From an uncultured Anaerolineaceae bacterium (lineage in GTDB: Bacteria > Chloroflexota > Anaerolineae > Anaerolineales > UBA4823): 64,000 nt of DNA. The DNA is taken from positions 13,512-77,511 of the forward strand of contig CAZWFQ010000004.1 in the NCBI GenBank assembly GCA_964633225.1, in the 5' to 3' direction. Positions 1 through 64,000 of the stretch are shown here, one piece after another. The notes under the pieces were generated by a model that was not told the DNA's origin, made no database searches, and saw only the letters and a list, made by a program, of their open reading frames with translations. How positions within the stretch are numbered: the stretch's first letter is position 1; each line of letters begins with the position of its first letter. The position numbers were made by a program, and so were the translations under genes.

Positions 1-1286
1 TCTCAGTCAACCCCACCCTGGTCAGCCTGGGCGGCCTGCTGTTCGTGCTCGGCCTGATCTTTGTGGCCCCCACCCTGGTCAACCCGGTGGCACTGCTGTT
101 CAGCAAGCTGCTGGCCCTGGCCTTCGCCCGCGATGGCACAGCCCAGTTAGCTGAGGGCAACCTGAGCCGCCAGCCCAACCGCACCGCCATCACCGCCGCC
201 ACAACCATGATCGCCATCGCCGTGGTGGTGATGGGCGCCAGCCTGATGTCGAGCCTGGGCACCAGCTTTGTAGATATGCTGAAGAAAAGCCTGGGCAGCG
301 ATTACCTGCTGATACCGCCCTCTGTTTCGCTGTGGGGCTCAAACGTGGGCGCCAGCCCCGAACTGGCCGAGAATCTGCGCGCCATCGATGGCGTGGCGGT
401 GGTCAGCTCAACCCGCTTTGCCAGTGCTCTGATCAACGATGCACCGGTGGGTTTGCTGGGTATTGAGCCACGCGCCTACACCGAAGTCAGCGGCCTGGCC
501 TTCTCGCAAGGAGATCCAGAAGCAGCCTACCAGGCCCTTGAGAGCGGGCGCGCCATGATCATCAATGGCCCGTTGGCCGCAGCCGCAGGCATCAGCCTGG
601 GCGATGAGGTAGCCCTGCTAACCCCCAATGGCCAGCAGACCTATCGCGTGGTAGGCATTGCTTCTGACTTTCTGAATGCCAAGACCAATACCGCCTATGT
701 CTCGCATACCAACATTCAGGGCGATTTCGGGCGCAGCGAAGACGTGCTCATCCAGGCCAACCTGCTGCCCGGCGCCGATGCTGAGGCCGTTGAAGCAGCC
801 TTCAGGCAGGCCATTGCGCCTTATCCACAGTTCAAGCTGGTGGCAGGCCAGGAGTATGTGGACCAGAATGCCGGCCTGCTCCAGTCTGCCTTTGCAGGGA
901 TGTACGTGATGGTGATCTTCCTCTCCATCCCCTCTCTGATCGCCATGGTCAACACCCTGGCCATCGGCGTCATCGAGCGCACCCGCGAGATCGGCATGCT
1001 GCGCGCCGTGGGTTCAACCCGCCGCCAGGTGAGCACCATCATCCTGGCTGAGGCCATCATCCTGTCTGCCATTGGCACAGCCTTTGGCATCGCCGCGGGG
1101 CTGTACCTGGGCTATATGGCTACCATGGCCATCGGCGACCTCGTCTTCCCAATGACCTATCACTTCCCCATTGCGGGGGTGCTGGTGGCGATTGCGGCAG
1201 GCCTGATCTTTGGGGCGATCGCGGCGATCATCCCAGCCCGCCAGGCCGCCAGGATGGAAATCGTCCAGGCCTTGCGCTACGAGTAA
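1..1286 (+). CDS. ABC transporter permease, FtsX/MacB-like (5' partial, frame open to window edge)
   Basis: ORF 45..1286 stays open upstream to the window edge. C-terminal FtsX-type 4-TM bundle with 'ERTREIGMLRAVGSTRRQV'. The large periplasmic-like region before the TM cluster is typical of MacB/LolE-type permeases. Confidence 0.8.
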   Translation, partial: SVNPTLVSLGGLLFVLGLIFVAPTLVNPVALLFSKLLALAFARDGTAQLAEGNLSRQPNRTAITAATTMIAIAVVVMGASLMSSLGTSFVDMLKKSLGSDYLLIPPSVSLWGSNVGASPELAENLRAIDGVAVVSSTRFASALINDAPVGLLGIEPRAYTEVSGLAFSQGDPEAAYQALESGRAMIINGPLAAAAGISLGDEVALLTPNGQQTYRVVGIASDFLNAKTNTAYVSHTNIQGDFGRSEDVLIQANLLPGADAEAVEAAFRQAIAPYPQFKLVAGQEYVDQNAGLLQSAFAGMYVMVIFLSIPSLIAMVNTLAIGVIERTREIGMLRAVGSTRRQVSTIILAEAIILSAIGTAFGIAAGLYLGYMATMAIGDLVFPMTYHFPIAGVLVAIAAGLIFGAIAAIIPARQAARMEIVQALRYE

Positions 1287-1319
1287 AGAGCAATCTCAAG
1301 CGATATTGAAGTCACTCTT

Positions 1320-1733
1320 ATGAATGGCTTCAATATCGCTTATAATTTAACCGTGGCAACTATTTTGTTAGCAGAAGATAACGAATTAGTCAGCGAGATG
1401 ACCAGCGAGCGGCTGAAGATGCACGGCTTTAACGTGGTCGCGGTAGGGAATGGACTAGAAGTACTGGCCTACGTCCGCCAGCAGTTTCCTGACCTGATCC
1501 TGTTGGACATGAGCATGCCGGTGCTGGATGGCTGGAGAACCGCTCAGAAATTGAAAGACGATCCCGCCACACGCAAGATCCCGATCATCGCCGTCACCGC
1601 CCACGCCCTCATCGGCGACCGCCAGAAAGCGCTCCAGTCTGGCTGTGACGTGTACGTGACCAAGCCGGTGAACTTCCCTGACCTTTTGGCAAAGATCAAT
1701 GGGCTGCTGGAAATCGACTCTCAGTATCAATAA
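1320..1733 (+). CDS. single-domain response regulator (CheY-like receiver)
   Basis: Canonical receiver motifs: 'ILLAEDNE', 'DLILLDMSMPVLDG', 'IIAVTAHA', 'YVTKPV'. Confidence 0.9.
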   Translation: MNGFNIAYNLTVATILLAEDNELVSEMTSERLKMHGFNVVAVGNGLEVLAYVRQQFPDLILLDMSMPVLDGWRTAQKLKDDPATRKIPIIAVTAHALIGDRQKALQSGCDVYVTKPVNFPDLLAKINGLLEIDSQYQ

Positions 1734-1752
1734 TAAATTGCAATAATAAATT
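1728..1752. repeat. tandem 12-bp direct repeat CAATAATAAATT x2 (1-nt spacer)
   Basis: CAATAATAAATT occurs at 1728-1739 and 1741-1752. The first copy carries the TAATAA double stop of the receiver gene. This is an AT-rich island in a GC-rich genome. Confidence 0.7.
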
Positions 1753-1754
1753 AT

Positions 1755-1790
1755 AAGGAGAAAGCGGCGCTTGGGCGCCGCTTTCTCCTT
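1755..1790. terminator. bidirectional intrinsic terminator between convergent genes
   Basis: Perfect 16-bp inverted repeat AAGGAGAAAGCGGCGC-TTGG-GCGCCGCTTTCTCCTT, flanked by A/T runs on both sides. It lies between the receiver gene and the DnaC-like gene. Confidence 0.8.
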
Positions 1791-3270
1791 ATTTCCTTGC
1801 TTTTGTCCGCTTTGCGCCTGGCTTGCCAGGCGCTTTGGCTGTGCCGCGATAATTGGGCACGGTGATGGGGCAAATGGTGCACAGGCGCGCATCTTCCAGG
1901 CGGCTGAGCAAACGCGCGTCAATGTTCTCCATCAAACCTGTCACGGTGATCACGGTTGGCAGGCGGATCAGGTAACGGTAATCGAAAAGCTGGAAGAGTT
2001 TTTCTTGCGCCCAAGGCGTGTTCGATTGAGAGCCCAGGTCATCCAAGATCAGCAGCGGGGCTGTGCGGATCTCTTCAAAACGCCGGTCCAGGCTGACCGG
2101 GCTGGTGGGACTGAATGTGGCACGCAAATGATCAAGCAGCGCTGAAACCATGATGAAAAGCGGCGGCTGGCCCAGGTCAGCACGGTAATTGGCAATCGCT
2201 GCCGCCAGGAAGGTTTTGCCGCACGCCGCAGGGCCGGTGAACACCAGCCATCCATCCGGATGGTGGGCAAATTCATTCGCCTGGCGCATCGCATTTTCCA
2301 GGCTGCGCCGGTCTTCTTCGGGCAGATGCTCGCCGGCGCGGTCATCGAAACGGCTGAAGGTTTGTTCGTGGTGCATCGCCAGCGACGAAAGCTCCGAATG
2401 CCCGGCATCATCGGTCGGGCGGCGGAAATCAGTCGCCTGGATATTTACCGATGTCACCAGGTCGGGGTCTTCCAGCCGCGAGCGGATGCGTGGCTCAACC
2501 TGTTCCAACAGCAGGTTGGTGGTCACCACCAACGGCAGGCGGTTGATATAGCGGTAATTGATGATCTGGAAGAGTTTTTCCTGCGCCCAGGCGGTTGCGT
2601 TCTGCGTACCAAAATCGTCCATCACCAGCAGCGGGGCCGTGCGGATCTCTTCAAAGCGTTCTTCAAACGTGCTCTCAGGATCGTTGTATGCAAACCGCAG
2701 TGCATCCAACAAGTCGGGCACTGTGATGAACAGGGTGGGCACACCCAGGTTGACCACAAAATTGGCAATGGCTGCCGCCAGGTGAGTTTTGCCGCAGCCA
2801 TACTTCCCCTGCAGCAAAAGCCAGCCGTTCAGTGCTTGAGAGAACTGGCGGGCTTGGTTATAAGCCCGTTCGAGCGAGTCGGCCTGCCAGGGACCCAGCC
2901 CCACCCGGCCGCGCGGCTGAAAATTCTCAAAGGTTAAGTGCTGCAAGGCCTGCAGGTTGCTCAGCGCAAATAAGCGGTGATGCACTTTTTGGCGCACCTC
3001 ACCCAGCCGGCAAGTACACACTTCCAGCTTGCCAAAATCCGGATGATCAATTGGCACATCATGCCGCAGGTAACCCAACCCACCGCACATGGGGCAGGTG
3101 GGGTCGCCAGCCAGCGTGGCAGCCCGCGCCGCCGGGTTCAGCACCGCGCCGGCGGTGCGGCCTGCTGGTGCGCCATCATTTGTCGCTGCGGCGCTGCTCC
3201 CAGCGGGCATAGCGCTGGCGAGCTTGCTCAGCGTCTGGTCGATCTTGCTCTTTTTTCCCTGTCCGGTCAT
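1789..3270 (-). CDS. tandem-duplicated DnaC/IstB-like AAA+ helicase-loader protein with N-terminal Cys4 zinc motif
   Basis: Two complete modules. Module 1: Walker A 'GKYGCGKTHLAAAIAN' and Walker B 'LLVMDDFG'. Module 2: Walker A 'GPAACGKTFLAAAIAN' and Walker B 'LLILDDLG'. N-terminal 'CPMCGG...CTC'. SD AAGGAGG lies 5 nt upstream of the ATG at 3270. Confidence 0.8.
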   Translation of the reverse strand: MTGQGKKSKIDQTLSKLASAMPAGSSAAATNDGAPAGRTAGAVLNPAARAATLAGDPTCPMCGGLGYLRHDVPIDHPDFGKLEVCTCRLGEVRQKVHHRLFALSNLQALQHLTFENFQPRGRVGLGPWQADSLERAYNQARQFSQALNGWLLLQGKYGCGKTHLAAAIANFVVNLGVPTLFITVPDLLDALRFAYNDPESTFEERFEEIRTAPLLVMDDFGTQNATAWAQEKLFQIINYRYINRLPLVVTTNLLLEQVEPRIRSRLEDPDLVTSVNIQATDFRRPTDDAGHSELSSLAMHHEQTFSRFDDRAGEHLPEEDRRSLENAMRQANEFAHHPDGWLVFTGPAACGKTFLAAAIANYRADLGQPPLFIMVSALLDHLRATFSPTSPVSLDRRFEEIRTAPLLILDDLGSQSNTPWAQEKLFQLFDYRYLIRLPTVITVTGLMENIDARLLSRLEDARLCTICPITVPNYRGTAKAPGKPGAKRTKARK

Positions 3271-3922
3271 CCCGGCCTCCTTCCTGCCAGCGGCGCAGGA
3301 TTGCTTCTACATAGCGCCAGGAGCGCTTATTGCGTTCCACCGCGATCCGGATGGCGTCTTCAATCCATTCGCTGGGATAGAGCGCTTCAGCATCCCGCAG
3401 GCTGTCGGCTAATAGAGGGGTCAACGGGCCAATATTGCCCTCGTACAAACGGTAAATATTCGGCCGCTCAACATACACTGCCAGTGGATCCTGATCCTGG
3501 CCGGTGGAACGCCATTCACCCTTTTGGATGGATTGGATCGCCGCCCGCCCTTTGGCATTATTAATGAAGACCAATCGTTCATCAGCCGGCGCAGAAATCC
3601 CAGGTTGGGCGCTAACCTGTTCCACCGGCAAATGTGCTACCAACAATGTGCCGCGCTGAGCCGCGCGGGCCAGGGCATCTTCCAGAGCGTTTTGTGCTTC
3701 GATGGCGGTGCGCCCCAGGGATCCCATCAAGGCCGTATCCGCCAGGAATTCTGCCCAACGCAGGCAGCGGAAGGAACCTTCTTTACGCTCCAGCCGCCAG
3801 AAGACATACAACGTAATGCGCAGCTCACCCAGGTGATCGATCTGCCACAGCAACTCGCGGAAGAAGGTCTCAGGCAGGCGAACGGGTCTTTTCTCGTTTT
3901 CCGCAAAGCCATCGAAAGGCAT
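3176..3922 (-). CDS. DnaD-domain replication protein (replisome organizer-like)
   Basis: C-terminal DnaD/DnaB_2-type motif 'RSWRYVEAILRRWQEGG'. Positioned between dnaB and the DnaC-like gene. Its charged C-terminal tail overlaps the DnaC-like ORF. Confidence 0.65.
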   Translation of the reverse strand: MPFDGFAENEKRPVRLPETFFRELLWQIDHLGELRITLYVFWRLERKEGSFRCLRWAEFLADTALMGSLGRTAIEAQNALEDALARAAQRGTLLVAHLPVEQVSAQPGISAPADERLVFINNAKGRAAIQSIQKGEWRSTGQDQDPLAVYVERPNIYRLYEGNIGPLTPLLADSLRDAEALYPSEWIEDAIRIAVERNKRSWRYVEAILRRWQEGGRDDRTGKKEQDRPDAEQARQRYARWEQRRSDK

Positions 3923-3931
3923 CTTTTGAGC

Positions 3932-5311
3932 CTATGTCTTTCCCAGGTCAACCACGTATGTGGCCGCATTCTCAAATTTCGCCAGGTTATCCCGGAACAC
4001 CAGTTCCACCGTACCTACCGGGCCATTGCGGTGCTTAGCAATCTTGATCTGCGCCAGGTGCTGCTTGAGGGTATCCTTCTCATACATCTCTGGGCGATGG
4101 ATGAACATGACGATATCCGCGTCCTGCTCAAGAGATCCACTTTCTCTCAAGTCTGAGAGCTGCGGCTCCTTGTCGGCGCGCTGCTCAATGGCGCGCGAAA
4201 GCTGGGCGGCTGCCATCACAGGCACGTTCAGCTCGCGCGCCAGGATCTTCATGTGGCGCGAGATGTAGGAAACCTCTTGCACCCGGTTATCAGTGCGCTG
4301 CCCACCGCTCATCAACTGTAAATAATCCACCAAAACCAGGTCAATGCCGTATTCCATGTGCAGGCGGCGGCACTTGGTGCGCAGTTGCAAAGGCGTTAAG
4401 CCGGGCGTATCATCCAAGAAGATGTGGGTATCGCCCAATACCTCCACCGCGTGAGCAAACAAAGACCACTCTTCCTCGGTCAGCTTGCCGGTGCGCAGGT
4501 GGTGGGTATCAATGGTAGTCTCCTGCGAAATTAAACGCTGGACGAGCTGCTCAGCCGACATTTCCATCGAGAAGACAGCAATATGCTTTTTATGCAGTTG
4601 GGCCGCGTTCTTGGCGATAGAAAGCATGAAAGCCGTCTTACCCATACCAGGGCGCCCGGCAATGATCAAAAAGTCTGAGGGCTGTAAGCCCCCCAGCATC
4701 TTATCCAGGTCCAAGAAACCCGTCGGCACCCCCACGGTCTCTTCACCGCGCCGGGCAATGGCATCAATGCGATCATAATACTCGCTCAGCACCTGCTGGA
4801 TCGGCTGCAGGTCGCGCGTCATACGGCGCTCGCTGACCCCAAAGATGGCCTTTTCGGCCTCATCCATCACCGCTTCAAGCCCCAGTTCTTCCTGGTAAGC
4901 CAGCTTGGCGATGTCGTTGGCAGCCGTCAGCATCCGCCGGCGGATGGCAGTCTGTTCCACCAGGCGCCCATACGCTTCAGCGTGCAGGGCGGTGGGAACA
5001 TTGTTAATCAGCGCCGTCAGGTAAGCAGGCCCGCCCACCTCACCCAACTGGCCCATCTGATCCAGTTCTTCTGTAACGGTCAAGAAATCCAACGGCATGC
5101 GGCGCTCGTGCAAGCGCGTAAATGCTTCCCACACCCAACGATGCCGGTGAATGTAAAAATCGTCCGGGCGCAAGAATTGCGCCACGTCATAATACGCCTC
5201 AGGGTTGATCAGCACCGCACCAATCACCGATTCTTCGGCTTCGCGGCTGTGCGGCACCACCTGAGGAGCAGGTGCGGGGGTTTCTTCAAACGGAGGCTGG
5301 TCGTCCATCAA
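3932..5311 (-). CDS. dnaB: replicative DNA helicase DnaB
   Basis: 459 aa. N-terminal 'PHSREAEESVIGAVLINPEA', Walker A 'GRPGMGKTAF', Walker B 'LVLVDYLQLM', 'AAAQLSR' and 'IAKHRNGPVG'. No intein insertion. Confidence 0.95.
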   Translation of the reverse strand: MMDDQPPFEETPAPAPQVVPHSREAEESVIGAVLINPEAYYDVAQFLRPDDFYIHRHRWVWEAFTRLHERRMPLDFLTVTEELDQMGQLGEVGGPAYLTALINNVPTALHAEAYGRLVEQTAIRRRMLTAANDIAKLAYQEELGLEAVMDEAEKAIFGVSERRMTRDLQPIQQVLSEYYDRIDAIARRGEETVGVPTGFLDLDKMLGGLQPSDFLIIAGRPGMGKTAFMLSIAKNAAQLHKKHIAVFSMEMSAEQLVQRLISQETTIDTHHLRTGKLTEEEWSLFAHAVEVLGDTHIFLDDTPGLTPLQLRTKCRRLHMEYGIDLVLVDYLQLMSGGQRTDNRVQEVSYISRHMKILARELNVPVMAAAQLSRAIEQRADKEPQLSDLRESGSLEQDADIVMFIHRPEMYEKDTLKQHLAQIKIAKHRNGPVGTVELVFRDNLAKFENAATYVVDLGKT

Positions 5312-5892
5312 AGCTTATCAGGCTCGTCGTCTACGCCATTGGGCTTGTCAATATCGTTCATGTCAAGCTGGTCAAGAAAATCTTCAAAAATGGACAGGCG
5401 TCCTTCGGTCTCTTCGCCAGCCGATTCGGGAGCTGGCTTTTCGGTCCGGCTGGGTTTCGGGCTGGCGCCATCTTGTAAGTCTTCCTCCGGCAAGATACCA
5501 ACCGTATCCATGACCGTCTTGGCAACCATGATCGGAACATGGGCCCGCACTGCCAACGCCAGGGCGTCAGATGGCCGCGAATCGATGTTGATCGTCTGAC
5601 CGTTCAATTCTGCCACGATGTTGCCATAGAAAGTCTCTTCTCGCATCGCAGTAACTTCAACACGCAAGATCCTGGCCCCCAAAGCGGTAAAGGTGCTGCG
5701 CAGCAAATCCCAGGTCAGCGGACGCGCCACTTCAACTTCCTGCAGCGCCAGCGCAATCGCCTCGGCCTCATAGATACCAATCCAGATGGTCAAATAACGA
5801 TCCGCATCCGTCTCTCTGAGCACCACGATGCGCTGCTGCGACATCAAGCTCACACGAATGCTATCAACGACACATTCCACCATATCCGACAT
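5308..5892 (-). CDS. bifunctional nuclease family protein (DUF151/BFN domain)
   Basis: 'RIVVLRETDADRYLTIWIGIYEAEAIALALQEVEVARPLTWDLL' matches the DUF151 core. 4-bp overlap with dnaB. Confidence 0.8.
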   Translation of the reverse strand: MSDMVECVVDSIRVSLMSQQRIVVLRETDADRYLTIWIGIYEAEAIALALQEVEVARPLTWDLLRSTFTALGARILRVEVTAMREETFYGNIVAELNGQTINIDSRPSDALALAVRAHVPIMVAKTVMDTVGILPEEDLQDGASPKPSRTEKPAPESAGEETEGRLSIFEDFLDQLDMNDIDKPNGVDDEPDKL

Positions 5893-6054
5893 AGCCGCCT
5901 CCGAAACGATTGTCTTTGCAGGGTTATTTTAACACGGATTCCCAGAAGTTATCTGACCTTGCGATTTGTTAAGATTCCGGTATAATTCCGATTGGTTGGA
6001 CATTCAGTCTGGGGGCCCATTACTCAGCAGCAACCAAATTTATTAAGGGACACT

Positions 6055-6711
6055 ATGAAAGCCAGGATACTTTGGATTGAGGGCAAACGGGCTGATAGTC
6101 CCACTTTTGTGCCCGCCCTGAGAAAAAAAGAATACACGGTAGATGTAGTGTCAACTGGCAATGCTGCCCTCGAGCAGTTGAGCAGTTTAGACCCTGATCT
6201 GGTTGTGATTAACGCCGCCTCGATGCGCACCAGTGGTAAACGCACGTGTCGCCAACTGCGCGCTAAATTGAACGGCCTGCCAATTGTCGTGATCCTCAAT
6301 GCCGACCAGCCAGATTCTGACGATAGCTGCGCCAACGCCTTCCTCAAACTACCTTTTACGGCTCGCAAGCTGCTCAACCGCATCCAACCGCTGCTGCCCG
6401 GTGACGGCGAACACCTGCTGCACGTGGGGCTTATCCGGCTGGATACAGAACGGCGGCGGGTTCGCTGCCAGGGTCGTGAAGCCCGCCTGACACCTCGCCT
6501 GGCCCAACTGCTGCAAATCCTCATGGAACATCCAGGCGCAGTGGTTGAACGCGCCCAACTCTTTCGCCAGGTGTGGAAAACCGAATACACAGAAGATACC
6601 CGCACCCTGGATGTGCATATCAGTTGGCTGCGCGAGGCCATCGAAGAAGATCCTCGCCATCCCCAGTTCTTAAAAACAATCCGCGGCGTCGGCTACCGCC
6701 TGGACACATAA
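6055..6711 (+). CDS. OmpR-family winged-helix regulator with atypical (non-phosphorylatable-looking) receiver
   Basis: C-terminal 'LTPRLAQLLQILMEHPG...TLDVHISWLREAIE...IRGVGYRL'. The receiver has EG instead of the acidic DD pair ('ILWIEGK') and Asn at the phospho-acceptor position ('LVVINAAS'). SD AAGGGA lies before the ATG at 6055. Confidence 0.8.
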   Translation: MKARILWIEGKRADSPTFVPALRKKEYTVDVVSTGNAALEQLSSLDPDLVVINAASMRTSGKRTCRQLRAKLNGLPIVVILNADQPDSDDSCANAFLKLPFTARKLLNRIQPLLPGDGEHLLHVGLIRLDTERRRVRCQGREARLTPRLAQLLQILMEHPGAVVERAQLFRQVWKTEYTEDTRTLDVHISWLREAIEEDPRHPQFLKTIRGVGYRLDT

Positions 6712-6732
6712 TACGCATCGTAAAAAAGAACT

Positions 6733-7497
6733 GTGCAGCTCTACTTCATCCGTCACGCTCAATCCTATAACAACGCCCTATATGATTCCACCGGCAGCGA
6801 CCGGGGACGGCGCTTTGATCCCGAATTGACCGAGATCGGCCAACAGCAGGCCGCAATCCTGGCGCAGTTCCTGAAACGCAACCACCGGCCTTCTCATGCC
6901 GCTGCAGAGCCGCAGGCTGTTTCCTTCGAAAACAAAACCTCCTCCTTCGGGTGCGACCCACAGAACCAGGCTGGCTTTGGCCTGACGCATCTCTACACCA
7001 GCCTGATGCAGCGCGCCACAGCCACCGCCTCGGCAGTGGCCCAGGCGCTTGACCTGCCGCTAGTGGCCTGGGTCGATCTCCATGAGGGGGGTGGGCTGTA
7101 TCTCAACAACGAGGTCACCGGCGAACCAGCCAGCCTGCCCGGCCCAGGGCGTTCTCATTTTGAGGCCCATTATCCCAGCCTGCAGCTCCCCGCCTGGCTG
7201 GATGAGCAAGGTTGGTGGCGGCGGCCCTACGAAACGCGCCCAGAGCGTGCCTTGCGCGCTCGCCGTGTGCTCGACGAGCTGCTGGCGCGCCACGCCAACA
7301 CAGAAGACCGGGTAGCCTTTTTCAGCCATGGCGGCTTCTACAATCATTTCTTGACCGCACTGCTGAACCTGCCATCGCGCGACGGCCTGTGGTTCTCTCT
7401 CAACAACACCGCCATTACACGCATTGACTTCGCCGATGAACTGCGCCTGGTCTACCTCAACCGGTTGGATTTTATTCCGTCCAGGCTGGTGACCTGA
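6733..7497 (+). CDS. histidine phosphatase family protein (phosphoglycerate mutase-like)
   Basis: N-terminal 'LYFIRHAQSYNN' RHG-type motif and downstream 'FFSHGGF'. GTG start. Confidence 0.8.
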   Translation: MQLYFIRHAQSYNNALYDSTGSDRGRRFDPELTEIGQQQAAILAQFLKRNHRPSHAAAEPQAVSFENKTSSFGCDPQNQAGFGLTHLYTSLMQRATATASAVAQALDLPLVAWVDLHEGGGLYLNNEVTGEPASLPGPGRSHFEAHYPSLQLPAWLDEQGWWRRPYETRPERALRARRVLDELLARHANTEDRVAFFSHGGFYNHFLTALLNLPSRDGLWFSLNNTAITRIDFADELRLVYLNRLDFIPSRLVT

Positions 7498-7501
7498 CAT
7501 C

Positions 7502-7550
7502 TTGACACTTTCTTGACATGTTGGCGTCGTTTCTTGATCTTTAATTGACA
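7502..7550 (+). promoter_or_regulatory. cluster of TTGACA/TTGATC direct repeats upstream of the APC permease gene
   Basis: TTGACA at 7502, 7513 and 7545; TTGATC at 7533. The first two copies (CTTGACA) are 11 bp apart, one helical turn. This may be a regulator binding array and/or -35 elements. Confidence 0.35.
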
Positions 7551-7622
7551 TGGGTGGGGGTATAAATCAGCTTCGGCCTGCGGGCCATTGCCAAGAACCC
7601 ATTCGATCAAGGAATGATTTGT

Positions 7623-9557
7623 ATGACCACTGCCTCAAAAATTCCGGGCGTCTTCCGGCGTCCATCTACCATTAAACCTTCTATCAGTTGGCACTCCTGG
7701 ATGATCGGCCGCCCCCTGGCGAGCGCCGATGCCCCTCACCAAACCATTGGAAAACTGGTCGGCCTGGCTGTCTTCTCTTCTGATGCCCTCTCATCCGTGG
7801 CCTACGGCCCACAAGAAATTATGTTCGTGTTGGCCGCGGCTGGCGTCGGCGCCTTAAGTCTATCCCTGCCCATTGCCCTTGCCATCGTTGTTTTGCTATC
7901 CATCTTGACCTTTTCGTATGAACAGACCATTCATGCCTATCCGGGCGGCGGCGGAGCCTATATCGTGGCGCGTGACAACCTGGGCGAATTGCCCGCTCAA
8001 ATCGCCGCCTCTGCGCTGCTGACTGACTACGTCTTGACAGTCGCGGTTTCCATTTCCTCTGGCGTAGCCCAGATCGTCTCGGCCTTTCCAGACCTTTTTA
8101 CATACCGCGTGCTGATTGGCGTTGCCATGGTCATGCTGATCATGCTGATCAATCTACGCGGCGTCAAAGAGTCCGGCTCTATCTTTGCCGTGCCCACTTA
8201 CTTCTTCCTGGGCATTACCTTTATCACTGTCATCACCGGCATTATCCAATACCTCACCGGTAACCTCAATCTCATTGTTGACCCGCCCGCGCTCGAAACA
8301 ACCGTCTTACAGCCCTTGAGCGTTTTGCTGATCTTACGCGCCTTTGCCAATGGCACCGCATCAGTCACCGGTGTAGAAGCCATCTCAAATGGCATTCCTG
8401 CTTTCAAAGAACCACGCAGCCGCAATGCTGGCGTCACCCTCTTGTGGATGGCAGGCCTTTTAGGCTCCCTGCTGTTAAGCATTACCTTCCTGGCTATTCA
8501 TACCGGCTCCCTGCCCGCCGAATCAGAAACGGTGATCTCACAGATTGCCCGCACCATCTACGGCGGGCGCGGCCTGCTCTACCTGGCAGTCATCTCTGCC
8601 ACCACCATCATCCTGGTCATGGCAGCCAACACCGCCTACGCAGACTTTCCCCGCCTGGGAGCCCTGGTGGCTGCAGACGGCTTCTTACCGCGCCAGCTAA
8701 CCTTTCGCGGCAGCCGCCTGGTCTTCTCATACGGCATCATCTCTCTCGGGGTCATCTCCTCGCTGCTCATCATCATCTTTCGTGCCAGCGTCACCGGCCT
8801 CATCCCGCTGTATGCCATCGGCGTTTTTCTTTCTTTTACCTTGTCTCAGGCTGGCATGGCTCGCCGCTGGTGGAAATCTGGCCACCTCAAACCCGGAGAA
8901 GAGCGCGCTGAGGCTGGCTCCGTCGTGCGCCACGACAAGGGCTGGCTGCACAAAATGATCATCAACGGCTTCGGCTCCTTCTGCACCGCAGTGGTAACCA
9001 TCGTCTTCGCCGTCACCAAGTTCAAGGATGGCGCCTGGGTTGTCGTGCTGCTCACCCCCTTGCTGGTGGTTGGCTTTCTCGTCATCCATCATCACTACAA
9101 GAACCTGGCCCGCCAACTTTCGCTGACCAATTACGAGCCGCGTTCTACCATCCAGCGCAACCGGGTGATCATGCCCATCAGCGGCGTCCACCGCGGCACC
9201 CTGGAGGCCCTGCGCTTTGCCCGTACCATTTCAAACGATATCACGGTGGTCAATATCTCTTCTGACCCCGAAGAAGCCCAGCGCCTGGAGGCCAAGTGGC
9301 AGCAATGGGGCGATGGCATCCGCCTGGTGATCCTCGATTCGCCCTACCGCTTGATGATCGAACCGCTGCTTGATTACCTGGCAGAGATCACCAAGGTGCG
9401 CAAATCCAACGAAATGATCACCGTGGTGGTGCCGCATTTTGTGCCCAAGCACACCTGGACCAACCTGCTGCATACCCGCACCGCCAACCTCCTGCGCCAC
9501 GCCCTGCTGCACCGAGATGACATCGTGATCATGGAAGTGCCGTACCAGGTGAAATAG
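7623..9557 (+). CDS. APC-superfamily permease with ~150-aa cytoplasmic C-terminal domain (KimA-like architecture)
   Basis: About 12 predicted TM segments with APC-like 'SSDALSSVAYGPQEI' near the N-terminus, then a soluble C-terminal domain. SD AAGGAA lies 8 nt before the ATG at 7623; 7614 is an alternative start. Confidence 0.75.
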   Translation: MTTASKIPGVFRRPSTIKPSISWHSWMIGRPLASADAPHQTIGKLVGLAVFSSDALSSVAYGPQEIMFVLAAAGVGALSLSLPIALAIVVLLSILTFSYEQTIHAYPGGGGAYIVARDNLGELPAQIAASALLTDYVLTVAVSISSGVAQIVSAFPDLFTYRVLIGVAMVMLIMLINLRGVKESGSIFAVPTYFFLGITFITVITGIIQYLTGNLNLIVDPPALETTVLQPLSVLLILRAFANGTASVTGVEAISNGIPAFKEPRSRNAGVTLLWMAGLLGSLLLSITFLAIHTGSLPAESETVISQIARTIYGGRGLLYLAVISATTIILVMAANTAYADFPRLGALVAADGFLPRQLTFRGSRLVFSYGIISLGVISSLLIIIFRASVTGLIPLYAIGVFLSFTLSQAGMARRWWKSGHLKPGEERAEAGSVVRHDKGWLHKMIINGFGSFCTAVVTIVFAVTKFKDGAWVVVLLTPLLVVGFLVIHHHYKNLARQLSLTNYEPRSTIQRNRVIMPISGVHRGTLEALRFARTISNDITVVNISSDPEEAQRLEAKWQQWGDGIRLVILDSPYRLMIEPLLDYLAEITKVRKSNEMITVVVPHFVPKHTWTNLLHTRTANLLRHALLHRDDIVIMEVPYQVK

Positions 9558-9599
9558 ACATTTGCCCAAAGCCGCTAGAAGATACTATAATCACAGGTA

Positions 9600-11243
9600 A
9601 TGAAACAACCTGTCAAAGATCAATTCTCTACCCTTTTCACCAAATTGAAAGACACAATCCGCTGGGTGAAAGGCTACCGGCTTGGCCGTTTCTTGGGAAG
9701 CTTTGGTTTGGTGCTGCTGGTGACTGCGATTGGATTACCCCTGGAGATTTTTTTACACCCGGTCAACCTGGTGATGCTCTACCTGGCGGCGGTGGTGGTG
9801 ACGGCCCTTTATCTGGGCCGGTCTGCCGCCATCTTGGCCTCGCTTCTGAGCGTGCTGGCCTTTGACTATGTGTTTGTGGCACCGCGCTTTACCCTCAATG
9901 TATCAGATACCGAATACCTGGTCACCTTCTTGGGGCTTTTGGCCGTTGGATTGGTGATCAGCAACACCACCGCCGTGGTGCGAGAGCAGTTCCAGGCAGC
10001 CGAACAGCGCGAGCGCAACGCCACCGTCCTCAACTCCCTCAGCCGCGACCTGACCGTAGCTGTGGATCTGGATGAAATGCTGCAAGCCGTTCTGCGTCAC
10101 ATTGGGCAGACCTTCAAACGCGAAGTGGTGATCTGGCTGCCCCAAAACGAGCGGTTGGCTGTCCGGGCCGCCACACCCGGGTTTAATACCACGCCAACTG
10201 AAGAAGAGGCTGCCTCTTGGGCTTATGAAAACAACCAACCCGCCGGGCGAGGCACCGAAATCCTCGGCCAGGCGCGCGGCCGTTACCTGCCGCTCGAAAC
10301 CGCCCGCGGTGTGCTGGGAGTATTGGGAGTAGAACCATCAGAGAAAACCGCCCTTCTCACCGCAGAACAACGCCAGTTATTAGATAGCTTTGCCCGCCTG
10401 GCAGCCATGGCCATCGAACGCGCCAACCTGGCCGAACAAGCCAACCAGGCACTCATCCTGCGCCAGACCGAAAAATTACAATCGGCCCTCTTGAATTCCA
10501 TCTCGCACGATCTGCGCACCCCGTTGGCTTCCATCACCGGCATTCTCAGCACCTTGAGAGAGTCAGAACCGGGCCTACCCGAGAGCGGCCAGCCGGATTT
10601 GCAACTTGCCAACAACCTGGATCCCGTCACCCGCGCCGAACTGCTTGAAAGCGCCAGCGAAGAGGCTGCCCGCCTGAACCGGTTGGTAGGCAACTTACTG
10701 GATATGACCCGCCTGGAGGGCGGCGCGCTGCGCCTCTCAATCGATTTATGCGACGTGCGCGACCTGGTGGGGGCAGCCCTGGCCCAATTGGGCGACCGCC
10801 TCAGCCTGCATCCACTGCGCACAGCCATTCCACAGGATCTGCCTTTGGTGCCGATGGATTTTGTGCTCATGGTTCAGGTGCTCAGCAACTTGCTGGATAA
10901 TGCCGCCAAGTACTCCCCTCAAGGCGCCCCCATCGAAGTCACCGCCCAGATCATCGAACACCACAGCAAGCTGGCGGGGCCGGCAGTTGAGATGGCTGTG
11001 TTAGATCGCGGCATCGGCATCCCCCCAACCGACCTGAAACACGTTTTCGACAAATTCTACCGCGTCCGCCGCCCCGATGGCATACAGGGCACCGGCCTGG
11101 GGCTGTCAATCAGCCGCGGAATCGTAGAAGCACACGGTGGGCGCATCTGGGCCAGCCAGCGCGAGGCCGGTGGAACGATGATTGGCTTGGCTCTGCCACT
11201 GCACGCCTTACCCCCACTGCAGGAGACATCCAAAAATGGTTGA
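9600..11243 (+). CDS. KdpD-like sensor histidine kinase lacking the N-terminal KdpD/Usp sensor module (DUF4118-GAF-HisKA-HATPase)
   Basis: DUF4118-type membrane region ('NLVMLYLAAVVVTALYLGR...LAFDYVFVAPRFTL'), H-box 'SISHDLRTPLASI', N-box 'LSNLLDNAAKYSP', G-boxes 'DRGIGI' and 'GTGLGLSI'. Confidence 0.8.
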   Translation: MKQPVKDQFSTLFTKLKDTIRWVKGYRLGRFLGSFGLVLLVTAIGLPLEIFLHPVNLVMLYLAAVVVTALYLGRSAAILASLLSVLAFDYVFVAPRFTLNVSDTEYLVTFLGLLAVGLVISNTTAVVREQFQAAEQRERNATVLNSLSRDLTVAVDLDEMLQAVLRHIGQTFKREVVIWLPQNERLAVRAATPGFNTTPTEEEAASWAYENNQPAGRGTEILGQARGRYLPLETARGVLGVLGVEPSEKTALLTAEQRQLLDSFARLAAMAIERANLAEQANQALILRQTEKLQSALLNSISHDLRTPLASITGILSTLRESEPGLPESGQPDLQLANNLDPVTRAELLESASEEAARLNRLVGNLLDMTRLEGGALRLSIDLCDVRDLVGAALAQLGDRLSLHPLRTAIPQDLPLVPMDFVLMVQVLSNLLDNAAKYSPQGAPIEVTAQIIEHHSKLAGPAVEMAVLDRGIGIPPTDLKHVFDKFYRVRRPDGIQGTGLGLSISRGIVEAHGGRIWASQREAGGTMIGLALPLHALPPLQETSKNG

Positions 11244-11928
11244 GAATGGCTTACGCATCCTGGTTGTAGATGATGAACGCGCCATCCGGCGTTTCTTGAA
11301 GGCTTCCTTACAAGCGCACGGCCATCATGTCATCGAGGCTGCCAACGGCACCGAAGCCCTGGCGTCAGCAGCCGAGCAGCACCCCGACCTGCTCATCCTC
11401 GACCTGGGCCTGCCAGATATGGATGGAATTGAGATCACCCGCCGCCTGCGCGATTGGTCACGCATCCCCATCATCATCCTGTCAGTACGCGACCAGGAGA
11501 ACGAGAAAATCGCCGCTTTGGATGCCGGCGCCGATGACTACCTGACCAAGCCTTTTGGAATTGGTGAGCTGATGGCGCGGCTGCGTGTGGCCATGCGCCA
11601 TACCACCGCCGCGCAAGATGAGCCTGTTTACCAGTTCGAGACCCTGCAGGTAGACCTGGCGCACCGGCGGGTGACCCTGAACGGGCAGGAAGTGGCCCTG
11701 ACCCCCACCGAATATGACCTGCTGCGCCTGCTGGCAAAAAACGCCGGCCGCGTGCTGACCCACCATTACTTGCTGCGCGAAGTGTGGGGCGCAGCTTACC
11801 AAACAGAAACCCACTTGCTGCGGGTCAATATCAGCAACCTGCGCCACAAGATCGAGATAGACCCCGACCGGCCGCGTCTTATTCTCACCGAGCCCGGGGT
11901 AGGCTATCGCTTTCAGGCTAACGAGTAG
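11236..11928 (+). CDS. OmpR-family response regulator, KdpE-like
   Basis: 'ILVVDDERAIR', 'DLLILDLGLPDMDG', 'YLTKPF', and wHTH 'LTPTEYDLLRLLAKNAG...PGVGYRF'. The ATG overlaps the kinase stop (ATGGTTGA). Confidence 0.9.
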   Translation: MVENGLRILVVDDERAIRRFLKASLQAHGHHVIEAANGTEALASAAEQHPDLLILDLGLPDMDGIEITRRLRDWSRIPIIILSVRDQENEKIAALDAGADDYLTKPFGIGELMARLRVAMRHTTAAQDEPVYQFETLQVDLAHRRVTLNGQEVALTPTEYDLLRLLAKNAGRVLTHHYLLREVWGAAYQTETHLLRVNISNLRHKIEIDPDRPRLILTEPGVGYRFQANE

Positions 11929-11974
11929 TAGTTGTGTTACAATTGCCCCTCAAATTTTATCGTTGGAGAAATTT

Positions 11975-12169
11975 ATGAGCGACTCTATTCCCACCTGTAT
12001 CGTTTGCCAGCAAGATGACACCCACGTTCCCCTGCTCAGCTTCAGCTACCAGGGCGGGCAGCATTTCATTTGCCCCCAACATTTGCCCATCCTGATTCAC
12101 AAACCCGCCCAGCTAGCCGAACAACTGCCCGGGCTGGAAAAAATCAAGGTGTCTGAAGGCCACCACTAG
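11975..12169 (+). CDS. small hypothetical protein (64 aa) with Cys/His pairs
   Basis: GGAG lies 7 nt before the ATG. Contains 'CIVCQ...CPQH', a possible zinc knuckle. No family recognised. Confidence 0.5.
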   Translation: MSDSIPTCIVCQQDDTHVPLLSFSYQGGQHFICPQHLPILIHKPAQLAEQLPGLEKIKVSEGHH

Positions 12170-12176
12170 CCCGCAT

Positions 12177-12758
12177 CTATCCTTCGCGCGTTAACCAGCG
12201 ATCCAGGCCCCCCGGAGCGCGGTAAGTCGCCAAGAGATCCAGCAGGGTTTCGGGTTGGCTGGCGCTCACCAGCAAATCGCGGTGTTCAGCATACATAAAA
12301 CCTTCGCGGCGGGCATGTTCTACCAACTCCAGCAGCGGGTCGAAGTAGCTGCGCGCATTAAAGAGGCCAACCGGTTTCTGGTGCAGGCCAATCTGCGCCC
12401 AGGTCAACATCTCAAACAGTTCTTCAAAAGTGCCGTATCCGCCTGGCATGGCAACGAAAGCATCTGCCAACGCTTCCAGGCGGGCTTTACGCGTATGCAT
12501 GCTGTCCACCACTTCCAGGCGGGTCAATCGGCTGTGCATCAACTGGGGTGTGGCGAACAACTCGGGAATCACGCCCACCACCTCTCCACCCGCTTCCAGC
12601 GCGCCATCCGCCAGGGCACCCATCATGCCGGTACATCCGGCCCCATAAACAATGCCCAGGCCGCGTCCGGCAATCGCCCGGCCCATCTGGCGGGCCGCAT
12701 CCAGGTAAGCGGCATCCATTTTGTCTGAAGAACCGCAGTAAACACAAATCGTTCTCAA
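12177..12758 (-). CDS. LOG family protein (TIGR00730, nucleotide 5'-monophosphate nucleosidase-like)
   Basis: 'ICVYCGSS', 'GIVYGAGCTGMMGALADGA' and 'PGGYGTFEELFE' are LOG hallmarks. The start is uncertain: TTG at 12758 with GAGAGG upstream, or ATG at 12809, which would overlap the cyclase gene by 38 nt. Confidence 0.85.
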   Translation of the reverse strand: MRTICVYCGSSDKMDAAYLDAARQMGRAIAGRGLGIVYGAGCTGMMGALADGALEAGGEVVGVIPELFATPQLMHSRLTRLEVVDSMHTRKARLEALADAFVAMPGGYGTFEELFEMLTWAQIGLHQKPVGLFNARSYFDPLLELVEHARREGFMYAEHRDLLVSASQPETLLDLLATYRAPGGLDRWLTREG

Positions 12759-12771
12759 CACACACCTCTCA

Positions 12772-14589
12772 TCATAAACGCCAACGGAATAAGGTAAACG
12801 GCTGTTCAAAACCTTTCACCGCAGCCTGGAAAGTTTCTGGTATCACGCTGTTTTGCCCCAGCCAGTCAGCCGCCTCAGGGTCGCTCGAGACCGGCTCAGA
12901 GAGAATGACCTCGCCGCCTTCGGCCAGGCTGTGCAAGCGGGCGGCCAGGTTCACCGCAGAGCCAAAATAATCCAGGCGCTCATTCAGCGTCACCACAATG
13001 GCCGGGCCGGTATGGATGCCCACCTTGATCGCAAGCTGGGGTGTGCCCTCCAGGTCGCGGATAGCGGCGTGCGCCGCACGAATGGCCTTCAGGGCCGTCA
13101 CCGGTTGGCGGAAGACCGCCATCACCGCGTCGCCCATCGTCTTGACCACCGCCCCGCCCTCCGCAGCAATGGCCTCTTCCAACAGGTCAAAGTGCTGGCG
13201 CACGCGCCCAAAAGCCGGGGCATCGCCAATCTGGCGGTACATGCGGGTTGAGTCACGCAGGTCTGTGAACATCAGGGTTACGCTCTTGATCTCAATTTCA
13301 TCGCCGGCGCGCAGCACCTGGCGGGCAAAGAGATCACGAAAAACCTGCAAGGAGGTCACATCGGCTGCGGTAGCCGAATCATCGCGCCAAGCTGTGCGTT
13401 CCAACACCAACTGCTGGGCAAATTCTGTCTGGTTAGACAGGTGTAGGGTGGGGCGCGGCGCCAGGCGCAGCGCTGCCGATGGCCAATTGCCCACATCCAA
13501 GACCGCCTCAGCCATCCCATCCACCGCCACATCCACCGCCAGACTCTGCGAAGAGTTTAAGATTGACAGGTTATAGCGTCCCACATCCAGCACTGTTGGC
13601 ACAGATTTGGCTTCACCAGGTTCAAGATTTTCATTTACCAACGCATGGGGCACCGCTTGCGGCCCTGCCACACAAAAGAGCAGTTGGTCAGGGATCACCC
13701 GCACGGTGGAACTGGGGCGAAAAACCACCTCAACCTGGCGGTCAAAATCAACGCCGAAATCCACATTACAAAAATCGCAGTGCGTGCTGCGGTGCACCTC
13801 GCTCAACTGAGCATGGCTGGCGCCGGCCCCACGGCAGTACGGGCACAGCAGTTCCCAACGCAGGTCCAGCAAGCCGGCACGGGCCGCGCGCAAGAAGGTT
13901 TCCAGCGTCACCCGGCGCGGCACCTGCCAACAGTCAGCCAACTGGTAGGGGCGAATGCGCTGCAAAGCCAGGTCATCAGCACTTTCTAACAGCAGCATCA
14001 GGCGATCATAGACAGCCTGAGAAGGCGCATCTGGGGCCACCATCGTCCGCGCCGTTTCCATGCGCTGGCGGCCTCCCGGAGCATAATCGGCCATACCGGG
14101 CAGATCATACTGCGTGCCGCCGCTCTGGATCAAGGCGTCGTACAGGCGGAATACTTCCTCAAACCGTCGGGCACTGACCATACCAATCTGGATGCGGATT
14201 GCCAGGTGACCGAACAGGTTGGCGGGGCGTGCCCAAACCTGGTAGCTCAAGTGTGTGCCGCCGCCAGTCGCCTCGGCCATCTCAGCCTGGACGCGCATCT
14301 GGGCCAACGGCCCACGCCGGTAATAACGCGTCACGTTAAACCGGTATGGGAAGATCCACTCAAAGGGCGCCTCATCCCACTCCACTTGCTGGCCCAGGTA
14401 GGTAAAGCGCAGCCGGCGCATCCCTTCTGGCGCATCGGGCGGGCTGGGCAGTTGGGTGATGGGAGGCAGCCCGGTATCGTGGTTGAAACGGTTCGTATCG
14501 GCCACAAAAGGCCACAACGCCGCCGGGCTGGATTTCAAGTCTACTTGCCATGAATAGTGGTATTCGTGCGACATAACTGAATTATACAT
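12772..14589 (-). CDS. class III adenylate/guanylate cyclase with N-terminal SRPBCC-like and central Cys4 regions
   Basis: C-terminal CYC domain ('VTLMFTDLRDSTRMY...GGAVVKTMGDAVMAVF...IKVGIHTGPAIV...DYFGSAVNLAARL'). Central 'CPYCRG...CDFC'. Start is 14589 or 14574. Confidence 0.85.
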   Translation of the reverse strand: MYNSVMSHEYHYSWQVDLKSSPAALWPFVADTNRFNHDTGLPPITQLPSPPDAPEGMRRLRFTYLGQQVEWDEAPFEWIFPYRFNVTRYYRRGPLAQMRVQAEMAEATGGGTHLSYQVWARPANLFGHLAIRIQIGMVSARRFEEVFRLYDALIQSGGTQYDLPGMADYAPGGRQRMETARTMVAPDAPSQAVYDRLMLLLESADDLALQRIRPYQLADCWQVPRRVTLETFLRAARAGLLDLRWELLCPYCRGAGASHAQLSEVHRSTHCDFCNVDFGVDFDRQVEVVFRPSSTVRVIPDQLLFCVAGPQAVPHALVNENLEPGEAKSVPTVLDVGRYNLSILNSSQSLAVDVAVDGMAEAVLDVGNWPSAALRLAPRPTLHLSNQTEFAQQLVLERTAWRDDSATAADVTSLQVFRDLFARQVLRAGDEIEIKSVTLMFTDLRDSTRMYRQIGDAPAFGRVRQHFDLLEEAIAAEGGAVVKTMGDAVMAVFRQPVTALKAIRAAHAAIRDLEGTPQLAIKVGIHTGPAIVVTLNERLDYFGSAVNLAARLHSLAEGGEVILSEPVSSDPEAADWLGQNSVIPETFQAAVKGFEQPFTLFRWRL

Positions 14590-14670
14590 GATTGCTAAGA
14601 TAATCTGAGGTTTCCCCTTTGTAACGGTGGTATGATTGGGGCGCATTATTTTTTCATAAGGAGTCGATTT

Positions 14671-15588
14671 ATGCCTACTGTAGAATTAACCCATATCCGC
14701 AAAACCTTTGGCCCCGTTGTCGCCGTAGAAGATGTCTCGTTCAACGTAGAAAAAGGCGAGATCTTTGGCCTGCTGGGACCAAACGGCGCTGGCAAGACCA
14801 CCTCGATTCGCGTCTTACTGGATATCTTCAAGCCCGAAAAAGGCCACGTGGCTGTGCTGGGCGGCCCCATGACCGAGGCCAAGAAAGACCGCATTGGGTA
14901 CATGCCTGAAGACCGCGGCCTGTACCAGGATATCGAGCTGGAGCGCTGCCTGGTGTACCTTGGTTCACTGAAGGGCATGGAACCAGCCGAGGTGCGCCGC
15001 CGCATGGGCGAATATCTAGAACGCTTCGACCTGGCAGCCCACACGCACAAAAAGGTCAAAGAACTAAGCAAGGGTATGCAGCAGAAAGCCCAGATCATTG
15101 CCACCATCCTGCACCAGCCTGAGCTGCTGATCATCGACGAGCCCTTCAGCGGCCTGGACCCAATTAACACCCAGATGGTCAAAGACCTTCTGCTCGAGCT
15201 GCGAGGGCGGGGGGTTACACTCCTCATGTCTACCCACCAGATGAACCAGGTGGAAGAATTGTGTGACCGGATTGTGCTGATCGACCACGGCAAGGATGTC
15301 TTGTACGGCACCCTGGACGAGGTCCGCCGGCCCTTCACTGGCAACGCCGTGTTGGTACGCAGCGCATCTGGGGAGCTGCCCGTTATCCCCGGTGTGGCGC
15401 TGGTGGAAGGGCACAATGCCGCCCAACGCCTGACCCTACAGGAGGGCGTCACCCCCCAAGATGTGCTCAAAGCCTTGGTAGCACAGAATGTAGCCATCGA
15501 GCAGTTTGAGATCGCCGCCCCCACGCTGGACGAGATCTTCATCCAGGTCGTACAGAGCAGCGAAGCCAACGCGGAGGCGTCCCAATGA
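14671..15588 (+). CDS. ABC transporter ATP-binding protein (ABC-2/NatA-like)
   Basis: Walker A 'GPNGAGKTT', signature 'LSKGMQQK', Walker B 'LLIIDEPFSGLD'. SD AAGGAG lies before the ATG at 14671. Confidence 0.95.
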   Translation: MPTVELTHIRKTFGPVVAVEDVSFNVEKGEIFGLLGPNGAGKTTSIRVLLDIFKPEKGHVAVLGGPMTEAKKDRIGYMPEDRGLYQDIELERCLVYLGSLKGMEPAEVRRRMGEYLERFDLAAHTHKKVKELSKGMQQKAQIIATILHQPELLIIDEPFSGLDPINTQMVKDLLLELRGRGVTLLMSTHQMNQVEELCDRIVLIDHGKDVLYGTLDEVRRPFTGNAVLVRSASGELPVIPGVALVEGHNAAQRLTLQEGVTPQDVLKALVAQNVAIEQFEIAAPTLDEIFIQVVQSSEANAEASQ

Positions 15589-16784
15589 TTAAATTTTGGC
15601 GCGTGGCCTGGCATGAATACACCCGGCACGTGCTGCGCAAGCGTTTCTTGCTGGCGCTCTTGAGCGTGCCGTTGATCATTGGCCTGATGATCGGGATGGT
15701 CTTCTTTGTGGTCAGCCTGGAAATGTCAGACGAGCCGGTGGGGTATGTTGACGCATCAGGTCTATTGACAGATCCCCTACCGCCGCCAGAGGTTCAAGCC
15801 CCAGAACGTCAAATCTCTATGCAGCCTTTTGAGAGCGCTGAGGCAGCCGAGGCCGCGCTGCAAGCCGGCGAGGTCCAGGCCTATTTTGTCTTACCTGCCG
15901 ATTACTTGCAAACCGGCAAAGCCCAGGTGTTTTACGAGGGCAAGTTGAGAGAGTCGGTCACCGGCCAATTCTTCGATTTCCTATCCGTCAACTTGCTGCG
16001 CAGCCAGCCAGATGAGGTAGCTGCCCGCCTGGTGCAAGGTACGCTGGTCGTTGTGCGGGCCACTGAGTCGGGCCGCGAGGCATCCGATGACAGTTGGTTC
16101 AACGTACTTCTGCCCTTCTTCGCCGGGATTATCTTCATCATTGCCATGTCCACCAGTTCCGGTTACCTGACCCAGGCTGTGGTGGAAGAAAAAGAGAACC
16201 GCACCATGGAGATCGTGGTCACCTCGGTCTCACCCATGCAGCTTATGGGCGGCAAGATCATTGGCGATATCGCCATTGGCCTGACCCAGTTGATCATCTG
16301 GGGCATCTTCGTTGTCCTGGGCATCCTCATTGGCAGCCGGTATGTCAGTTGGCTGCAAGGGGTCAGCCTGCCGGGAAGCATGATCTTGCTGGCAGTAGTT
16401 GTGCTGATCCCTGCCTTTGTCATGTTCTGTGCCCTCACTGCGGCTTTGGGGGCCACCGTCACCGAGGGGCGCGAGGCCCAACAGGTGGTTGGGATCTTCA
16501 CCATGATCGTGTGGGCGCCTTACTTCTTCATTGCTATATTGATGGAACACACCAACAGCCCCTTGGCACTGGCGCTTAGTTTCTTCCCACTCACCGCACC
16601 ACTGACGCTCATCATGCGCGCCGGCTTCTCCGATATCCCGGCCTGGCAAGTGGCGCTCACATCAATCATCCTGGTGCTCTCAGCCATCGCGTCGCTGTGG
16701 CTGGCTGGACGCGCCTTCCGCTTGGGCATGCTGCGTTACGGCCAACGCCTGCGCCTGGCTGAGCTTTTCCGCCGGGGAGGTTAA
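15585..16784 (+). CDS. ABC-2 type transporter permease (NatB-like)
   Basis: N-terminal TM, a large extracytoplasmic loop, then a 5-TM ABC-2 bundle ('VEEKENRTMEIVVTSVSP'). 4-bp overlap with the ATPase gene. Confidence 0.85.
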   Translation: MIKFWRVAWHEYTRHVLRKRFLLALLSVPLIIGLMIGMVFFVVSLEMSDEPVGYVDASGLLTDPLPPPEVQAPERQISMQPFESAEAAEAALQAGEVQAYFVLPADYLQTGKAQVFYEGKLRESVTGQFFDFLSVNLLRSQPDEVAARLVQGTLVVVRATESGREASDDSWFNVLLPFFAGIIFIIAMSTSSGYLTQAVVEEKENRTMEIVVTSVSPMQLMGGKIIGDIAIGLTQLIIWGIFVVLGILIGSRYVSWLQGVSLPGSMILLAVVVLIPAFVMFCALTAALGATVTEGREAQQVVGIFTMIVWAPYFFIAILMEHTNSPLALALSFFPLTAPLTLIMRAGFSDIPAWQVALTSIILVLSAIASLWLAGRAFRLGMLRYGQRLRLAELFRRGG

Positions 16785-16786
16785 TC

Positions 16787-18028
16787 ATGAACAAAACACT
16801 TCTCATCCTGCGTCATGAAATCTATACCGTCGTCAGCCGCCCATCCTTCCTCTTCGGCATGTTTGGCATTCCCCTGCTGGGCGCGCTGATCTTCTTCATC
16901 GCTGGCAACCTGACCAAAAACCAGGGCGCTCAAAACGTGGTGGAGCAGTTGGTCACCAGCCCGCCAGAGCAAATGGCAGAAGGCTATATCGACCAGGCCG
17001 GGCTCATCCAAAACTTACCCAATGGCGTCTCAGAGGCCCAGTTGATCGCTTATGCCAGTGAAGAGGCAGCCCGCGCCGCCCTGGATGCCGGCGAGATCGG
17101 GAGCTACTACATCGTCCCGCCCGACTACGTGACCAAAGGCGAGATTGTGCAGGTACGCCCTGACTTCAATCCCCTCTCTGGCTTCAGCCAATCGGGGCTC
17201 TTTGAATGGGTACTGCGCGTCAACTTGCTCGATGGTGATGTACAGGCGGCCATGCTTTCGAATGGTCCAATTGAGTTGCAGTATGTCAACCGTGCGCCAG
17301 AGCCAGAGGCCGCCCGCGACGAAAACAATATGCTGACCTTCTTCCTGCCTTATGGCGTGACGATGATCTTCTACATGGTCATCCTGACCTCGGCCAGCCT
17401 GCTTCTCAGCAGTGTGACCAAAGAAAAGGAAAACCGCATCATCGAAGTCCTGATGAACTCGGTGACAGCCCAGCAGCTGCTAACCGGCAAGATCATTGGA
17501 CTGGGCCTGGTGGGATTGGTGCAAACCGCCATCTGGGTTGGCACCGCCAGAGCCCTGCTGGGCGCCAGTAAGAGCACCTTCAACTTATCCGATGCTTTCC
17601 AACTACCGCCATCGTTCTTGGTGTGGGGATTGATCTTCTTCATCCTGGGCTATGCCGTCTATGCCAGCCTGATGGCTGGGCTGGGGGCATTGGTCCCCAA
17701 CCTGCGTGAGGCCTCCCAGGCCACCATGATCGTGGTGATGCCCCTGATCATCCCCCTGTTCTTGATGAATGTGTTGATCGAGACCCCCCACAGCGCTGTT
17801 TCTACGGCATTGAGCTTGTTCCCCCTCAGCGCACCGGTGGTGATGATGACACGCCTCTCTTCGGGTGGGGTTCCAGCCTGGCAGCCGCCCCTGGCGGCCG
17901 TGCTCTGCGCGATCACCGCCGTGCTGGTCGTTCGGGCTGTGGCAGGCATGTTCCGGGCACAGGCCCTGCTCTCTGGCCAGGCCTTCAGCGTTAAGCTGTT
18001 TTTCAAGGCCTTGATCGGTAAAGCATAA
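16787..18028 (+). CDS. ABC-2 type transporter permease (NatB-like paralog)
   Basis: Same architecture as the upstream permease ('TKEKENRIIEVLMNSVTA'). Starts 2 nt after the previous stop. Confidence 0.85.
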   Translation: MNKTLLILRHEIYTVVSRPSFLFGMFGIPLLGALIFFIAGNLTKNQGAQNVVEQLVTSPPEQMAEGYIDQAGLIQNLPNGVSEAQLIAYASEEAARAALDAGEIGSYYIVPPDYVTKGEIVQVRPDFNPLSGFSQSGLFEWVLRVNLLDGDVQAAMLSNGPIELQYVNRAPEPEAARDENNMLTFFLPYGVTMIFYMVILTSASLLLSSVTKEKENRIIEVLMNSVTAQQLLTGKIIGLGLVGLVQTAIWVGTARALLGASKSTFNLSDAFQLPPSFLVWGLIFFILGYAVYASLMAGLGALVPNLREASQATMIVVMPLIIPLFLMNVLIETPHSAVSTALSLFPLSAPVVMMTRLSSGGVPAWQPPLAAVLCAITAVLVVRAVAGMFRAQALLSGQAFSVKLFFKALIGKA

Positions 18029-18034
18029 GTTTTC

Positions 18035-18078
18035 AAAACAGATTGAGGCGGCGCCAAAAGGCCGCCTTAATCTGTTTT
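18035..18078. terminator. bidirectional intrinsic terminator
   Basis: 18-nt arms AAAACAGATTGAGGCGGC / GCCGCCTTAATCTGTTTT (one G-U pair) with an 8-nt loop. A/T runs on both outer ends. Lies between convergent genes. Confidence 0.8.
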
Positions 18079-19749
18079 GGGTATCACCAGGGGGAAAACT
18101 GCCGTAAAGGTGCTGCCCTGATCCACTTCGCTGGTCAGGTGGATCTTTCCTCCCATCAAGCCCACCAGCTTCTTGACGATCGCCAGGCCCAGGCCAATCC
18201 CCTGGCGTTTTTGGGTCCCCGTCCCAAGCTGACGGAATGGCTCAAATACCGCTTCCTGAGCCTCAGGCGGGATACCCCGCCCCGTATCGCTCACCTCGAT
18301 CGCCCACCGGTACTCATCCACCTGGATGCAGCGGGCACCCACCTGGCCGCGCTCGGTGAATTTGATCGCATTGGTCAGCAAGTTGACCAAGACCTGGTTC
18401 AGCCGCTGCACATCGCCAACCAGGCTCTCCGGCAGCCCCGGGTCGATCTCGGTCACCAGGTCCAGGCCCTTCTCGCGGGCAGCCGTAAGCACCGCTTCAC
18501 TCAGACCATCGATCAAATCTGAGGGCGCAAAAGGCAAATTCTGGATCGCCAATGTGCCGGCCTCAATGCGAGCTTGATCGAGCAGGTCTCCCACCAGATT
18601 GTTGAGCTGGTAAACATTGCGCACAATGCGCGCCAGCAAGTCATCCTGCTCTTCGTTGATCGGGCCAGCGATTTTTTGCTGGAGCATGTCGGCCATCCCC
18701 AGGATGGCGGTCAGCGGGCTGCGCAGATCGTGCGAGACCATGGCCACAAAATTACTTTTCATCCGGCTGACCTCAACTTCATGCGTCACATCATGCAAAA
18801 CAGCCACAATGCCCGCCATTTCACCAGCCTCCAGGCGCACCGGGGCCACGTTCAGTGAATAGACCTTGCTGCCCCACGCCACCTGCAGCGGCTCAGCAAA
18901 AAGCGGATCGCGGAACAAGGTCTGTGCCACTTCAAGCTGCGCCTCCGGCAGGGCGTGTTCCAACCAATCGCCAATTTGCTGGCCCATAATGTCCTCGGCC
19001 GGTTGGCCGGCCATCAAGCCTAGGGCCGGGTTGGCCGCGCTGATCTTCCCCATGGGGTCGATCACCAACACGCCATCTGCAATGCTGTGCAAAATGGCTT
19101 GCAAGCGGCCGGTTTCAGCCTGCTGGTGCAGCAGTGCCTGGTGCAGTTCATCCGTGCGCTCCGCCACGCGCTGATCCAGTTCGCGATTCACCTGGCGCAG
19201 CTCTTTAAACGTATTCTCGAGGGTACTGGTTGCCAGCCAGGCAATCAATGCGATGATGCAGTAGCCCATCTCCAAAAAGAAACTGACTTCCACCTGGGCC
19301 TGGTTGGCCAGCCAGATATTCAGCACAACTACCACTGCTGCCATCACAAAACTGGCCACCGGGCGGATCAACATGCTGGCCAGGAAAATGGGGATCACAA
19401 AATAGATGATCGAGCGCCCAATGGCCAGCTCTTCTTTCGTGTCACTGACTGCAATCAGAATGGTGAACAACACCAGAAAAATGCTGCCGCCAACCACGCT
19501 CGACCAATACCGCCCAGACCAATAGGCCAGCACAATCGCACCGCTGAATCCCAAGAGGGCAAACAAGGTGCGATAACCCGGATCGGCTGTTTTTAAATCT
19601 TGGGTCAGGGCCACGTATACATAAAAAATCAGGCCCACGCAGCAAGTCGCCGCCAGCCCAATCAAGATCACATTAAGCAGCCAGCGACGGCGGGCGTCAT
19701 CGGGATCAGTTGAGGGGATATCGAGCAGGCGCTGCCAGAGTTTATTCAC
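18067..19749 (-). CDS. membrane sensor histidine kinase with PAS domain
   Basis: N-terminal multi-TM region, PAS-like 'LHSIADGVLVIDPMGKI', H-box 'MVSHDLRSPLTAI', 'NLLTNAIKFT', 'DTGRGI', 'GIGLGLAIV'. Confidence 0.9.
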   Translation of the reverse strand: MNKLWQRLLDIPSTDPDDARRRWLLNVILIGLAATCCVGLIFYVYVALTQDLKTADPGYRTLFALLGFSGAIVLAYWSGRYWSSVVGGSIFLVLFTILIAVSDTKEELAIGRSIIYFVIPIFLASMLIRPVASFVMAAVVVVLNIWLANQAQVEVSFFLEMGYCIIALIAWLATSTLENTFKELRQVNRELDQRVAERTDELHQALLHQQAETGRLQAILHSIADGVLVIDPMGKISAANPALGLMAGQPAEDIMGQQIGDWLEHALPEAQLEVAQTLFRDPLFAEPLQVAWGSKVYSLNVAPVRLEAGEMAGIVAVLHDVTHEVEVSRMKSNFVAMVSHDLRSPLTAILGMADMLQQKIAGPINEEQDDLLARIVRNVYQLNNLVGDLLDQARIEAGTLAIQNLPFAPSDLIDGLSEAVLTAAREKGLDLVTEIDPGLPESLVGDVQRLNQVLVNLLTNAIKFTERGQVGARCIQVDEYRWAIEVSDTGRGIPPEAQEAVFEPFRQLGTGTQKRQGIGLGLAIVKKLVGLMGGKIHLTSEVDQGSTFTAVFPLVIPKTD

Positions 19750-19790
19750 CGCACAATCTGACCCTGTGATTACCCCTTATGCGGGCAAGG

Positions 19791-20234
19791 TCAGTTATTC
19801 GATTCTAACATAATCGTAACGGGGCCATCATTGCGAATCTCTACCAACATGTGCGCCCCGAACTGGCCTGTTTGGGTTGGCACGCCCAATTCGCTCAGAA
19901 TCGCCGCAAACCGCTCAACCAATGGGCGGGCAATCTCTGGCAGGGCCGCATCCGTAAAAGATGGGCGGCGGCCCTTGCGCGCATCCGCATACAAGGTAAA
20001 CTGAGAGACCACAATCGCTGCCCCGCCCACATCCAACAATGAGCGGTTCATCTTCCCCTGCTCATCTTCAAAGATGCGCAGGTTGGCTGCCTTCTCTGCC
20101 AGGAAGCGCGCTTGCGTTTCGCCATCCCCTGGCGCGATACCTAATAGAATGACCAGCCCTGGCCCGATCTCAGCCATGGGCTGGCCTTCCACACTCACCT
20201 TACCATAAGTCACACGTTGTAAGATCAGGCGCAT
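19791..20234 (-). CDS. dtd: D-aminoacyl-tRNA deacylase
   Basis: 147 aa with 'MRLILQRV', '[17 protein letters not shown]' and '[15 protein letters not shown]'. Confidence 0.95.
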
Positions 20235-20239
20235 ATTGG

Positions 20240-20773
20240 TTACACCCGCAAGGCCAAGGCCACGGCCGCGGCCCAGGCCAGGATCTTGAACTTTCCATCT
20301 GAAAGGGCCTGCTCCAACTCAGCACGCGAAAGCAGCACCATTTCTTGCGCTTCCAGGTCATCGCTGTCGATCTCGCAAACCCGCCGCGCCTGGCGCGCCA
20401 GGTACAGGTTGCCCGTGGCCACGCCCCGGTTTGGATCCACTAAGAAATGTCCCAGGTCTACCCAATCGTCAGAGACGCAGCCGGTTTCCTCGCGCAGCTC
20501 GCGCTGCGCCGCGGCCAGCGGCACCTCGCCCGGCTTGAGATAGCCGCCCACCAATGCCAGCATCGGCTCAGGCACGCCATATTTGCGCTGCCAAAAGCAC
20601 AGGTACTCTCCGGCCTCGGTTTGCACCACCACGTTAATATAGTCTGGGGTGGTCAGCCAGGGCCAATCTGGAATGACGCGCCCATCGGGCAGCTCCACCG
20701 CGTGGTGTTCCACCACCAACCAGGGAGACTGGTCCAAGACCACCTTGCGAGAAAGGGTTTTCCACGGCAGCAT
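20240..20773 (-). CDS. NUDIX hydrolase
   Basis: Nudix box '[23 protein letters not shown]'. Confidence 0.9.
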
Positions 20774-20778
20774 GGCGT

Positions 20779-21771
20779 TTAAGGCAAGCCCACAGCCCGC
20801 CGCACGCCCACCATGGTTTGCTCGGCAATGACACGCGCCCGGCGAGCGCCATCATCCAAAACATCCAGCACATAAGCCGGGTCTTGCGCCAGCTTGTTAC
20901 GGCGTTGGCGGAAAGGATCCAGGTTGGCGTTCAGGTTGGCGGCGAAGCGCTTCTTGCAGTCCACGCAGCCAATACCGGCCTTGCGGCATTCGCTGTCAAT
21001 CATCGCCACTTCGTCGACCGGCGAGAAGATCTTGTGCATCGAAAAGACGTTGCACACCTCTGGGCGCCCCGGATCGTTGCGGCGCATACGCTGAGGGTCG
21101 GTCACCATCTGCATCACGCGCTGCTGTGTTTCCTCGGGTGTAGAGGCCAGCTCGATGTGATTATTGAGGCTCTTGCCCATCTTCTCCACACCGTCAATGC
21201 CCAACACCTTGGGCACTTCAGTGTTCTTCATCTGCGGCTCCACCAGCACGTCCGTGTTATAGCGGAAGTTAAAAGAACGCACCGCTTCGCGCGCAAATTC
21301 CAGGTGCGGCGCCTGGTCAACGCCCACCGGCACCACGTTGGCCCTGTAGAGCAAAATATCGGCTGCCATCAACACCGGATAGCCCACCAGCCCATAATTC
21401 ACGTTGTGGGGCTGCTGGCGTACCTTCTCTTTGAATGTGGGCAGGTCGGTCAGTTTGCCCAGCGGCGTGACCATCGAAAGGACCAGGTGCAGCTCAGTCA
21501 CCTGCGGCACGTGGGATTGGATAAAGATGATCGATTCCTCCGGGCGGATGCCTGCCGCCAGGAAATCGAGGGCCATTTCCATCGTATTCTGGCGCAAGTT
21601 GAGCGTATCCTCAACCGTGGTCAGGGCGTGCAAGTCCACGATACAGTAGACGCAGTCGTAATCTTCTTGCAATGCCACGTAATTCTTGATCGCGCCCAGG
21701 TAATTGCCCAGGTGCTGGCGCCCGGTTGGGCGCGCCCCCGAAAAAGCGCGGCCTTTCTTCATTGTAGCCAT
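20779..21771 (-). CDS. trpS: tryptophan--tRNA ligase
   Basis: HIGH-type 'PTGRQHLGNYLG', KMSKS-type 'KMGKS', 330 aa class-I TrpRS layout. Confidence 0.95.
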   Translation of the reverse strand: MATMKKGRAFSGARPTGRQHLGNYLGAIKNYVALQEDYDCVYCIVDLHALTTVEDTLNLRQNTMEMALDFLAAGIRPEESIIFIQSHVPQVTELHLVLSMVTPLGKLTDLPTFKEKVRQQPHNVNYGLVGYPVLMAADILLYRANVVPVGVDQAPHLEFAREAVRSFNFRYNTDVLVEPQMKNTEVPKVLGIDGVEKMGKSLNNHIELASTPEETQQRVMQMVTDPQRMRRNDPGRPEVCNVFSMHKIFSPVDEVAMIDSECRKAGIGCVDCKKRFAANLNANLDPFRQRRNKLAQDPAYVLDVLDDGARRARVIAEQTMVGVRRAVGLP

Positions 21772-21806
21772 CTTATTACCTCCAAAGAATATATCTATTT
21801 AATTAC

Positions 21807-22052
21807 TTATGACCCGAACAGCTTGCGCACCAGCCCAGTGACCTCGCCGGGTTGGGCATGGCGGTCGGTTTGCAGCTTCGAATAGACAAGCACATTGTTG
21901 GCGGTCACTTCAAAACGCCCGCCATCCGATGGGATGAGCGTGATCGCCTCGATGTGGGGCTCAAATTCTTTGAGCAGCTCGCTGGCCAGGCTCACGGCCC
22001 GGTCAGTGTAATGTCAAACTGCGCAGTACTCCACTGTAATCTTCCACAACAT
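21807..22052 (-). CDS. SelW/Rdx-family protein with in-frame TGA (candidate selenocysteine, CxxU redox motif)
   Basis: The minus strand reads AAGGAGG-ctgtt-ATG TTG TGG AAG ATT ACA GTG GAG TAC TGC GCA GTT TGA CAT... This gives MLWKITVEYCAV(U)HYTDRAVSLASELLKEF... and joins in frame to track ORF 21807..21995. 'I.VEYC..U' plus 'GGRFEV' match the Rdx fold family. TGA is at 22014-22016. Confidence 0.75.
21982..22006 (-). other. bSECIS-like hairpin downstream of the in-frame UGA
   Basis: RNA 5'-CUGACCGGGC-CGUGA-GCCUGGCCAG-3'. The stem has 9 pairs (one is G-U) plus one A-C mismatch. It starts 7 nt after the UGA, and the apical loop begins 17 nt after it with G at loop position 2. Confidence 0.55.
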
Positions 22053-22068
22053 AACAGCCTCCTTTGAG

Positions 22069-22340
22069 AAAAAAAGACCCCCGCCGGTGATGCGACGGGG
22101 GTGAAAAGCCAGCTTCACGTTCAAGCACGGTCAGGTTGGCCCTCTTTGCCAATCTACGATGCCTTTTGCCCTGGTAACGGTGGCAACTCCGGCTTGGGCT
22201 ACTCTCAACAATGATTTTGCCCTTGCAGCTCCGAGGGCCATTCAGCGCAGGCGCACGGGCGGGGTTCTCAGCCAACAACCGCTCTCTGTTCCGCCGCATC
22301 CACGCGTACTCGTCCTCATCAAAGCTGATCAGTTTTGATT
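22069..22340 (-). promoter_or_regulatory. T-box-like leader RNA (UGG/Trp specifier candidate) with intrinsic terminator
   Basis: The minus strand shows, in canonical order: a GA/K-turn-like 'GAUGAGGACGAGUA' (about 22320), AG-bay 'CAGAGAGC' (about 22285), specifier context 'CUGAA-UGG-C' (UGG at 22238-22240) closing with 'CCUCGGAGCU', F-box 'CCGUUA' (22175-22180), then terminator ACCCCCG-N12-CGGGGGU-U7 (22069-22103) ending just before the SD of the SelW-like gene. The T-box 14-mer itself is not cleanly recognisable. Confidence 0.5.
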
Positions 22341-22346
22341 TTGCGT

Positions 22347-22355
22347 AGTATATCA
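22347..22355 (-). promoter_or_regulatory. extended -10 promoter element (TGATATACT) for the leader RNA
   Basis: TG-n-TATACT on the minus strand, about 25 nt upstream of the GAUGAG motif. No good -35. Confidence 0.4.
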
Positions 22356-22438
22356 CAAAACGTCACAGCCCAATGAGGCTCTTCTCTGTGATCTCTGTGT
22401 CTCCGTTGTTTTCTCTTGGCATTCCACACCGCACACAG

Positions 22439-23050
22439 TTAATCCCAGCCGGCTATCCTATCGAGATACTCCAATCCAGCCGGCGTCAATTCAGCCACGC
22501 AGCAGCCTGCATACCCAATCCGAGAGATCGCCAGTTGGGCCGGGTCAAGGCCTTTCAAGATCTGCGGCAGCATCATGCGGTACACCCCGCCGTGCGATAC
22601 GCACAGCAAATTGGCATCGCGGTCGCCGTACTGCCGCACCAGGCCTTCAACAAAGGGCACAAAGCGCGCCTGGATATCGTAGAAGCTCTCACCGCCCTCG
22701 ATACCACACTCCCATTGCTGGCCATCAGACCATGCATCAAAATATTCCTTCCAGGCCTGCCAGGCTTCCTCGTCTGAGCGGCCTTCCAACACGCCGCAAT
22801 CATACTCGCGCAAGGCCTCCGTCACCTCATATTCCACGCCCAGCCGCCCCGCCACGACGATGCTCGTCTCAATTGTGCGCAACACCGGGCTGGAATAGAC
22901 ATGCGTGACGGCGGCCTGGCCCAACCGCTCAGCCAGCCCTGCCGCCTGCTGCCGGCCGCGCAGTGTCAACCCATGCACCAACCCACGGTTCGAAATCTGG
23001 TGCAGGGTATTAGCATGGCTCTCGCCGTGCCGTGCAAAGTAGATTTTCAT
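22439..23050 (-). CDS. histidine phosphatase family protein
   Basis: 'KIYFARHGESHAN' RHG motif and 'CVSHGGV'. Confidence 0.85.
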   Translation of the reverse strand: MKIYFARHGESHANTLHQISNRGLVHGLTLRGRQQAAGLAERLGQAAVTHVYSSPVLRTIETSIVVAGRLGVEYEVTEALREYDCGVLEGRSDEEAWQAWKEYFDAWSDGQQWECGIEGGESFYDIQARFVPFVEGLVRQYGDRDANLLCVSHGGVYRMMLPQILKGLDPAQLAISRIGYAGCCVAELTPAGLEYLDRIAGWD

Positions 23051-23072
23051 CGCGATATCACGGGCAAGAACA

Positions 23073-24068
23073 TCATTTCTCGCCCGCCTCGATCAAAGCT
23101 TCTCGCCTGCGGCGGTACTCGATGATTGGGCCGTCCCCGGCGATCATCTTCTCGCCCATTCTCAGTTGAGAGCGCAAAGGCCGCTGGGTCAGCACCACGC
23201 GCCGGTCCTGGCGTTCGATGTACAGGTTGCCCAGGTTGCCGGCCAATTCAAATACCTGGCGCAGCACGGGTGTCTTCACGGTGTGGTAAGTGCGCAGGTA
23301 AAGCAGCGTGTTCTCATCATCCACCGGCACAAAAGCAATGAACAGGTGCAGATCCCCCAGCCAATTGTGCCAGATATTGGGGAAGCGGAACTGGATCTGC
23401 GGGCGCTTGTCAGCCGGCGGCATCTCAGAAGCCCTGAGCGGCTTCTGGCCGCGCTCCACCTCACCGTCATACCACAGGTCGATCCGGTCGTGCCCGCCCG
23501 GAAATTCGGTGACGGTGTAGCGCGGACCGTTGATCACGGTCTTATTGCCGCGCCCGATGCTGTTGGCATGCACAAAGGGCAGGTGCACCACGTCCAATTG
23601 ATTCTCAATCGCACGTGAATAATGGGTTTTCCAATGGTCCACAAAGGTGGTGTAAACATAACGCCCGTCTCCCATGAAGTCAAATTCGGGCAAGGGTGGA
23701 TACTCGGCTTGCGGCGCTCCCCACCAAACGTAAACCAGGCCGTGCGCCTCGCGTACCGGATAAGCACGCACATTGAAAGCCTTGGGAACTTCGGCGCTGC
23801 GCCCATTAGCCGGGATAAGCGTACAGCGTCCGCTGGGATCGAACTCAAAGCCGTGGAATGGGCATTGGATGCCATCCCCTTGCACCTTGCCCGCGCTCAA
23901 CGCCACCCCCCGGTGCGGGCATAGGTCGATCGCACAGGCCGCCTTCCCCTGGGCATCGCGCCAGAAAACCAACTTCTCGCCCATGCGCGTCACGCCAACC
24001 GGCCGGTGGCGTGGGATTTGGCGCCCTTCAAGCAGTGGATACCATTGGTTGGGGATCATTTGCCACAT
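23073..24068 (-). CDS. Rieske [2Fe-2S] domain oxygenase
   Basis: Rieske ligands 'CPHRGVALS...CPFHGFEF', followed by a ~200-aa catalytic-like domain. Confidence 0.85.
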   Translation of the reverse strand: MWQMIPNQWYPLLEGRQIPRHRPVGVTRMGEKLVFWRDAQGKAACAIDLCPHRGVALSAGKVQGDGIQCPFHGFEFDPSGRCTLIPANGRSAEVPKAFNVRAYPVREAHGLVYVWWGAPQAEYPPLPEFDFMGDGRYVYTTFVDHWKTHYSRAIENQLDVVHLPFVHANSIGRGNKTVINGPRYTVTEFPGGHDRIDLWYDGEVERGQKPLRASEMPPADKRPQIQFRFPNIWHNWLGDLHLFIAFVPVDDENTLLYLRTYHTVKTPVLRQVFELAGNLGNLYIERQDRRVVLTQRPLRSQLRMGEKMIAGDGPIIEYRRRREALIEAGEK

Positions 24069-25006
24069 CCTAAATCATGCAGCCCTTCGGCCAGCTCAAC
24101 GATCTTAGCGCGCATCGCCAGCTTCTCAACCCAATCCGCCGGGATGCCCGCTTCGCCATAATATGCCCCCGCCAATTGGCCGTAGATAGCAGCCGTAGTA
24201 TCGGCATCATCCCCCAGGTTGGCAGCCAATAAACACCCACTGCGGTAATCTTCTGTTTGATAAAAAGCCCACAGCGCCGCCTCAAGCGCACGCACCACGT
24301 AACCGCTGCCCTTGATCTGCGGCGGCTGGCGCGTTTTGAACGAACCGCACGCCACCTCATCCACTTCAGCGGTTAGGGGGTTCTGATCCCAAAAAGAACC
24401 TGCCAGCGGAGCATAGCGCTCCACCAACAGGCTGCTTTTATCCACGCCGTTCAACGCCCCCACCAGCAGCCCGCCGTAGTAACGGCAGGCATCCACCGCC
24501 GTCTGCGCGCCGTGGGTGGTGCGCGAGCTGTTGGCGCAGTGCTGGATGGCAAGCGCTGGCTGCCGGACATACGCCATCGCCACCGGGGCCAGGCGCATCA
24601 GCGAGCCATTGCCGGCTGAATGAGGGTCGGTTGGGCCGGGATATGGCTGGCGTGTACGCTCAAAAGTTTCCAGTGCATGGCGGGTGGTGCCGCCAATGTC
24701 AAAGCAGCGCCCGTTGTGGCTCATGTAACCCTGGCGGTACCAACGCAGGTACCGTTGAAGTTGGTCCAACGGGTCAAAATCCGCACACACCACCAGGCTC
24801 TCTGCCAGGCACAGGGCCATCGCAGTATCGTCCGTCCACTCGCCAGCCTTCAGGTAAAAAGGCCCCCCGCCGGTCATGTCAGTGATCGGCTGAAAACTGC
24901 CCGGCAGCTTGAATTCCAGCGTTGTGCCCACGGCATCGCCCACCGCCAGGCCCAGCAAGCAGCCGCGAGCTCTCGCCATTGATTGAATAGGGTGAAGGTC
25001 GGTCAT
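24056..25006 (-). CDS. ADP-ribosylglycohydrolase family protein
   Basis: 'RGCLLGLAVGDAVGTTLEF', 'WTDDTAMALCLAESL' and 'GDDADTTAAIYGQLAGAYYG' are ARH/DraG-family motifs. 13-nt overlap with the Rieske gene. Confidence 0.9.
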   Translation of the reverse strand: MTDLHPIQSMARARGCLLGLAVGDAVGTTLEFKLPGSFQPITDMTGGGPFYLKAGEWTDDTAMALCLAESLVVCADFDPLDQLQRYLRWYRQGYMSHNGRCFDIGGTTRHALETFERTRQPYPGPTDPHSAGNGSLMRLAPVAMAYVRQPALAIQHCANSSRTTHGAQTAVDACRYYGGLLVGALNGVDKSSLLVERYAPLAGSFWDQNPLTAEVDEVACGSFKTRQPPQIKGSGYVVRALEAALWAFYQTEDYRSGCLLAANLGDDADTTAAIYGQLAGAYYGEAGIPADWVEKLAMRAKIVELAEGLHDLGCGK

Positions 25007-25101
25007 CTACATTCCTCCCAGGGAGATATTATACTCCCCTGTGCAACCTTCTCTCTGGCCTTGCGTACACTATCTTAGAACATAAATAAGGAGAAAACAC
25101 C

Positions 25102-25353
25102 ATGAATAATGATAAAAGGTTGTACCGCAGCCGCACCAACCGCATGGTTGGCGGCGTATGCGCCGGGATTGGCGAATTCTTTGGCATCGACTCCACCGTG
25201 ATCCGCCTGCTGTTCGTCTTTGGCGTGATCTTCGGCTGGGGATCTATGCTGGTGGTGTACCTGATCATGCTGGTGATCGTGCCTGAGGAACCGGGTGCAA
25301 TGCCCCCACTGCCTCCCGCCCCTCCGGCCCCGCCCATTGAACCAGAAGTGTAG
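25102..25353 (+). CDS. PspC domain-containing membrane protein
   Basis: 'LYRSRTNRMVGGVCAGIGEFFGIDSTVIRLLFV', followed by a TM segment and a Pro-rich tail. Confidence 0.9.
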   Translation: MNNDKRLYRSRTNRMVGGVCAGIGEFFGIDSTVIRLLFVFGVIFGWGSMLVVYLIMLVIVPEEPGAMPPLPPAPPAPPIEPEV

Positions 25354-25366
25354 TGAATAAAACGAA

Positions 25367-25389
25367 CTGGCGCTGCGATGCAGCGCCAG
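25367..25389. terminator. bidirectional intrinsic terminator
   Basis: CTGGCGCTGC-GAT-GCAGCGCCAG, flanked by AAAACGAA and GTTATTTAAT. Lies between convergent genes. Confidence 0.7.
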
Positions 25390-25394
25390 GTTAT

Positions 25395-27704
25395 TTAATG
25401 ATCCGATCCCGCCCGCATGCCGTTGAGCGTCACCAACAGCGAGGCCCCCATATCGGCAAAGACCGCCATCCACAGCGTGGCCCAGCCAGGTAAAGTCAGC
25501 AGCAAGAAAACAGCCTTGAGCGCCAGGCTGACAATGATATTCTGAATGATAATGCTGCGGGTGCGGCGGCTGGTTTTTACCAACGCCGGCAGCGAGGCCA
25601 GGTCATCTTGCATCAACACCACATCCGCCGTCTCCATGGCCTGGGCCGAGCCAGCCCCGCCCATCGCAATCCCCACGCTGGCTGCCGCCAGGGCCGGGGC
25701 ATCGTTAACCCCATCCCCCACCATCGCCACCAACGCACCCTGAGATTGCAGTGCCCGGATGGCATCCAGTTTTTCCTCGGGCAGCAGCGAGGCGCGCACC
25801 TCATCCACCCCGCCCAAATTGGCCGCAATCCGCTCTGCCACAGCCGGGTTGTCACCGGTCAGCATCACCGTACGCATACCCGGGTCAACAGCTTTCAACG
25901 CCCGCAGTGCCTCTGCGCTGTTGGGGCGTTCACTGTCGGCCACGCTGACAAAACCCATCACCTGCCCCGCGCGGCCCACCAGCATCACCGTGCGGCCGTT
26001 CCGCTCGGCTTCTTGTACCTGCTCATGCAAGCCGTCGCAGCCAGGATAGCGATCGTGGATCATGGCATGGCTGCCTACCAGGATTTCCTCACCGTTGGCC
26101 AGCCCCTGCACCCCCTGCCCGGTCAACGCCTGGACCGTCTCTGCCGAAGGATAGACATGCTCCAGGCTGCGGACCTGCGATTCATTTACAATGGCCTGCG
26201 CCAGCGGATGGGCTGAACGGCGTTCGACCGCCGCCGCCACAGCCAGCATATCATCACAGGCCTCGCAGCGTTCTGCGCCTGGCGGGCAAGCAAGCGTAAA
26301 GGTTTCCATCACCACCGGTTTGCCATGCGTCAGCGTGCCGGTCTTATCAAAGGCAAATACCCGCACGCGCGCCAACAGATCCAGGAAGGCCCCCCCTTTC
26401 ACCAAAATACCGCGCCGGGCCAGGCCGGTCAGGGCGCTCGCAATGCTCACCGGCGTGCTGATCACCAACGCACAGGGGCAAGCCACGATCAACAGCGCCA
26501 GGGCGCGGTAAAGCCAGCCGCGCGTGCCATCTGGCTGGTCAAAGAAAGGCTCGCCGAACAACGGCGGGATGATTGCCAGGCTGGCCGCCAGCAATACCAC
26601 CGCCGGCGTATACCAGGCTGCAAATCGATCGATGAACCGCTCCACCGGTGCGCGCTGGGCCTGGGCTTGCTGCACCAGGCGGACGATCCGGCTGATGGTC
26701 GAATCTTCGGCTGGACGCAGGGCCTCGATTTCGAGCGCAGCTTCACCGTTCAGCGAGCCGGCGTACACCGCATCGCCGGGGGCCTTGTCCACCGGGGTCG
26801 ATTCGCCCGTCACAGGAGCCTGGTTGACAGAAGAGCTTCCACTGCGTACTACCCCATCCACCGGAACGCGCTCGCCGGGCTGCACGATCACCCGCTCACC
26901 CACCTGCACCTGGCTGGCGGGAATAGCCGTCTCATGCGCGCCGCAAAACGGGCAAGGCCCGCCGGCATATCCATCCTGCCCAAGGTGCTCGGCGCAGTCC
27001 ATGCAGGGGCGCAGTACACGGGCCTGATCTGGTGTCAGTGCCAGCAGGCTGCGCAAGCTGCGGCGAGAACGTTCGGCAGTGAAGCCTTCCAGCGCTTCGC
27101 CAATTGTGAACAGCAAGATCACCGTCGCCGCCTCACCGGTTTCGCCAATCACCAGGGCCCCCAGGGCAGCAATGGTCATCAACAGGTCGATCGTCACCTG
27201 GTGGCCTACCAGCAGGGCGCGCAGCCCCTTGTTGGCAATGGGGTAGCCTGCCACCACGCTGACGCTGATCTGCACCGCCAGGCGCAGCCAGCCTGCCCAG
27301 GGAGCTTCCAACAGGCCCAAAAGCGCCGCCGCCAAAAGCAAGATCCCGCCCACCAGGGCCAGGCTGGTGCTGCGCTCAGACAGCAAGAACTGTAAAAAAC
27401 TGATTACCGCTGGCTGCGTCTCTGCATCGGCACGATGCGGCAAGGCAGCCTGTGCCTGAGGCAAACTGGCGTGGTAACCCAACGCCTCCACACGCGCCAC
27501 CAATGCTTGCGGATCAAAGGTACCGCTGGCTGTCAGAACCGCCGCCGTGAAGTTGACCTGCACCCGCTCCACACCTTGAAGTTGAGTCAGGCTGCGTTCT
27601 AGCGTCAGGGCGCAGTTGGCACAATCCATGCCTTGGATGGCATATTCAACTTCGCGAGAAGGGTAAGTATGAGACAAAGACTTACCCTTTCCACTCATCG
27701 TCAA
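25395..27704 (-). CDS. heavy-metal translocating P1B-type ATPase
   Basis: N-terminal HMA 'GMDCANCA', TM 'CPC' ('IVACPCALVIST'), 'DKTGTLT', 'SAHPLA', 'GDGVNDAPAL'. An extra Cys4 insert 'CMDCAEH...CPFCGAHE' lies in the actuator region. Confidence 0.95.
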   Translation of the reverse strand: MTMSGKGKSLSHTYPSREVEYAIQGMDCANCALTLERSLTQLQGVERVQVNFTAAVLTASGTFDPQALVARVEALGYHASLPQAQAALPHRADAETQPAVISFLQFLLSERSTSLALVGGILLLAAALLGLLEAPWAGWLRLAVQISVSVVAGYPIANKGLRALLVGHQVTIDLLMTIAALGALVIGETGEAATVILLFTIGEALEGFTAERSRRSLRSLLALTPDQARVLRPCMDCAEHLGQDGYAGGPCPFCGAHETAIPASQVQVGERVIVQPGERVPVDGVVRSGSSSVNQAPVTGESTPVDKAPGDAVYAGSLNGEAALEIEALRPAEDSTISRIVRLVQQAQAQRAPVERFIDRFAAWYTPAVVLLAASLAIIPPLFGEPFFDQPDGTRGWLYRALALLIVACPCALVISTPVSIASALTGLARRGILVKGGAFLDLLARVRVFAFDKTGTLTHGKPVVMETFTLACPPGAERCEACDDMLAVAAAVERRSAHPLAQAIVNESQVRSLEHVYPSAETVQALTGQGVQGLANGEEILVGSHAMIHDRYPGCDGLHEQVQEAERNGRTVMLVGRAGQVMGFVSVADSERPNSAEALRALKAVDPGMRTVMLTGDNPAVAERIAANLGGVDEVRASLLPEEKLDAIRALQSQGALVAMVGDGVNDAPALAAASVGIAMGGAGSAQAMETADVVLMQDDLASLPALVKTSRRTRSIIIQNIIVSLALKAVFLLLTLPGWATLWMAVFADMGASLLVTLNGMRAGSDH

Positions 27705-28290
27705 GATCCACCTGCACAGAGCCGGTTTTCCAGTCTGCCATGATCAACAAGATCGCCCGCACCAGGCGTGCGTCATCGGCAGCGCGCCGTCCAAAAGGGG
27801 CCTCGGCATCCAATCCCAAATGCAGGGCAGCTTCTAGCAGCGCATAAGTGCGGTAACCGCCCGTGCGGCTGTCGCGTTGGCTGTGATAGATAGCAAACAA
27901 GTCTTGAATGCAGAAGAACTGCCCCTCATCCAGGTCGTGCCGCAGGTAATTGCGCTTAAGCGACAAGGTCAAAGCAGACAGGTGCTTATCCTGCCCATAC
28001 ACCCCCACCCGCCGCCCTTTCAGGATCGGCCTGACCTTGGGCCACACCTCACCCCAACCGGGCGCAGCGCTGACGCGTTCAGCCGTGATGCCGTGCAGGG
28101 CTGCAGCCTGGTCTGTGATGGGGCCGTGCGGCTTCACCAGCTCGTCTAGCAGCACGCGCTCATCCGTATCCAAGATGGCAATCTCCACAACCTCGCCTTC
28201 AGCATCCAGGCTGCTGAACTGGCAAGCCAGGTAAAGCGGCTGCTCAAGCAGGATTTGCTGGCAGCGCAGCATGATATCGAGGGTAGCCAT
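27682..28290 (-). CDS. DEDDh 3'-5' exonuclease-fold paralog with degenerate catalytic residues
   Basis: Aligns end to end with the upstream exonuclease. ExoI is 'YLACQFSS' versus 'YLDTETTG', ExoII is 'VYGQDKHL' versus 'VYNVDFDL', and ExoIII is 'RRAADDA' versus 'HRAIDDA'. Confidence 0.7.
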   Translation of the reverse strand: MATLDIMLRCQQILLEQPLYLACQFSSLDAEGEVVEIAILDTDERVLLDELVKPHGPITDQAAALHGITAERVSAAPGWGEVWPKVRPILKGRRVGVYGQDKHLSALTLSLKRNYLRHDLDEGQFFCIQDLFAIYHSQRDSRTGGYRTYALLEAALHLGLDAEAPFGRRAADDARLVRAILLIMADWKTGSVQVDLDDEWKG

Positions 28291-28297
28291 AAGAAGG

Positions 28298-28328
28298 ACA
28301 GTGAGTAGTGAATAGTGGGTAGTGAGTG
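28298..28328. repeat. four tandem heptamers (TAGTGAN-like) in the inter-exonuclease spacer
   Basis: Plus strand: CAGTGAG TAGTGAA TAGTGGG TAGTGAG. They occupy the 41-bp gap between the two exonuclease genes, and no SD is visible for the downstream gene. Confidence 0.6.
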
Positions 28329-28331
28329 AGG

Positions 28332-28907
28332 TCAGAAGGGCAGGCCAGCCATGTGGTGCAGCAGGGCGCGGGTCAAGAGGGCATCATCAATGGCCCGGTG
28401 CGCATTGGGCAGGGTGATGTTGCACTGCTTGCCGGCTGTATCGAGCGAGATCCAGCGGTAAGAACTGCGCTTGCTGTCCCATTCGCCATAGAAGCGGGCA
28501 TACAACTTCATGATACAGAAAAAGGCCCCATCTTCCAAGTCCCAGCGCAGCCACGACCGAGTATGCGACTGTTTCATCAGGCGCAGGTCAAAATCAACGT
28601 TATATACACCCACCCGGCGCCCAGCCAGCACGGCCCGCACCTGCGGCCAGATATCCAGCCAACCAGGGGCAGCCGCCACTTCCTCTGCCGTGATGCCATG
28701 CACCCGGGCTGCATCTGGCTCGATGCGCCCGCGCGGCTTGACCAGCGATTCAAACAACGGCTTGCCGTCCGCATCGATCACGCCAATCTCGATGATCTCA
28801 GCATTTGGGCCGGTGCCAGTGGTTTCAGTATCCAGGTAGACCGGGGCTGCCTCCAGCAAACGGCGAGCTTCAGCCACAGCCTCTTGACGAGCCGGGGAAA
28901 GGTTCAA
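28332..28907 (-). CDS. DEDDh 3'-5' exonuclease (DnaQ/epsilon-like), motifs intact
   Basis: ExoI 'VYLDTETTG', ExoII 'VYNVDFDLRLM', ExoIII 'HRAIDDAL'. Confidence 0.85.
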   Translation of the reverse strand: MNLSPARQEAVAEARRLLEAAPVYLDTETTGTGPNAEIIEIGVIDADGKPLFESLVKPRGRIEPDAARVHGITAEEVAAAPGWLDIWPQVRAVLAGRRVGVYNVDFDLRLMKQSHTRSWLRWDLEDGAFFCIMKLYARFYGEWDSKRSSYRWISLDTAGKQCNITLPNAHRAIDDALLTRALLHHMAGLPF

Positions 28908-28929
28908 AATTCACTCCTTTGCAATAAAA

Positions 28930-29604
28930 TCAAGCTGCATCTTCAGCCAACAGGGCTTTCAGGCGCGGGTGATCCGCATACGCGCCGTGGCGTTCGGGGG
29001 GTAGCAGGGCCGCAATGCGGCACATCACTTCATCCGTATATTGCTTGAGCTGTGCATCGCGGTCCCCCGGCCCCAGCGGCGGCAGCGTGAATGGCTTGCC
29101 CACGGTGAGGGTGATATCCAGGCGCTTGAAGTGCTTAAAACGATCTTTCACCACGGCATCTTCACTCCCCGTCACTGCCACCGGCACCACCGGCAGGCCC
29201 GCTTTGGCTGCCATGTAACTGGCGCCATCCCGCCCTTCCAACAGAGCGCCGCTCTTACTGCGCGTGCCTTCAGGAGCCACCACCAACATACCGCCCTTTT
29301 TCAAGCGACGGAACACCTCGCGCATGGCGTTCAGGTCGGCATTGAAGCGATCTACCCAGATGGCATCAAAAGCCTTCACCAGCCAGCGTACCCAGCCAGT
29401 TTCTTTGTACTTATCAGCCACCAACATAATGATATCGCGCCGGTCGAACAGGTAATACACAAGCCCTGCATCAATGCGCCCAATATGGTTCGACACAGCC
29501 ACAAAACTGGATGCATCTGGCACATACTCTCGCCCAACGATCTTCACCCGGGCCAACAGCTTGAACAACAGGCGGATCAAGAAACGTGTAAAATGATACA
29601 TCAT
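28930..29604 (-). CDS. 1-acyl-sn-glycerol-3-phosphate acyltransferase family protein
   Basis: HX4D 'NHIGRID' and 'VVAPEGTRS' motifs. Confidence 0.9.
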   Translation of the reverse strand: MMYHFTRFLIRLLFKLLARVKIVGREYVPDASSFVAVSNHIGRIDAGLVYYLFDRRDIIMLVADKYKETGWVRWLVKAFDAIWVDRFNADLNAMREVFRRLKKGGMLVVAPEGTRSKSGALLEGRDGASYMAAKAGLPVVPVAVTGSEDAVVKDRFKHFKRLDITLTVGKPFTLPPLGPGDRDAQLKQYTDEVMCRIAALLPPERHGAYADHPRLKALLAEDAA

Positions 29605-29625
29605 AGGGTGCCTCTCTCTACAATT

Positions 29626-31056
29626 TTATCGTGTTATTACCGGCAAAAACAGGCTGTAATCCAATGACAAAGGCTGTACATCAATTGCCAGCTCTAATAT
29701 ATCAGAATCCTTATAAAATCCCAACACAGTCACTGCCAGGCGGCTGGCGCGGCCATCCCACAACCGGGCGCTGGGGGTAGAAACATCATCCCAGGTCCGG
29801 CCGGCTGTCCAGGTATCATCGCACTCACCCAGGTTAGAGCTTGTCAGCATATCATAATTGCCATCGGCTTCCACCAGTACCACACCAGGGTGCGCCGGGC
29901 AGTCAACACCAGCCGCACAGCCCTGGGCATTAACCTGGTTCACCGTCGCATACTGGCTGACAATGCTTCGATCCACATGCCAGATCAACAAACCCGGGCA
30001 AAGCCCGGCCTGTTCCCACCCGGCATCAAACCCCCTTGGCTGCCGGTTTTCAAGCAAGAAGTACTCGTCACTGGTCGGATCGCCGCGCGGGTACAGGCGG
30101 ATAAAGTCGTTATATTCCTCGGCCGGATATAACCACACGGTTCTCGTCCCTTCCAGATATTCGACTGGTTCTGACCAGCCTAACCACTCTTTGGTTACCA
30201 CGCTGGGCAGGAAAGGTATAGACCCACTCCAATCGGCGCCGTACAGGCCGTAACCCATCAGGTCCATCAATCCCACCCCGGTTGTCGTCCAGGCTGTATT
30301 GTATAAATCGTACATTCCCAACCCATGCCCGTGTTCGTGGGCGCACAGCCCCACCCGGCTGATGCCCCCATCGCTGTACAGCTCAGGGCAAATCGTATAA
30401 TTATTGAAACGCTGCCCAGCGCGGCTGACATACTCGCCTCCCAGGCCTGCATCAGCCAGGCGGTAGGCCGTGGCCTCCAACGAGGTGTAAGCATTACCCG
30501 TATACATATAATTCAAACCTGCGAAAATCACCACCAGGTTCTCCACCATACCACTGTATGGGTTAGCATAAGGGCTGAAATCAAAGCCCATCCTGTCCAG
30601 TTCCAATAACGCATGATACACCACACCGCCGTTATTGCGCGGGAAGGCATCCATATCATACCCATACTGGCCGTTTGCATAATACGTGATACGGTTAGGC
30701 AAGCGGATATAAGCATCAACCATCGCATCCTTCTCACCCATAGCCCCCACAATAGCGGTTTTCTGCGCGCTATAACGAAGCTGGCCGTAAGATGCTTTCC
30801 AAAAAAAATCAACAAAACCACCCGCGTCAAAAAAGTACGCCTCCCAATCCCTTCCATCAAACCTGCCTGGCAGGTAGAGAAAATCGACCAACAGCACCAG
30901 CAAAGGCTGGTCGCCAAGCCTGGGGATTGGATTAGAAATAGAACCAGGATCTGGTGGGAGTTGTGATGATGTTAGCCCCCTCCCACTTCCCTCAGCCGAT
31001 CCCGGCACTACCATCGACAGCAGCAGGAGAAAAACCAGCATACGCGTGCGCATCAT
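29626..31056 (-). CDS. secreted M6-like (immune inhibitor A-type) zinc metalloprotease
   Basis: 'HEHGHGLGMYDLY' HExxH motif. Signal peptide 'MMRTRMLVFLLLLSMVVPGSA' if translation starts at 31056; the ORF extends to 31125. Confidence 0.75.
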   Translation of the reverse strand: MMRTRMLVFLLLLSMVVPGSAEGSGRGLTSSQLPPDPGSISNPIPRLGDQPLLVLLVDFLYLPGRFDGRDWEAYFFDAGGFVDFFWKASYGQLRYSAQKTAIVGAMGEKDAMVDAYIRLPNRITYYANGQYGYDMDAFPRNNGGVVYHALLELDRMGFDFSPYANPYSGMVENLVVIFAGLNYMYTGNAYTSLEATAYRLADAGLGGEYVSRAGQRFNNYTICPELYSDGGISRVGLCAHEHGHGLGMYDLYNTAWTTTGVGLMDLMGYGLYGADWSGSIPFLPSVVTKEWLGWSEPVEYLEGTRTVWLYPAEEYNDFIRLYPRGDPTSDEYFLLENRQPRGFDAGWEQAGLCPGLLIWHVDRSIVSQYATVNQVNAQGCAAGVDCPAHPGVVLVEADGNYDMLTSSNLGECDDTWTAGRTWDDVSTPSARLWDGRASRLAVTVLGFYKDSDILELAIDVQPLSLDYSLFLPVITR

Positions 31057-31225
31057 AGCGTCATATTCCAAACATCCATCTATTTTAACGTAAAATACCC
31101 AGAAACGGGCTAAATGATCGAACATGACTCAGACGATTTATAATGGAGATAGTTCCCGATGTGTTCATTTCGGACAACAGGCAGAGTATAATACACACCA
31201 TACCGAATAGATAGGAGCACACTAT

Positions 31226-32101
31226 ATGGAAAATTCCCCCATCCTGGCTGTTATCGGCGGCTCTGGTCTTTACCATATCCCCGGCCTGAGCGACGTAACC
31301 GAACACCAGCTCGACACTCCCTTTGGTAAGCCCAGCTCACCCGTAGTGGTGGGCACCCTGGAGGGGCAGCGCATTGCCTTTCTGGCCCGGCATGGGTTGG
31401 GGCATACCATCAGCCCATCCGAGATCAACTACCGTGCCAATATCTATGCCCTTAAAATGCTGGGCGTTGAGCGCCTGGTAGCTGTCAGTGCGTGCGGCTC
31501 GCTGCGCGAGGATTTTGCCCCTGGCGACATGGTCATCCCCGACCAACTGTACGACAACACCAAAGGCCGTGCCAACAGTTTCTTCAGCGGCGGCATGGTT
31601 GCCCACGCCGGCGTGGCTGACCCCTTCTGCAATCCCTTCTCAGAGCAAGTCTACCTGGCTGCCAAGGCCACCGGCGCCATGGTGCACCGGGGCGGCGCTT
31701 TCATCACCATCGAAGGGCCGCGCTTCTCAACCCGGGCCGAATCAAACGTCTTCCGCTCCTGGGGCATGTCGCTGATCGGTATGACCACCAGCCCCGAGGC
31801 TTTCTTGGCCCGCGAAGCCGAGATGTGCTACGCCGTGATGGCCCACATCACCGATTACGACGTCTGGCATCTTGAAGAAGAACCCGTCAGCGTCGAAGCC
31901 GTCATTGCCACCATGAACCAAAACACCCAGCATGCCCACCAAGCGATCATCAACCTGGTGCGCAGCTTGAGCGACCAGCAGCCCGCTCGCAATTGCGAAT
32001 GCGGCACCGCACTCAAAAATGCCATCATTACTCGCCAGGAAGTGGTTACACCTGAAGCCCGCCAGCGGTTGGACCTATTGGTGGGAAAGTATCTCAAATA
32101 A
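31226..32101 (+). CDS. mtnP: S-methyl-5'-thioadenosine phosphorylase
   Basis: 'ILAVIGGSGLY', 'FLARHG..H.I.PSEINYRANI' and 'MTTSPEAFLAREAEMCY' are typical MTAP motifs. Confidence 0.9.
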   Translation: MENSPILAVIGGSGLYHIPGLSDVTEHQLDTPFGKPSSPVVVGTLEGQRIAFLARHGLGHTISPSEINYRANIYALKMLGVERLVAVSACGSLREDFAPGDMVIPDQLYDNTKGRANSFFSGGMVAHAGVADPFCNPFSEQVYLAAKATGAMVHRGGAFITIEGPRFSTRAESNVFRSWGMSLIGMTTSPEAFLAREAEMCYAVMAHITDYDVWHLEEEPVSVEAVIATMNQNTQHAHQAIINLVRSLSDQQPARNCECGTALKNAIITRQEVVTPEARQRLDLLVGKYLK

Positions 32102-32109
32102 AATAATCT

Positions 32110-34767
32110 GTGCTGCACCCACGTTGGACCGCCGAGCAGATTGAGCGCCGGCTGCTGCTTTTAGCTGGCGCTTTTGTGTGCCTCTATGCCATCGCCCTGA
32201 CCTTGTCGCCTGCTGCCCGCCAGCGTAACTGGCTGGTGGATTATCGTTGGCTGCACTGGCTGGGCGCAGCCGCCTGGGCGGGCATGTTTACCCTGGCCTG
32301 GCGTGCCTTGGCGCGCTGGCTGCCAGGGCATGATCCCTATCTGCTGCCCGTAGCCGCCTTGCTCAGCGGCTGGGGCCTGCTCACCATCTACCGTCTTGAG
32401 CCCCAATACGGCCTGCGCCAGAGCGCCTGGCTGGCAGTGGGCTTGGGTGTTTTCATCCTGGGGCTGCGCCTGCCCAATGGGCTGGATCTGCTGCGGCGCT
32501 ACAAGTATATCTGGCTGACCAGCGGCCTTCTGCTGACCGCCGGCACCCTGGTCTTCGGCACCAACCCCCTCGGCGCAGGGCCGCGCCTGTGGTTGGGCTG
32601 CTGTGGGTTGTACTTCCAACCATCCGAACCCCTCAAGCTCTTATTGATCGTGTACCTGGCTGCTTACCTGGCAGACCGCTGGCCCGCCCAGGCAGGCGCC
32701 GCTTCGGGCCGCCCCGCCACGTCTCTTCTGCCCCTGCTGGGCCCCAGCCTGATCATGACCGGCCTGGCTTTGCTGCTGTTAATTGTCCAACGCGACCTCG
32801 GTACAGCCTCCATCTTTCTCTTCTTGTATGCCGCCATTACCTACGCCGCCACCGGCGACCGCCGCGTGGTATGGATCAGCGCGCTGGCTGTGATCCTGGC
32901 TGGGGTGGCTGGTTATGCCCTCTTCGATGTCGTGCGCCTGCGCGTCGAAGCCTGGCTCAACCCCTGGCTGGACCCCAGCGGGCGCTCTTACCAGATCGTC
33001 CAATCGCTGTTGGCCGTGGCCAATGGCGGGTTGTTGGGGCGCGGGCCAGGCCTGGGCAGCCCGGGCCTGGTGCCGGTGGCCATCTCCGATTTCATTTTTG
33101 CCGCCATCGCTGAAGAAAGCGGCCTGGTTGGCATCCTGGGCCTGCTGGCTTTGCTGGCTCTCTTGACCGGTCGCGGCCTGCGCCGGGCATTAGGTGCGCC
33201 AGATGCCTTCAGGCGCTTGCTGGCAGCCGGGCTGGCAGCTTACCTGGCAGCGCAGAGCATTTTGATCATTGGCGGCAACCTGCGGCTGCTGCCCCTCACC
33301 GGCGTAACCCTGCCCTTTGTCTCTTACGGCGGTTCTTCATTACTGAGCGCTTTTCTGGCCTTGCTGCTCTTGCTGCAAGCCGGAGCAGACGCGGATCAGC
33401 CCGCACGGCTGGCGCGGCAGCACAGCCAATCTTACCGCCAGCTAAGCGGGGGGCTGCTCTTGGGCCTGGCGGCTGCCGGCCTGGTGGCTGGCTGGTGGGG
33501 CATCTGGCGCGGCCCAGATTTGCTAGAACGCACCGACAATGCTCGCCGTGGCATTGCAGACCTGTACGTAAAGCGCGGCACGCTGCTCGACCAGCACAAC
33601 GTGCCCCTGGCAGAATCCAGCGGCATACCTGGCCAATTCACCCGCCAGTATATCTACCCAGATCTTAGCCCGGTTCTCGGCTATACGCATCCAGCCTACG
33701 GCCAATCCAGCATGGAAGCTTCTCTCGATCCCTATTTGCGCGGCTTGCAGGGTAACCCTGGCCTTGAGATCTGGTGGGAACATTTGCTCTACGGCCAACC
33801 ACCTGCCGGCCTGGACGTGCGCCTGAGCCTGGACTTGCGCCCCCAGCAGATCGCCGATGCACTCTTAGATGGGCAAGCCGGTGCTGTGGTGTTATTGAAT
33901 GCCGGCAGTGGCGAGGTTTTAACCATGGCCTCCAGCCCAACCTTTGACGCCAACCTGCTGGACACCAACTGGCAGACCCTGCTGCAAGATCCTGCTGCCC
34001 CCCTGCTCAACCGGGCGGCATTGGGCCTTTATCCCACCGGGGCGGCCCTGGGGCCCCTGCTGTTAGCCGGGCGCATTGAACAGGGCATTCTGCCCACCAG
34101 CGTCCACAGCCTCTCGGTGACCCTGGATGGGCAAACGCTGACCTGCGCCCGCACCCCCGCCAGCCACAACTGGGGCGCCCTGGTGGCTGCCGGCTGCCCG
34201 GGGACATCCGTGGCCCTGGGTGAGCTGCTCGGCTCACAGGCCCTGCTGGAATTGTATGCCCAACTTGGGCTGTACACCGCCCCCAGCCTGCGCATCGAAA
34301 CCGCCAGCTCAAACCGCCCACAAACTGTAGAAGATGCCGCCCGCTACGCCCTGGGCTTGCCCGATCCCACCACCGGGCAAAGCCTGCTCGTCAGCCCGCT
34401 GCAGATGGTGCGCGCCGCCGCTGCGCTCAGCAATGGCGGACAGCGCGTGGGCCTGCGCCTGGCCCTGGCTGTTGATACGCCGCAGGCTGGCTGGGTGCTG
34501 CTGCCGCCCCTGGAGGATCCGGCGGCTGTTTTCTTGCAATCTACCACCAATTCCACCAGCCAACTGCTGGCTGACGATGTGCTGCCCATCTGGCAGAGCC
34601 TGTCAGTCATTGCCGAAGGCCCATCTGCCTACACCTGGTACCTGGGCGGGACCCTGCCTGATTGGCCTGGCGTCTCGCTCAGCGTGGTTGTGCTGCTGGA
34701 ACAAGCCAACCCCGCCTTGGCAGAGCAGATCGGTCAAGCCGTGTTACAAGCTGCTGTGCAGCCATGA
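32110..34767 (+). CDS. SEDS (FtsW/RodA) glycosyltransferase domain fused to a PBP transpeptidase-like domain with degenerate active site
   Basis: N-terminal ~430 aa are multi-TM with 'LPFVSYGGSSLLS'. The C-terminal domain has PBP2-type 'GEVLTMASSPTFDANLL' and 'NRAALGLYPTGAALGP', where canonical PBPs read 'NRA..G.YPPGS..KP'. No KTG motif seen. GTG start; the exact start is uncertain. Confidence 0.8.
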   Translation: MLHPRWTAEQIERRLLLLAGAFVCLYAIALTLSPAARQRNWLVDYRWLHWLGAAAWAGMFTLAWRALARWLPGHDPYLLPVAALLSGWGLLTIYRLEPQYGLRQSAWLAVGLGVFILGLRLPNGLDLLRRYKYIWLTSGLLLTAGTLVFGTNPLGAGPRLWLGCCGLYFQPSEPLKLLLIVYLAAYLADRWPAQAGAASGRPATSLLPLLGPSLIMTGLALLLLIVQRDLGTASIFLFLYAAITYAATGDRRVVWISALAVILAGVAGYALFDVVRLRVEAWLNPWLDPSGRSYQIVQSLLAVANGGLLGRGPGLGSPGLVPVAISDFIFAAIAEESGLVGILGLLALLALLTGRGLRRALGAPDAFRRLLAAGLAAYLAAQSILIIGGNLRLLPLTGVTLPFVSYGGSSLLSAFLALLLLLQAGADADQPARLARQHSQSYRQLSGGLLLGLAAAGLVAGWWGIWRGPDLLERTDNARRGIADLYVKRGTLLDQHNVPLAESSGIPGQFTRQYIYPDLSPVLGYTHPAYGQSSMEASLDPYLRGLQGNPGLEIWWEHLLYGQPPAGLDVRLSLDLRPQQIADALLDGQAGAVVLLNAGSGEVLTMASSPTFDANLLDTNWQTLLQDPAAPLLNRAALGLYPTGAALGPLLLAGRIEQGILPTSVHSLSVTLDGQTLTCARTPASHNWGALVAAGCPGTSVALGELLGSQALLELYAQLGLYTAPSLRIETASSNRPQTVEDAARYALGLPDPTTGQSLLVSPLQMVRAAAALSNGGQRVGLRLALAVDTPQAGWVLLPPLEDPAAVFLQSTTNSTSQLLADDVLPIWQSLSVIAEGPSAYTWYLGGTLPDWPGVSLSVVVLLEQANPALAEQIGQAVLQAAVQP

Positions 34768-34813
34768 TACCCCTAAAAATTCAGGCGATTGGTATAATAC
34801 AGTCGGAGCAAGC

Positions 34814-35512
34814 GTGAACGATAAAGGGAAATTGATCTTACTCGTCGACGATGAGCCTTTGCAGCTCAAAGCAACGCAAATCATGCTGCAAGAGGCCGGC
34901 TTTCAAGTACTCCTTGCCGCCAATGGCGCGCAGGGGCTTAAGCTGGCCTTAGACCGCTCCCCCGACCTGGTGATGCTGGATTGGATGATGCCAGACATGG
35001 ATGGGTTAGAGGTCTGCAAGCAGTTGCGCGAGCACTCCAGCGTGCCCATCATCATGATCACCGCCCTATCGAGCGAAAAGAACAAAATTGCCGGGTTGGA
35101 AGCCGGGGCTGACGATTACATCACCAAGCCTTTTGGGCGCGGCGAATTGTTGGCACGCGTGAATGCTGTTCTACGACGCGCCAGTAACCCCTCGCACCCC
35201 GCTGAAAACCAAACCCTGGTCCTGGAGGCCTTGCAAGTTGATTTCGCCAACCGGCGGGTATGGTTAGATGAGCATGAGGTGCGCCTTTCGCCCACCGAAT
35301 TCAGCCTGCTGCGCGAGCTTGCCCGCCAACCCGGAAAGGTGCTCAGCAACGAAGAGATCCTCAAATGCGTCTGGGGCACCGATTACATTACAGATACCTC
35401 CCTGGTACGAAAAGTGATCCACCGCCTGCGCCAGAAGATCGAGCTCGACCCTCAGGATCCACATTACGTGCTTTCGCAGCCAGGATTTGGCTACTACCTG
35501 GCCCAGAAATGA
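34814..35512 (+). CDS. OmpR-family response regulator
   Basis: 'ILLVDDEPLQ', 'DLVMLDWMMPDMDG', 'YITKPF', 'LSPTEFSLLRELARQPG...PGFGYYL'. GTG start at 34814; the longer track ORF overlaps the previous gene. Confidence 0.85.
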   Translation: MNDKGKLILLVDDEPLQLKATQIMLQEAGFQVLLAANGAQGLKLALDRSPDLVMLDWMMPDMDGLEVCKQLREHSSVPIIMITALSSEKNKIAGLEAGADDYITKPFGRGELLARVNAVLRRASNPSHPAENQTLVLEALQVDFANRRVWLDEHEVRLSPTEFSLLRELARQPGKVLSNEEILKCVWGTDYITDTSLVRKVIHRLRQKIELDPQDPHYVLSQPGFGYYLAQK

Positions 35513-37233
35513 TCAATCCCCTCCCACGCCCATCACAAGATTGGCGCGCCCCCCTGCCAGTGCCCACAAAACGCCTTCTAGCCTTACTATTCCTGGTGGC
35601 CATTTCAGCACTGCTGGCCCTATCCCCAGGCCCGCGCGCCGCGGCAAACACCATCCAGGAGCCAGAATTGAAGTGGGCCTACGGCGGCTGCAGCGCGGGC
35701 GGCTGGTGCCAGACCGGCTGGTATTCCTCGCCTGCCGTGGGCGATATCGACGGCGACAACCAGGCCGAGGTGATTGGCGCCGCTTACGATATCTATGTGC
35801 TAGACGGCAATACTGGAAATATTGAATGGAAAGTGGCCTCTGGCCACGATCGCTCTCAGCCAGACGCTGATGATGTCGGCCGCACCTGGCCCGGGGTGGC
35901 CCTGGGCGATATCGACGGCGACGGAGCATTGGAGTTCGCCACCGCCCACAGCGGCGGCTGGGTGGCTGTTTATGATTCTGCTGGGTACTTCAAGCCTGGC
36001 TGGCCCCAACGCCCCACCACCTACGAGCTGCGCGGCCTGGCCCTTTCAGACCTGGACCAGGATGGCACCCTGGAGGTGATCGTCACCGGCGGCGTTTCTA
36101 CCAATGATGACGTGGACTACATCGCCAACACCTGGGTTTTCGAGCACGATGGCAGCCTGCGCCCCGGCTGGCCTCAGCTCAACAACACCAGCGGCTACGA
36201 TTGGGGCGTATTCAACGACAACCTGGCGGTTGGCAACCTGTATGGCGACGGGCGGGGCGAGCTCGTTGTGCCATCTGATGTGCACTACATCTGCGCTTAC
36301 GATGATCACGGCACAATGCTGCCGGCCCACAGCATGTACGGCGGCAAGGGCTGGGGCCGGGTGGGGATCTGGGAAAGCCTGGCCATTGAGCTGCGCGGCT
36401 GGGGCAGGTGCAACGGCGAGCGTGCCGAGAGCTACCGCACCAACTTTGCCCATGGGCCGGCCGTCATCGCCGACGTCAACGGTGACCGGCGCATGGAAGT
36501 GGTTGCCACCGGCAATGTATACGATTGCAATGGATCGTACGACAGCCGCTATACGGGCCTTTACATCTTCAACGCTGACCGCTCGCGCTTTGTATCTGCA
36601 GGCTTCGATTGGCAAATCCCGCCCATTGATACCGGCGCACCGATCCAAGAAAACTACTGGGTCATTGAAAGTGCCCAATCCAATCCTGCTGTGGCCGACC
36701 TGGATGGCGACGGGCTGATGGAAATCATCTTTGCCTCCTATGATGGGCGCCTGCACGCCTTCTGGCTGGATAAAACCGAACACGGTCATTGGCCCTATTC
36801 TGTTTACCACGGCACCGAAGACATCTACCGCTTTGCATCTGAGCCCGCCATCGCCGACCTGGATAACGATGGGCAGGCAGAAGTGATCTTCACCTCCTGG
36901 ACGCAGATTGGCTCGAACCAGGTGGGCATGCTGCACATCCTCACCAGCCTGGGCGAACCGATCTACGAGCTGCCCCTGCCGGCCCCCTCGAACGATGAAG
37001 ATTGGAACGGCGCCCTGCCCGCCCCCACCCTGGCAAACATCGATGGAGATAGCGACCTGGAAGTGGTGCTCAACACGGCGCATTCAGGGCTGGTGGCCTA
37101 TGACCTGCCCGGCACGGCCTCTGCCCGCCTGCTGTGGAGCACCGGGCGCGGCTCTTACTGGCGCGACGCCTATGTACCTCTCCGGTCCTTTGTGGTTGCC
37201 GCCCAGATTTTCGTGCCGCTGATCCAAAAATAA
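35509..37233 (+). CDS. secreted FG-GAP/VCBS repeat beta-propeller protein
   Basis: The ATG overlaps the regulator stop (ATGA). Signal/TM 'LLALLFLVAISALLAL'. At least 6 Ca-binding-like repeats: 'DIDGDNQAEV', 'DIDGDGALEF', 'DLDQDGTLEV', 'DVNGDRRMEV', 'DLDGDGLMEI', 'DLDNDGQAEV', 'NIDGDSDLEV'. Confidence 0.85.
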   Translation: MINPLPRPSQDWRAPLPVPTKRLLALLFLVAISALLALSPGPRAAANTIQEPELKWAYGGCSAGGWCQTGWYSSPAVGDIDGDNQAEVIGAAYDIYVLDGNTGNIEWKVASGHDRSQPDADDVGRTWPGVALGDIDGDGALEFATAHSGGWVAVYDSAGYFKPGWPQRPTTYELRGLALSDLDQDGTLEVIVTGGVSTNDDVDYIANTWVFEHDGSLRPGWPQLNNTSGYDWGVFNDNLAVGNLYGDGRGELVVPSDVHYICAYDDHGTMLPAHSMYGGKGWGRVGIWESLAIELRGWGRCNGERAESYRTNFAHGPAVIADVNGDRRMEVVATGNVYDCNGSYDSRYTGLYIFNADRSRFVSAGFDWQIPPIDTGAPIQENYWVIESAQSNPAVADLDGDGLMEIIFASYDGRLHAFWLDKTEHGHWPYSVYHGTEDIYRFASEPAIADLDNDGQAEVIFTSWTQIGSNQVGMLHILTSLGEPIYELPLPAPSNDEDWNGALPAPTLANIDGDSDLEVVLNTAHSGLVAYDLPGTASARLLWSTGRGSYWRDAYVPLRSFVVAAQIFVPLIQK

Positions 37234-37271
37234 TGCCCCTGCCTGGTACAATGGGCTCCCTGGAGATCACC

Positions 37272-37811
37272 ATGCTGCATCCCTTCGAAAGTATTTCTTC
37301 TGCCCGGCGCAGACAATTCTTCTACCCCCTGCTCGGCCTGGCCCTGCTGATTATGATGGTCATGAACTGGGTGGGACTGCCGCTCAACACACCCGCCGCC
37401 CCCAACGGCATTGTCTCATTTGAGTTAGCCGGCAGCCCAGAGCGGGCGGCTGCCATGCTCAACTCTTGGGATGCTGATGCCCATGCCAGGGCCGCCTTCA
37501 TCCAGGGGCTGGACTTCTTATTTCCTGCCGTCTATTCCACCACCGTAGCCCTGGGCTGCATCATGGCAGCCAGTGCGCTCTCGGCACGCCGTCTCCCCCT
37601 GGCCCATTGGGGGCGCGCCCTGGCCTGGGGGCAGTGGATTGCAGCCATCTTTGATTACCTCGAAAACATTGCCTTGGTGGTACTGCTCTTTAGCCCAGCC
37701 CAGGCTCCCTGGCCTCAGATGGCAGCCGTTTGCGCGGTCATCAAGTTTGGCCTGCTGTTCGCCGGTCTGGTCTACGGCTTTTATGGTTTGGTGATGCGCT
37801 GGGGCCATTGA
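37272..37811 (+). CDS. hypothetical integral membrane protein
   Basis: GGAG lies 7 nt before the ATG. 4-5 hydrophobic segments. No family recognised. Confidence 0.6.
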   Translation: MLHPFESISSARRRQFFYPLLGLALLIMMVMNWVGLPLNTPAAPNGIVSFELAGSPERAAAMLNSWDADAHARAAFIQGLDFLFPAVYSTTVALGCIMAASALSARRLPLAHWGRALAWGQWIAAIFDYLENIALVVLLFSPAQAPWPQMAAVCAVIKFGLLFAGLVYGFYGLVMRWGH

Positions 37812-37873
37812 TTGCAACCAATCCCCACCGGATGCGTATACTGAGTATCGATCTTAAATTTGTGGAGGCTGCT

Positions 37874-38746
37874 ATGTTCCGAAAATCATTCTTACTGGCT
37901 GTGGCTGCCCTGGTGTTAGCCAGCCTGGCTTGTGGCATCAATATTGAAACCCCCATGACCGAAGTTAAAACCGGTCCTACAGAAACCGAAGAGATCAACA
38001 TCCCGCTGCTGGAGAGCCAGGATGCCACTGCCGATGTGACCCTGGAATTTGGTGCCGGCAATATCAAGCTGGCCCCAGGCGCAGAAGACGCCCTGGTAAC
38101 TGGCACTGCCGAGTACAATGTCACCGACTTCAAGCCCGACATCACCGTCAATGGCGATAATGTCACCATCTCACAGGGTGATCTCAACGTGCGCGGCATT
38201 CCCCAGTTTCAAGATGACCTGATCAATAATTGGGATCTGCAGTTGGGCAGTGCTCCGCTCTTCCTGCGCATCAATGCTGGCGCCTACACCGCTGATTATG
38301 AGCTGGGGGGCCTCTCGCTGACCGGTCTGGACGTCACCGATGGCGCCGCAGATGTGGATCTGAAATTCTCTGAACCTAACCTGGTAGAGATGGAAAGCCT
38401 CACCTACAATACCGGTGCCTCCAATATTTCTCTCGAGGGCTTGGGCAATGCCAACCTCTCCAAGCTGGTCTTTCGCAGCGGAGCCGGCTCTTACACGCTG
38501 GACTTCTCTGGCGAGATGCAGCGCGATATGACCGTCAACATTGAAGCGGGCATCAGCAGTATCACCATTATTGTTCCCGAGGGTGTGGCAGCCAACCTGA
38601 CCTTTGAGGGCGGCATGTCAAATGTTACCTACGATGACGGTTGGGACAAGGACGGCAGCAATTACACCGCTGCCGGAGATGACTATACCCTCACCATCTC
38701 TGTCCAGATGGGTGCCGGCAACCTGGAACTTAAGATAGACAAATAG
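37874..38746 (+). CDS. lipoprotein with repetitive beta-strand (toast-rack/DUF4097-like) domain
   Basis: SD GGAGG, lipobox 'LVLASLACG', repeated 'G.G...L.' beta-rich segments, and C-terminal 'VQMGAGNLELKI'. Confidence 0.6.
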   Translation: MFRKSFLLAVAALVLASLACGINIETPMTEVKTGPTETEEINIPLLESQDATADVTLEFGAGNIKLAPGAEDALVTGTAEYNVTDFKPDITVNGDNVTISQGDLNVRGIPQFQDDLINNWDLQLGSAPLFLRINAGAYTADYELGGLSLTGLDVTDGAADVDLKFSEPNLVEMESLTYNTGASNISLEGLGNANLSKLVFRSGAGSYTLDFSGEMQRDMTVNIEAGISSITIIVPEGVAANLTFEGGMSNVTYDDGWDKDGSNYTAAGDDYTLTISVQMGAGNLELKIDK

Positions 38747-38751
38747 ATACA

Positions 38752-38795
38752 TTAAGCAAAAATCCCAGGGCAATTGCCCTGGGATTTTTGCTTAA
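38752..38795. terminator. bidirectional intrinsic terminator
   Basis: Perfect palindrome TTAAGCAAAAATCCCAGGGCAATTGCCCTGGGATTTTTGCTTAA between convergent genes. Confidence 0.85.
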
Positions 38796-38800
38796 TGTCG

Positions 38801-39199
38801 TTAGCCGTTAGAGCTGTAACCCGGCCCATCCTTGAAGTAATCGTAATTAGGCTTGATATCGGGGGTCAGATCCACCACCTCGCCGGCCTCAAGCTTGCGG
38901 GCACAATCGAGCACTACCTTCTCGCCGTGGTGATTGGTCCCTTCATAATGGCCGGTCAGGCCAATCTTGCTGATGAACTCGCCGCCTTTGGCTGTGTAAG
39001 CAGAGGGCACCTCATCTTCCGGGAAGATCGCACCGTAGGGGCATTCAGCCACGCAGGCGCCGCAGTCGATACAGGTATCGGGATCGATGTAATACCAGGG
39101 CCATTCTCCCTCCGGCTTGCCAGGGACAATACATTCGACCGGGCAAACTTCTACGCAGCCCGAGTCGCGTAAACATAGACTGGTGATAATGTGCGTCAT
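38801..39199 (-). CDS. 4Fe-4S ferredoxin-domain protein
   Basis: 'CLRDSGCVEVCPVECI' and 'CIDCGACVAECPYGAI' cluster motifs. Start taken at 'MTHIIT'. Confidence 0.85.
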   Translation of the reverse strand: MTHIITSLCLRDSGCVEVCPVECIVPGKPEGEWPWYYIDPDTCIDCGACVAECPYGAIFPEDEVPSAYTAKGGEFISKIGLTGHYEGTNHHGEKVVLDCARKLEAGEVVDLTPDIKPNYDYFKDGPGYSSNG

Positions 39200-39279
39200 T
39201 TTTGCATTCCTCCTGAGTAAAATATGAATTGAACTGTACCGTTGAAAGTGCACTGGTCGCGACCAGAGCATCGCTTTGG

Positions 39280-39308
39280 ATTTTAGCCCCCGCCCCCCCC
39301 TTTGTCAA
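39280..39308 (-). promoter_or_regulatory. sigma70-like promoter for the ferredoxin gene, with C5-G-C8 tract in the spacer
   Basis: Minus strand: TTGACA-N17-TAAAAT. The 17-nt spacer is AAGGGGGGGGCGGGGGC. Confidence 0.55.
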
Positions 39309-39338
39309 GCAACTGAGACTCCCGCTGCCGGCTGCCAT

Positions 39339-42300
39339 CTACACATATAAAATGATATGGAAGCTGCTGCCGGGGCAGGTCTCCTCATCGTGCCCGGGGC
39401 TTTCCACCCAGATGCGCCCGCCGTGTGCCTCAATGATTCCGCGGGCAATTGCCAGGCCCAGCCCAGGCCCGCCGCCCTTGAATTTCGTTTGGCCTGATGA
39501 GTGGAAAGAGACCTCACCCGTCTGGTAGAATTTTTCAAAGATCAATTCGTGATAAGCCGGGTCAATGCCAATTCCGTTGTCAGTGACCACCAACTCTACC
39601 CGCTCTGGCTGACCGGCGCGCTTGGGCGGCAGCAGCTTGCCCGAGACGGTAATCTTGCCGCCATCCGGCGTGAACTTGATGGCGTTGACAATCAACTGGC
39701 CAAAAACTTTGGTCAACTGATCGGCATCGGCCTGGACAGGCGGGAGTTCCTCCAGGCCCACCATTTCGAAGCTGATCTGGCGCTCTTTCATGGCACGCTG
39801 GTATTTTTCGCCCACCGCATCGATCACAAACACCAATGGGATCAGGCCTTTGTACAGGGTAAAGGTCTGGCTGGTGATCTTTGAAATATCCAGCATACTG
39901 TTGACCACCTCCAGCATGCGGTTTGAGCCGCTGACAATACCATCCACCAGTTTCTTAATCTCAGGATTAGCCGCCACAGTGGGGTGAGTCTGGGCCACCT
40001 GGGCATAACCGCTGGTAATGGTCAGCGGGGTGCGCAGCTCGTGAGCCGCCACATTGATGAAATCCGATTTGTTCCGATCCAACCGCTCCAGGTTGTGATA
40101 GGCGCGGTTCAATTCTTCAGTCCGCTGCATCACCATCTGCTCAAGCTGCTCATTGAAGCGCTTGATCTGATCATACAGGCTGGCGTTTTCGAGCGCCGCC
40201 GCTGCTTGCACGGCAAAGGTGGTTGCCACCGTGGCATCATACTCCATGAAGGCGCCAGCCTCGCAGCGTGTCAGTGAGATCATTCCAAGCGTGCGTCCCT
40301 TCGAAATAAGCGGCACGCCCAACCACGAATAGTTGAGCGGCAGGCCCTCCGCCTGCTTCCAGCCCGCCTCGCGCGTCACATCATCCACCACCAAAGCGCC
40401 CTGGCGCTCTACCATCTGGTTATACACATCCCCGGGCCGGATGGGCATTCGCAGGTCTTCTTCCCCCTCCGGGAAGCCCCGTTGGGATACACTGACCAAA
40501 ACCCGATCCTCTTGAAGCCAGAGCGAACCGCGTTCATACGGCAGCACCATGGCCATTTGATCCAAAACCCGCCCGGTCAATTCTCCTAATTCAAGGCTAG
40601 AGGACATTTCGCGGCCCGCCTGCCGCAGTGCATCCGCCAGGTTGCGCCGGTCTGTCTCGGCCTGGTAAAGCTGGGCATTGCGGATGGCGATTGCAATCTG
40701 GTCAGCCAGGATCTGCATGGTCCACAAATCGTCTGGGCCAAAGGCATCTATTTGCTCCGCCTGGATATCTAACACCCCAATACTGCGGCTGCCCATCCGC
40801 AGGGGCAGGGTTAGCTCAGAACGTGTTTCGGGCAGTTCTTTAACAGACAGGTAATCTGGTTCAGCCCGCACATCGTTCACCAGGCGATACTGGCTGGTGC
40901 GGCAGACATGCGCAATGATGCTCGAAGCCTCAAAATCAAGCACCGTATACGATCGTGATAAGGGCACCTGGGCCCGCCCGGCACTCGCCTGCAGGATGAT
41001 CGTCTTGCGGGTAGGTGCAATCAGCCAGACACTGACATTGTAATAGCCAAAGCGCTCATGGATCAGGCGCACAACCTGGTCTAACAGCTCATCCAGTGCC
41101 AGGATCGAGGTTGCCTGCTGGCCCACCTGGCTAGAAGCCTCAAGCTGCACAGCCCGCCGCGAGAGAACCTGGTTTGCCGCTTCTAACTCGGCCGTGCGCT
41201 CAGCCACACGCTGCTCAAGGGTATGCGTCCAGGCTTCCAATTCTTCGTACAGGCGTGCATTCTCAATGGCGCTGGCAGCCTGGTTGGCAAAGATCACCAT
41301 CAATTCCATATCTTCTTGCGAAAACCGCCCGCTGACCGTGCGATTATCGGCATAGATCATGCCGACCAACTCTGCACGGGTCAACAACGGCACACATAAT
41401 ACCGAGCGCAAGTTAAGCTCTAAGACACTGGATTGACGGCTGAAGCGCTCATCTGCCATGGCGTCTTGCAGCAGCACAGGCTTCTTCGACTGAGCCACCT
41501 CGCCTAACACCGTGTAACTGATCTCGGCCTGGGCGCGTGCCAGTTCATCCTCAGCCATGCCCCGCGCCACACGCAGGTTCATCTGCCCGGCCTCGTCCAC
41601 CAATACCAAAAAGCCGCGCTCAGCACCGCTCAGCTCGATCACCTGGTCCATCACATAATGCAGCAGCGACTCGGCATCATGTGTTTCGTTCATTTGGACA
41701 CTGATGTTCAGCACCCGGCGCAGCTTATCTTGGATACGAGCCGGCTCAACCGCCTCCGTCTGCTCAATTTCGGGCGCTTCAGAGAAATCGGCATGCTGGG
41801 CACCGGTGCGGCGCGCCATCTGGCGCGTCCACTCCAAGAGGATGGCACGGTTGATCTGGACTTTATTGAGATAAGAGCGGCGCAGGGCTTCGTCACTCAG
41901 CGTGGCAATTCCGTTCAGCATCGCCAGGTGAGCTTGCTGCAAAGAATCCCATGCCTCGTTTTCAATCCGCTCACATGCTGCGGGGCAAGCCTCTAACACC
42001 TGGTAATGGATCCACCACACATCTTGCATCGGGTAGTCCCCGCCAGTGCCCAGGGCCGAAGCCAGGCGTGTGGCTTCGCCCGATATATCATAGGCCAGTT
42101 CCCACTGGCCCAACTGTAAATGCGCCGCCGCCCGCCAGGCCAGGGCAGCCGAAAGCTCGGTGGCTTTCAGCTCACGCAAGATATTGCCCGCCCGCCAGGT
42201 CACTTCCAAAGCCGCACCCGGCAGGCCTTGCGCCAACAGCACCTGCCCTTTTGTGATAGAGGCTGCGCTCTCGGCCCAGCGGTTGCCCGAGTCTTGTGTG

Positions 42301-45300
42301 AGCTGAATGGATTCCTCCAGCACCGCGAGGGCTTCTTCATAACGCCCCAACGCCAGGCAGCAGCGTCCCATCGTTTCCATATACAATCCAAGGCGGCGGT
42401 AATCTTGCAAACTGCGCGCCAACCCAACCGCCTGTTCCATATATTCAAGCGCCCGGCTATACAGGCCCATCGACCAGTGGATTACCGCCAGGTTATTGTA
42501 AGATACGGCCTGGCCGTTCTTGTCGTCTAGGCTGCGGCGGATTGCAAGAGACTGTTCATGATGATCACGCGCCTGGGCAAAATCGGTCACCGCCAGGCCG
42601 ATCGAGGTCAGGGCCTTGGCCTGCCCGCCCAGGTCTCCGATCTGGCGGAACAATTTCAGGGCCCGCTGTGCATATTGAATGGCAGGTTCCGTGCGGCCGG
42701 CGCGCATGTGCAGGTGGCCCAATAGGCGCCAGTTTTCTGCCTGCCCGGCAGGGTCGTTCAAGGTCTCGTACAACTTCAAGGCCTGCTCGTGGCAGCTCTG
42801 GGCATGATCGAAACGAGACAATTGATAATACAAATCACCCAAGCCGGTCAGCGCCTGGGCTTCCAATAGTTGTTGACCCGATCGGTGCGCCAATTCCACC
42901 GCGGCCTCAGCCGAACGCAGGGCTTCTTCTTTTTGCCCCCGTAAGCCGGCCAGCTCAACCTTGCGCCTGAGCGCTTCCACCTGGCGAGGCAAGTCCCCCA
43001 GCGCTTGGGCCAGGTCGCTCATCACCGCCAGTTCCTTCTGCTGCTGCTCACGCTCGCCCAGGGCCACATAACAGCGCTCGCGCCCGGCATGCAGGTCAAA
43101 AGATAGGGCTGGCTCAACCAGTTCGGGATGGCTTTCAAGCAATGTAATTGCTTCTGTATAGTACCGCAGGGCAGTTTGGATTGCCTGGCGCCGCATGGCA
43201 CTCTCAGCCGCCTGGCGTAGGACCTGCAAACTTTGCTGTGTATCGCCGACCCGCACAGCATGCCAGGCCAACCAATCCACAATTTTTTCCAACGGATACA
43301 GCCGGCGCAGCGCTTCAATGATGCGCTGGTGGCGTTCCCGTCGGTCAGGCTCCGTGAGGGTCTGGTAAACCACCTGCCGCATGGCATCGGTGGTAAAGCC
43401 GTACACCTGCACGCCGCCGCGCTGGCTGACTTCCAAGACATGCTGGCTTACAGCCCGCTGTACCAGCCCCATCGCTGTATCACCAGCGCGGCCGCACACT
43501 TCTAACAGCACGTCAATTTCCAGCCACTCGCCCATCGCCGCCGCCCACTGCAACAGCCCCAAGAGCGTTGCATCCAGGCGCTTCAAGTGACGGCGAGCCG
43601 CATCCTGGATATCAGCCGGCAGGGTCAGGGCATCCAGGTCAATCTGCCATTGGCTGCTATCAAAGCGCAGCAGTTCTTCTTCCACCAGGCTTTGCATCAC
43701 GCTTTGAATGAAGGTTGGGTTGCCTCCGGTCTCTGCCATCAACCGCGGCAGCAAACCATCCGGCAGCGGCGCACTGGCAATCTCTTCGGCGCCCAACATC
43801 GAACGGACGAAGACCTCAACGTCTGCCTCGTTGAGCGGCAGCAGAGAGATCAGGTTGCCGATCCGCGCCGGGCTGGCTTGAATTTCATCCGCCCGTCCCG
43901 TCGCCTCGTCAATTAAGCCCAGCAGCGGGTGAGATGCAGTGATCTCATCATCCCGGTAAGAGCCCACCAAGAGCAAGCGCCGGGTCCCGGCCTTCTGGCT
44001 GAGGGCTTCCAGCAAGGCAATTGACTCAGCATCTGCATACTGCAAATCTTCCAAGATGATGACCAGCGGCTGGTTGACCGCCAACAGCAGGTCAGCCGCC
44101 GAGTTCCGCAGCCAGGCCGGGTCCTTCTCTCCCGCCTGAGTGGCGACCAAATTAAACTGTGCCCCCAGCTCAGGCATCAAAGCATTCAGCGCAGGGCCAT
44201 GTTGGGCCAGGGCCTTGGGCTGGTGGGTGCGGATGAGGGGGATCAACATGCTGAAAATGTCCATCCAGGGACGGTAGGGGATGCGATCTTGCTTCTGACA
44301 ATCCCCCTCGCACACCAACACCCGCTGCACCTGGGCGCGCGCCTTGAACTCGCGCCCCAGGCGCCGCTTCCCCATGCCCGCCGCCCCCGTGATCAACACC
44401 AGGTTCCCCTGCCCCTGCAGCATATGCATCAACAAACCCTGTAGATGGGCCAGCTCGGCTTCTCGTCCCACAAAGCGCGCGCTCTGGATATAGCCGCGCC
44501 GGGTCTCGCGCGTTTCCACCGGGAATTGCAATCCACTGATCACATTGATGGCCTCAATGACCTGGCTGGCACTGGCATAGCGGTTAGCCGGCTCTTTTTC
44601 CAGCAGCTTCATGATCAGGTCCTGCAAACCCTGCGGCACATGGCGCACCAGGTCGCTGGGCAGCTCGGGCTGTTCCTCCAGGTGGCGGCGCATGAGCACA
44701 ATGCTGCTGGTGTCGCCAAAAGGCAGGCGGCCGGTCACAATCTCGTACAGCGTCACCCCCAGCGAATACAGGTCGGCGCGTTGATCCACCTCGCCGCCAC
44801 GGATCATTTCGGGGGCAATATAATCGGGGGTGCCTCGCACCTTGATCTGACCACCGGCACGCGGCTCTCCAATCAGGCCAAAGTCCATCAACTTCACCTG
44901 GCCAGAGGGTGTGATCTGGATATTGCGGGATTTTACGTCGTAATGAATAAGGCCGCGTGAGTGGATGTAGCTCAGAGCGCGGCAGACCTGAACAATGATC
45001 TCATACAGCCAGGTATAATCCGGCGCTTGCCCGGCCTCCGGCACCTTCAGATGCCGCTGGGCCAGGCTGAGCAGGTCCTCGCCCTGCACATACTGCATGG
45101 TGTAATAGAACGCGTTGAGATGTTCGGCATCCGGCAACTCTTCAACATTGAAGATGCTGCCAAAATCGTACACTTCCACCAGGTTAGGATGGTGCAGTTG
45201 GCCTAGCGTAGCAAACTCATACTTGAACTGCGCCATACTGCGGTCACCGATATGCTCGGTACGTACCAGCTTCAGGGCCATCACCTGATCAGAACGCAAA

Positions 45301-45386
45301 GGATCCTTGACCAGGTACACGATACCCATGCCGCCCTGGCCAAGTTTGCTGATGATGCGGTAGCGATGGTTAATGGTTGCTGACAT
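39339..45386 (-). CDS. multidomain signalling protein: Ser/Thr kinase - AAA/STAND ATPase - TPR array - 3x GAF - HisKA/HATPase
   Basis: Kinase: 'LGQGGMGIVY', 'ALK', 'IHYDVKSRNI', 'DFG', 'GTPDYIAPE'. P-loop 'ITGAAGMGKRRL' and 'VIILEDLQYAD'. Long TPR-like region. GAF-like blocks. H-box 'AAHELRTPLT'. 'NAIKFT', 'DNGIGI', 'GPGLGLAI'. Confidence 0.9.
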   Translation of the reverse strand: MSATINHRYRIISKLGQGGMGIVYLVKDPLRSDQVMALKLVRTEHIGDRSMAQFKYEFATLGQLHHPNLVEVYDFGSIFNVEELPDAEHLNAFYYTMQYVQGEDLLSLAQRHLKVPEAGQAPDYTWLYEIIVQVCRALSYIHSRGLIHYDVKSRNIQITPSGQVKLMDFGLIGEPRAGGQIKVRGTPDYIAPEMIRGGEVDQRADLYSLGVTLYEIVTGRLPFGDTSSIVLMRRHLEEQPELPSDLVRHVPQGLQDLIMKLLEKEPANRYASASQVIEAINVISGLQFPVETRETRRGYIQSARFVGREAELAHLQGLLMHMLQGQGNLVLITGAAGMGKRRLGREFKARAQVQRVLVCEGDCQKQDRIPYRPWMDIFSMLIPLIRTHQPKALAQHGPALNALMPELGAQFNLVATQAGEKDPAWLRNSAADLLLAVNQPLVIILEDLQYADAESIALLEALSQKAGTRRLLLVGSYRDDEITASHPLLGLIDEATGRADEIQASPARIGNLISLLPLNEADVEVFVRSMLGAEEIASAPLPDGLLPRLMAETGGNPTFIQSVMQSLVEEELLRFDSSQWQIDLDALTLPADIQDAARRHLKRLDATLLGLLQWAAAMGEWLEIDVLLEVCGRAGDTAMGLVQRAVSQHVLEVSQRGGVQVYGFTTDAMRQVVYQTLTEPDRRERHQRIIEALRRLYPLEKIVDWLAWHAVRVGDTQQSLQVLRQAAESAMRRQAIQTALRYYTEAITLLESHPELVEPALSFDLHAGRERCYVALGEREQQQKELAVMSDLAQALGDLPRQVEALRRKVELAGLRGQKEEALRSAEAAVELAHRSGQQLLEAQALTGLGDLYYQLSRFDHAQSCHEQALKLYETLNDPAGQAENWRLLGHLHMRAGRTEPAIQYAQRALKLFRQIGDLGGQAKALTSIGLAVTDFAQARDHHEQSLAIRRSLDDKNGQAVSYNNLAVIHWSMGLYSRALEYMEQAVGLARSLQDYRRLGLYMETMGRCCLALGRYEEALAVLEESIQLTQDSGNRWAESAASITKGQVLLAQGLPGAALEVTWRAGNILRELKATELSAALAWRAAAHLQLGQWELAYDISGEATRLASALGTGGDYPMQDVWWIHYQVLEACPAACERIENEAWDSLQQAHLAMLNGIATLSDEALRRSYLNKVQINRAILLEWTRQMARRTGAQHADFSEAPEIEQTEAVEPARIQDKLRRVLNISVQMNETHDAESLLHYVMDQVIELSGAERGFLVLVDEAGQMNLRVARGMAEDELARAQAEISYTVLGEVAQSKKPVLLQDAMADERFSRQSSVLELNLRSVLCVPLLTRAELVGMIYADNRTVSGRFSQEDMELMVIFANQAASAIENARLYEELEAWTHTLEQRVAERTAELEAANQVLSRRAVQLEASSQVGQQATSILALDELLDQVVRLIHERFGYYNVSVWLIAPTRKTIILQASAGRAQVPLSRSYTVLDFEASSIIAHVCRTSQYRLVNDVRAEPDYLSVKELPETRSELTLPLRMGSRSIGVLDIQAEQIDAFGPDDLWTMQILADQIAIAIRNAQLYQAETDRRNLADALRQAGREMSSSLELGELTGRVLDQMAMVLPYERGSLWLQEDRVLVSVSQRGFPEGEEDLRMPIRPGDVYNQMVERQGALVVDDVTREAGWKQAEGLPLNYSWLGVPLISKGRTLGMISLTRCEAGAFMEYDATVATTFAVQAAAALENASLYDQIKRFNEQLEQMVMQRTEELNRAYHNLERLDRNKSDFINVAAHELRTPLTITSGYAQVAQTHPTVAANPEIKKLVDGIVSGSNRMLEVVNSMLDISKITSQTFTLYKGLIPLVFVIDAVGEKYQRAMKERQISFEMVGLEELPPVQADADQLTKVFGQLIVNAIKFTPDGGKITVSGKLLPPKRAGQPERVELVVTDNGIGIDPAYHELIFEKFYQTGEVSFHSSGQTKFKGGGPGLGLAIARGIIEAHGGRIWVESPGHDEETCPGSSFHIILYV

Positions 45387-45549
45387 GGCCCAATCGCGCC
45401 TACGAACGGGTTAATATAGAAAGCAAGAGTGAGAACATTATACCGGAATAATCAAGCCAATGGCGCCTGAAACCGCTTTACAGAATCGTTTAGTCAATAA
45501 CCCCACACCAGCCAGGCTCCCGATGTCTGACTCTGGGAACACCAAAGGC

Positions 45550-46770
45550 TTAACCCTGATCCATTTCTTTGGCGGCTGGAACCTTGAACTTCGTCCAAAC
45601 CAGCAGGATACTTGACAGCGCTGCGATCGCCGTCAGCCAGAAGGGCAATGCCGGGTTAAAACGCGACCATAACTGCCCGCCCAGCCAGGGGGCTGGCAAT
45701 GAGATCAAACCCAGGCTGGTCCACAACAAGCCAAAGGCCATACCGCGCATGTTTTCAGGGATGGCCTTAGAGATCAGAGAATCGTAAGCCGGGTTCATCA
45801 GCCCATAGCCTGCCCCCAGGACCATGAACGATAACACAAAACCATAGAAGCCCTCCGCCAAAACGAAAATCGTTAGCCCAACCCCTTCCAGTAGAAAACC
45901 CAGGGCGATCGCCCGCCGCTCACCGATGCGGTCTGAAAGCCAGCCCGCCGGGAAGGTGACGACCATCAAAACCAGGCCAAGCAGCGCATTCAAGTAGCCA
46001 ATCTGCTCTACCCCCAATTGGCCAACTTCTGATAAGTAAAGCGGTTGTAAATTGCTCGATAAGTTATAGCCCACATCCCGCACGCCATCGGTGAGAAATA
46101 TCCAGGTCACCAGGCCTCCTGCGGTCAATAGGGCTGCCAGGCTTCTCAGGCCGTGCTTGAATCCTTCGAGGGTGGGTTTCTCTGTAGGCCGTGGACTGCG
46201 GAATTGTTCAGCTAACGCCATCCAAATCCGCAGGGCAGTGGCCGACAGATAAGTGAGGCAAGCTGCCAGGAATAGGGTATGGAAACTGAACGAGCCCGCC
46301 AGCCAGCCGCTCAACAACGGGCCAACGATCGTCACGATCATGAACAGTCCGTTGGTCAGCCCGAATACCCTGCCGCGCGTCTCTTCGGTTGAATTTTCGG
46401 CCACAAAAGGGCCGTAAGATGGGGCAATCAGCGCGCCGGAGAAAAATTCGAGCCCCAAAGAAACAATGATCCATTCCCAGGATGGAGAAAGAATGAAGCC
46501 AATGTAGCCAAATGAACCACCAATAGCGCCGATGGCAATGATCCGCAGGCGGCCCACTTTGTCTGAAAGCCATCCCCCAAAGATTTGCAGGGCCATGGGT
46601 ACCATGCCTGCAATTGAGTAAACCAGACCAACCTGGGGCGGGGTGGCCCCCATCTCATCTGCCAGGTAGATAGGCAGCAGTGTATAGACCATGATCCCAG
46701 CGATGTTGGCCAGGATCATGGAGGCAATGAACCAACGCAAGGTCGGCGTGAGCAGCCGGAATGCGCGCAT
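45550..46770 (-). CDS. MFS transporter
   Basis: 12 TM-like segments with 'GWLSDKVGRLR' and 'GWLSDRIGERR' MFS loop motifs. Only 29 bp downstream of the AAA+ gene, with no terminator between them. Confidence 0.9.
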   Translation of the reverse strand: MRAFRLLTPTLRWFIASMILANIAGIMVYTLLPIYLADEMGATPPQVGLVYSIAGMVPMALQIFGGWLSDKVGRLRIIAIGAIGGSFGYIGFILSPSWEWIIVSLGLEFFSGALIAPSYGPFVAENSTEETRGRVFGLTNGLFMIVTIVGPLLSGWLAGSFSFHTLFLAACLTYLSATALRIWMALAEQFRSPRPTEKPTLEGFKHGLRSLAALLTAGGLVTWIFLTDGVRDVGYNLSSNLQPLYLSEVGQLGVEQIGYLNALLGLVLMVVTFPAGWLSDRIGERRAIALGFLLEGVGLTIFVLAEGFYGFVLSFMVLGAGYGLMNPAYDSLISKAIPENMRGMAFGLLWTSLGLISLPAPWLGGQLWSRFNPALPFWLTAIAALSSILLVWTKFKVPAAKEMDQG

Positions 46771-46799
46771 GGGGATAATTAAACCACAAATTCAGGCTG

Positions 46800-49571
46800 T
46801 CACGGCAGAAGCTGTACTTCCCGGGCACCCGGCACATCGGCGGGGATGAAGGTATTAAGATCCACCTTCTCTGTGCCGGCTTGCGATGCCCGTTCAGCCA
46901 GAGAGGCCTTCATATCCAAGAGCAGCTCTCCAACCAGGCGTGCGTTGCCAAAGCCGCGCCCATCTTGCAACCTTCTCGCCTTAAAATATGCTTCTAATCC
47001 TTCTTGCACCCCTTCTTCCCAACGGTAACCTTCGGCCTCTGCCAAACGCGTGAAGATCTGCCACAGTTCTGCGGAAGTAAAATCTGAAAATTCGATCGAA
47101 CGATTGAATCGAGAACGCAACCCGGGGTTGCTTTGAATGAAATATTCCATCTCCGTGGGATAACCCGCACAGATCACCACCAGCCGTTTCCGGTGATCTT
47201 CCATAGCTTTGACCAGGGTATCAATCGCTTCTTGACCATAGTCCTGGTCGCTGCCCCGCACCAATGAATAGGCCTCGTCAATGAACAGCACGCCATCCAG
47301 GGCCTCTCGGATGCGCTCGCTGGTCTTCAGGGCGGTCTGCCCCAAGTAACCCGCCACCAGGTCGGCCCGGCCCACCTCCACACAATGTCCTTTTCGCAGC
47401 AGGCCCAGGCTCTGGCAGAATCTTCCCACCAGCCTGGCGACGGTCGTTTTTCCGGTGCCGGGGTTTCCGGTGAAGAGCATGTGCGGCATCCGCAGCGCGC
47501 TTACCGTGTTGGAACCATTCAGCACCTGTCGATCTTGCTCCAATTGGATCACCCGCACAATCCGGCGCAAGGCATCTTTCACCGGCATCAAGCCCACCAG
47601 GTCATCCAACTCTTCAAAGAGGCGATCCAAATCTGGCGGCGGGGGCGATAAATACGGTCTATACTCAGCCGGGAGGTCGGCTTCATCCAGGGGTGCATTC
47701 TTATCGAGACGATTGCGCACAATCCGGTCTGCCCGGCGGCGAGCAAGTCCCTCTGCCAGAGAGCGCATCTCGCCTGCGTTCCCAAAATGCTCATCCCGCC
47801 CATCATACAATCCGGCGACCACATCCTTCAGCTTGTTCAACACGGCCCCAGGGCACTGGAGTCTCTTTTTGGCCAACATACCCAGCAAGACTTGTTCCAA
47901 TTCCTCCTGGCTGTAATCTGGAAAATCCAGGATGTGATCTCTGGGAAAACGTCGTCTCAAACCGGGGTTCGAGTCGAGGAATTTCTGCATCTTGCCAGGA
48001 TACCCCGCCGCAATCACCACCAAACGGCCGCGCTCGTTTTCCATGCGTGCCAATAAGGTCTCGATCGCTTCTTGCCCATACCCGCCTCGCTCCTCCTCTG
48101 CCAGGGCGTAAGCCTCATCGATGAACAACACCCCATCCAACGCCTGTTGGATCAGGGCGTTGGTTTTCAAGGCAGTTCCCCCCACATGTTCTGCAACCAG
48201 GTCTGCCGCCCGGGCTTCCACCAGGTGGCCGCGCCTTAACAGCCCCATCTCATACAGCATCTCACCCATCAGCCGGGCAGCGGTGGTTTTGCCAGTTCCC
48301 GGGTTGCCGGTAAAAATCATGTGTAGGGATGGGGGGTCCCCCACCCCATCAGGTCCTTGATTTGAATAATGTAGCCAGGCAAAGGATCCCAGCTCTCTCA
48401 GTTTATCCTTTACGGTTTGCAGGCCGACCAATTCCGCCAGCCTTTGGGCCGCAGGCCTGTCTCCAGCCTTGCTGGCTGAGATCCAGCCGCGTTCTCGGAT
48501 GGACTTCCGATCTAAACGTTGGAGGGTCTGCAAACGGCGCAGCCATTGGGCTGCCAAGAGGTCTTCCGCCGCCAGGTCGCGCAGCAGGCGCGGCAAGTGG
48601 GCTTCATCCACCTCCAGCTTGGGCCGGAGCGCATTCACCAGCCGGGCCAGTTCACGCGGCCCTGGGCCGGGCAGTTGTACCAGGTGATAGAGCTTGCGGC
48701 CTTCGTTTTTCTGGCGGGTAATAAATTGGCGCAGTTCCGGCGCCGGGATCGAATCTGCCGCCTGGCACAGGGCATCATACCCGTCCACCGAGAACAACAA
48801 GTAGCAAAGGTTGCTGTTTGCCGCCGGCAGACGCGCCCAATCCCCAATCAAGCCCCCAAGCGTGCGCGGGTCCTCGTGATAGCGGAATATGGTCTCGGCT
48901 TGCTCCAGGATCACAGCCGTACGGGGTCCGTTCGTTTCTTTCATCAAACTATCCAAAAAGCGCACCGCATGTGCGTCCCCCATGCCCACACTGGCCATTT
49001 CAGGATTTTGTAAAACATCCACTGGTTGGTGAGCGGTGGATGCGGCAACCGGGTTTTGGTAACCGGCCTGGCTATCAGCCAGGTGGTGAGGAGACTGAGT
49101 CTCTGCCAACAACTGCACATTCCCTAATGGCCCCCCCGCCAAGAAGGTCATCACACCCGCCTCGATCTGTGCGCCAGCCTGTCGCAATCCCCGCCGAGAG
49201 GGATTCGAACCCACAGCCTCGGCCTTGACAGGGCTTCGCTTCCCGTTTTGAGAAGCGCTGGTTGGCTGGAAACTTGCTAACTGGGTGGAGCGATCGTCCA
49301 GGTAATGGATCGAACCATGCGGAGAGAAGAAGACAATGCGCTCAAAACCTCGTTGGCTCAGGCAGGCGTGTAAGAGGCGGTTGATCGGATGTTCTTGTCC
49401 TTCAGCATCCAGGTGCGTATCATCAACCCCCTTGCCATATAAGATCACAAAGCGCGTATCCAGGTCAACTGGAACCACCATCCCATCCCGTTCAACCGAG
49501 CCAGGCAAATCCTGTGCTTTCATTAAACTGTCTACCGATTGAGATACCATCGAAAAACCACACCAAATCAA
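46800..49571 (-). CDS. large ATPase: ~430-aa unassigned N-terminal region + two CbbX/SpoVK-type AAA+ modules
   Basis: Module 1: 'FTGNPGTGKTTAARLMG', 'VLFIDEAYAL', 'VIAAGYPGKM...NPGLRRRF'. Module 2: 'FTGNPGTGKTTVARLVG', 'VLFIDEAYSL', 'VICAGYPTEM...NPGLRSRF'. The ATG at 49571 abuts the stop of the upstream gene. Confidence 0.85.
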   Translation of the reverse strand: MIWCGFSMVSQSVDSLMKAQDLPGSVERDGMVVPVDLDTRFVILYGKGVDDTHLDAEGQEHPINRLLHACLSQRGFERIVFFSPHGSIHYLDDRSTQLASFQPTSASQNGKRSPVKAEAVGSNPSRRGLRQAGAQIEAGVMTFLAGGPLGNVQLLAETQSPHHLADSQAGYQNPVAASTAHQPVDVLQNPEMASVGMGDAHAVRFLDSLMKETNGPRTAVILEQAETIFRYHEDPRTLGGLIGDWARLPAANSNLCYLLFSVDGYDALCQAADSIPAPELRQFITRQKNEGRKLYHLVQLPGPGPRELARLVNALRPKLEVDEAHLPRLLRDLAAEDLLAAQWLRRLQTLQRLDRKSIRERGWISASKAGDRPAAQRLAELVGLQTVKDKLRELGSFAWLHYSNQGPDGVGDPPSLHMIFTGNPGTGKTTAARLMGEMLYEMGLLRRGHLVEARAADLVAEHVGGTALKTNALIQQALDGVLFIDEAYALAEEERGGYGQEAIETLLARMENERGRLVVIAAGYPGKMQKFLDSNPGLRRRFPRDHILDFPDYSQEELEQVLLGMLAKKRLQCPGAVLNKLKDVVAGLYDGRDEHFGNAGEMRSLAEGLARRRADRIVRNRLDKNAPLDEADLPAEYRPYLSPPPPDLDRLFEELDDLVGLMPVKDALRRIVRVIQLEQDRQVLNGSNTVSALRMPHMLFTGNPGTGKTTVARLVGRFCQSLGLLRKGHCVEVGRADLVAGYLGQTALKTSERIREALDGVLFIDEAYSLVRGSDQDYGQEAIDTLVKAMEDHRKRLVVICAGYPTEMEYFIQSNPGLRSRFNRSIEFSDFTSAELWQIFTRLAEAEGYRWEEGVQEGLEAYFKARRLQDGRGFGNARLVGELLLDMKASLAERASQAGTEKVDLNTFIPADVPGAREVQLLP

Positions 49572-50981
49572 TTACCGGTCGTTTGGAAGCTGGGCTTCCT
49601 GGGTGCGATACGTACCCCTGGTCTCGGCTGCCTGGCGAGGCGACCGGTTTTCCATTCGCTGGGCCGTATAAGGCGTCCGCTCATCCACCGCCACCAGGTT
49701 GCTGACCAGAAGCCCGGTTTGTTGCAGTGAGCGTTGGATCTCGCGGGCACGCTGCCTCAACTCATGTTGGGTGCGCGGCTGCCGGTCGCTGGCAATCAGG
49801 TGCAAACGGTTTTCAGGGGTTGCTGCCCCCTCCGGGTCCACCTGGACCACAATCTCACTGCCGCTGCGATCGATAACCCTGGCAAAGAAGCCGTCCTTTT
49901 CACTGCCGCTGTAGCTTGCCTCCGTCAGGGCATACCCCTGCCCGAATAGAGCCCGCACCACAATATCGGCAATGTTCAACCGTAGCTGAGAAGATAAAGC
50001 TGCCATGCGCGCATCGCCCACCAGGTCACTCAGCGCGTGTTGTTTTTCTGGCAAGACCTGTTCGTACAACTCGCGCAGATTTTCGACCGAGTAGACTTCC
50101 AAACCCCGGTCAATGGAACGCCCGATCTGCCTCAGCTCTTGCAGCATGGCGCGGATGCCTCCTTGCGTCCAGTAATCCACATCCAGGTTAACCCCCAATT
50201 CCTGGTTCGCCAGGTTGATCGCTGGGATGTGGGCGCTGCCCTGTGTCATGCGCAGGAGGACCTTCACCTGTTCTCGGCAAGCCTGCTGCAAGAAACGGTA
50301 TTCTGACCAGGCAGTTTCGCAGCTCAGGCGCATCTCAGCCAGTTGCAAGTAAGCGTCTTGGGCCTGCGAAATTGCGGCCTCATGCAGCCCCTGTTCCTGG
50401 TTCTGGTCTGCCTGGAGCAATCGGTTTTCGATCCCGTCCAACCTGCCGGGTTGAAAGTGATCATGGGGGTAATTAGCCTGGATGAAAGCGACCAGAGCCA
50501 TTCCAGCATCAATCCAATCACGCGCCAACGATTGCTTGGCGCGCTCTCCATCAGCTTGTTTGCGCATGCTGTGCGCAAACTGCCGGAACTGCTCTTGAGT
50601 TTGGTGATACAGCTCTTGTTCGACCTTTTTATGGGCTTCGAAGAGGTGTTTCGCCAGGTGATCTGTCTGATCCCAGAGCGTCCCCGCCAGGTGGTTCATA
50701 TCATCCTGGATCTGTGCCTGGTAGGCGACGAGTGCCTGCTGGGTGAAGGATTCCAGTTCCACCAGGTTGCCACTGACCTCGCCCACGGTATCCAGCAGTT
50801 GCTGCTGGCGAGATTGAAACGCCTCATAATCCCGGTCTAAAGACTGCCGTGTGGCACGCGTGGCATCTTCAACCAGCTTCGGATAATCCTCATGCATAAA
50901 GCGCGCTCGCATATCCACTTCGTGCAAGCGCCGGTATTCTTCTTCGGTAATGGTAATGGTGGCCTCTTTATGACCGCTCAT
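49572..50981 (-). CDS. hypothetical coiled-coil-rich protein (469 aa), no recognisable family
   Basis: Long Q/E/L/R-rich helical segments and a C-terminal ~100-aa mixed region ('GYALTEASYSGSEKDGFFARVIDRSGSEIVVQVDPEG'). 4-bp overlap with the radical-SAM gene. Confidence 0.7.
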   Translation of the reverse strand: MSGHKEATITITEEEYRRLHEVDMRARFMHEDYPKLVEDATRATRQSLDRDYEAFQSRQQQLLDTVGEVSGNLVELESFTQQALVAYQAQIQDDMNHLAGTLWDQTDHLAKHLFEAHKKVEQELYHQTQEQFRQFAHSMRKQADGERAKQSLARDWIDAGMALVAFIQANYPHDHFQPGRLDGIENRLLQADQNQEQGLHEAAISQAQDAYLQLAEMRLSCETAWSEYRFLQQACREQVKVLLRMTQGSAHIPAINLANQELGVNLDVDYWTQGGIRAMLQELRQIGRSIDRGLEVYSVENLRELYEQVLPEKQHALSDLVGDARMAALSSQLRLNIADIVVRALFGQGYALTEASYSGSEKDGFFARVIDRSGSEIVVQVDPEGAATPENRLHLIASDRQPRTQHELRQRAREIQRSLQQTGLLVSNLVAVDERTPYTAQRMENRSPRQAAETRGTYRTQEAQLPNDR

Positions 50982-51643
50982 CGAAGCCCTCCAGCCGCCA
51001 GGCTGCTTTGTCGCAACGCGGCAATGTCTTGCATTACCGCTGAAAACACCCCCAGCGGTGGCACCCCCACAAACATCAACTCGCCGTCTCGCACCAAGAC
51101 CTCCACTCGCCTTGGGGCATCCTCCAGGGCAGATCCCACCAGGCGCGCCGAGAGATAATGCACGGTTTGGTTGGAAGAGCCTCGCAAACCGTGGTTATCA
51201 TTCAAATCAGCCCGGTAAGGCCCATCAATTAAAACATCGATCATATCTAGCAGCCTGGGAACGCCCGATCCATTCGACATCCGTTTGAGTTGAGAAAGTT
51301 CGTATCCCGTGAAGACGATCACGTTGATCTCCCGCAGGCGCCTGCCTGCCCGGATCAATTCTGCCAGCGCCTTCGCTTGCAGCATGGGCTCTCCCCCCGA
51401 AATGGTCCAGCCCGTAACCCGGTCATCTGCCAGCAGTTCTTCAGCCAGTTGGTGCGGGCTGACCAACCTGGCGGGCCGGTTTGGGATCCAGCCGGGGGCA
51501 ATGCACCCCTGGCAGCGGAATGGGCAGCCCTGCACCCATACCGCTGCCCGCCATCCCGGACCAAGCGCCTGGGTGGCAGGTAGACTGGCAGCAATATTCA
51601 GGTTATCGGATTGAATCCTAGAATTGAACCCTGGCTGGGTCAT
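50978..51643 (-). CDS. NrdG/PflA-like radical SAM activase-family protein (orphan)
   Basis: 'LGPGWRAAVWVQGCPFRCQGCIAPGW' is a CxxxCxxC cluster in the GPG.R....F..GC context typical of glycyl-radical activases. 'ISGGEPM' is the SAM-binding motif. No glycyl-radical enzyme gene in the window. Confidence 0.8.
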   Translation of the reverse strand: MTQPGFNSRIQSDNLNIAASLPATQALGPGWRAAVWVQGCPFRCQGCIAPGWIPNRPARLVSPHQLAEELLADDRVTGWTISGGEPMLQAKALAELIRAGRRLREINVIVFTGYELSQLKRMSNGSGVPRLLDMIDVLIDGPYRADLNDNHGLRGSSNQTVHYLSARLVGSALEDAPRRVEVLVRDGELMFVGVPPLGVFSAVMQDIAALRQSSLAAGGLR

Positions 51644-51748
51644 GATGTAAAAAGACCTCTATGCCTTCCCGATCGATAGAACAAGTCGATAACGGTTGGT
51701 TTGACTGAGTATGAATTATTGACAGGAACAGGATGCTATTCCTAATTC

Positions 51749-51777
51749 ATCATAGCACATTTGTTCTAATAAATCAA
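51749..51777 (-). promoter_or_regulatory. promoter P1 with embedded palindromic operator (TAGAACAAATGTGCTA)
   Basis: Minus strand: TTGATT-N17-TATGAT. The 16-bp near-palindrome at 51753-51768 fills the spacer and overlaps the -10. Confidence 0.65.
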
Positions 51778-51893
51778 GACCCAGGTCTGGGATATTCCTC
51801 CCTCTTTCCCCAACCCCTGGTGGCTGTTTCCCCCACTGATGACACTTCCCCGCCAGGTGCTCAATCGGGCGTGAAGCGGATGGACGTAGCGTT

Positions 51894-51922
51894 AATATAG
51901 CACATATGTTCTATTTAGGCAA
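51894..51922 (-). promoter_or_regulatory. promoter P2 with embedded palindromic operator (TAGAACATATGTGCTA)
   Basis: Minus strand: TTGCCT-N17-TATATT. The operator at 51898-51913 sits in the same register as in P1, 145 bp upstream of it. Confidence 0.6.
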
Positions 51923-52045
51923 GGAGTGATCCCACCCCAGGCTTTCGTGAAAATCCTTCACCGCAGAGACCGCCAAGCAAGCCAAGATTCTTACTCTGTC
52001 TCAGCAGGCTCCGCCATCTCTGCGGCGAATACCTTTTAAAAATGA

Positions 52046-52573
52046 TCAATTCTCACCATAACCAACCTCCTGTAAGCACTGATAAACCGCCCAGCGATCT
52101 TCTTCTCCCAACACCTTGATTCCCAGGGCGGCAAACCGCTTGTGGTCCGGCTCACTGAGAGCCAGCGCATCACGATACACAGCCATCAACCGGCCCGGGT
52201 CATCATCAGCCGCCACCCGGTTAAGAGAAACCTTCCCACATGCCTGGCACACCTGAACCAGCATCAGCTCACCTGCCTGGTGCGGCGCATAACGGTTCCG
52301 CCCTGGCTTAAAACTCAAGCCAAGCGGGCGCATGGGGGCGCGGCACACCGATAACCTATCTCCAGCCTGGTATAGGTCCAGGTGGCGCGACCAAAGGCAG
52401 TACGGACAATGGTTACGGTTCTTAACCCCTGACAGCACCGGATCAGCAGAGACGAATCCCTGGCAGTTCAGGCAGCAGAAGTCTCCGCCTGCCAGCATCT
52501 TCGGCCCAGCCAGCCGGAAAAGCTGGCTGGGCCTGCTACGAGAACGGAATTTTTCCGGCAGCGGGCGGGTCAT
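52046..52573 (-). CDS. RNHCP domain-containing zinc-ribbon protein
   Basis: Literal 'RNHCPYCLWSRHLD' motif plus 'CLNCQG' and 'CQACG' pairs. 4-bp overlap with rsgA. Confidence 0.8.
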   Translation of the reverse strand: MTRPLPEKFRSRSRPSQLFRLAGPKMLAGGDFCCLNCQGFVSADPVLSGVKNRNHCPYCLWSRHLDLYQAGDRLSVCRAPMRPLGLSFKPGRNRYAPHQAGELMLVQVCQACGKVSLNRVAADDDPGRLMAVYRDALALSEPDHKRFAALGIKVLGEEDRWAVYQCLQEVGYGEN

Positions 52574-53619
52574 AACTCCTCCCGCAATCCGATGAACGAA
52601 TGATAACGCCGCACGCTGACCAGCCCCTCGTTGACCGCCTTTCGGATGGCACAGCCCGGCTCCTCCAGGTGCTGGCAGTCCAGACCAAAACGGCAGCGTC
52701 CAACCAGCGGGCGGATCTCAGGGAATAGCATACCCAGGTCATCGGGATGCACATCCCACAAGCCAAACTCTCGCATGCCCGGCGTATCCACAATCGCGCC
52801 GCCAAAGGGCAGATCAAACATCTCGAGGTGCGAGGTGGTGTGACGGCCTTTGCCGGTTGCCTGGCTGACCGCGCTGACACGCAGCCCCAGGCCCGGCTCT
52901 AAGGCATTCATCAGCGAGGTCTTGCCCACCCCCGACTTGCCCACCAGCACAGAAACCCGCCCTGCCAAAGCCTGGCGCAAGGCATCCAGGCCCTGCCCCG
53001 TAACTGAGCTTAGCAGCAGAGACTGGTAACCAAGCTGATCATACGCTTCCAATGCCTCTGCAATTTCTGGCTTCAGCAGGCCGTTTTGATCCTGCACCAG
53101 GTCGATCTTGGTCAGCACGATCAACACCGGTATGCCCGAGGCCTCTGCTGAAACCAGGTAACGGTCCAGCAAGTTCCATTTTGGTGCCGGATCAGCCGCC
53201 GCCAGCACCGCTAACACCTGGTCGGCATTGGCCACGATGGTCTGCTCGAAAGGATGCGCCCCCGGCATGGGAGAACGGCGCCTCAGATGCGTCCGGCGCG
53301 GCAGCACTTCAACGATCATGCCCCGGTCGTCCCCAGCTTCCACATAGCGCACCTGGTCGCCGATAGCGACCGGATCGCTGTGATCGAGCTCTTTGACTGC
53401 CTGCACCACCTGCCGCCGAGAATTTGGGTCGGCTGTGGGATAGATCAACAGCTTATGCAATTTATTCGAGAGCGTGCAGACAAGCACGCGCTCTTGTGCA
53501 TGGACATGATAATGTCCAATTGTCTTTTTATACACCACTCCGCGGCCAGAGCCATCCTGGTCTGCCTTAAACAGGTCAAGATGGTTGCAAAGGTCAGTGT
53601 GGTCAAACATGCTACTCAC
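52570..53619 (-). CDS. rsgA: ribosome small-subunit-dependent GTPase A
   Basis: Circularly permuted GTPase: 'VLTKIDL' precedes 'GKSGVGKTSLMNAL' and 'DTPG'. C-terminal zinc motif 'CRFGLDCQHLEEPGC'. The start is uncertain (GTG 53619, ATG 53610 or TTG 53649). Confidence 0.9.
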   Translation of the reverse strand: MSSMFDHTDLCNHLDLFKADQDGSGRGVVYKKTIGHYHVHAQERVLVCTLSNKLHKLLIYPTADPNSRRQVVQAVKELDHSDPVAIGDQVRYVEAGDDRGMIVEVLPRRTHLRRRSPMPGAHPFEQTIVANADQVLAVLAAADPAPKWNLLDRYLVSAEASGIPVLIVLTKIDLVQDQNGLLKPEIAEALEAYDQLGYQSLLLSSVTGQGLDALRQALAGRVSVLVGKSGVGKTSLMNALEPGLGLRVSAVSQATGKGRHTTSHLEMFDLPFGGAIVDTPGMREFGLWDVHPDDLGMLFPEIRPLVGRCRFGLDCQHLEEPGCAIRKAVNEGLVSVRRYHSFIGLREEL

Positions 53620-53688
53620 GGCGAGTATTTCCTCTCTGGCCTGGGGCAAACCGGTGCGTCGTAACGATTTCGGCTGCTACCCAGGCAT

Positions 53689-53728
53689 CAAAACAAAAGC
53701 CAGCCTCGGGACATTCCCGTGGCTGGCT
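53689..53728 (-). terminator. intrinsic terminator (minus strand) just upstream of rsgA
   Basis: Minus strand: AGCCAGCC-N15-GGCUGGCU followed by UUUUGUUUUG. Confidence 0.7.
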
Positions 53729-53773
53729 ACATATCAAACGATTTTCTGGCGCGCGCCGCAGCGCGCAGCCTGA

Positions 53774-53813
53774 CAAAAACAAAAAGCCACGGGGCATGGC
53801 GCGCACCCGTGAC
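53774..53813 (-). terminator. intrinsic terminator (minus strand) after the small ORF
   Basis: Minus strand: GUCACGGG-N12-CCCGUGGC followed by UUUUUGUUUUUG. Confidence 0.7.
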
Positions 53814-53842
53814 CGCATATCTTTATCCGTTAGAGGAAAGAA

Positions 53843-53905
53843 CTATGCCGCGATCAACCGGCGCGTCCATGCGCAGGAAACAGGGGAAAATTTGACTTGA
53901 GCCAT
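53843..53905 (-). CDS. candidate 20-aa small ORF (MAQVKFSPVSCAWTRRLIAA)
   Basis: AAAGGAGG lies 8 nt upstream of the ATG. The ORF has its own TTGACG-N17-TAAACT promoter upstream and a terminator about 30 nt downstream. No homology is assessable by eye. Confidence 0.35.
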   Translation of the reverse strand: MAQVKFSPVSCAWTRRLIAA

Positions 53906-53948
53906 TAAACGCGCCTCCTTTCATGAGAATGAGATTAACAACAGGCAA

Positions 53949-53977
53949 AGTTTATCAGAAGGATTTCAATTCGTCAA
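53949..53977 (-). promoter_or_regulatory. sigma70-like promoter for the small-ORF transcript
   Basis: Minus strand: TTGACG-N17-TAAACT. Confidence 0.5.
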
Positions 53978-54077
53978 GAAAGAAATCTGAACAACCCCGC
54001 TCCCAGGCGCCGTGTGGTGTTCAAGCCTTGGGACCGGCGAGGCTTATAAGAAAGCTATTAGATTTGCCTTCCCTGCC

Positions 54078-54106
54078 TTGACAAGTCTGATTTCTACCAG
54101 TATCAT
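54078..54106 (+). promoter_or_regulatory. sigma70-like promoter for sodN
   Basis: TTGACA-N17-TATCAT, about 55 nt upstream of the sodN ATG. SD AAAGGAG lies before the ATG. Confidence 0.6.
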
Positions 54107-54160
54107 TCTTAACAATAACTGGACAAAATCACACCAATTTTCCAAACAAAGGAGCATACC

Positions 54161-54661
54161 ATGATCCATAAACTGCTTACTGCCGTTGACCAGACCTTCG
54201 GCATCGAGCGCGCCAGCGCCCACTGTGATATCCCCTGCGGCATTTACGATCCTATCATTGCCCAGATCAGCGCCCTGACCGTCGTGCGCATGCTCGACTT
54301 GATGACAGACCTGGAGAACAAGGGTGGCGAAAAAGGCAAAGACTACATTAACAGTATGTCTCGCTACGTCACCGTCAAAGAAGAACACGCCGAAAAGGCC
54401 AAAGCCGAGATCCGCATCATCTGGGGCGACTTCCTCAAAGCCCAGCATCTCGAAAAGCACCCCGAAACCCATGACCTGGTACACAAGATCATGCAGCTCG
54501 GCTCGAAGGTGCGCCAGACCACAGACCGCGAAACCGCCGTGCAGTTTGTCGAGGCCATCAACGAGTTTGCCCAGATCTTCTGGGAAGCCAAGGGCATTGC
54601 CACCAAGCGCGCCAAAGCCCCCTACGCCCCGGCCCTGGAGCTGGTTTACCCGGCCCTATAA
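54161..54661 (+). CDS. sodN: nickel-containing superoxide dismutase precursor
   Basis: Ni-hook 'HCDIPCGIYDP', preceded by a 20-aa propeptide ending '...ERASA'. Four-helix-bundle-length protein. Confidence 0.9.
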   Translation: MIHKLLTAVDQTFGIERASAHCDIPCGIYDPIIAQISALTVVRMLDLMTDLENKGGEKGKDYINSMSRYVTVKEEHAEKAKAEIRIIWGDFLKAQHLEKHPETHDLVHKIMQLGSKVRQTTDRETAVQFVEAINEFAQIFWEAKGIATKRAKAPYAPALELVYPAL

Positions 54662-54969
54662 TGTTCAAGCTGCTCAAGGTCACTGGCCAAAGCCTGGAAC
54701 CTGAGTACAATGGAGGGGATTTTGTTCTGGTGAGCAAAATCCCCTTTTTGCTTACCTCCCTGCGCCCTGGCAACGTGCTGGCCTTCCGCCAGCCGGGCTA
54801 TGGCACCTTGCTCAAACGCCTGGAGCGGATTGAGCCTGACGGCAGCCTGTACGTCTTGGGCACCCATCCCGCCAGCGTAGACAGCCGCCACTTTGGTCCC
54901 GTTCGCCGGCAAGATGTGGTGGGCAAGGTTGTCCTGCATGTGCGCCGCCCAGCCGCCGCTCATCGTTAA
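54661..54969 (+). CDS. sodX: S26-family peptidase, NiSOD maturation protease SodX-like
   Basis: 'VTGQSLEPEY' (Ser nucleophile motif GxSMxP-like) and 'LLKRL' (general-base Lys). Start overlaps the sodN stop (TAATG). Confidence 0.8.
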   Translation: MFKLLKVTGQSLEPEYNGGDFVLVSKIPFLLTSLRPGNVLAFRQPGYGTLLKRLERIEPDGSLYVLGTHPASVDSRHFGPVRRQDVVGKVVLHVRRPAAAHR

Positions 54970-54975
54970 TATTCC

Positions 54976-55914
54976 ATGCCCTCCCAACGCCCCCTCGTCC
55001 CGCCCGGCCTGGCCATCTTCTTCGGCATCCTGGCTGTTTCCACCGCCTCCATTTTTATTCGCTTCGCCCAACAAGAGGCCCCATCACTGGTAATTGCCGC
55101 CTGGCGGCTGAGCCTGGCGGCGCTGGTGCTGGCCCCGCTGGCCCTGGCGCGCCACCACCAAGAACTGCGGGCACTGACGCGCCGAGAGCTCGGGCTGGCT
55201 CTGCTCTCTGGGATTTTTCTCGCCATCCACTTTGCCACCTGGATCAGCTCCCTGGAATACACCTCAGTTGCCAGCTCAGTGGTCCTGGTCAGCACCACCC
55301 CGTTGTGGGTGGCGATCATCGCCCCCTTCACGCTCAAAGAGCGTTCCGGGCGTTGGGTCATCTTGGGCCTGGTCCTGTCCTTAAGCGGCGGCCTGGTGGT
55401 TGGCTTGAGCGACGCCTGCCAGTGGAGCGCCACTGGCCTGGCCTGCCCGCCCCTGGCCAGCTTTGTGCAGGGCAAAGCCTTCTTGGGCGACCTGCTGGCT
55501 GTGGCCGGGGCAGTGGCCGGTGCCAGCTACTTGCTCATCGGCCGGCGGCTGCGCAGCTTGCGCAACCCGCCCCTCTCGCTGGTGGGCTACATCTTTGTGG
55601 TCTATGGCATGGCCGCCCTGGTGTTGCTCGGCATCATGCTGGCGGCCGGGCTCAGCCCCTTTGGCTATTCTGGGCCCACCTATCTATGGTTCGCCCTGCT
55701 GGCCTTTGTGCCGCAGTTGATCGGCCATTCCACCTTCAATTGGGCCTTGGGCTATCTCTCGGCCGCCTATGTATCCATTACCTTGCTGGGCGAGCCAATC
55801 GGCTCCACCATCCTGGCCTATCTGCTGCTGCAAGAGAGTCCCTCGGGGCTCAAGATCTTGGGGGCGGTGCTCATCCTGACCGGCATCTACATTGCTTCGC
55901 GCGGGCAAAAATAG
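54976..55914 (+). CDS. EamA/DMT family transporter
   Basis: 10 TM segments in two EamA-like halves. 312 aa. Confidence 0.85.
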   Translation: MPSQRPLVPPGLAIFFGILAVSTASIFIRFAQQEAPSLVIAAWRLSLAALVLAPLALARHHQELRALTRRELGLALLSGIFLAIHFATWISSLEYTSVASSVVLVSTTPLWVAIIAPFTLKERSGRWVILGLVLSLSGGLVVGLSDACQWSATGLACPPLASFVQGKAFLGDLLAVAGAVAGASYLLIGRRLRSLRNPPLSLVGYIFVVYGMAALVLLGIMLAAGLSPFGYSGPTYLWFALLAFVPQLIGHSTFNWALGYLSAAYVSITLLGEPIGSTILAYLLLQESPSGLKILGAVLILTGIYIASRGQK

Positions 55915-55993
55915 AATCTCCCCCTCCCGATATGCTGGTAGAATAACTTCTAACCCCATTCTTTGTACGCTTCCAATCAACAAAGGAGCCCAA

Positions 55994-56551
55994 ATGCCCA
56001 ATATCGGAGTGAACGTTGCCGCCATCCAAGAGGACAAGATCCTGCTTACCCTGCGCAGCGATTTTGAGGTCTGGTGTTTGCCTGGCGGCGGCGTGGATGC
56101 CAATGAAAGCCTGGCCCAGGCTGCTCTGCGTGAGCTGAGCGAAGAGACCGGCCTGGAAGCCCGTCTTTTACACCTGGTGGGCCTGTATTCACGGCGCGAC
56201 TGGCTGAGCTGCGGCCTGCACGTGGCTGTCTTTTCGGGCCAGGTGACCGGTGGCACCCTACGCGCCCAACCCGAAGAAGTGCTCGAGATGCGCTTTTTTG
56301 GGCGCCACGAGCTGCCCGAGGCCATGCTGCTCGGCCACCGCCAGCGCTGCCTGGATGCCTTTGACGGCGTGTGCGGCGCGGTTTGGGCGCAAGATGGCGA
56401 CTGGCCCTTCCCCGCCGGGATGGACCGCCAGGAATTGTACGCCCGCATGACCCAATCGGGCCTTCCACCCGCCGAATTCTACCGCCGCTACGTTGGCAAG
56501 CCTGCCCCTGGCGGCGCCGCCCTGGAAGTGGCCGGGATAGAGAAGAAATAA
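55994..56551 (+). CDS. NUDIX hydrolase
   Basis: Nudix box 'GGGVDANESLAQAALRELSEETG'. Start taken at 'MPNIGVNVAAI'. Confidence 0.85.
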   Translation: MPNIGVNVAAIQEDKILLTLRSDFEVWCLPGGGVDANESLAQAALRELSEETGLEARLLHLVGLYSRRDWLSCGLHVAVFSGQVTGGTLRAQPEEVLEMRFFGRHELPEAMLLGHRQRCLDAFDGVCGAVWAQDGDWPFPAGMDRQELYARMTQSGLPPAEFYRRYVGKPAPGGAALEVAGIEKK

Positions 56552-56686
56552 AGCTCCGCTGGCAACCTGGCCCGGCCTGGTTTTCAGTTGACTGCAACCC
56601 GATTCTATGCTATTCTCACTTTCGTGAGCCCTTCCAAAGTCCCCCCTCCCCCTCAAGCATCTGAGCGCTCCTGGATCGAAATCTTA

Positions 56687-58936
56687 ATGGATCTGGGGGC
56701 GCGTTTCCAACGTTTCACGTGGGATGTTGCCGGCGTGGTACTGCTGGCCGTGGCGTTGATGACCCTCTTGACCATCATCTTGCCAGAGCTGACCGGCGGC
56801 GTGCTGCTGCAAGCCTGGGGCGGGCTCTTGCGCCGCGGGCTGGGCTGGGGCATCATCCTGGTCATCCTCGCCAGCGCTATTGCCGGGCTGATGATGCTGC
56901 GCTTGCGCGTCCAAGAACGCCAGGCCGTGCCAGGCACTGCACTGCCCGGCACACGTTGGGGCCGCATCATCGCCCTCGAAGCCGCCGCCTTCGCCGGCCT
57001 GGCCATGCTGACGGTGATCAACAACGCTTCCAACGAGGCCAAGCTGCTGCGCACCGCCGCCGAGGCCAACATGTCTGTAACCATTGGGCCTGTGCGCCAA
57101 ATGGCTTCGCAGATGTCTGTGGCGCGCGCCGAGCAAGGGCTGGATGGCGGTCTGGTTGGCTGGGGTTTGGCCGAGTTGATGCGCCTGGTACTCTCTCGCC
57201 TGGGGCTAGGCCACCCCTTCTGGTCCATGATCCTCCTGATTGGCGCCATTGCGCTGTTCTTGATCTATGGCTTTGGCCTGGTTGGGCCCATCCGGCGCAA
57301 GCTGCGCCAATGGGCCGCTGAGCCCTCCGTCACCGTAGAGCACGAGCCGGCAGTCATCTTAGGCGATGTCCCCGATGATGCCATTGCGCCGCCGGCGGCC
57401 AGAGCGGCCCGCCGCCGCGAGCCCCTGCCCCCGCAGTATCGCAAGAAATTCCAACTTCCCCGCTCTGAAGAAAAGAACACCCCCCCACCCGAACGCGCCG
57501 AGCACCTGCCCCCGCTCGATTTGCTGGTGCATGAGCAGTCCGCTCGCCCAGATGAGCGCAGCATCAACCAAACCGCCGGCATGATCGAGAAGACCCTGGC
57601 CGAATTTGGCATCCCGGCCAAGGTGGTTGGCTTCCGCATTGGCCCAACCGTCACCCAATTTGCCATTGAGCCCGGCTTCTTAAAGAATGGCGAAGAGGAA
57701 GACGTACAAAAGCAAAAGGTCCGCGTGGCCCAGATCGCCGGCCTGCGCCGCGACCTGGCCCTGGCCCTGGCAGCCGAGCGCTTGCGCATCGAAGCCCCCG
57801 TGCCCGGTCGGCCTTACATCGGCATTGAGGTGCCCAACAGCCGCACCACCGTAGTGCGCCTGCGCCCGGTGCTCGAGTCCGAAGCCTTTTATAAGGTCGG
57901 CTCTCCCCTCACCATTGCCCTTGGGCGGGATGTATCGGGGCAGGCCATGGTTGGCGACCTGGGCAAGATGCCTCACCTGCTGATTGCCGGCACCACTGGC
58001 TCTGGCAAATCGGTTTGTATTGCCGCACTGACGGCCTGCCTGGTGATGAACAATACCCCCGATGATCTGCGCCTGGTGATGATCGACCCTAAGATGGTTG
58101 AGCTGGTGCGCTTCAACGGCCTGCCCCACCTCTACGGCAAGGTTGAGACCGATATTCAGCGCATCCTGGGCGTGATACGCTGGGTGGTGGTGGAGATGGA
58201 ACGCCGCTATAAACTGCTTGAAGAACTCCACGCTCGCGACCTGGATGGATACAATCGCAAAGCCCGCCGCACCAAGGGCAAAGAGCCCCTGCCGCGCCTG
58301 GTGGTGATGATCGACGAGCTGGCCGACTTGATGATGTCTGCACCCGACCAGACCGAACACACCCTCATCCGCCTGGCGCAAATGGCGCGCGCCACCGGCA
58401 TCCACCTGGTGGTGGCTACCCAGCGCCCCAGCACCGACGTGGTCACCGGCCTGATCAAGGCCAACTTCCCTGCTCGCATTGCTTTTGCGGTGGCATCTTC
58501 GGTTGACTCGCGCGTCATCCTGGATGTCAACGGCGCCGAATCGCTGCTTGGGCATGGTGATATGCTCTTCCTGCCGCCTGAAGCTCCCGCCCCCATGCGC
58601 GTCCAGGGGGTGATGGTTTCAGACCAGGAAGTAGAGAAAGTGATCACCTACTGGCAGCGCACCCATCCCAAAGACCCCAACGCCCCATCTCCCTGGGAAG
58701 CATTCCTGGAAGAACAAGCCACCCTGGCTGAACGGGACGACCTGGTGAGCAAGGCCATTGAGATGGTGCGCGGCACCCAGCGCGCCAGTGCTTCGCTCTT
58801 GCAGCGCCGCCTGCGCATTGGCTATCCGCGTGCCGCCCGCTTAATGGATGAGCTGGAACAATTGGGCGTAGTAGGCCCCTCCCAGGGCGGCGGGCGCGAG
58901 CGGGATGTGCTCATCGGCGACGATGACGAAATGTAA
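56687..58936 (+). CDS. ftsK: DNA translocase FtsK
   Basis: N-terminal TM segments, a Pro/charged linker, the motor domain ('HLLIAGTTGSGKSV', 'LVVMIDELADLM', 'GIHLVVATQRPS') and the gamma wHTH ('ASASLLQRRLRIGYPRAARLMDELE'). Start is uncertain (56588-56687). Confidence 0.95.
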   Translation: MDLGARFQRFTWDVAGVVLLAVALMTLLTIILPELTGGVLLQAWGGLLRRGLGWGIILVILASAIAGLMMLRLRVQERQAVPGTALPGTRWGRIIALEAAAFAGLAMLTVINNASNEAKLLRTAAEANMSVTIGPVRQMASQMSVARAEQGLDGGLVGWGLAELMRLVLSRLGLGHPFWSMILLIGAIALFLIYGFGLVGPIRRKLRQWAAEPSVTVEHEPAVILGDVPDDAIAPPAARAARRREPLPPQYRKKFQLPRSEEKNTPPPERAEHLPPLDLLVHEQSARPDERSINQTAGMIEKTLAEFGIPAKVVGFRIGPTVTQFAIEPGFLKNGEEEDVQKQKVRVAQIAGLRRDLALALAAERLRIEAPVPGRPYIGIEVPNSRTTVVRLRPVLESEAFYKVGSPLTIALGRDVSGQAMVGDLGKMPHLLIAGTTGSGKSVCIAALTACLVMNNTPDDLRLVMIDPKMVELVRFNGLPHLYGKVETDIQRILGVIRWVVVEMERRYKLLEELHARDLDGYNRKARRTKGKEPLPRLVVMIDELADLMMSAPDQTEHTLIRLAQMARATGIHLVVATQRPSTDVVTGLIKANFPARIAFAVASSVDSRVILDVNGAESLLGHGDMLFLPPEAPAPMRVQGVMVSDQEVEKVITYWQRTHPKDPNAPSPWEAFLEEQATLAERDDLVSKAIEMVRGTQRASASLLQRRLRIGYPRAARLMDELEQLGVVGPSQGGGRERDVLIGDDDEM

Positions 58937-59017
58937 ACCCCTTCTTGACATTCGCCCTTCCTTGCGATAGCATACTTCAATTACAAAAACCCTACTGGAA
59001 AGGTAGACTTTTTAACT

Positions 59018-59641
59018 GTGGAGAAAGCCGTAGAGAAAAAACCGACCATCACCCTCACTGACCGCGTCCGCGTAATTTTCAAAGGCGTCGTTGATCCAAT
59101 TGCAGGCTTCTTTAACCGCCTGGGGATCATGCCCAATACCATTACCATTTTGGGATTGGTGGGGAACACCATTGGCGCTTATTTTATTGCCACCGGCAGC
59201 ATGACCGTTGGCGGCATCATTGTGCTGGTTATGGGCGCCTTCGACACCCTGGATGGCAGCATGGCCCGCTTGCGCGGCATGCCAACCGATTTCGGCGCCT
59301 TCATCGACTCGGTCACTGACCGTTACTCTGAGCTGGTCATCTTCGGCGGGCTGCTTTACTACTACATTCAACAGGCCAACTGGCTGATGGCCCTGGCCAC
59401 TTACCTGGCAGCTTGTGGTTCGGTACTGGTCTCGTATATTCGGGCTCGCGCGGCTTCGTTGAGCATGGATACCAAAGTCGGCATTCTCTCACGTTTTGAG
59501 CGCTTCATTGTACTGGCACCTTCCCTGGTATTCAACATTCCCTGGTTGGGCGTTTCGATCATTGCCTTGCTGGCCAACGTCACCGCCATCCAACGCATCT
59601 TAGATGTGCGCCGCCAGGCCCACGCCCGCAACCAAATCTAA
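59018..59641 (+). CDS. CDP-alcohol phosphatidyltransferase family protein
   Basis: 'DTLDGSMARL...FGAFIDSVTDRYSE' is the D(x)2DG(x)2AR...G(x)3D(x)3D motif. GTG start. Confidence 0.9.
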   Translation: MEKAVEKKPTITLTDRVRVIFKGVVDPIAGFFNRLGIMPNTITILGLVGNTIGAYFIATGSMTVGGIIVLVMGAFDTLDGSMARLRGMPTDFGAFIDSVTDRYSELVIFGGLLYYYIQQANWLMALATYLAACGSVLVSYIRARAASLSMDTKVGILSRFERFIVLAPSLVFNIPWLGVSIIALLANVTAIQRILDVRRQAHARNQI

Positions 59642-59658
59642 TTTTCAAGAGGTTTGCT

Positions 59659-60492
59659 ATGCCCATTGGCTTCCATATTGGACCCTTATTCATCCGCTAC
59701 TACGGCATCATCCTGATGCTGGGCGCCGTGGCGGCAGCCTTCCTGGCAGAACGCCTGGCCCGCCGCCGTAAGTTGAACAGTGATTTTGTCTGGGATGCCC
59801 TGATCTGGGTGCTGATCGGCGGCATTGTGGGGGCGCGCCTGTGGCACGTCTTCACCGTCCCGCCATCCATGCAGGCCATCGGGATCACCACCGAATACTA
59901 CCTGACCCACCCCCTAGACCTGATCAACACCACCAAAGGCGGGCTGGGTATCCCCGGGGCAGTCCTCGGCGGCGGGTTGGCCCTTTACCTCTATTCTCGC
60001 CGCAAAAAGACCTCCTTCTTGATGTGGGCCGACATCGCCGCTCCGACGGTTGCTTTAGGCCAGGCCATCGGTCGCTGGGGCAACTTTATCAACCAAGAAG
60101 TGTACGGCAAACCCACCGACCTGCCCTGGGCCATCACCATCCAGCCCCAATACCGCCTGCCCGAATTTTGGGATGTAGAAAAATACCATCCCCTGTTCCT
60201 GTATGAATCGCTGTGGAACTTTGCCAACATGGGTCTCTTGCTGTGGCTTGGCAAGAAGTACCCTGACCGCCTGAAAGAAGGCGATTTATTCCTGCTTTAC
60301 CTGGTGGGCTACCCTATCGGGCGCTTTTTCTTGGAATTCTTACGCCTGGATTCGCCCATGATCGGCACCATCAATACCAACCAGACCATCATGCTGATCG
60401 TCGCCCTCGTATCGGCTGGGTTATTGTTCTGGAGGCACCGCCCCGGGCAAAACCCCCTAAGCACGCCGCCGGCGGAAGACCCCGCAGCTTAA
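59659..60492 (+). CDS. lgt: prolipoprotein diacylglyceryl transferase
   Basis: 'IRYYGIILMLG', 'GRWGNFINQEVYGKPT' and 'HPLFLYESLWN' Lgt signatures. Confidence 0.95.
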   Translation: MPIGFHIGPLFIRYYGIILMLGAVAAAFLAERLARRRKLNSDFVWDALIWVLIGGIVGARLWHVFTVPPSMQAIGITTEYYLTHPLDLINTTKGGLGIPGAVLGGGLALYLYSRRKKTSFLMWADIAAPTVALGQAIGRWGNFINQEVYGKPTDLPWAITIQPQYRLPEFWDVEKYHPLFLYESLWNFANMGLLLWLGKKYPDRLKEGDLFLLYLVGYPIGRFFLEFLRLDSPMIGTINTNQTIMLIVALVSAGLLFWRHRPGQNPLSTPPAEDPAA

Positions 60493-60493
60493 T

Positions 60494-61492
60494 ATGATCG
60501 AGACCCATGAGCTGGTCAAAAAGTTCGAGGATTTCCTGGCGGTTGACCAGGTTAGCCTGAATATTCCGACCGGAGAGGTCCTGGCGCTCCTCGGCCCAAA
60601 CGGCGCCGGCAAAACTACCACCGTCCGCATGTTGACCTCCGTACTGCGCCCCACCAGCGGTTGGGCGCGCGTGGCTGGCTATGATGTGGCGACCCAGGCC
60701 GAAGAGGTGCGCGCCTCAGTCGGGGTACTCACCGAGCAGCACGGCTTGTATGGGCGCATGCCCGCCGATGATTACCTGGATTTCTTTGGTCAGATCTACC
60801 GCATGCCCGCCGCGCTTCGCCGTAAGCGCGGCGGTGAGCTTTTAGAACAGTTCGGCCTGGCTAACGACCGCAAGCGCAAGATCGGCCAATATTCCAAAGG
60901 CATGCGCCAAAAACTGGCCCTGGCACGTTCTTTGCTGCACGATCCTCCCGTGCTGCTGCTAGACGAGCCCACCTCAGCCATGGACCCCGAGAGCGCCCGC
61001 CTGGTGCGAGATGCCATTCACAGCTTGCGCTCTGCCAAGCGCACGATCATCATTTGCACACACAACCTGCCCGAAGCAGAAGAGCTTGCCGATCAGATCG
61101 CCATCATCCGCCGCGGCCGCATCATCGTCCGCGGCACCCCCACCGTGCTGAAAGAAGCCTTGCTCGGCCCAGCCGAATACCAGGTGCAGTTCGCCGCACC
61201 CTTGACCGACAGCTCGCCAGAACTGCCCGCCCACCTGAAGATCCACAGCCGCGGCCCCGATTGGCTGCGTTTCTATCCGCTCGATCCCTTGCAAGATAAC
61301 CCGGCTGTCATCCGTCACCTGGTGGGGCAGGGCCTGCCCGTGCTGGGCCTGACCGAGGTGCAGCGCAGCCTGGAGCACGTTTACCTGCAAGCCATTAACG
61401 CCCCCGACGGGGCCGATATCATGAACATGAGAAATGCAGCCCGCAATGATGCGGTCACCCCCCAAGACACAGAGGCCGCCTATGCGGGATAA
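60494..61492 (+). CDS. ABC transporter ATP-binding protein
   Basis: 'GPNGAGKTT', 'YSKGMRQKLALA', 'LLLDEPTSAMD'. Confidence 0.95.
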   Translation: MIETHELVKKFEDFLAVDQVSLNIPTGEVLALLGPNGAGKTTTVRMLTSVLRPTSGWARVAGYDVATQAEEVRASVGVLTEQHGLYGRMPADDYLDFFGQIYRMPAALRRKRGGELLEQFGLANDRKRKIGQYSKGMRQKLALARSLLHDPPVLLLDEPTSAMDPESARLVRDAIHSLRSAKRTIIICTHNLPEAEELADQIAIIRRGRIIVRGTPTVLKEALLGPAEYQVQFAAPLTDSSPELPAHLKIHSRGPDWLRFYPLDPLQDNPAVIRHLVGQGLPVLGLTEVQRSLEHVYLQAINAPDGADIMNMRNAARNDAVTPQDTEAAYAG

Positions 61493-62915
61493 CCTGCGCC
61501 CTGTTTTCATCATCGCTTACCGCGAGGTACGCGACCAACTGCGCGATTGGCGCATCATCATACCAATTGCCCTCCTGACCCTCTTCTTCCCCTTCTTGAT
61601 GAACTTTACCGCCGGGCAGGTCGTGGGCTTTGTCCAACAATACGGCGCCAACTTGCTTGCCGATCGCTTCATCCCCTTCTTGCTCATGATCGTCGGCTTC
61701 TTCCCCATCACCATCTCATTAGCCATCGCCCTTGAAAGCTTTGCCGGCGAAACCGAGCGTCGCAGCATTGAACCTCTGCTGGGCAGCCCGCTGAGCGACT
61801 GGCAGCTTTACCTGGGCAAACTGTTGGCCTCTCTCATCCCGCCCCTGCTTGCCAGCTACCTGGGCGTCATCGTCTATCTCATCGGCATTCGCCGCACCGC
61901 CAACTGGGTGCCCAGCATTGATTTCTTGATCCTGGTGCTGCTCTTGACCACCGTGCAGGCCCTGGTGATGGTCAGTGGGGCTGTGGTCGTATCCACCCAA
62001 ACCACCTCAGTACGGGCGGCAAACCTGCTGGCATCTTTCATCGTGCTGCCCATGTCGCTGCTGATCCAAGGCGAAAGTGTTGTTATGCTGTGGGCCGATT
62101 ATAGTGTCTTGTGGTGGGCGGTTCTGGGCCAGGTGGTCTTGGCCGGGCTGTTGGTGCGCATGGGCCTGGCACACTTCAACCGCGAAGAACTGCTTGGCAA
62201 AGAGATCGATACCCTCAACATGCGTTGGGCCTGGAAGGTCTTCAGCCGCGCCTTTGTTGGGCAGGCCCGCACCCCCAGCGCTTGGTTGAGGCACGAGCTG
62301 CCCCCAGCACTGCGCCGCCTGGCAATCCCGGTCATTTTCATGACCATCACCCTGGTGGTGGTCACCTGGGTGGCAACCGCGCAAGCCGGCCTCAGCAGCC
62401 TGCCTGCCAGCGTCTTCAGCATGGACAAGCTCACCACGCTGGATGAAACCTTCTTAGATCAGTTCCGGGAGCTTGGCTTTTTCTCGGCCAACGGGGTCCT
62501 TTCGATCTGGCTGCACAATTTGCAGTCCATCTTGATCGCCACCTTATTAGGCGTGCTGACCTTCGCGGTGGGTGGGGTGCTGATCTTGCTCTTACCGATG
62601 GGCATCATTGGTTTCTTTGCCGGCGCAGCCAGCATGGCAGGTATCAGCCCGGCAACCTTCTTGTTGGCTTTCACCATGCCGCACGGCCTGTTTGAACTGC
62701 CCGCCATCATCCTGAGCGGGGCAGCCATCTTACAAATCGGCGCCGCTTTGCTCACCCCCGCACACAATATGACCATCGGCGAGGCTTGGCTGCGCGCCTT
62801 TGCCGACTGGGCCAAGGTGGCCCTGGCTGTGGTCATGCCGCTCTTCTTGATTGCCTCGGTGCTCGAAATGTTCGTCAGCCCGCACTTTATGCTCATGATC
62901 CTTAGTGGATCGTAG
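61482..62915 (+). CDS. fusion of ABC-2 type permease and SpoIIM/DUF95-like membrane domain
   Basis: The N-terminal half resembles ABC-2 permeases (6 TM). The C-terminal half carries 'MPHGLFELPAIILSGAA', typical of the SpoIIM family. 11-nt overlap with the ATPase gene. Confidence 0.7.
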   Translation: MRDNLRPVFIIAYREVRDQLRDWRIIIPIALLTLFFPFLMNFTAGQVVGFVQQYGANLLADRFIPFLLMIVGFFPITISLAIALESFAGETERRSIEPLLGSPLSDWQLYLGKLLASLIPPLLASYLGVIVYLIGIRRTANWVPSIDFLILVLLLTTVQALVMVSGAVVVSTQTTSVRAANLLASFIVLPMSLLIQGESVVMLWADYSVLWWAVLGQVVLAGLLVRMGLAHFNREELLGKEIDTLNMRWAWKVFSRAFVGQARTPSAWLRHELPPALRRLAIPVIFMTITLVVVTWVATAQAGLSSLPASVFSMDKLTTLDETFLDQFRELGFFSANGVLSIWLHNLQSILIATLLGVLTFAVGGVLILLLPMGIIGFFAGAASMAGISPATFLLAFTMPHGLFELPAIILSGAAILQIGAALLTPAHNMTIGEAWLRAFADWAKVALAVVMPLFLIASVLEMFVSPHFMLMILSGS

Positions 62916-62923
62916 AGGCTACA

Positions 62924-63679
62924 ATGCCAAAGTTGATCATCCTGGGTACATCATACGCCATTCCCGACGAGAAGCACGAAAACACGCACATGGCCTTGAA
63001 AGGCGATCATTCTACCATCGTCGTAGACTGCGCCGGCAACCCGGTCATCCACTTCAAAAAAGCCGGCATCGACATCAACACCATCACCGACCTGATATTG
63101 ACCCATTTTCATCCCGATCATGTTGGGGGTGTCCCGTTGCTGCTGATGAGCATGTGGCTCTTGGGTCACAAAAGCAAGTTGAACATCTACGGGCTGCACC
63201 ACACCATCGAGCGCATTGAAGACTTGATGTACTCGTATGATTGGTCGCATTGGCCAGGCTTCTTCCCGGTGGCCTTCCACCGCATGCCGCACCACGGCCC
63301 GGCTGTGATCCTCGAAAACCAAGACTTCCGCATCACGGCATCACCGGTGCGACACCTGATCCCGAATATTGGATTGCGCTTCGAATCAATGGAAAGCGGC
63401 CGCTCAATCGCTTACTCTTGCGATACCGAACCCTGCCCGGCTGTGGTTGAGCTGGCCAGCGGCGCCGACATCCTGCTCCACGAAGCCGCCGGCCCTTACC
63501 CGGGCCATTCTTCAGCCGAGCAGGCCGCGGGCATCGCCCACCAGGCCGGCGTTAATTCACTCTACCTGATCCATTACCCCACCGGAGATACAGATCTTGC
63601 ACCGCTCTTGGCGCAGGCGCGGGCCAACTTCTCTGGCCAGGTGCTGCTAGCCCAAGACTTCATGGAGCTGGATTTTTAG
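62924..63679 (+). CDS. MBL-fold metallo-hydrolase (RNase Z/BN-like)
   Basis: 'LTHFHPDHVGG' HxHxDH motif and a later 'LLHEA' / 'LIHY' pattern. Confidence 0.85.
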   Translation: MPKLIILGTSYAIPDEKHENTHMALKGDHSTIVVDCAGNPVIHFKKAGIDINTITDLILTHFHPDHVGGVPLLLMSMWLLGHKSKLNIYGLHHTIERIEDLMYSYDWSHWPGFFPVAFHRMPHHGPAVILENQDFRITASPVRHLIPNIGLRFESMESGRSIAYSCDTEPCPAVVELASGADILLHEAAGPYPGHSSAEQAAGIAHQAGVNSLYLIHYPTGDTDLAPLLAQARANFSGQVLLAQDFMELDF

Positions 63680-63682
63680 AGC

Positions 63683-64000
63683 TCACCAGCCGCTCACGTA
63701 TGGCCGCCAGTCATCGTTATCGTTAAGGTGCCGGCCAAATAGATATTCAGCAGAAGATGGGGGCTCGCCAGGGCTGCGCAGCAAGCGCATTTGTGCTTGC
63801 TCAAGGGTTCGGCCGCCTTTGCGGTGGTTGCAAGCCGGGCAAGCTGCCACCAGGTTCTCCCAGGTAGGCTGGCCGCCCAGGTGACGCGGCCTGACATGAT
63901 CGACCGTCAAGGCAAGGCTATGCTGGCCGCAGTACTGGCAGGTATAGGCGTCGCGCCGCAGCACTTCGCGCTTGGTCAGCTTGACACGCGGGCGCGGCCT
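63683..64000 (-). CDS. HNH endonuclease (5' partial, continues past window edge)
   Basis: 'CQYCG...LTVDHVRPRHLGG...WENLVAACPACNHRKG' HNH/zinc motif. The frame is open to position 64000. Confidence 0.85.
   Translation of the reverse strand, partial: RPRPRVKLTKREVLRRDAYTCQYCGQHSLALTVDHVRPRHLGGQPTWENLVAACPACNHRKGGRTLEQAQMRLLRSPGEPPSSAEYLFGRHLNDNDDWRPYVSGW

Follow-up and report, generated by a model that had tools for sequence, protein, structure and literature searches.

In the Sargasso Sea data, SelW-like proteins with a CxxU motif outnumber every other selenoprotein family, and they form a listed bacterial selenoprotein family with few Cys homologues (PMC1088965, PMC1794560). Bacterial members of this family have been known since 2005. 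The bSECISearch model of the bacterial SECIS element, summarised in Fig. 2 of PMC13188914, describes a hairpin with a loop of 3-9 nt, an upper stem of 4-16 bp and a G in the first two loop positions; in the same model the UGA lies 16-37 nt from the loop and the minimum free energy (MFE) is at or below -7.5 kcal/mol (PMC13188914). The gene described here lies in a 64,000-nt stretch of DNA from an uncultured Anaerolineaceae bacterium, the whole of which is referred to below as the window, and it belongs to this known family. Since it agrees with the family on every point that can be tested, its identification is a correct but ordinary discovery, and we hold with high confidence that UGA codon 13 of this selW-like gene is recoded to selenocysteine (Sec). 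The less ordinary feature of the locus is the conserved first place of the gene in a unit with trpS and dtd, here behind a Trp T-box-like leader. The features of the locus are collected in Table 1.

Table 1. Coordinates of the selW-like gene, its neighbors and its RNA elements in the window, with the selD genes of related loci.
Feature	Position	Strand	Evidence
T-box-like leader, UGG (Trp) at specifier position	22131..22331	minus	Rfam RF00230, 56.1 bits, E=1.9e-11
Intrinsic terminator, 10-bp stem with 8 GC pairs, U run, directly before SD	22069..22102	minus	Terminator scan
Shine-Dalgarno AAGGAGG, 5 nt (CTGTT) ahead of ATG	22058..22064	minus	Sequence; SD-like core at equivalent start in 75/81 orthologues
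SelW-like (Rdx family) selenoprotein gene (predicted)	21807..22052	minus	Translation with TGA=U, PF10262, TIGR02174, AF2, TM to 2FA8
In-frame UGA, codon 13, predicted Sec of C10-x-x-U13 redox motif	22014..22016	minus	TGA in 80/80 related loci; aligned Cys in homologues
Extended hairpin CUG-A-CCGGGC / CGUGA / GCCUGG-C-CAG (1-nt bulges), from 7 nt after UGA	21982..22006	minus	Extension window-specific
Core hairpin CCGGGC-CGUGA-GCCUGG	21986..22002	minus	Fold; same or alternative hairpin in 77/81 orthologues; pairing and compensatory changes
trpS, 35 nt after selW-like stop	20779..21771	minus	ORF; Pfam tRNA-synt_1b on same gene in L082
Nudix gene, 5 nt after trpS	20240-20773	minus	ORF; Pfam NUDIX in L082
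dtd, 5 nt after Nudix gene	19791-20234	minus	ORF; Pfam Tyr_Deacylase in L082
Sec-type selD in related loci	L045:15470-16501; also L011, L026, L034, L038, L050, L057, L063, L074, L076		

The selW-like gene consists of 81 codons and a TAA stop (21809-21807) and begins on the minus strand at an ATG (22052-22050). From this ATG the frame runs MLWKITVEYCAV-TGA(22016-22014)-HYTDRAVSLASELL..., and the minus-strand letters around the start are ...CTCAAAGGAGGCTGTT ATG TTG TGG AAG ATT ACA GTG GAG TAC TGC GCA GTT TGA CAT TAC ACT GAC CGG GCC GTG AGC CTG GCC AGC... With the TGA written as U, the product is MLWKITVEYCAVUHYTDRAVSLASELLKEFEPHIEAITLIPSDGGRFEVTANNVLVYSKLQTDRHAQPGEVTGLVRKLFGS (81 residues). Under translation table 11 the sole ORF at the site is 21807..21995 (minus), which encodes 62 aa from a GTG start; this GTG has no Shine-Dalgarno sequence (SD) and sits in the loop of the bSECIS-like hairpin described below. 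The earlier note had named this short ORF as the only one listed, had placed AAGGAGG-N5-ATG upstream in the same frame with the TGA at 22014-22016, and had contrasted the SD of the full-length start with its lack in the truncated ORF. The ORF list agrees with the first of these statements, all coordinates in the second are right, and the third holds too; among the orthologues, 75 of 81 sequences have an SD-like core ahead of the corresponding start. A 117-aa ORF at 22003..22356, which overlaps the T-box-like leader, is spurious.

The sequence around the TGA also occurs in contigs other than that of this metagenome-assembled genome (MAG), which comes from a bioreactor metagenome. The leader and gene (294 nt) are contained exactly in a 9,556-nt Logan contig (L081), and the first 60 nt of the gene, TGA included, are found unchanged in another Logan contig (L082). 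In metagenome run X1 one 9,556-nt contig spans 21304-22400 with zero differences, and in a manure metagenome from a separate study (X4) a contig spans 21993-22305 and has no difference at the TGA. The exact matches in L081 and L082, together with the X4 contig, indicate that the TGA is no assembly artefact, and the same codon is found in all 80 relatives compared (best 80 of 193). The chance that the TGA arose by a sequencing or assembly mistake in this MAG is accordingly negligible. Within the window TGA also terminates 11 of the 40 ORFs of at least 200 aa, indicating that the codon is not reassigned genome-wide.

The protein obtained by reading through the TGA matched Pfam PF10262 (Rdx) over positions 1-74 of 74 (E=8e-21, 74.5 bits, cut-off 22.6), and a full-length Rdx match was obtained only with this read-through. 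The score against NCBIfam TIGR02174 CXXU_selWTH was 57.8 bits, above the cut-off of 34.2. The score of 75.3 bits against the NF041051 SelTWH_Campy equivalog lies below its cut-off of 88, so that the protein is related to that group and is not a member of it. An AlphaFold2 (AF2) model built on the alignment of 81 orthologues (pLDDT 94.4) has the topology beta1(3-10), CxxU loop, alpha1(16-33), beta2, beta3, beta4, alpha2, with the CxxU loop between E3-10 and H16-33, and superposes on PDB 2FA8 with a TM of 0.93 and rmsd of 1.0 A (Foldseek). By this predicted rather than solved structure, the SelW-like product is assigned a thioredoxin-like beta-alpha-beta-beta-beta-alpha Rdx fold. The motif itself is C10-A-V-U13, in which C10 and the U column are invariant among the 81 sequences. 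A sequence search of the PDB returned 2FA8, 2P0G, 3DEX, 2OBK, 2OKA and 2OJL, whose CxxC aligns with the CxxU. In an alignment with Cys- and Sec-containing homologues, which had been proposed as a check, the U13 column is the second Cys of the CxxC in 2FA8 and 2P0G and is also Cys in one database homologue (P0027), with TGA in 80 of 80 loci. The assignment to a SelW/Rdx-like family with CxxU, and the proposal that reading TGA as Sec restores the Rdx N-terminus, were both borne out by the two family models, the extent of the Rdx match and the predicted fold.

For a comparison across genomes, one genome per species was scanned, which gave 193 confirmed relatives among 599 candidate stretches, and the best 80 of the 193 were used. 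These 80 are Anaerolineales/Chloroflexota MAGs and the isolate Thermanaerothrix solaris 4228-RoL (L017), at 64-90% identity; the closed chromosomes CP070639.1 and CP070785.1 hold the orthologues L038 and L078. By tblastn, a TGA is aligned with U13 in 80 of the 80 loci, and a start codon is present 10-12 codons upstream of the TGA in every one of them. In the nine codons that precede the TGA, the entropies of the three codon positions are 0.63/0.43/1.46, and in the 50 codons after it they are 0.64/0.38/1.40, compared with a flat ~1.82 in all three phases in the 27 nt of leader before the start codon. This agreement on both sides of the TGA indicates that protein-coding selection acts on the short N-terminal segment just as it does on the remainder of the gene, and pN/pS relative to the closest relative (L001) is 0.15. 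In 27 of 81 sequences a non-start codon (GTC, ATC, GCC, ACT or GTT) stands in place of the GTG of the truncated ORF, which rules out the 62-aa reading as the conserved product.

These data bear directly on whether the UGA is a true stop, in which case the locus would be a decayed gene or would yield only a 62-residue C-terminal fragment from GTG 21995 without the redox motif. The lone 62-aa ORF under table 11 agrees with such a stop, as do the public gene calls, which are mostly 60-62 aa; however, a stop does not account for a TGA kept in every locus of the best 80 of 193, for upstream codon-phase constraint equal to that downstream, for the low pN/pS or for a GTG that lacks an SD and is a non-start codon in a third of the sequences. 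The fragment would also lack beta1 and the CxxU motif and so lose the first strand of the predicted fold. We regard a true stop as very improbable. The earlier note had set a test beforehand, namely whether homologues start at the downstream GTG with nothing conserved across the TGA, and on the evidence above this test came out in favor of the Sec reading.

Public protein calls for the orthologues are either 60-62-aa fragments or "full-length" proteins that read CAVW, in line with the expectation that standard gene callers would cut or miss the gene. The 80-aa "full-length" database homologues (P0003-P0030) were considered as Cys or Trp variants and rejected, being table-4 calls (TGA=Trp) on short metagenome contigs. 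Only one genuine Cys form was found among the homologues, P0027, which has CAPC and 59% identity; its gene context differs, with no trpS nearby and a YtxH gene upstream (L086). In that locus (L086:492-1034) another Rdx gene, annotated at 61 aa, follows ~110 nt after the Cys-form Rdx gene; it may be a truncated Sec-type paralogue, making a tandem Cys/Sec pair.

The CAVW entries raise the alternative that the UGA is read through without Sec, by a near-cognate tRNA-Trp or by Cys-tRNA, to give a CxxW or CxxC protein. Near-cognate read-through of UGA by tRNA-Trp is known in bacteria, and this lends the alternative some plausibility. However, the CAVW entries, as table-4 calls on short contigs, provide no evidence of Trp, the column in question holds the family's catalytic Cys/Sec, and leakiness would not explain the strict retention of UGA over TGC or TGG. 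Taking these points with the hairpin and selD data below, we consider read-through without Sec improbable, and recoding to Sec remains the preferred reading.

Downstream of the UGA the window sequence folds into a core hairpin of 6 bp with a 5-nt loop, CGUGA, that has G at loop position 2 and begins 17 nt after the UGA. The core alone is predicted at -8.8 kcal/mol and the 42 nt after the UGA at -14.0 kcal/mol. As had been proposed earlier, the loop distance and the position of the G fit the published constraints. The 61 nt around the UGA have an MFE of -23.6 kcal/mol (z = -2.87), a stability that none of 200 shuffles reached. Among the 81 sequences, an uninterrupted hairpin with conforming loop, G position and spacing was found in 77, in two registers, and the energy limit was also reached by the uninterrupted stem alone in 67. 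Register A has its loop at +17/18, with CGUGA or G-first 3-nt loops (GUG, GUC), and accounts for 55 sequences when only those loops are counted. Register B, which has its loop at +21/22 and takes the form GCCGUCA-GUU-UGACGGC or a variant of it, accounts for 22 sequences and covers most of those that break A.

Comparison of the orthologues supports pairing in both registers. In register A 94.5% of cells are paired, a value that falls to 48% or less once the 3' partner is slid, much of the hairpin pairing falling in invariant columns; compensatory changes were seen as CG>UA in 11 sequences and GC>AU in 7. In register B, G:C>A:U exchanges couple Val>Ile with Ala/Thr>Met, so that an amino-acid pair (Val/Ile with Thr/Ala/Met) co-varies because of the RNA pairing. 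The mean MFE of the 42 nt after the UGA is -11.8 kcal/mol versus -8.5 when synonymous codons are randomised with the protein held constant, an excess stability that is consistent but modest per sequence (p<=0.05 in 19 of 81), and because the sequences are related the shuffle controls overstate its significance. The curated Rfam SECIS families gave no match even at E<=10, which, given the diversity of bacterial SECIS elements (PMC13188914), is nothing out of the ordinary.

Conservation of a SECIS-type hairpin at the right distance argues against read-through of the UGA by a tRNA other than Sec-tRNA(Sec). The hairpin had first been drawn with an extension of the stem, and only part of that drawing stood: the core is of a conserved type, whereas the extension pairs (20-22/42-44) form in a minority of orthologues only. 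This 3-bp CUG/CAG addition is window-specific and lacks covariation support, and it is not claimed here as part of the element. A long lower stem, in which the UGA itself would be paired, was likewise set aside, as it is 76% paired across the orthologues with essentially no covariation.

By tblastn with E. coli SelD, 10 related loci (best 80 of 193) were found to carry a selD homologue, which shares the strand of the selW-like gene and lies 3.5-8 kb downstream of it. Each of the ten has a TGA at the catalytic Cys17 position (SCAG-U-ASKL), and those ten lineages must thus decode UGA as Sec; the presence of relatives whose own selD needs true Sec decoding is a further point against read-through without Sec. 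Gene callers would truncate these ten Sec-type selD genes as well. With E. coli SelA, SelB and SelD as tblastn queries, no homologue was found in the 64-kb window, and ARAGORN found no tRNA in the window and 44 tRNAs in the 80 related loci, none of them tRNA-Sec. Three contig-edge matches to SelB were rejected as EF-Tu (MAKQKF...GHIDHGKTT), and in three relatives (L049:10-405, L006:15-227, L031:1-198 (-)) the selW-like gene has a divergent tuf gene (EF-Tu) upstream of it. Source-metagenome contigs matching a relative's selD numbered 48-64 per bioreactor run, came from many organisms at 80-95% match, and none could be assigned to the organism of the window; since the depth of the window (~8 in X1-X3) is not distinctive, these contigs give no organism-specific conclusion on selD. 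The Sec machinery is presumably present in this MAG.

A mechanism for the locus may be proposed on this basis. Translation would start at the SD-led ATG (22052), and the UGA would be decoded by SelB with Sec-tRNA(Sec), SelB being recruited by the small hairpin, which lies inside the coding region and has its apical loop starting 17 nt past the UGA. Cys10 and Sec13 would form a selenenylsulfide redox pair, and the 81-residue product would be a SelW-like (Rdx) thiol/selenol oxidoreductase. Both the identity of the inserted residue as Sec and the redox function of the product are what we infer from the evidence given above.

On the minus strand, leader, terminator, SD, selW-like gene, trpS, Nudix gene and dtd form a compact unit in which the selW-like gene is the first cistron. 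The match of the leader to RF00230 falls below the gathering score of 93, with Stem I and the specifier region aligning well and the 3' antiterminator part poorly; the terminator downstream of it is strong. Similar sub-threshold T-box matches were found upstream of the orthologue in 3 of 12 loci scanned (L001, L039, L051), so that a T-box-like Trp leader is present in at least four genomes, that of the window included. Of the 80 loci (best 80 of 193 relatives), 74 have trpS as the next gene after the orthologue, and 73 have dtd on the same strand no more than 3 kb downstream; in loci without trpS, dtd follows the orthologue, mostly directly. In a sludge metatranscriptome (X25), a 338-nt contig is ~94% identical to the leader region (window 22049-22360), and the leader of a close relative thus appears to be transcribed. 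The X25 contigs, which come from relatives only (90-95% identity), cover the leader and parts of trpS and leave the selW-like coding region uncovered.

The tryptophanyl-tRNA synthetase (TrpRS) encoded by trpS in the window has the motif C240-x21-C262-x6-C269-x2-C272, and the four Cys are kept in 68 of 69 related TrpRS. In Thermotoga maritima TrpRS a C-x(21-24)-C-x6-C-x2-C motif binds a [4Fe-4S] cluster (PMC2954223), and the motif of the window protein fits it. One possible reading, which we offer tentatively and think rather unlikely, is that the Anaerolineales SelW-like selenoprotein serves as a dedicated redox partner of the co-transcribed translation-fidelity genes and not as a free-standing antioxidant. 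The selenoprotein could, for instance, keep the cluster-ligating Cys, or the cluster, of an oxygen-sensitive Fe-S-type TrpRS reduced. Support for this coupling to TrpRS and Dtd consists of conserved gene order, and a full-text literature search found no paper on a link between a selenoprotein or SelW and trpS. If it were correct, TrpRS would be the first defined client for a SelW-like protein. The conserved association with an Fe-S-type TrpRS and Dtd gives a testable way into the function of SelW-like proteins.

The main practical value of the finding lies in annotation. Gene callers cut the 81-codon gene to 62 codons without its catalytic motif, or render it as CAVW under the wrong code, and as a result of these records selenoproteome surveys based on called proteins would miss a gene encoded by 193 of 599 candidate stretches. 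The work adds to the SelW-like selenoproteins a large Anaerolineales (Chloroflexota) clade that gene finders systematically mis-call, and it documents two interchangeable SECIS registers within one orthologous group.

The window protein shares with Atu0228 of Agrobacterium tumefaciens (2FA8) and the Cys-form structures 2P0G, 2OBK, 2OKA, 2OJL and 3DEX the same predicted fold (TM 0.86-0.93, rmsd 1.0-1.7 A), 24-33% identity and a redox motif in the same loop. Unlike the window protein, the members of this group carry CxxC, need no recoding and are ~20 residues longer. Mouse SelW (2NPB) resembles the window protein in its CxxU motif and thioredoxin-like Rdx fold, with a TM of 0.75 to the model (Foldseek), whereas mammalian selenoprotein W has its SECIS in the 3' UTR, uses other recoding factors and is more distant at 27% identity. 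In relation to the bSECISearch consensus (PMC13188914), the loop, stem, G position, spacing and energy of the window hairpin all lie within the limits, while one difference is the presence of two registers in one orthologous group, with the loop at +17/18 or +21/22. The gene also closely resembles the bacterial SelW-like selenoproteins of Zhang & Gladyshev 2005 (PMC1088965) and Zhang et al. 2006 (PMC1794560), which belong to the same HMM family, have CxxU after beta1, are ~80 aa long, have an in-frame UGA followed by a small hairpin with an apical-loop G, and have few Cys-form homologues. The present gene differs from those described earlier in belonging to an Anaerolineales (Chloroflexota) clade with its own two-register SECIS and a conserved place directly upstream of trpS and dtd.

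Follow-up and report, generated by a model that had tools for sequence, protein, structure and literature searches.

A conserved operon of Anaerolineae under predicted SOS control encodes an NrdG-clade radical-SAM protein, a helical protein family and a three-module AAA+ ATPase

We report an undescribed operon that encodes a radical-SAM protein of the NrdG clade, a largely helical protein termed here HEL and a three-module AAA+ ATPase, and that lies behind two promoter-like sites, each with a LexA-type SOS box. Both the conservation of the operon across Anaerolineae and its predicted regulation by the SOS system are well supported. The trio was found in a 64-kb stretch of DNA (the window; 64,000 nucleotides) from an uncultured Anaerolineaceae bacterium, where a first-pass annotation had already proposed that the three genes form one functional unit and resemble no described system. 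Both proposals held, with gene order and strand conserved across 87 loci, no defence-system model in PADLOC matching the set and literature searches finding no description. The features discussed below are as follows.

51894..51922, minus strand: distal promoter P1 (promoter scan and sequence), TTGCCT, 17-nt spacer, TG-extended TATATT
51898..51913, minus strand: LexA-type SOS box 1, TAGAACATATGTGCTA, in the P1 spacer and overlapping the -10; matches the 81-site consensus
51749..51777, minus strand: proximal promoter P2 (promoter scan and sequence), TTGATT, 17-nt spacer, TG-extended TATGAT
51753..51768, minus strand: LexA-type SOS box 2, TAGAACAAATGTGCTA, in the P2 spacer and overlapping the -10 (sequence)
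50978..51643, minus strand: NrdG-clade radical-SAM protein, 221 aa (Fer4_12 4e-30; phrog_626 2e-23; TIGR02491)
49572..50981, minus strand: HEL, 469 aa, constant core of the system
50898..50981, minus strand: HEL N-terminal motif, residues 1-28, consensus MSGHKRATVTISEEEYRRLHEAEM (conservation in 151 sequences)
46800..49550, minus strand: three-module AAA+ ATPase, 916 aa from ATG 49550 (923 aa if TTG 49571 is used)
48516..49463, minus strand: D0, degenerate AAA+ module that probably does not hydrolyse ATP, residues ~30-345 (alignment A3, AF2, Foldseek)
47631..48425, minus strand: D1, active CbbX/SpoVK/EccA-type module (GNPGTGKT, FIDEAY, AGY, NPGLRRRF, GNAGEMR)
46821..47603, minus strand: D2, active CbbX/SpoVK/EccA-type module with intact aromatic pore loop LVAGYLGQTA
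45550..46770, minus strand: MFS transporter (MFS_1 5.5e-50)

All three open reading frames were recovered as annotated (50978-51643, 221 aa; 49572-50981, 469 aa; 46800-49571, 923 aa if counted from the earliest possible start). The accompanying claim of tight translational coupling stood in part. The radical-SAM and HEL genes do overlap by 4 bp, sharing ATGA at 50978-50981, and the HEL ATG has GGAGGG 6-7 nt ahead of it, but the ATPase ATG said to adjoin the HEL stop at 49571 was not there. Because codon 49571-49569 reads TTG and no ATG occurs before 49550, 21 nt past the HEL stop, the ATPase gene is close to HEL without a demonstrated ATG abutment. An 84%-identical ATPase ortholog (P0043) has the same kind of start (MVFQS vs MVSQS), and the NCBI start call for the ATPase sequence (P0042, 907 aa) lies even further downstream. 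Overlapping or tightly spaced genes were also found in the orthologous loci. As first noted, 29 nt separate the ATPase stop from the MFS gene and this gap contains nothing resembling a terminator; the MFS gene is probably co-transcribed with the trio in this window. It follows the trio only here and in the closest relative checked (L010), and is a lineage-specific passenger outside the conserved system.

Searches through HEL yielded 87 distinct public loci, almost all from Anaerolineae; HEL is present in every locus because the loci were found through it. Of the assessable loci, 79 of 83 have the radical-SAM gene ahead of HEL and 62 of 66 have the AAA+ gene behind it. Nearly all 87 loci show this gene order, with all genes on the same strand, even where HEL identity has dropped to ~25%. 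The exceptions include HEL with the AAA+ gene but no radical-SAM gene (L003, L091), radical-SAM and HEL genes without the AAA+ gene (L046-L048) and HEL by itself (L060). Within ~500 kb of flanking DNA no glycyl-radical enzyme or motif was found, and over this span the synteny is independent of nrdD. Across the class the trio sits among ordinary chromosomal genes, often with identical downstream neighbours, and not in variable islands. The trio is thus a non-random neighbourhood conserved across Anaerolineae.

The operon had been predicted to have its own repressor-type twin promoters and to be conditionally induced. Indeed, two promoter-like sites were found, each with a palindromic operator inside it, and the predicted inducing condition can now be named because both carry LexA-type SOS boxes (TAGAAC-N4-GT(T/G)CTA). 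LexA represses its targets in undamaged cells and releases them after DNA damage. The window has no further sites of this kind (up to 2 mismatches). Among assessable orthologous promoters, 65 of 68 have a box (up to 2 mismatches, up to 300 nt upstream), and when the first ~45 loci (~450 kb) were scanned over their full length, such sites were almost confined to the trio promoter. Over 81 orthologous sites the consensus is TAGAACATATGTTCTATAAT, and 59 of these overlap a TAnnnT -10 element. As a control from one genome, Anaerolinea thermolimosa, recA carries ttgacctgTTGAACAAATGTACTAtaat upstream, and the trio at the same locus carries TAGAACAAGTGTACTAtaat. The divergent variant L009 had no such box, and the DNA retrieved yielded no lexA gene. 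In Firmicutes and Actinobacteria the LexA motif is GAAC-N4-GTTC (PMC3323433).

The radical-SAM protein carries the annotated cluster context GPGWRAAVWVQGCPFRCQGC, with Cys40, Cys44 and Cys47 forming CX3CX2C. It shares with NrdG, PflA, YjjW and similar activases a small Fer4_12/radical-SAM fold in which an N-terminal GPGxR loop (here LGPGxR) precedes the cluster, an SGGEP motif and, at the C-terminus, an RGSSNQxxH motif of the NrdG type; 34 orthologs aligned with E. coli NrdG over the whole length, GLRGSSNQ included. Unlike these activases, it falls under every curated NrdG and PFL-activase cut-off (TIGR02491, 86.2 vs 126.1 bits, E 2e-24; other models, 58 vs 199, 35 vs 131 and 26 vs 152 bits), has a family-specific conserved C-terminal extension of ~55 aa and, in the alignment, follows its third Cys with I-A-P-x-W where NrdG has Y-N. 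Also unlike them, it is coupled to HEL, a protein without an invariant glycine, is predicted to be under SOS control and in the loci examined never lies beside a glycyl-radical enzyme. The window was said to lack NrdD and PFL, and Pfam searches of its larger open reading frames agreed, with no NRDD, PFL-like or Gly_radical domain; likewise, the sole R[VIT][CSA]G[YFW] match in frames of at least 250 aa lies outside the trio, in line with the reported absence of a glycyl-radical loop from both partners. From these comparisons we infer a member of the NrdG clade that is separate from the housekeeping activase of anaerobic ribonucleotide reductase. The control sequences (NrdG and RecA of E. coli, LexA of B. 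subtilis and ribbon-helix-helix sequences) were entered by hand.

HEL had been described as matching no recognised family, and we likewise obtained no Pfam, NCBIfam, PADLOC or PHROG match, nor any fold match at E<0.001 when its AF2 model (pLDDT 77.8, pTM 0.68) was searched against PDB and the viral BFVD. Judged by sequence, it is a new protein family, large and uniform, with 509 representative clusters at E<=1e-30 and a length of 450-470 aa. The description as a helical coiled-coil protein captured only part of the model: long helices are predicted, within a region whose length varies because repeats are inserted, as happens in structural coiled coils, but so are a strand motif that is invariant at the N-terminus and an alpha/beta domain at the C-terminus, the latter comprising a four-stranded sheet and helix (residues 351-421) ahead of a disordered basic tail. 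The N-terminus, modelled as a strand (3-9) and a helix (13-28), is the most conserved region; among 151 sequences Met1 and Ser2 are found in 100%, Lys5 in 99% and Gly3 in 95%. It bears a weak likeness to ribbon-helix-helix sequences (hhalign probability 37%), and Pfam and PDB profile searches detected no such domain. In these sequences neither a Gly nor a Cys is invariant (position 3 has Ala in place of Gly in 5%), so that canonical NrdG-type activase chemistry has no obvious site on HEL.

The ATPase is a soluble protein, and both of the complete CbbX/SpoVK/EccA-type modules that had been recognised in it were confirmed by motifs and by profile and structure matches, with D2 matching CbbX (3ZUH and 3SYL, 4.7e-56) and EccA1 (9e-43). 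Walker A, Walker B, the GY sensor 1, N-x-x-x-R and the sensor-2 Arg are invariant in D1 and D2 of 96 orthologs. In contrast to its description as ~430 unassigned residues, the N-terminal part contains D0, whose AF2 model (pLDDT 73.9) retrieved AAA+ ATPases in almost all of the 50 Foldseek PDB matches listed (E ~1e-3), NSF/Sec18, Cdc48 and Rpt among the nearest of these. D0 is a degenerate AAA+ module that probably does not hydrolyse ATP; its disordered insert (~residues 96-182) holds a Gly140-Pro141 pair invariant in the 96 orthologs. With the SpoVK-EccA-like clade (CbbX, SpoVK, EccA1), for which signatures have been defined (PMC11513918), the ATPase shares the GY sensor 1, the Asn before the Arg finger, the sensor-2 Arg and AAA_lid_6. 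Characterised members are dedicated chaperones of single targets, recruited via variable N-domains (PMC11513918), and by analogy the trio ATPase probably serves one partner too. It differs in having three modules rather than one behind a TPR, beta-helix or small N-domain, in a presumed target other than Rubisco, MurG or the substrates of a T7SS, and in the fusion of some orthologs to a trypsin-like peptidase, an association stated to be absent from the clade (PMC11513918).

Overall, the best explanation of the trio is a module induced by the SOS response, with HEL as the target of its two enzymes, a reading to which we give a probability of roughly 0.55; its biochemistry, including the action of both enzymes on HEL, is what we infer from the genes. 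LexA at the spacer/-10 boxes would keep the operon silent until DNA damage relieves the repression. The AAA+ protein may recruit HEL through D0, as the narrow-target chaperones of its clade do with their N-domains, and the D2 pore would then engage a HEL terminus, either the invariant segment MS(G)xK-R-x-T-V-T-I-S at the N-terminus or the basic, disordered tail at the C-terminus. Such action would assemble, activate or dismantle HEL oligomers, by analogy with NSF/SNAREs, Vps4/ESCRT-III or PspA-type polymers, in which a multi-tier classic-clade AAA+ motor is likewise paired with an elongated helical protein; the conserved terminal segment of HEL also recalls the SNARE and ESCRT-III partners. 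This is an analogy of working mode; neither in sequence nor in fold is HEL related to SNAREs or ESCRT-III. Small NrdG-type enzymes, the glycyl-radical activases, act on partner proteins, and the radical-SAM enzyme, being of this small type for macromolecular substrates, would carry out SAM-dependent hydrogen-atom abstraction on HEL or on a target that HEL holds. Our guess for HEL is a scaffold, associated with DNA or with membranes, that acts during damage; it could, for instance, help to control the nucleoid or cell division, or help to clear proteins off DNA.

Other readings were considered. The radical-SAM protein might be a true NrdG for a class III NrdD encoded elsewhere, with SOS induction raising anaerobic dNTP supply and HEL and the ATPase serving that pathway or being unrelated to it. 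NrdG models are indeed its best family matches, and the RGSSNQ motif is present; the far sub-threshold scores, the C-terminal extension and altered cluster context, the coupling to HEL in ~95% of loci with no glycyl-radical motif nearby, and the two proteins left unexplained make this improbable. About equally improbable is a shared SOS promoter over separate functions with no assembly on HEL, such as independent repair by the radical-SAM enzyme, a structural role for HEL and general chaperoning by the ATPase. It would fit the loci that lack either enzyme while the other genes stay, and the missing canonical radical site on HEL; against it stand the fixed order and start-stop overlaps kept down to ~25% HEL identity, and the general knowledge that small NrdG-type enzymes work on partner proteins. 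The narrow targets of the characterised ATPase relatives (PMC11513918) also speak against it.

A slightly stronger, though still unlikely, candidate is an anti-phage or abortive-infection system that senses infection or prophage via SOS, with HEL as sensor or effector and the ATPase as motor. The ATPase has weak PADLOC matches to IetA, mad8 and TRIP13, some orthologs carry the peptidase fusion, an Hsp70-like protein and a zinc-ribbon protein accompany the genes in one variant, and DNA-damage regulators are reported to govern defence genes in other bacteria (PMC12392091). However, the PADLOC matches are generic to P-loop proteins, the radical-SAM protein matches only pVip, weakly, and HEL nothing; no nuclease, toxin or NADase occurs among the neighbour genes examined, HEL has no viral structural or PHROG relatives, and the trio is class-wide beside ordinary chromosomal genes. 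Least probable, and very much so, is that the palindrome is the operator of a non-LexA regulator answering a signal other than DNA damage. The lack of a lexA gene in the fetched DNA and the GTGC or GTAC that replaces GTTC in many boxes would suit it, whereas the motif is identical to the Gram-positive LexA box and a near-identical site lies in the A. thermolimosa recA promoter. Nor does it resemble the NrdR box that Rodionov and Gelfand are said to have described in 2005, in which a conserved C and G reportedly stand 8 nt apart rather than 4 as here.

The predicted SOS-induced module resembles Gram-positive-type SOS units (the SplB-like radical-SAM gene and imuA-imuB-dnaE2) in operator type, promoter overlap and lineage-wide conservation, and these provide a precedent for a radical-SAM gene under LexA control. 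Unlike the known SOS radical-SAM proteins, which are SplB-like (COG1533) or UDG-linked (COG4277), that of the trio is NrdG-like, and in contrast to imuA-imuB-dnaE2-type units the trio encodes no polymerase, nuclease or recombinase. Because the operon is conserved across Anaerolineae and lies behind a LexA-type SOS operator, its sequence indicates that it is very probably a new component of the bacterial DNA-damage response.

ORF calling in the window recovered three minus-strand genes at the positions that the first-pass annotation had claimed, encoding an activase-type radical-SAM protein, a 469-aa middle protein that had been described as coiled-coil and that we call HEL, and an AAA+ ATPase (together, the trio):

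50978-51643, minus strand: radical-SAM gene, 221 aa
49572-50981, minus strand: HEL gene, 469 aa
ending at 46800, minus strand: AAA+ gene

The radical-SAM stop and the HEL start have the ATGA at 50978-50981 in common, as had been noted, and GGAGGG lies upstream of the HEL start. The AAA+ gene had been thought to open with an ATG abutting the HEL stop; however, the codon at 49571 is TTG and the first ATG lies at 49550, a start also used by an ATPase ortholog of 84% identity. An MFS gene follows 29 nt past the ATPase stop and, in agreement with the earlier reading, no terminator-like site was found between them; among the loci checked, this gene comes after the trio in the window and its closest relative only.

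The order of the trio was kept across 87 distinct public loci with HEL, obtained from context look-ups and two HEL-seeded collection scans, one of them run with a 14-sequence sub-alignment. The radical-SAM gene lay directly upstream of HEL in 79 of the 83 assessable loci and the AAA+ gene directly downstream in 62 of 66, and this order and the tight spacing persisted while HEL identity to the window dropped to about 25%. Record titles of the loci named Anaerolineales, Anaerolineaceae, Anaerolinea, Levilinea and Chloroflexota. Among the Anaerolinea loci are one from an A. thermophila MAG and one from a cultured strain, A. thermolimosa IMO-1. Three contigs (1.5-4 kb) had been binned to other taxa, probably in error. 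Exceptions were few: the radical-SAM gene was missing from loci L003 and L091, the AAA+ gene was missing from L046-L048, and L060 contained HEL alone. HEL is thus the constant element and each enzyme is separately losable; since the loci were found via HEL, the occurrence of either enzyme without it is not to be read from this set.

The operon had been credited with "repressor-type twin promoters". Two promoters, each with a palindrome, are indeed present, and the repressor type can now be specified as LexA-type. Both promoters are sigma-70-like and TG-extended (TTGCCT-17-TATATT and TTGATT-17-TATGAT), with a 16-bp palindrome in the spacer and -10 region of each (TAGAACATATGTGCTA and TAGAACAAATGTGCTA), and the 64-kb window has no such site besides these two boxes. 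With up to 2 mismatches allowed over 12 specified positions, 65 of the 68 loci that could be assessed have the box in the 300 nt ahead of their first gene, and when the first ~45 loci (~450 kb) were scanned whole, boxes fell almost only at the trio promoter. The consensus from 81 unique sites is TAGAACATATGTTCTATAAT, so the operator overlaps the -10 element. A third near-match in the window (23067-23080) was treated as chance; it falls where a coding region ends ahead of a histidine-phosphatase gene, and its right half is poor.

Where a LexA box overlaps the -10 element, transcription stays repressed until LexA undergoes RecA-stimulated self-cleavage, and a Dehalococcoides LexA paper of 2002 in J Bacteriol reportedly described a GAAC-N4-GTTC-type box in a member of the Chloroflexi. 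The LexA box of Firmicutes and Actinobacteria is GAAC-N4-GTTC (PMC3323433). As is characteristic of SOS-regulon members, a GAAC-N4-GTTC palindrome overlaps the promoter of the trio and is conserved in its orthologs. A box before recA could be examined in one genome, that of A. thermolimosa IMO-1 (locus L025), where the recA upstream region (L025:800-1000) carries TTGAACAAATGTACTA / TTGAACAAATGTACTAtaat overlapping the -10 element TATAAT; this recA promoter, ttgacctgTTGAACAAATGTACTAtaat, is nearly identical to that of the trio, TAGAACAAGTGTACTAtaat, about 4.5 kb apart. A near-identical operator at recA argues against the alternative that the box serves a regulator other than LexA. NrdR was rejected as that regulator both on spacing, its consensus spacing differing from that of the trio box, and because the box also precedes recA. 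Searches of the locus DNA by tblastn with LexA and RecA found no lexA, and recA only in L025; Rfam gave chance miRNA matches only on the trio 5' region. From these sequence features, we conclude that the trio is very probably a member of the SOS regulon, with predicted LexA control and predicted induction by DNA damage. In one Anaerolineae MAG (L035), LexA-type boxes also stand before a 120-aa ORF that is ribbon-helix-helix-like in look (L035:4651-5033) and, directly after the ATPase gene, before a 223-aa membrane protein (L035:10107-10845); both are possible additional SOS genes, and the membrane protein could be a division inhibitor.

The radical-SAM protein matched Fer4_12 in Pfam (4e-30), and its nearest models are those of NrdG, although all curated cut-offs were missed: it scored 86.2 bits against TIGR02491 NrdG (equivalog cut-off 126.1), 58.5 against PRK11121 NrdG (199), 35.4 against NrdG2 (131) and 26.2 against NrdG3 (151.7). 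The protein has the NrdG-type CX3CX2C after a G-x-G-x-R loop and a C-terminal RGSSNQ; among 34 orthologs, LGPGxR, CX3CX2C, SGGEP and the NrdG-type GLRGSSNQ are all retained, and LGPGWR...GCPFRCQGC and GLRGSSNQTVHYL align to E. coli NrdG. Compared to E. coli NrdG, there is an extra conserved C-terminal segment of ~55 aa. Public records name the protein '4Fe-4S single cluster domain-containing protein' or 'PFL-activating enzyme', and phmmer against PDB sequences gave no match at E<=0.01.

NrdG/PflA-type enzymes abstract a hydrogen atom from a partner macromolecule, and are small because they act on such a partner. As the first-pass annotation had observed, the window holds no glycyl-radical enzyme (Pfam, larger ORFs), the sole R[VIT][CSA]G[YFW] match lying in an ORF that is not part of the trio. 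The annotated neighbours of the trio loci yielded neither an NRDD nor a Gly_radical domain, and ORFs of at least 250 aa across ~500 kb of loci yielded no glycyl-radical motif. The protein might still be a true NrdG serving a distant NrdD, but its scores below the cut-offs, the features peculiar to its family and the strict coupling of the gene to HEL speak against this explanation. In one sub-lineage the operon is followed by a 132-aa 2x[4Fe-4S] ferredoxin (L001:12315-12713; L046:2183-2581, there directly after HEL, as no ATPase gene intervenes), which is a candidate for supplying the radical-SAM enzyme with electrons.

HEL itself had no match in Pfam, NCBIfam, PADLOC or PHROG, and belongs to a sizeable family: a profile search of 1.84 billion representative proteins returned 509 clusters at E<=1e-30, nearly all of 450-470 aa. 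Modelled by AlphaFold2 from 38 family members (pLDDT 77.8, pTM 0.68), HEL shows a short N-terminal strand, then long helices, a sheet of four strands with a helix (351-421) and, last, a disordered basic tail. With this model as query, Foldseek retrieved no PDB or BFVD structure at E<0.001; the C-terminal sheet-plus-helix bears a weak likeness to KA1, appendage and START-like domains, and other weak likenesses are to generic coiled coils, tape-measure and SMC proteins among them. Across 151 aligned members, Met1 and Ser2 are the sole strictly conserved residues, Lys5, Trp271 and Ala338 are 99% conserved, and conserved cysteines are absent. The N-terminus is the best-conserved stretch, with the consensus MSGHKRATVTISEEEYRRLHEAEM. 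Its pattern K-R-x-T-V-T-I-S-E-E-x-Y-x-x-L recalls the ribbon-helix-helix strand and first helix of CopG and CcdA; hhalign gave a probability of 37% (P=3.6e-4, 22 columns) against 11 ribbon-helix-helix sequences, and no ribbon-helix-helix match appeared in Pfam at E<=10 or in a PDB profile search.

HEL shows no match to a glycyl-radical loop of the RVxG[YF] type with an invariant Gly, and none of its glycines is invariant (Gly3 95%, Gly349 97%, Gly374 95%, Gly423 96%). Gly3, in a context (M-S-G-[HYF]-K) that recalls the glycyl-radical S-G-Y, was rejected as the default radical site because Ala takes its place in 8 of ~150 members; one such variant, at L043, has the radical-SAM gene adjoining. 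Fusions of HEL with either enzyme were not found among the members, and longer variants have additional coiled-coil repeats only.

The ATPase consists of three successive modules, the degenerate D0 and the active D1 and D2. D1 and D2 belong to the SpoVK-EccA-like AAA+ clade, matching CbbX structures at 5e-56. The signatures of this clade are a sensor-1 GY, an Asn upstream of the first Arg finger, a sensor-2 Arg and an AAA_lid_6 lid (PMC11513918). The ATPase has all of them, each at least 98% conserved in 96 orthologs: Ala515-Gly516-Tyr517 and Ala795-Gly796-Tyr797; Asn528 and Asn808, with Arg533/534 and Arg814; Arg596 and Arg871; and a Pfam match to AAA_lid_6 at 1.6e-15. Its score against TIGR02881 (478.7, in 2 matched stretches) passes the cut-off only because the two modules sum, and it is not a CbbX, SpoVK or EccA equivalog, having a D0+D1+D2 architecture rather than a single module with a family N-domain. 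The annotated neighbours included no Rubisco, sporulation or ESX gene. With its V-A-G-Y-x-G, the pore loop of D2, LVAGYLGQTA (window 47340-47369), agrees for the most part with the glycyl-radical fingerprint [IVT]-[CSA]-G-Y-x-[GACV], probably by coincidence, because the homologous loop of CbbX/SpoVK is LVG(Q/E)YIGHT.

The N-terminal region of the ATPase had been left unassigned, whereas alignment, AF2 and Foldseek agree that the N-terminal third reads as a decayed AAA+ module. In the alignment this module, D0, carries RFxILYGxGVDD and TAVVxxQAET; its AF2 model has a beta-alpha-beta core with a helical lid, and among the 50 PDB matches listed for it almost all are AAA+ ATPases (E ~1e-3), chiefly Rpt subunits, FtsH, NSF/Sec18, Msp1 and Cdc48. 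D0 also has a low-complexity, disordered insert (window 49004-49264, residues ~96-182), which in the window protein exceeds that of most orthologs by ~45 aa. All 96 orthologs keep a Gly140-Pro141 (consensus L..GPLG) in this loop, which suggests a short linear motif or modification site; its context is not glycyl-radical. Six full-length ATPase orthologs (P0072, P0078, P0096, P0132, P0138, P0154) carry a fused C-terminal trypsin-like peptidase; no peptidase association is described for the SpoVK-EccA-like clade (PMC11513918). At the P0078 locus (L009:2018-10264), HEL is shortened to 392 aa, the LexA-type box is missing, and an Hsp70-like protein, a 307-aa coiled-coil protein and a double-zinc-ribbon protein are encoded in addition.

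We also examined the genes around the trio. Around 18 of 31 loci with enough downstream DNA have a three-gene cluster convergent to the AAA+ gene, as at L007:9666-13638 (loci L003, L004, L007, L008, L013-L015, L018, L019, L022, L025, L028, L029, L031, L033, L041, L043 and L060). Its products are a TPR protein (~330 aa) and a pair of paralogous membrane proteins, one of ~354 aa with a sub-threshold SPFH/Band_7 match and one of ~558 aa with no Pfam match. The cluster is missing from the window and has no LexA-type box; at L060 it adjoins HEL, both enzymes being missing. This may reflect a functional partnership or no more than ancestral synteny. Immediately upstream of the trio promoters lies an RNHCP-domain gene (52046-52573; PF12647, 6e-22) that has a 4-bp overlap with the end of rsgA (52570-53649); only the closest relatives, L006 and L010, share this neighbour. 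The window (54161-58936) and the distant L001 (L001:1-6273; HEL 38% identical) have in common near the trio a Ni-superoxide dismutase and the S26-like peptidase that matures it, plus FtsK and an EamA transporter. Immediately past the MFS gene, and sharing its strand, is a gene for a 2015-aa protein (39339-45386) with, by eye, an N-terminal Ser/Thr kinase, an AAA/TPR-like region, GAF domains and a C-terminal histidine kinase.

In line with the first-pass annotation, which had recognised the combination from no described system, literature searches for radical-SAM, HEL and AAA+ together found no description. The trio differs from an RNR or PFL activation pair in having no glycyl-radical enzyme near its radical-SAM gene, and as a unit it matches none of the CbbX, SpoVK and EccA systems. 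The radical-SAM members of known SOS cassettes are SplB-like or UDG-linked, and the trio is none of these; nor is it a catalogued defence system. A secretion role like that of T7SS/EccA was rejected as an EssC-type gene is absent, the FtsK of the window being an ordinary FtsK with alpha and gamma domains. The parts belong to known superfamilies, while we rate the unit as a categorically new system.

An SOS-triggered defence or conflict system is hinted at by the trypsin-fused ATPase orthologs and the Hsp70-containing variant L009. The trio nevertheless fits no single PADLOC-DB 2.0 model (the radical-SAM protein matched pVip alone, at 3e-4, and the ATPase gave partial P-loop matches only, to IetA, mad8 and TRIP13), no toxin-like effector was seen among the neighbouring genes examined, and its context is class-wide, ordinary and chromosomal. 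Another rival is that the three products have separate functions behind one common promoter. We instead infer that both enzymes probably act on HEL, as it is the one partner that every locus variant shares. The AAA+ protein would recruit HEL via D0, in keeping with characterised CbbX/SpoVK/EccA members, which are dedicated one-target chaperones whose variable N-terminal domains recruit the target (PMC11513918). The D2 pore might then thread or pull a terminal segment of HEL, so that HEL oligomers are assembled, activated or dismantled, and the radical-SAM enzyme would modify HEL or a ligand presented by it. More speculatively, HEL may be a scaffold, bound to DNA or to the membrane, that acts in control of the nucleoid or of division, or in clearing proteins off DNA, a role that would fit SOS control. 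A further-reaching picture is of a hitherto unknown SOS effector machine in which a radical-SAM enzyme of the glycyl-radical-activase type has been recruited to modify the non-enzymatic scaffold HEL, or a thing bound by HEL such as DNA, and a dedicated three-tier AAA+ chaperone then loads, activates or removes the scaffold; this remains tentative, with a probability of roughly 0.3, while the regulation and conservation of the trio are well supported.

The genes usually reported for SOS regulons come from known families that serve repair, translesion synthesis and division control. The trio is a different kind of SOS-operator unit, kept by a whole bacterial class, and joins an activase-type radical-SAM protein without a glycyl-radical enzyme, an unnamed family of at least ~500 sequence clusters and an unusual three-tier chaperone. 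If our inference is right, NrdG-type enzymes target proteins beyond glycyl-radical enzymes, and a chaperone clade with narrow targets, that of CbbX/SpoVK/EccA, gains a role in the DNA-damage response. Were the effector machine to prove real, no earlier DNA-damage response would have featured a radical-SAM/AAA+ pair, and NrdG-type activases would gain a new substrate class. The operon occurs in two cultured species, A. thermolimosa IMO-1 and, via a MAG assigned to it, A. thermophila, and its proteins are all soluble and of ordinary size and hence testable. The trio is a concrete candidate for SOS effectors of the filamentous anaerobic Chloroflexota.

Follow-up and report, generated by a model that had tools for sequence, protein, structure and literature searches.

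The radical-SAM/AAA+ operon of this uncultured Anaerolineales lineage is probably a single SOS-controlled transcription unit with tandem sigma-70-type promoters, in each of which a predicted LexA operator of the GAAC-N4-GTTC class fills the spacer and covers the start of the -10 hexamer. The operon lies in a 64-kb stretch of DNA, referred to here as the window, on contig C4 of a genome assembly of 4.05 Mb in 189 contigs. Both promoters are on the minus strand. The distal one (P2) reads TTGCCT-N17-TATATT (51922-51894) and the proximal one (P1) reads TTGATT-N17-TATGAT (51777-51749), with a start-to-start distance of 145 bp. Each holds one copy of the 16-bp box TAGAACA(T/A)ATGTGCTA in an identical register, and in both promoters the -10 begins with the TA in which the box ends. 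The two boxes have the form TAGAAC-N4-GTGCTA and are one base away from a perfect palindrome. The coordinates of all features are collected in Table 1.

Table 1. Promoters, putative operators and genes of the operon, and the boxes of the core SOS genes. Positions without a contig label (C) refer to the window; L022 and L007 are orthologous loci.
Feature	Position	Strand	Remarks
P2 -35 hexamer TTGCCT	51917..51922	-	consensus promoter scan; TTG kept (TTGCAT in L022, TTGCTA in L007)
Distal putative LexA-type operator TAGAACATATGTGCTA	51898..51913	-	25.7 bits, best-scoring site genome-wide
P2 -10 hexamer TATATT	51894..51899	-	TGc directly 5' (extended -10)
Conserved non-coding segment, ~118 nt, G-run-rich, predicted to be transcribed from P2 only	51778..51893	-	comparison of window, L022 and L007
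P1 -35 hexamer TTGATT	51772..51777	-	consensus promoter scan
Proximal putative LexA-type operator TAGAACAAATGTGCTA	51753..51768	-	25.3 bits, next best genome-wide; kept in L022 and L007
P1 -10 hexamer TATGAT	51749..51754	-	TGc directly 5' (extended -10)
5' untranslated region of the predicted P1 transcript	51644..51748	-	lowest conservation among the segments compared
First gene, NrdG-like radical-SAM protein, 221 aa	50978..51643	-	CPFRCQGC cluster motif; Pfam Fer4_12 4e-30
Second gene, 469-aa protein of an unnamed family	49572..50981	-	long helices and a small C-terminal alpha/beta domain in the predicted model
Third gene, 923-aa protein	46800..49571	-	two CbbX/SpoVK/EccA-type AAA+ modules
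recA box TTGAACATTTGTGCTA	C125:904		promoter TTGACT-act-TGAACATTTGTGCTA-AACT
lexA boxes	C43:9768 and C43:9738		promoter TTGACA-ca-GAACGATTGTTC-gag-TATTAT; second box 30 bp downstream
uvrA box	C1:146947-146962		TAAAACATTTGTGCTA-TAAT; ~90 bp 5' of the uvrA start

A consensus promoter scan of positions 50900-52700 returned P1 and P2 as the only promoter-like sites, and shuffled sequences gave 0.8 on average. Each promoter matches 9 of the 12 consensus positions, has a 17-nt spacer and carries TG 5' of its -10, and the hexamer positions of both are kept in L022 and L007. The sequence and the scan thus agree with the preliminary description of this DNA, which had read two minus-strand sigma70-like promoters with the box in the same register in each. 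That description had also noted no other copy of the box in the window, and a scan of all 64 kb for TAGAACNNNNGTKCTA with at most one mismatch bears this out: it found the P1 and P2 sites only (0.15 expected), a count that none of 100 shuffles reached. The description of the two modules as duplicated holds for their functional likeness but not for a longer duplicated segment. P1 and P2 are alike (81%) over a stretch of just 27 nt that takes in the -35 and the box, and as shared function is sufficient to account for this, duplication of a longer segment is without evidence.

The protein encoded by the first gene of the operon scores 86 bits against the NrdG model TIGR02491, below its cut-off of 126. 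The 469-aa protein had no match in Pfam, NCBIfam or PADLOC, and its structural model (pLDDT 77.8) matched no PDB fold at E <= 0.001; its family comprises 41 clusters. The cassette formed by the three genes is rare among species-representative genomes, with one other genome among 300 of the class and one strong match among 400 of the phylum. In the window, an RNHCP-domain gene that runs in the same direction ends upstream of the operon at 52046, and an MFS transporter gene lies downstream of the AAA+ gene. The interval between the RNHCP gene and P2 contains a 31-nt imperfect inverted repeat (51957-52029, 71% complementary, 11-nt loop). This stretch is missing from L022, which is 90% identical, and there the stop codon of the RNHCP gene adjoins P2.

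The same box is found in the promoters of recA, lexA and uvrA of this genome (Table 1). The preliminary description had suggested SOS control and a genome-wide scan for hits at SOS genes, and this reading is upheld by the boxes at these three genes, the genome-wide rank of the window's sites and the conservation of the boxes at orthologous loci (see below). The exact 16-mer pattern occurs at five locations in the whole genome. With a core matrix made from four sites only (recA, the two boxes of lexA, and uvrA), the window's boxes rank second (proximal) and third (distal) genome-wide. We also used a nine-site matrix, which leaves out the window's two sites, with five locally shuffled genomes as controls. 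This matrix gave 10 sites of at least 20 bits in the genome and none in the five shuffled genomes; at 18 bits or more, 16 sites were found in the genome and 1-3 in the shuffled genomes. A canonical LexA is encoded at C43:8972-9745, with a LexA DNA-binding domain (PF01726, 45.6 bits), the serine in GDSM and the lysine in TLKY, and its nearest solved structures are the LexA proteins of Thermotoga (3k2z) and Mycobacterium (6a2r). The uvrA box, TAAAACATTTGTGCTA, sits in a control region that is shared with a divergent gene for a 101-aa protein with four Cys.

Further promoter-embedded boxes precede genes for a LuxR-type regulator, a DUF3795 protein, and an alkyltransferase-like protein along with a glyoxalase-fold protein. 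Two paralogous membrane proteins of ~235 aa, which belong to no Pfam family, are each encoded behind double LexA-type boxes (C3:95575-95618 and C55:15060-15141), and one of these two control regions is shared with a divergent gene for an SLT lytic transglycosylase. A second radical-SAM gene also lies behind a promoter-embedded box; its Pfam radical-SAM match is weak and below the cut-off, and its sequence is interrupted by a run of N. It may represent the UDG-linked radical-SAM type, which has been listed as SOS-regulated (PMC8565304). On contig C28, the mraZ start codon falls within a LexA-type box of 19-20 bits (AAAAACATATGTTCTA, 27131-27146), and three GTGGG repeats spaced 10 bp apart lie 5' of this box. 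Such a position is a hint that the cell-division gene cluster may be under SOS control via MraZ.

The motif GAAC-N4-GTTC was reportedly also described in a member of the Chloroflexi, Dehalococcoides ethenogenes, by Fernandez de Henestrosa et al. (2002, J Bacteriol). It is the Cheo or SOS box, the operator of LexA/DinR, whose description in B. subtilis and extension to M. tuberculosis are summarised in PMC3323433. The boxes found here resemble the Gram-positive Cheo box in their palindrome class, in the location of sites inside the lexA, recA and uvrA promoters, in the presence of an encoded LexA of the self-cleaving S24 type and in the predicted covering of the promoter. They differ from it in that the motif is 16 bp long here (TAGAAC-N4-GTTCTA) and has a fixed GTGC variant where the box abuts the -10.

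Boxes also accompany the cassette in other genomes. In all 11 other distinct loci whose promoter region can be read (L022, L007, L008/L009, L010, L016-L021 and L023), they lie directly 5' of the cassette; contig L006 is too short to tell. Each of these loci has either a single box or two, with scores of 15-26 bits, and their protein identity to the window ranges from 90% (L022) through 57% (L007) down to ~27%. In the rest of these loci, which are ~8.6-11 kb long, the matrix scan found nothing above 11.4 bits. The distal box of L022 is identical to that of the window, L007 has TAGAACATTCGTGCTA, and in most of the orthologous loci the box has the same register and ends in TA-TAAT. One further locus, G534, which is from another family of the phylum, has no box in 6.5 kb upstream. 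There the cassette forms part of a longer operon, in which it is preceded by genes of 532 and 309 aa. The genes that flank the cassette vary among loci, and their neighbourhoods have no common regulator, which points to a global rather than a local repressor.

Paired promoter-operator units recur among these loci, at distances of 145 bp in L022, 147 bp in L007 and 138 bp in L017. In the remaining loci a single box is embedded in the promoter and another follows 24-35 bp downstream, an arrangement also seen here at lexA and at the membrane-protein gene on C3. Some of the neighbouring genes recur as well. In six loci (L010, L016, L017, L018, L020 and L021) the AAA+ gene is followed by a convergent gene pair (~315-365 aa and 430-485 aa, with essentially no Pfam matches). 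In L007, the RNHCP gene is separated from the cassette promoters by an insertion of genes for an AAA_21 ATPase and a DUF4276 protein (L007:1598-3443), a pairing characteristic of defence islands.

The placement of the box in the spacer, overlapping the -10, had been taken in the preliminary description as a repressor-occlusion layout, and it proves to be the standard design in this genome and at the orthologous loci. In an undamaged cell, one LexA dimer per operator would cover positions -12 to -27 and exclude RNA polymerase from both P1 and P2. LexA at the proximal operator would also be a roadblock to any transcript that started at P2. Upon DNA damage, RecA-stimulated self-cleavage of LexA would free both promoters, and both P1 and P2 would then transcribe the radical-SAM, 469-aa and AAA+ genes. 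We infer that LexA occupies the operators, that P1 and P2 are both active, that P2 transcripts meet a roadblock and that damage induces the operon. In E. coli, several SOS genes have multiple sites: lexA has two boxes and recN has three, and uvrB has promoters P1 and P2, with a LexA box that overlaps P2 only. The operon in the window is similar to these examples in that a single transcription unit has multiple putative operators and promoters. Unlike them, it has a putative operator of its own for each promoter in an identical register, and the units do not adjoin but are spaced at 138-147 bp, on either side of a conserved non-coding segment.

This segment bears on what P2 produces. Its identity among the window, L022 and L007 is 78-84%, about that of the coding sequence (73.5-82%) and above that of the 5' untranslated region (70-73%). 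The G-runs are invariant, and the sequence between them varies. The segment is non-coding, as no reading frame survives a 2-nt indel in L007; a small ORF, a 23-codon frame with a GTG start, was rejected as it is broken by this indel while the nucleotides stay conserved. The segment ends in a hairpin, CCAGG..CCTGG, that overlaps the P1 -35 and is followed by a moderately U-rich tail. In the distant ortholog L017 the counterpart is clear: a hairpin and then T7 close the corresponding interval (L017:3245-3275), which resembles an intrinsic terminator and gives the layout operator, terminator, operator. P2 may mainly yield the ~118-nt segment and not operon mRNA. In the same vein, P2 could drive a separate SOS-induced non-coding RNA or regulatory leader of ~110 nt that ends at the hairpin over the P1 -35, with P1 alone giving rise to the operon mRNA. 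We regard this as unlikely, though more probable than the other alternatives considered here. The folding energy of the segment was no better than that of shuffled sequences (z of 0.2 for one strand and 0.3 for the other), and a single compensatory pair was found in the three sequences, with a covariation term of nil. No Rfam match covered the segment when positions 45000-58000 were scanned at E <= 1, and no terminator within it passed the consensus scan. A metagenome scan for the conserved pattern yielded nothing beyond two copies of the L022 sequence, so that three versions are available for comparison.

More broadly, it is conceivable, at rather long odds, that the segment acts either as a regulatory RNA induced in the SOS response or as a DNA or RNA element that forms a structure, such as a G-quadruplex or a partial terminator over the P1 -35. 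If this were true, the segment would add a second tier of control on the operon, and the operator-element-operator layout of 138-147 bp would be a conserved regulatory device that goes beyond two promoters. A 15-nt complementarity (87%) was also observed between the P1 -35 region and the start codon of the radical-SAM gene. Masking of the start codon in P2 transcripts, which this suggested, was rejected, as the predicted accessibility is little different in P2 versus P1 transcripts, at 0.42 versus 0.53 in the window and 0.48 versus 0.51 in L022.

With tandem LexA-controlled promoters as the favoured reading, the GTGC half-site has to be accounted for. The preliminary description had noted that the core of both boxes differs by one base from GAAC-N4-GTTC, which is correct, and the same variant is present at the recA and uvrA promoters. 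GTGC stands beside the -10 in all cassette promoters of the window's lineage, in recA and uvrA, and in two other promoters of this genome. GAAC-N4-GTGC followed by TAnnnT is also the form of the recA promoter in 10 of the 28 other Anaerolineales genomes searched. All of these GTGC promoters read TGTGC-TAnnnT, with TG at -15/-14, which suggests that one base is common to the operator and the promoter. Judged by its position, the variant is thus probably not degeneracy; its G would complete a TGn extended -10. Extended -10 (TGn) promoters are a known class, as is the TRTG '-16 region' of Gram-positive promoters, reportedly described by Voskuil and Chambliss (1998). The promoters found here are like these in their TGTGcTATAAT-type sequence with TG at -15/-14, and unlike them in that the TG is also part of a putative repressor half-site, where one base would serve both. 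The GTGC half-site would then have a dual role, as a LexA half-site in the form seen at recA across the order and as a TGn extended -10, and the latter would support promoters with a weak -35 such as TTGCCT and TTGATT. Compensation for a weak -35 as the general reason for GTGC was dropped: it is true for the cassette promoters, but most GTGC recA promoters have a good TTGACN -35. What we retain is the weaker form, namely that from its position GTGC appears to create an extended -10.

The boxes with GTGC and those with GTTC form two visible classes, and this would also be expected if a different dimeric repressor bound the former. The preliminary description had called another dimeric repressor equally possible; with boxes at recA, lexA and uvrA its likelihood has dropped considerably. 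Among candidates the most concrete is a LexA-like paralog of 447 aa (C26:39414), which could bind some of these boxes; in this reading it would prefer GTGC while the canonical LexA acts on GTTC. It has a LexA DNA-binding domain, an S24 domain and a C-terminal coiled-coil extension of ~200 aa. An Arg takes the place of the expected catalytic Lys (TALRYY, versus TLKYF in the canonical protein), so that the paralog might act as a regulator in its own right, without self-cleavage. However, GTGC boxes occur at recA and uvrA in this genome and at recA across the order, the two classes share one 16-bp palindrome and one register apart from this difference, and the G of GTGC is more simply explained as part of an extended -10. 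The paralog also has no such box in the ~510 bp 5' of its own start. We therefore consider a division of labour between the two proteins, or any other dimeric repressor, improbable.

NrdR boxes are likewise paired 16-bp palindromes, the first operon gene is NrdG-like, i.e., it resembles an anaerobic ribonucleotide reductase activase, and nrdR is encoded in this genome (C28:7310-7747), but an NrdR-box reading is ruled out for practical purposes by which genes carry the box: it is common to recA, lexA and uvrA and not to nrd genes, the palindrome found 5' of nrdR-nrdJ is a different one, of the CCATATAT type, and the best LexA-matrix score there is 8.7 bits, and nrdD is absent beside the cassette in every locus examined. 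That score belongs to a weak LexA-like site, GGAAACATTTGTTCTG, which is located ~40 bp 5' of the nrdR start, beside the CCATATAT-type palindromes that resemble NrdR boxes.

The covering of a promoter by LexA is textbook biology. The value of tandem LexA operators at this operon is that they would place an uncharacterised radical-SAM/AAA+ operon in the SOS response, and SOS induction would be a concrete condition under which to study the cassette. The analysis also provides a working LexA motif and a first list of candidate SOS genes for an uncultured Anaerolineales lineage. The base that breaks the palindrome appears, from its position, to be conserved as a joint base of the operator and the extended -10. 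Finally, the conserved segment between the two promoters is an element that can be tested directly.
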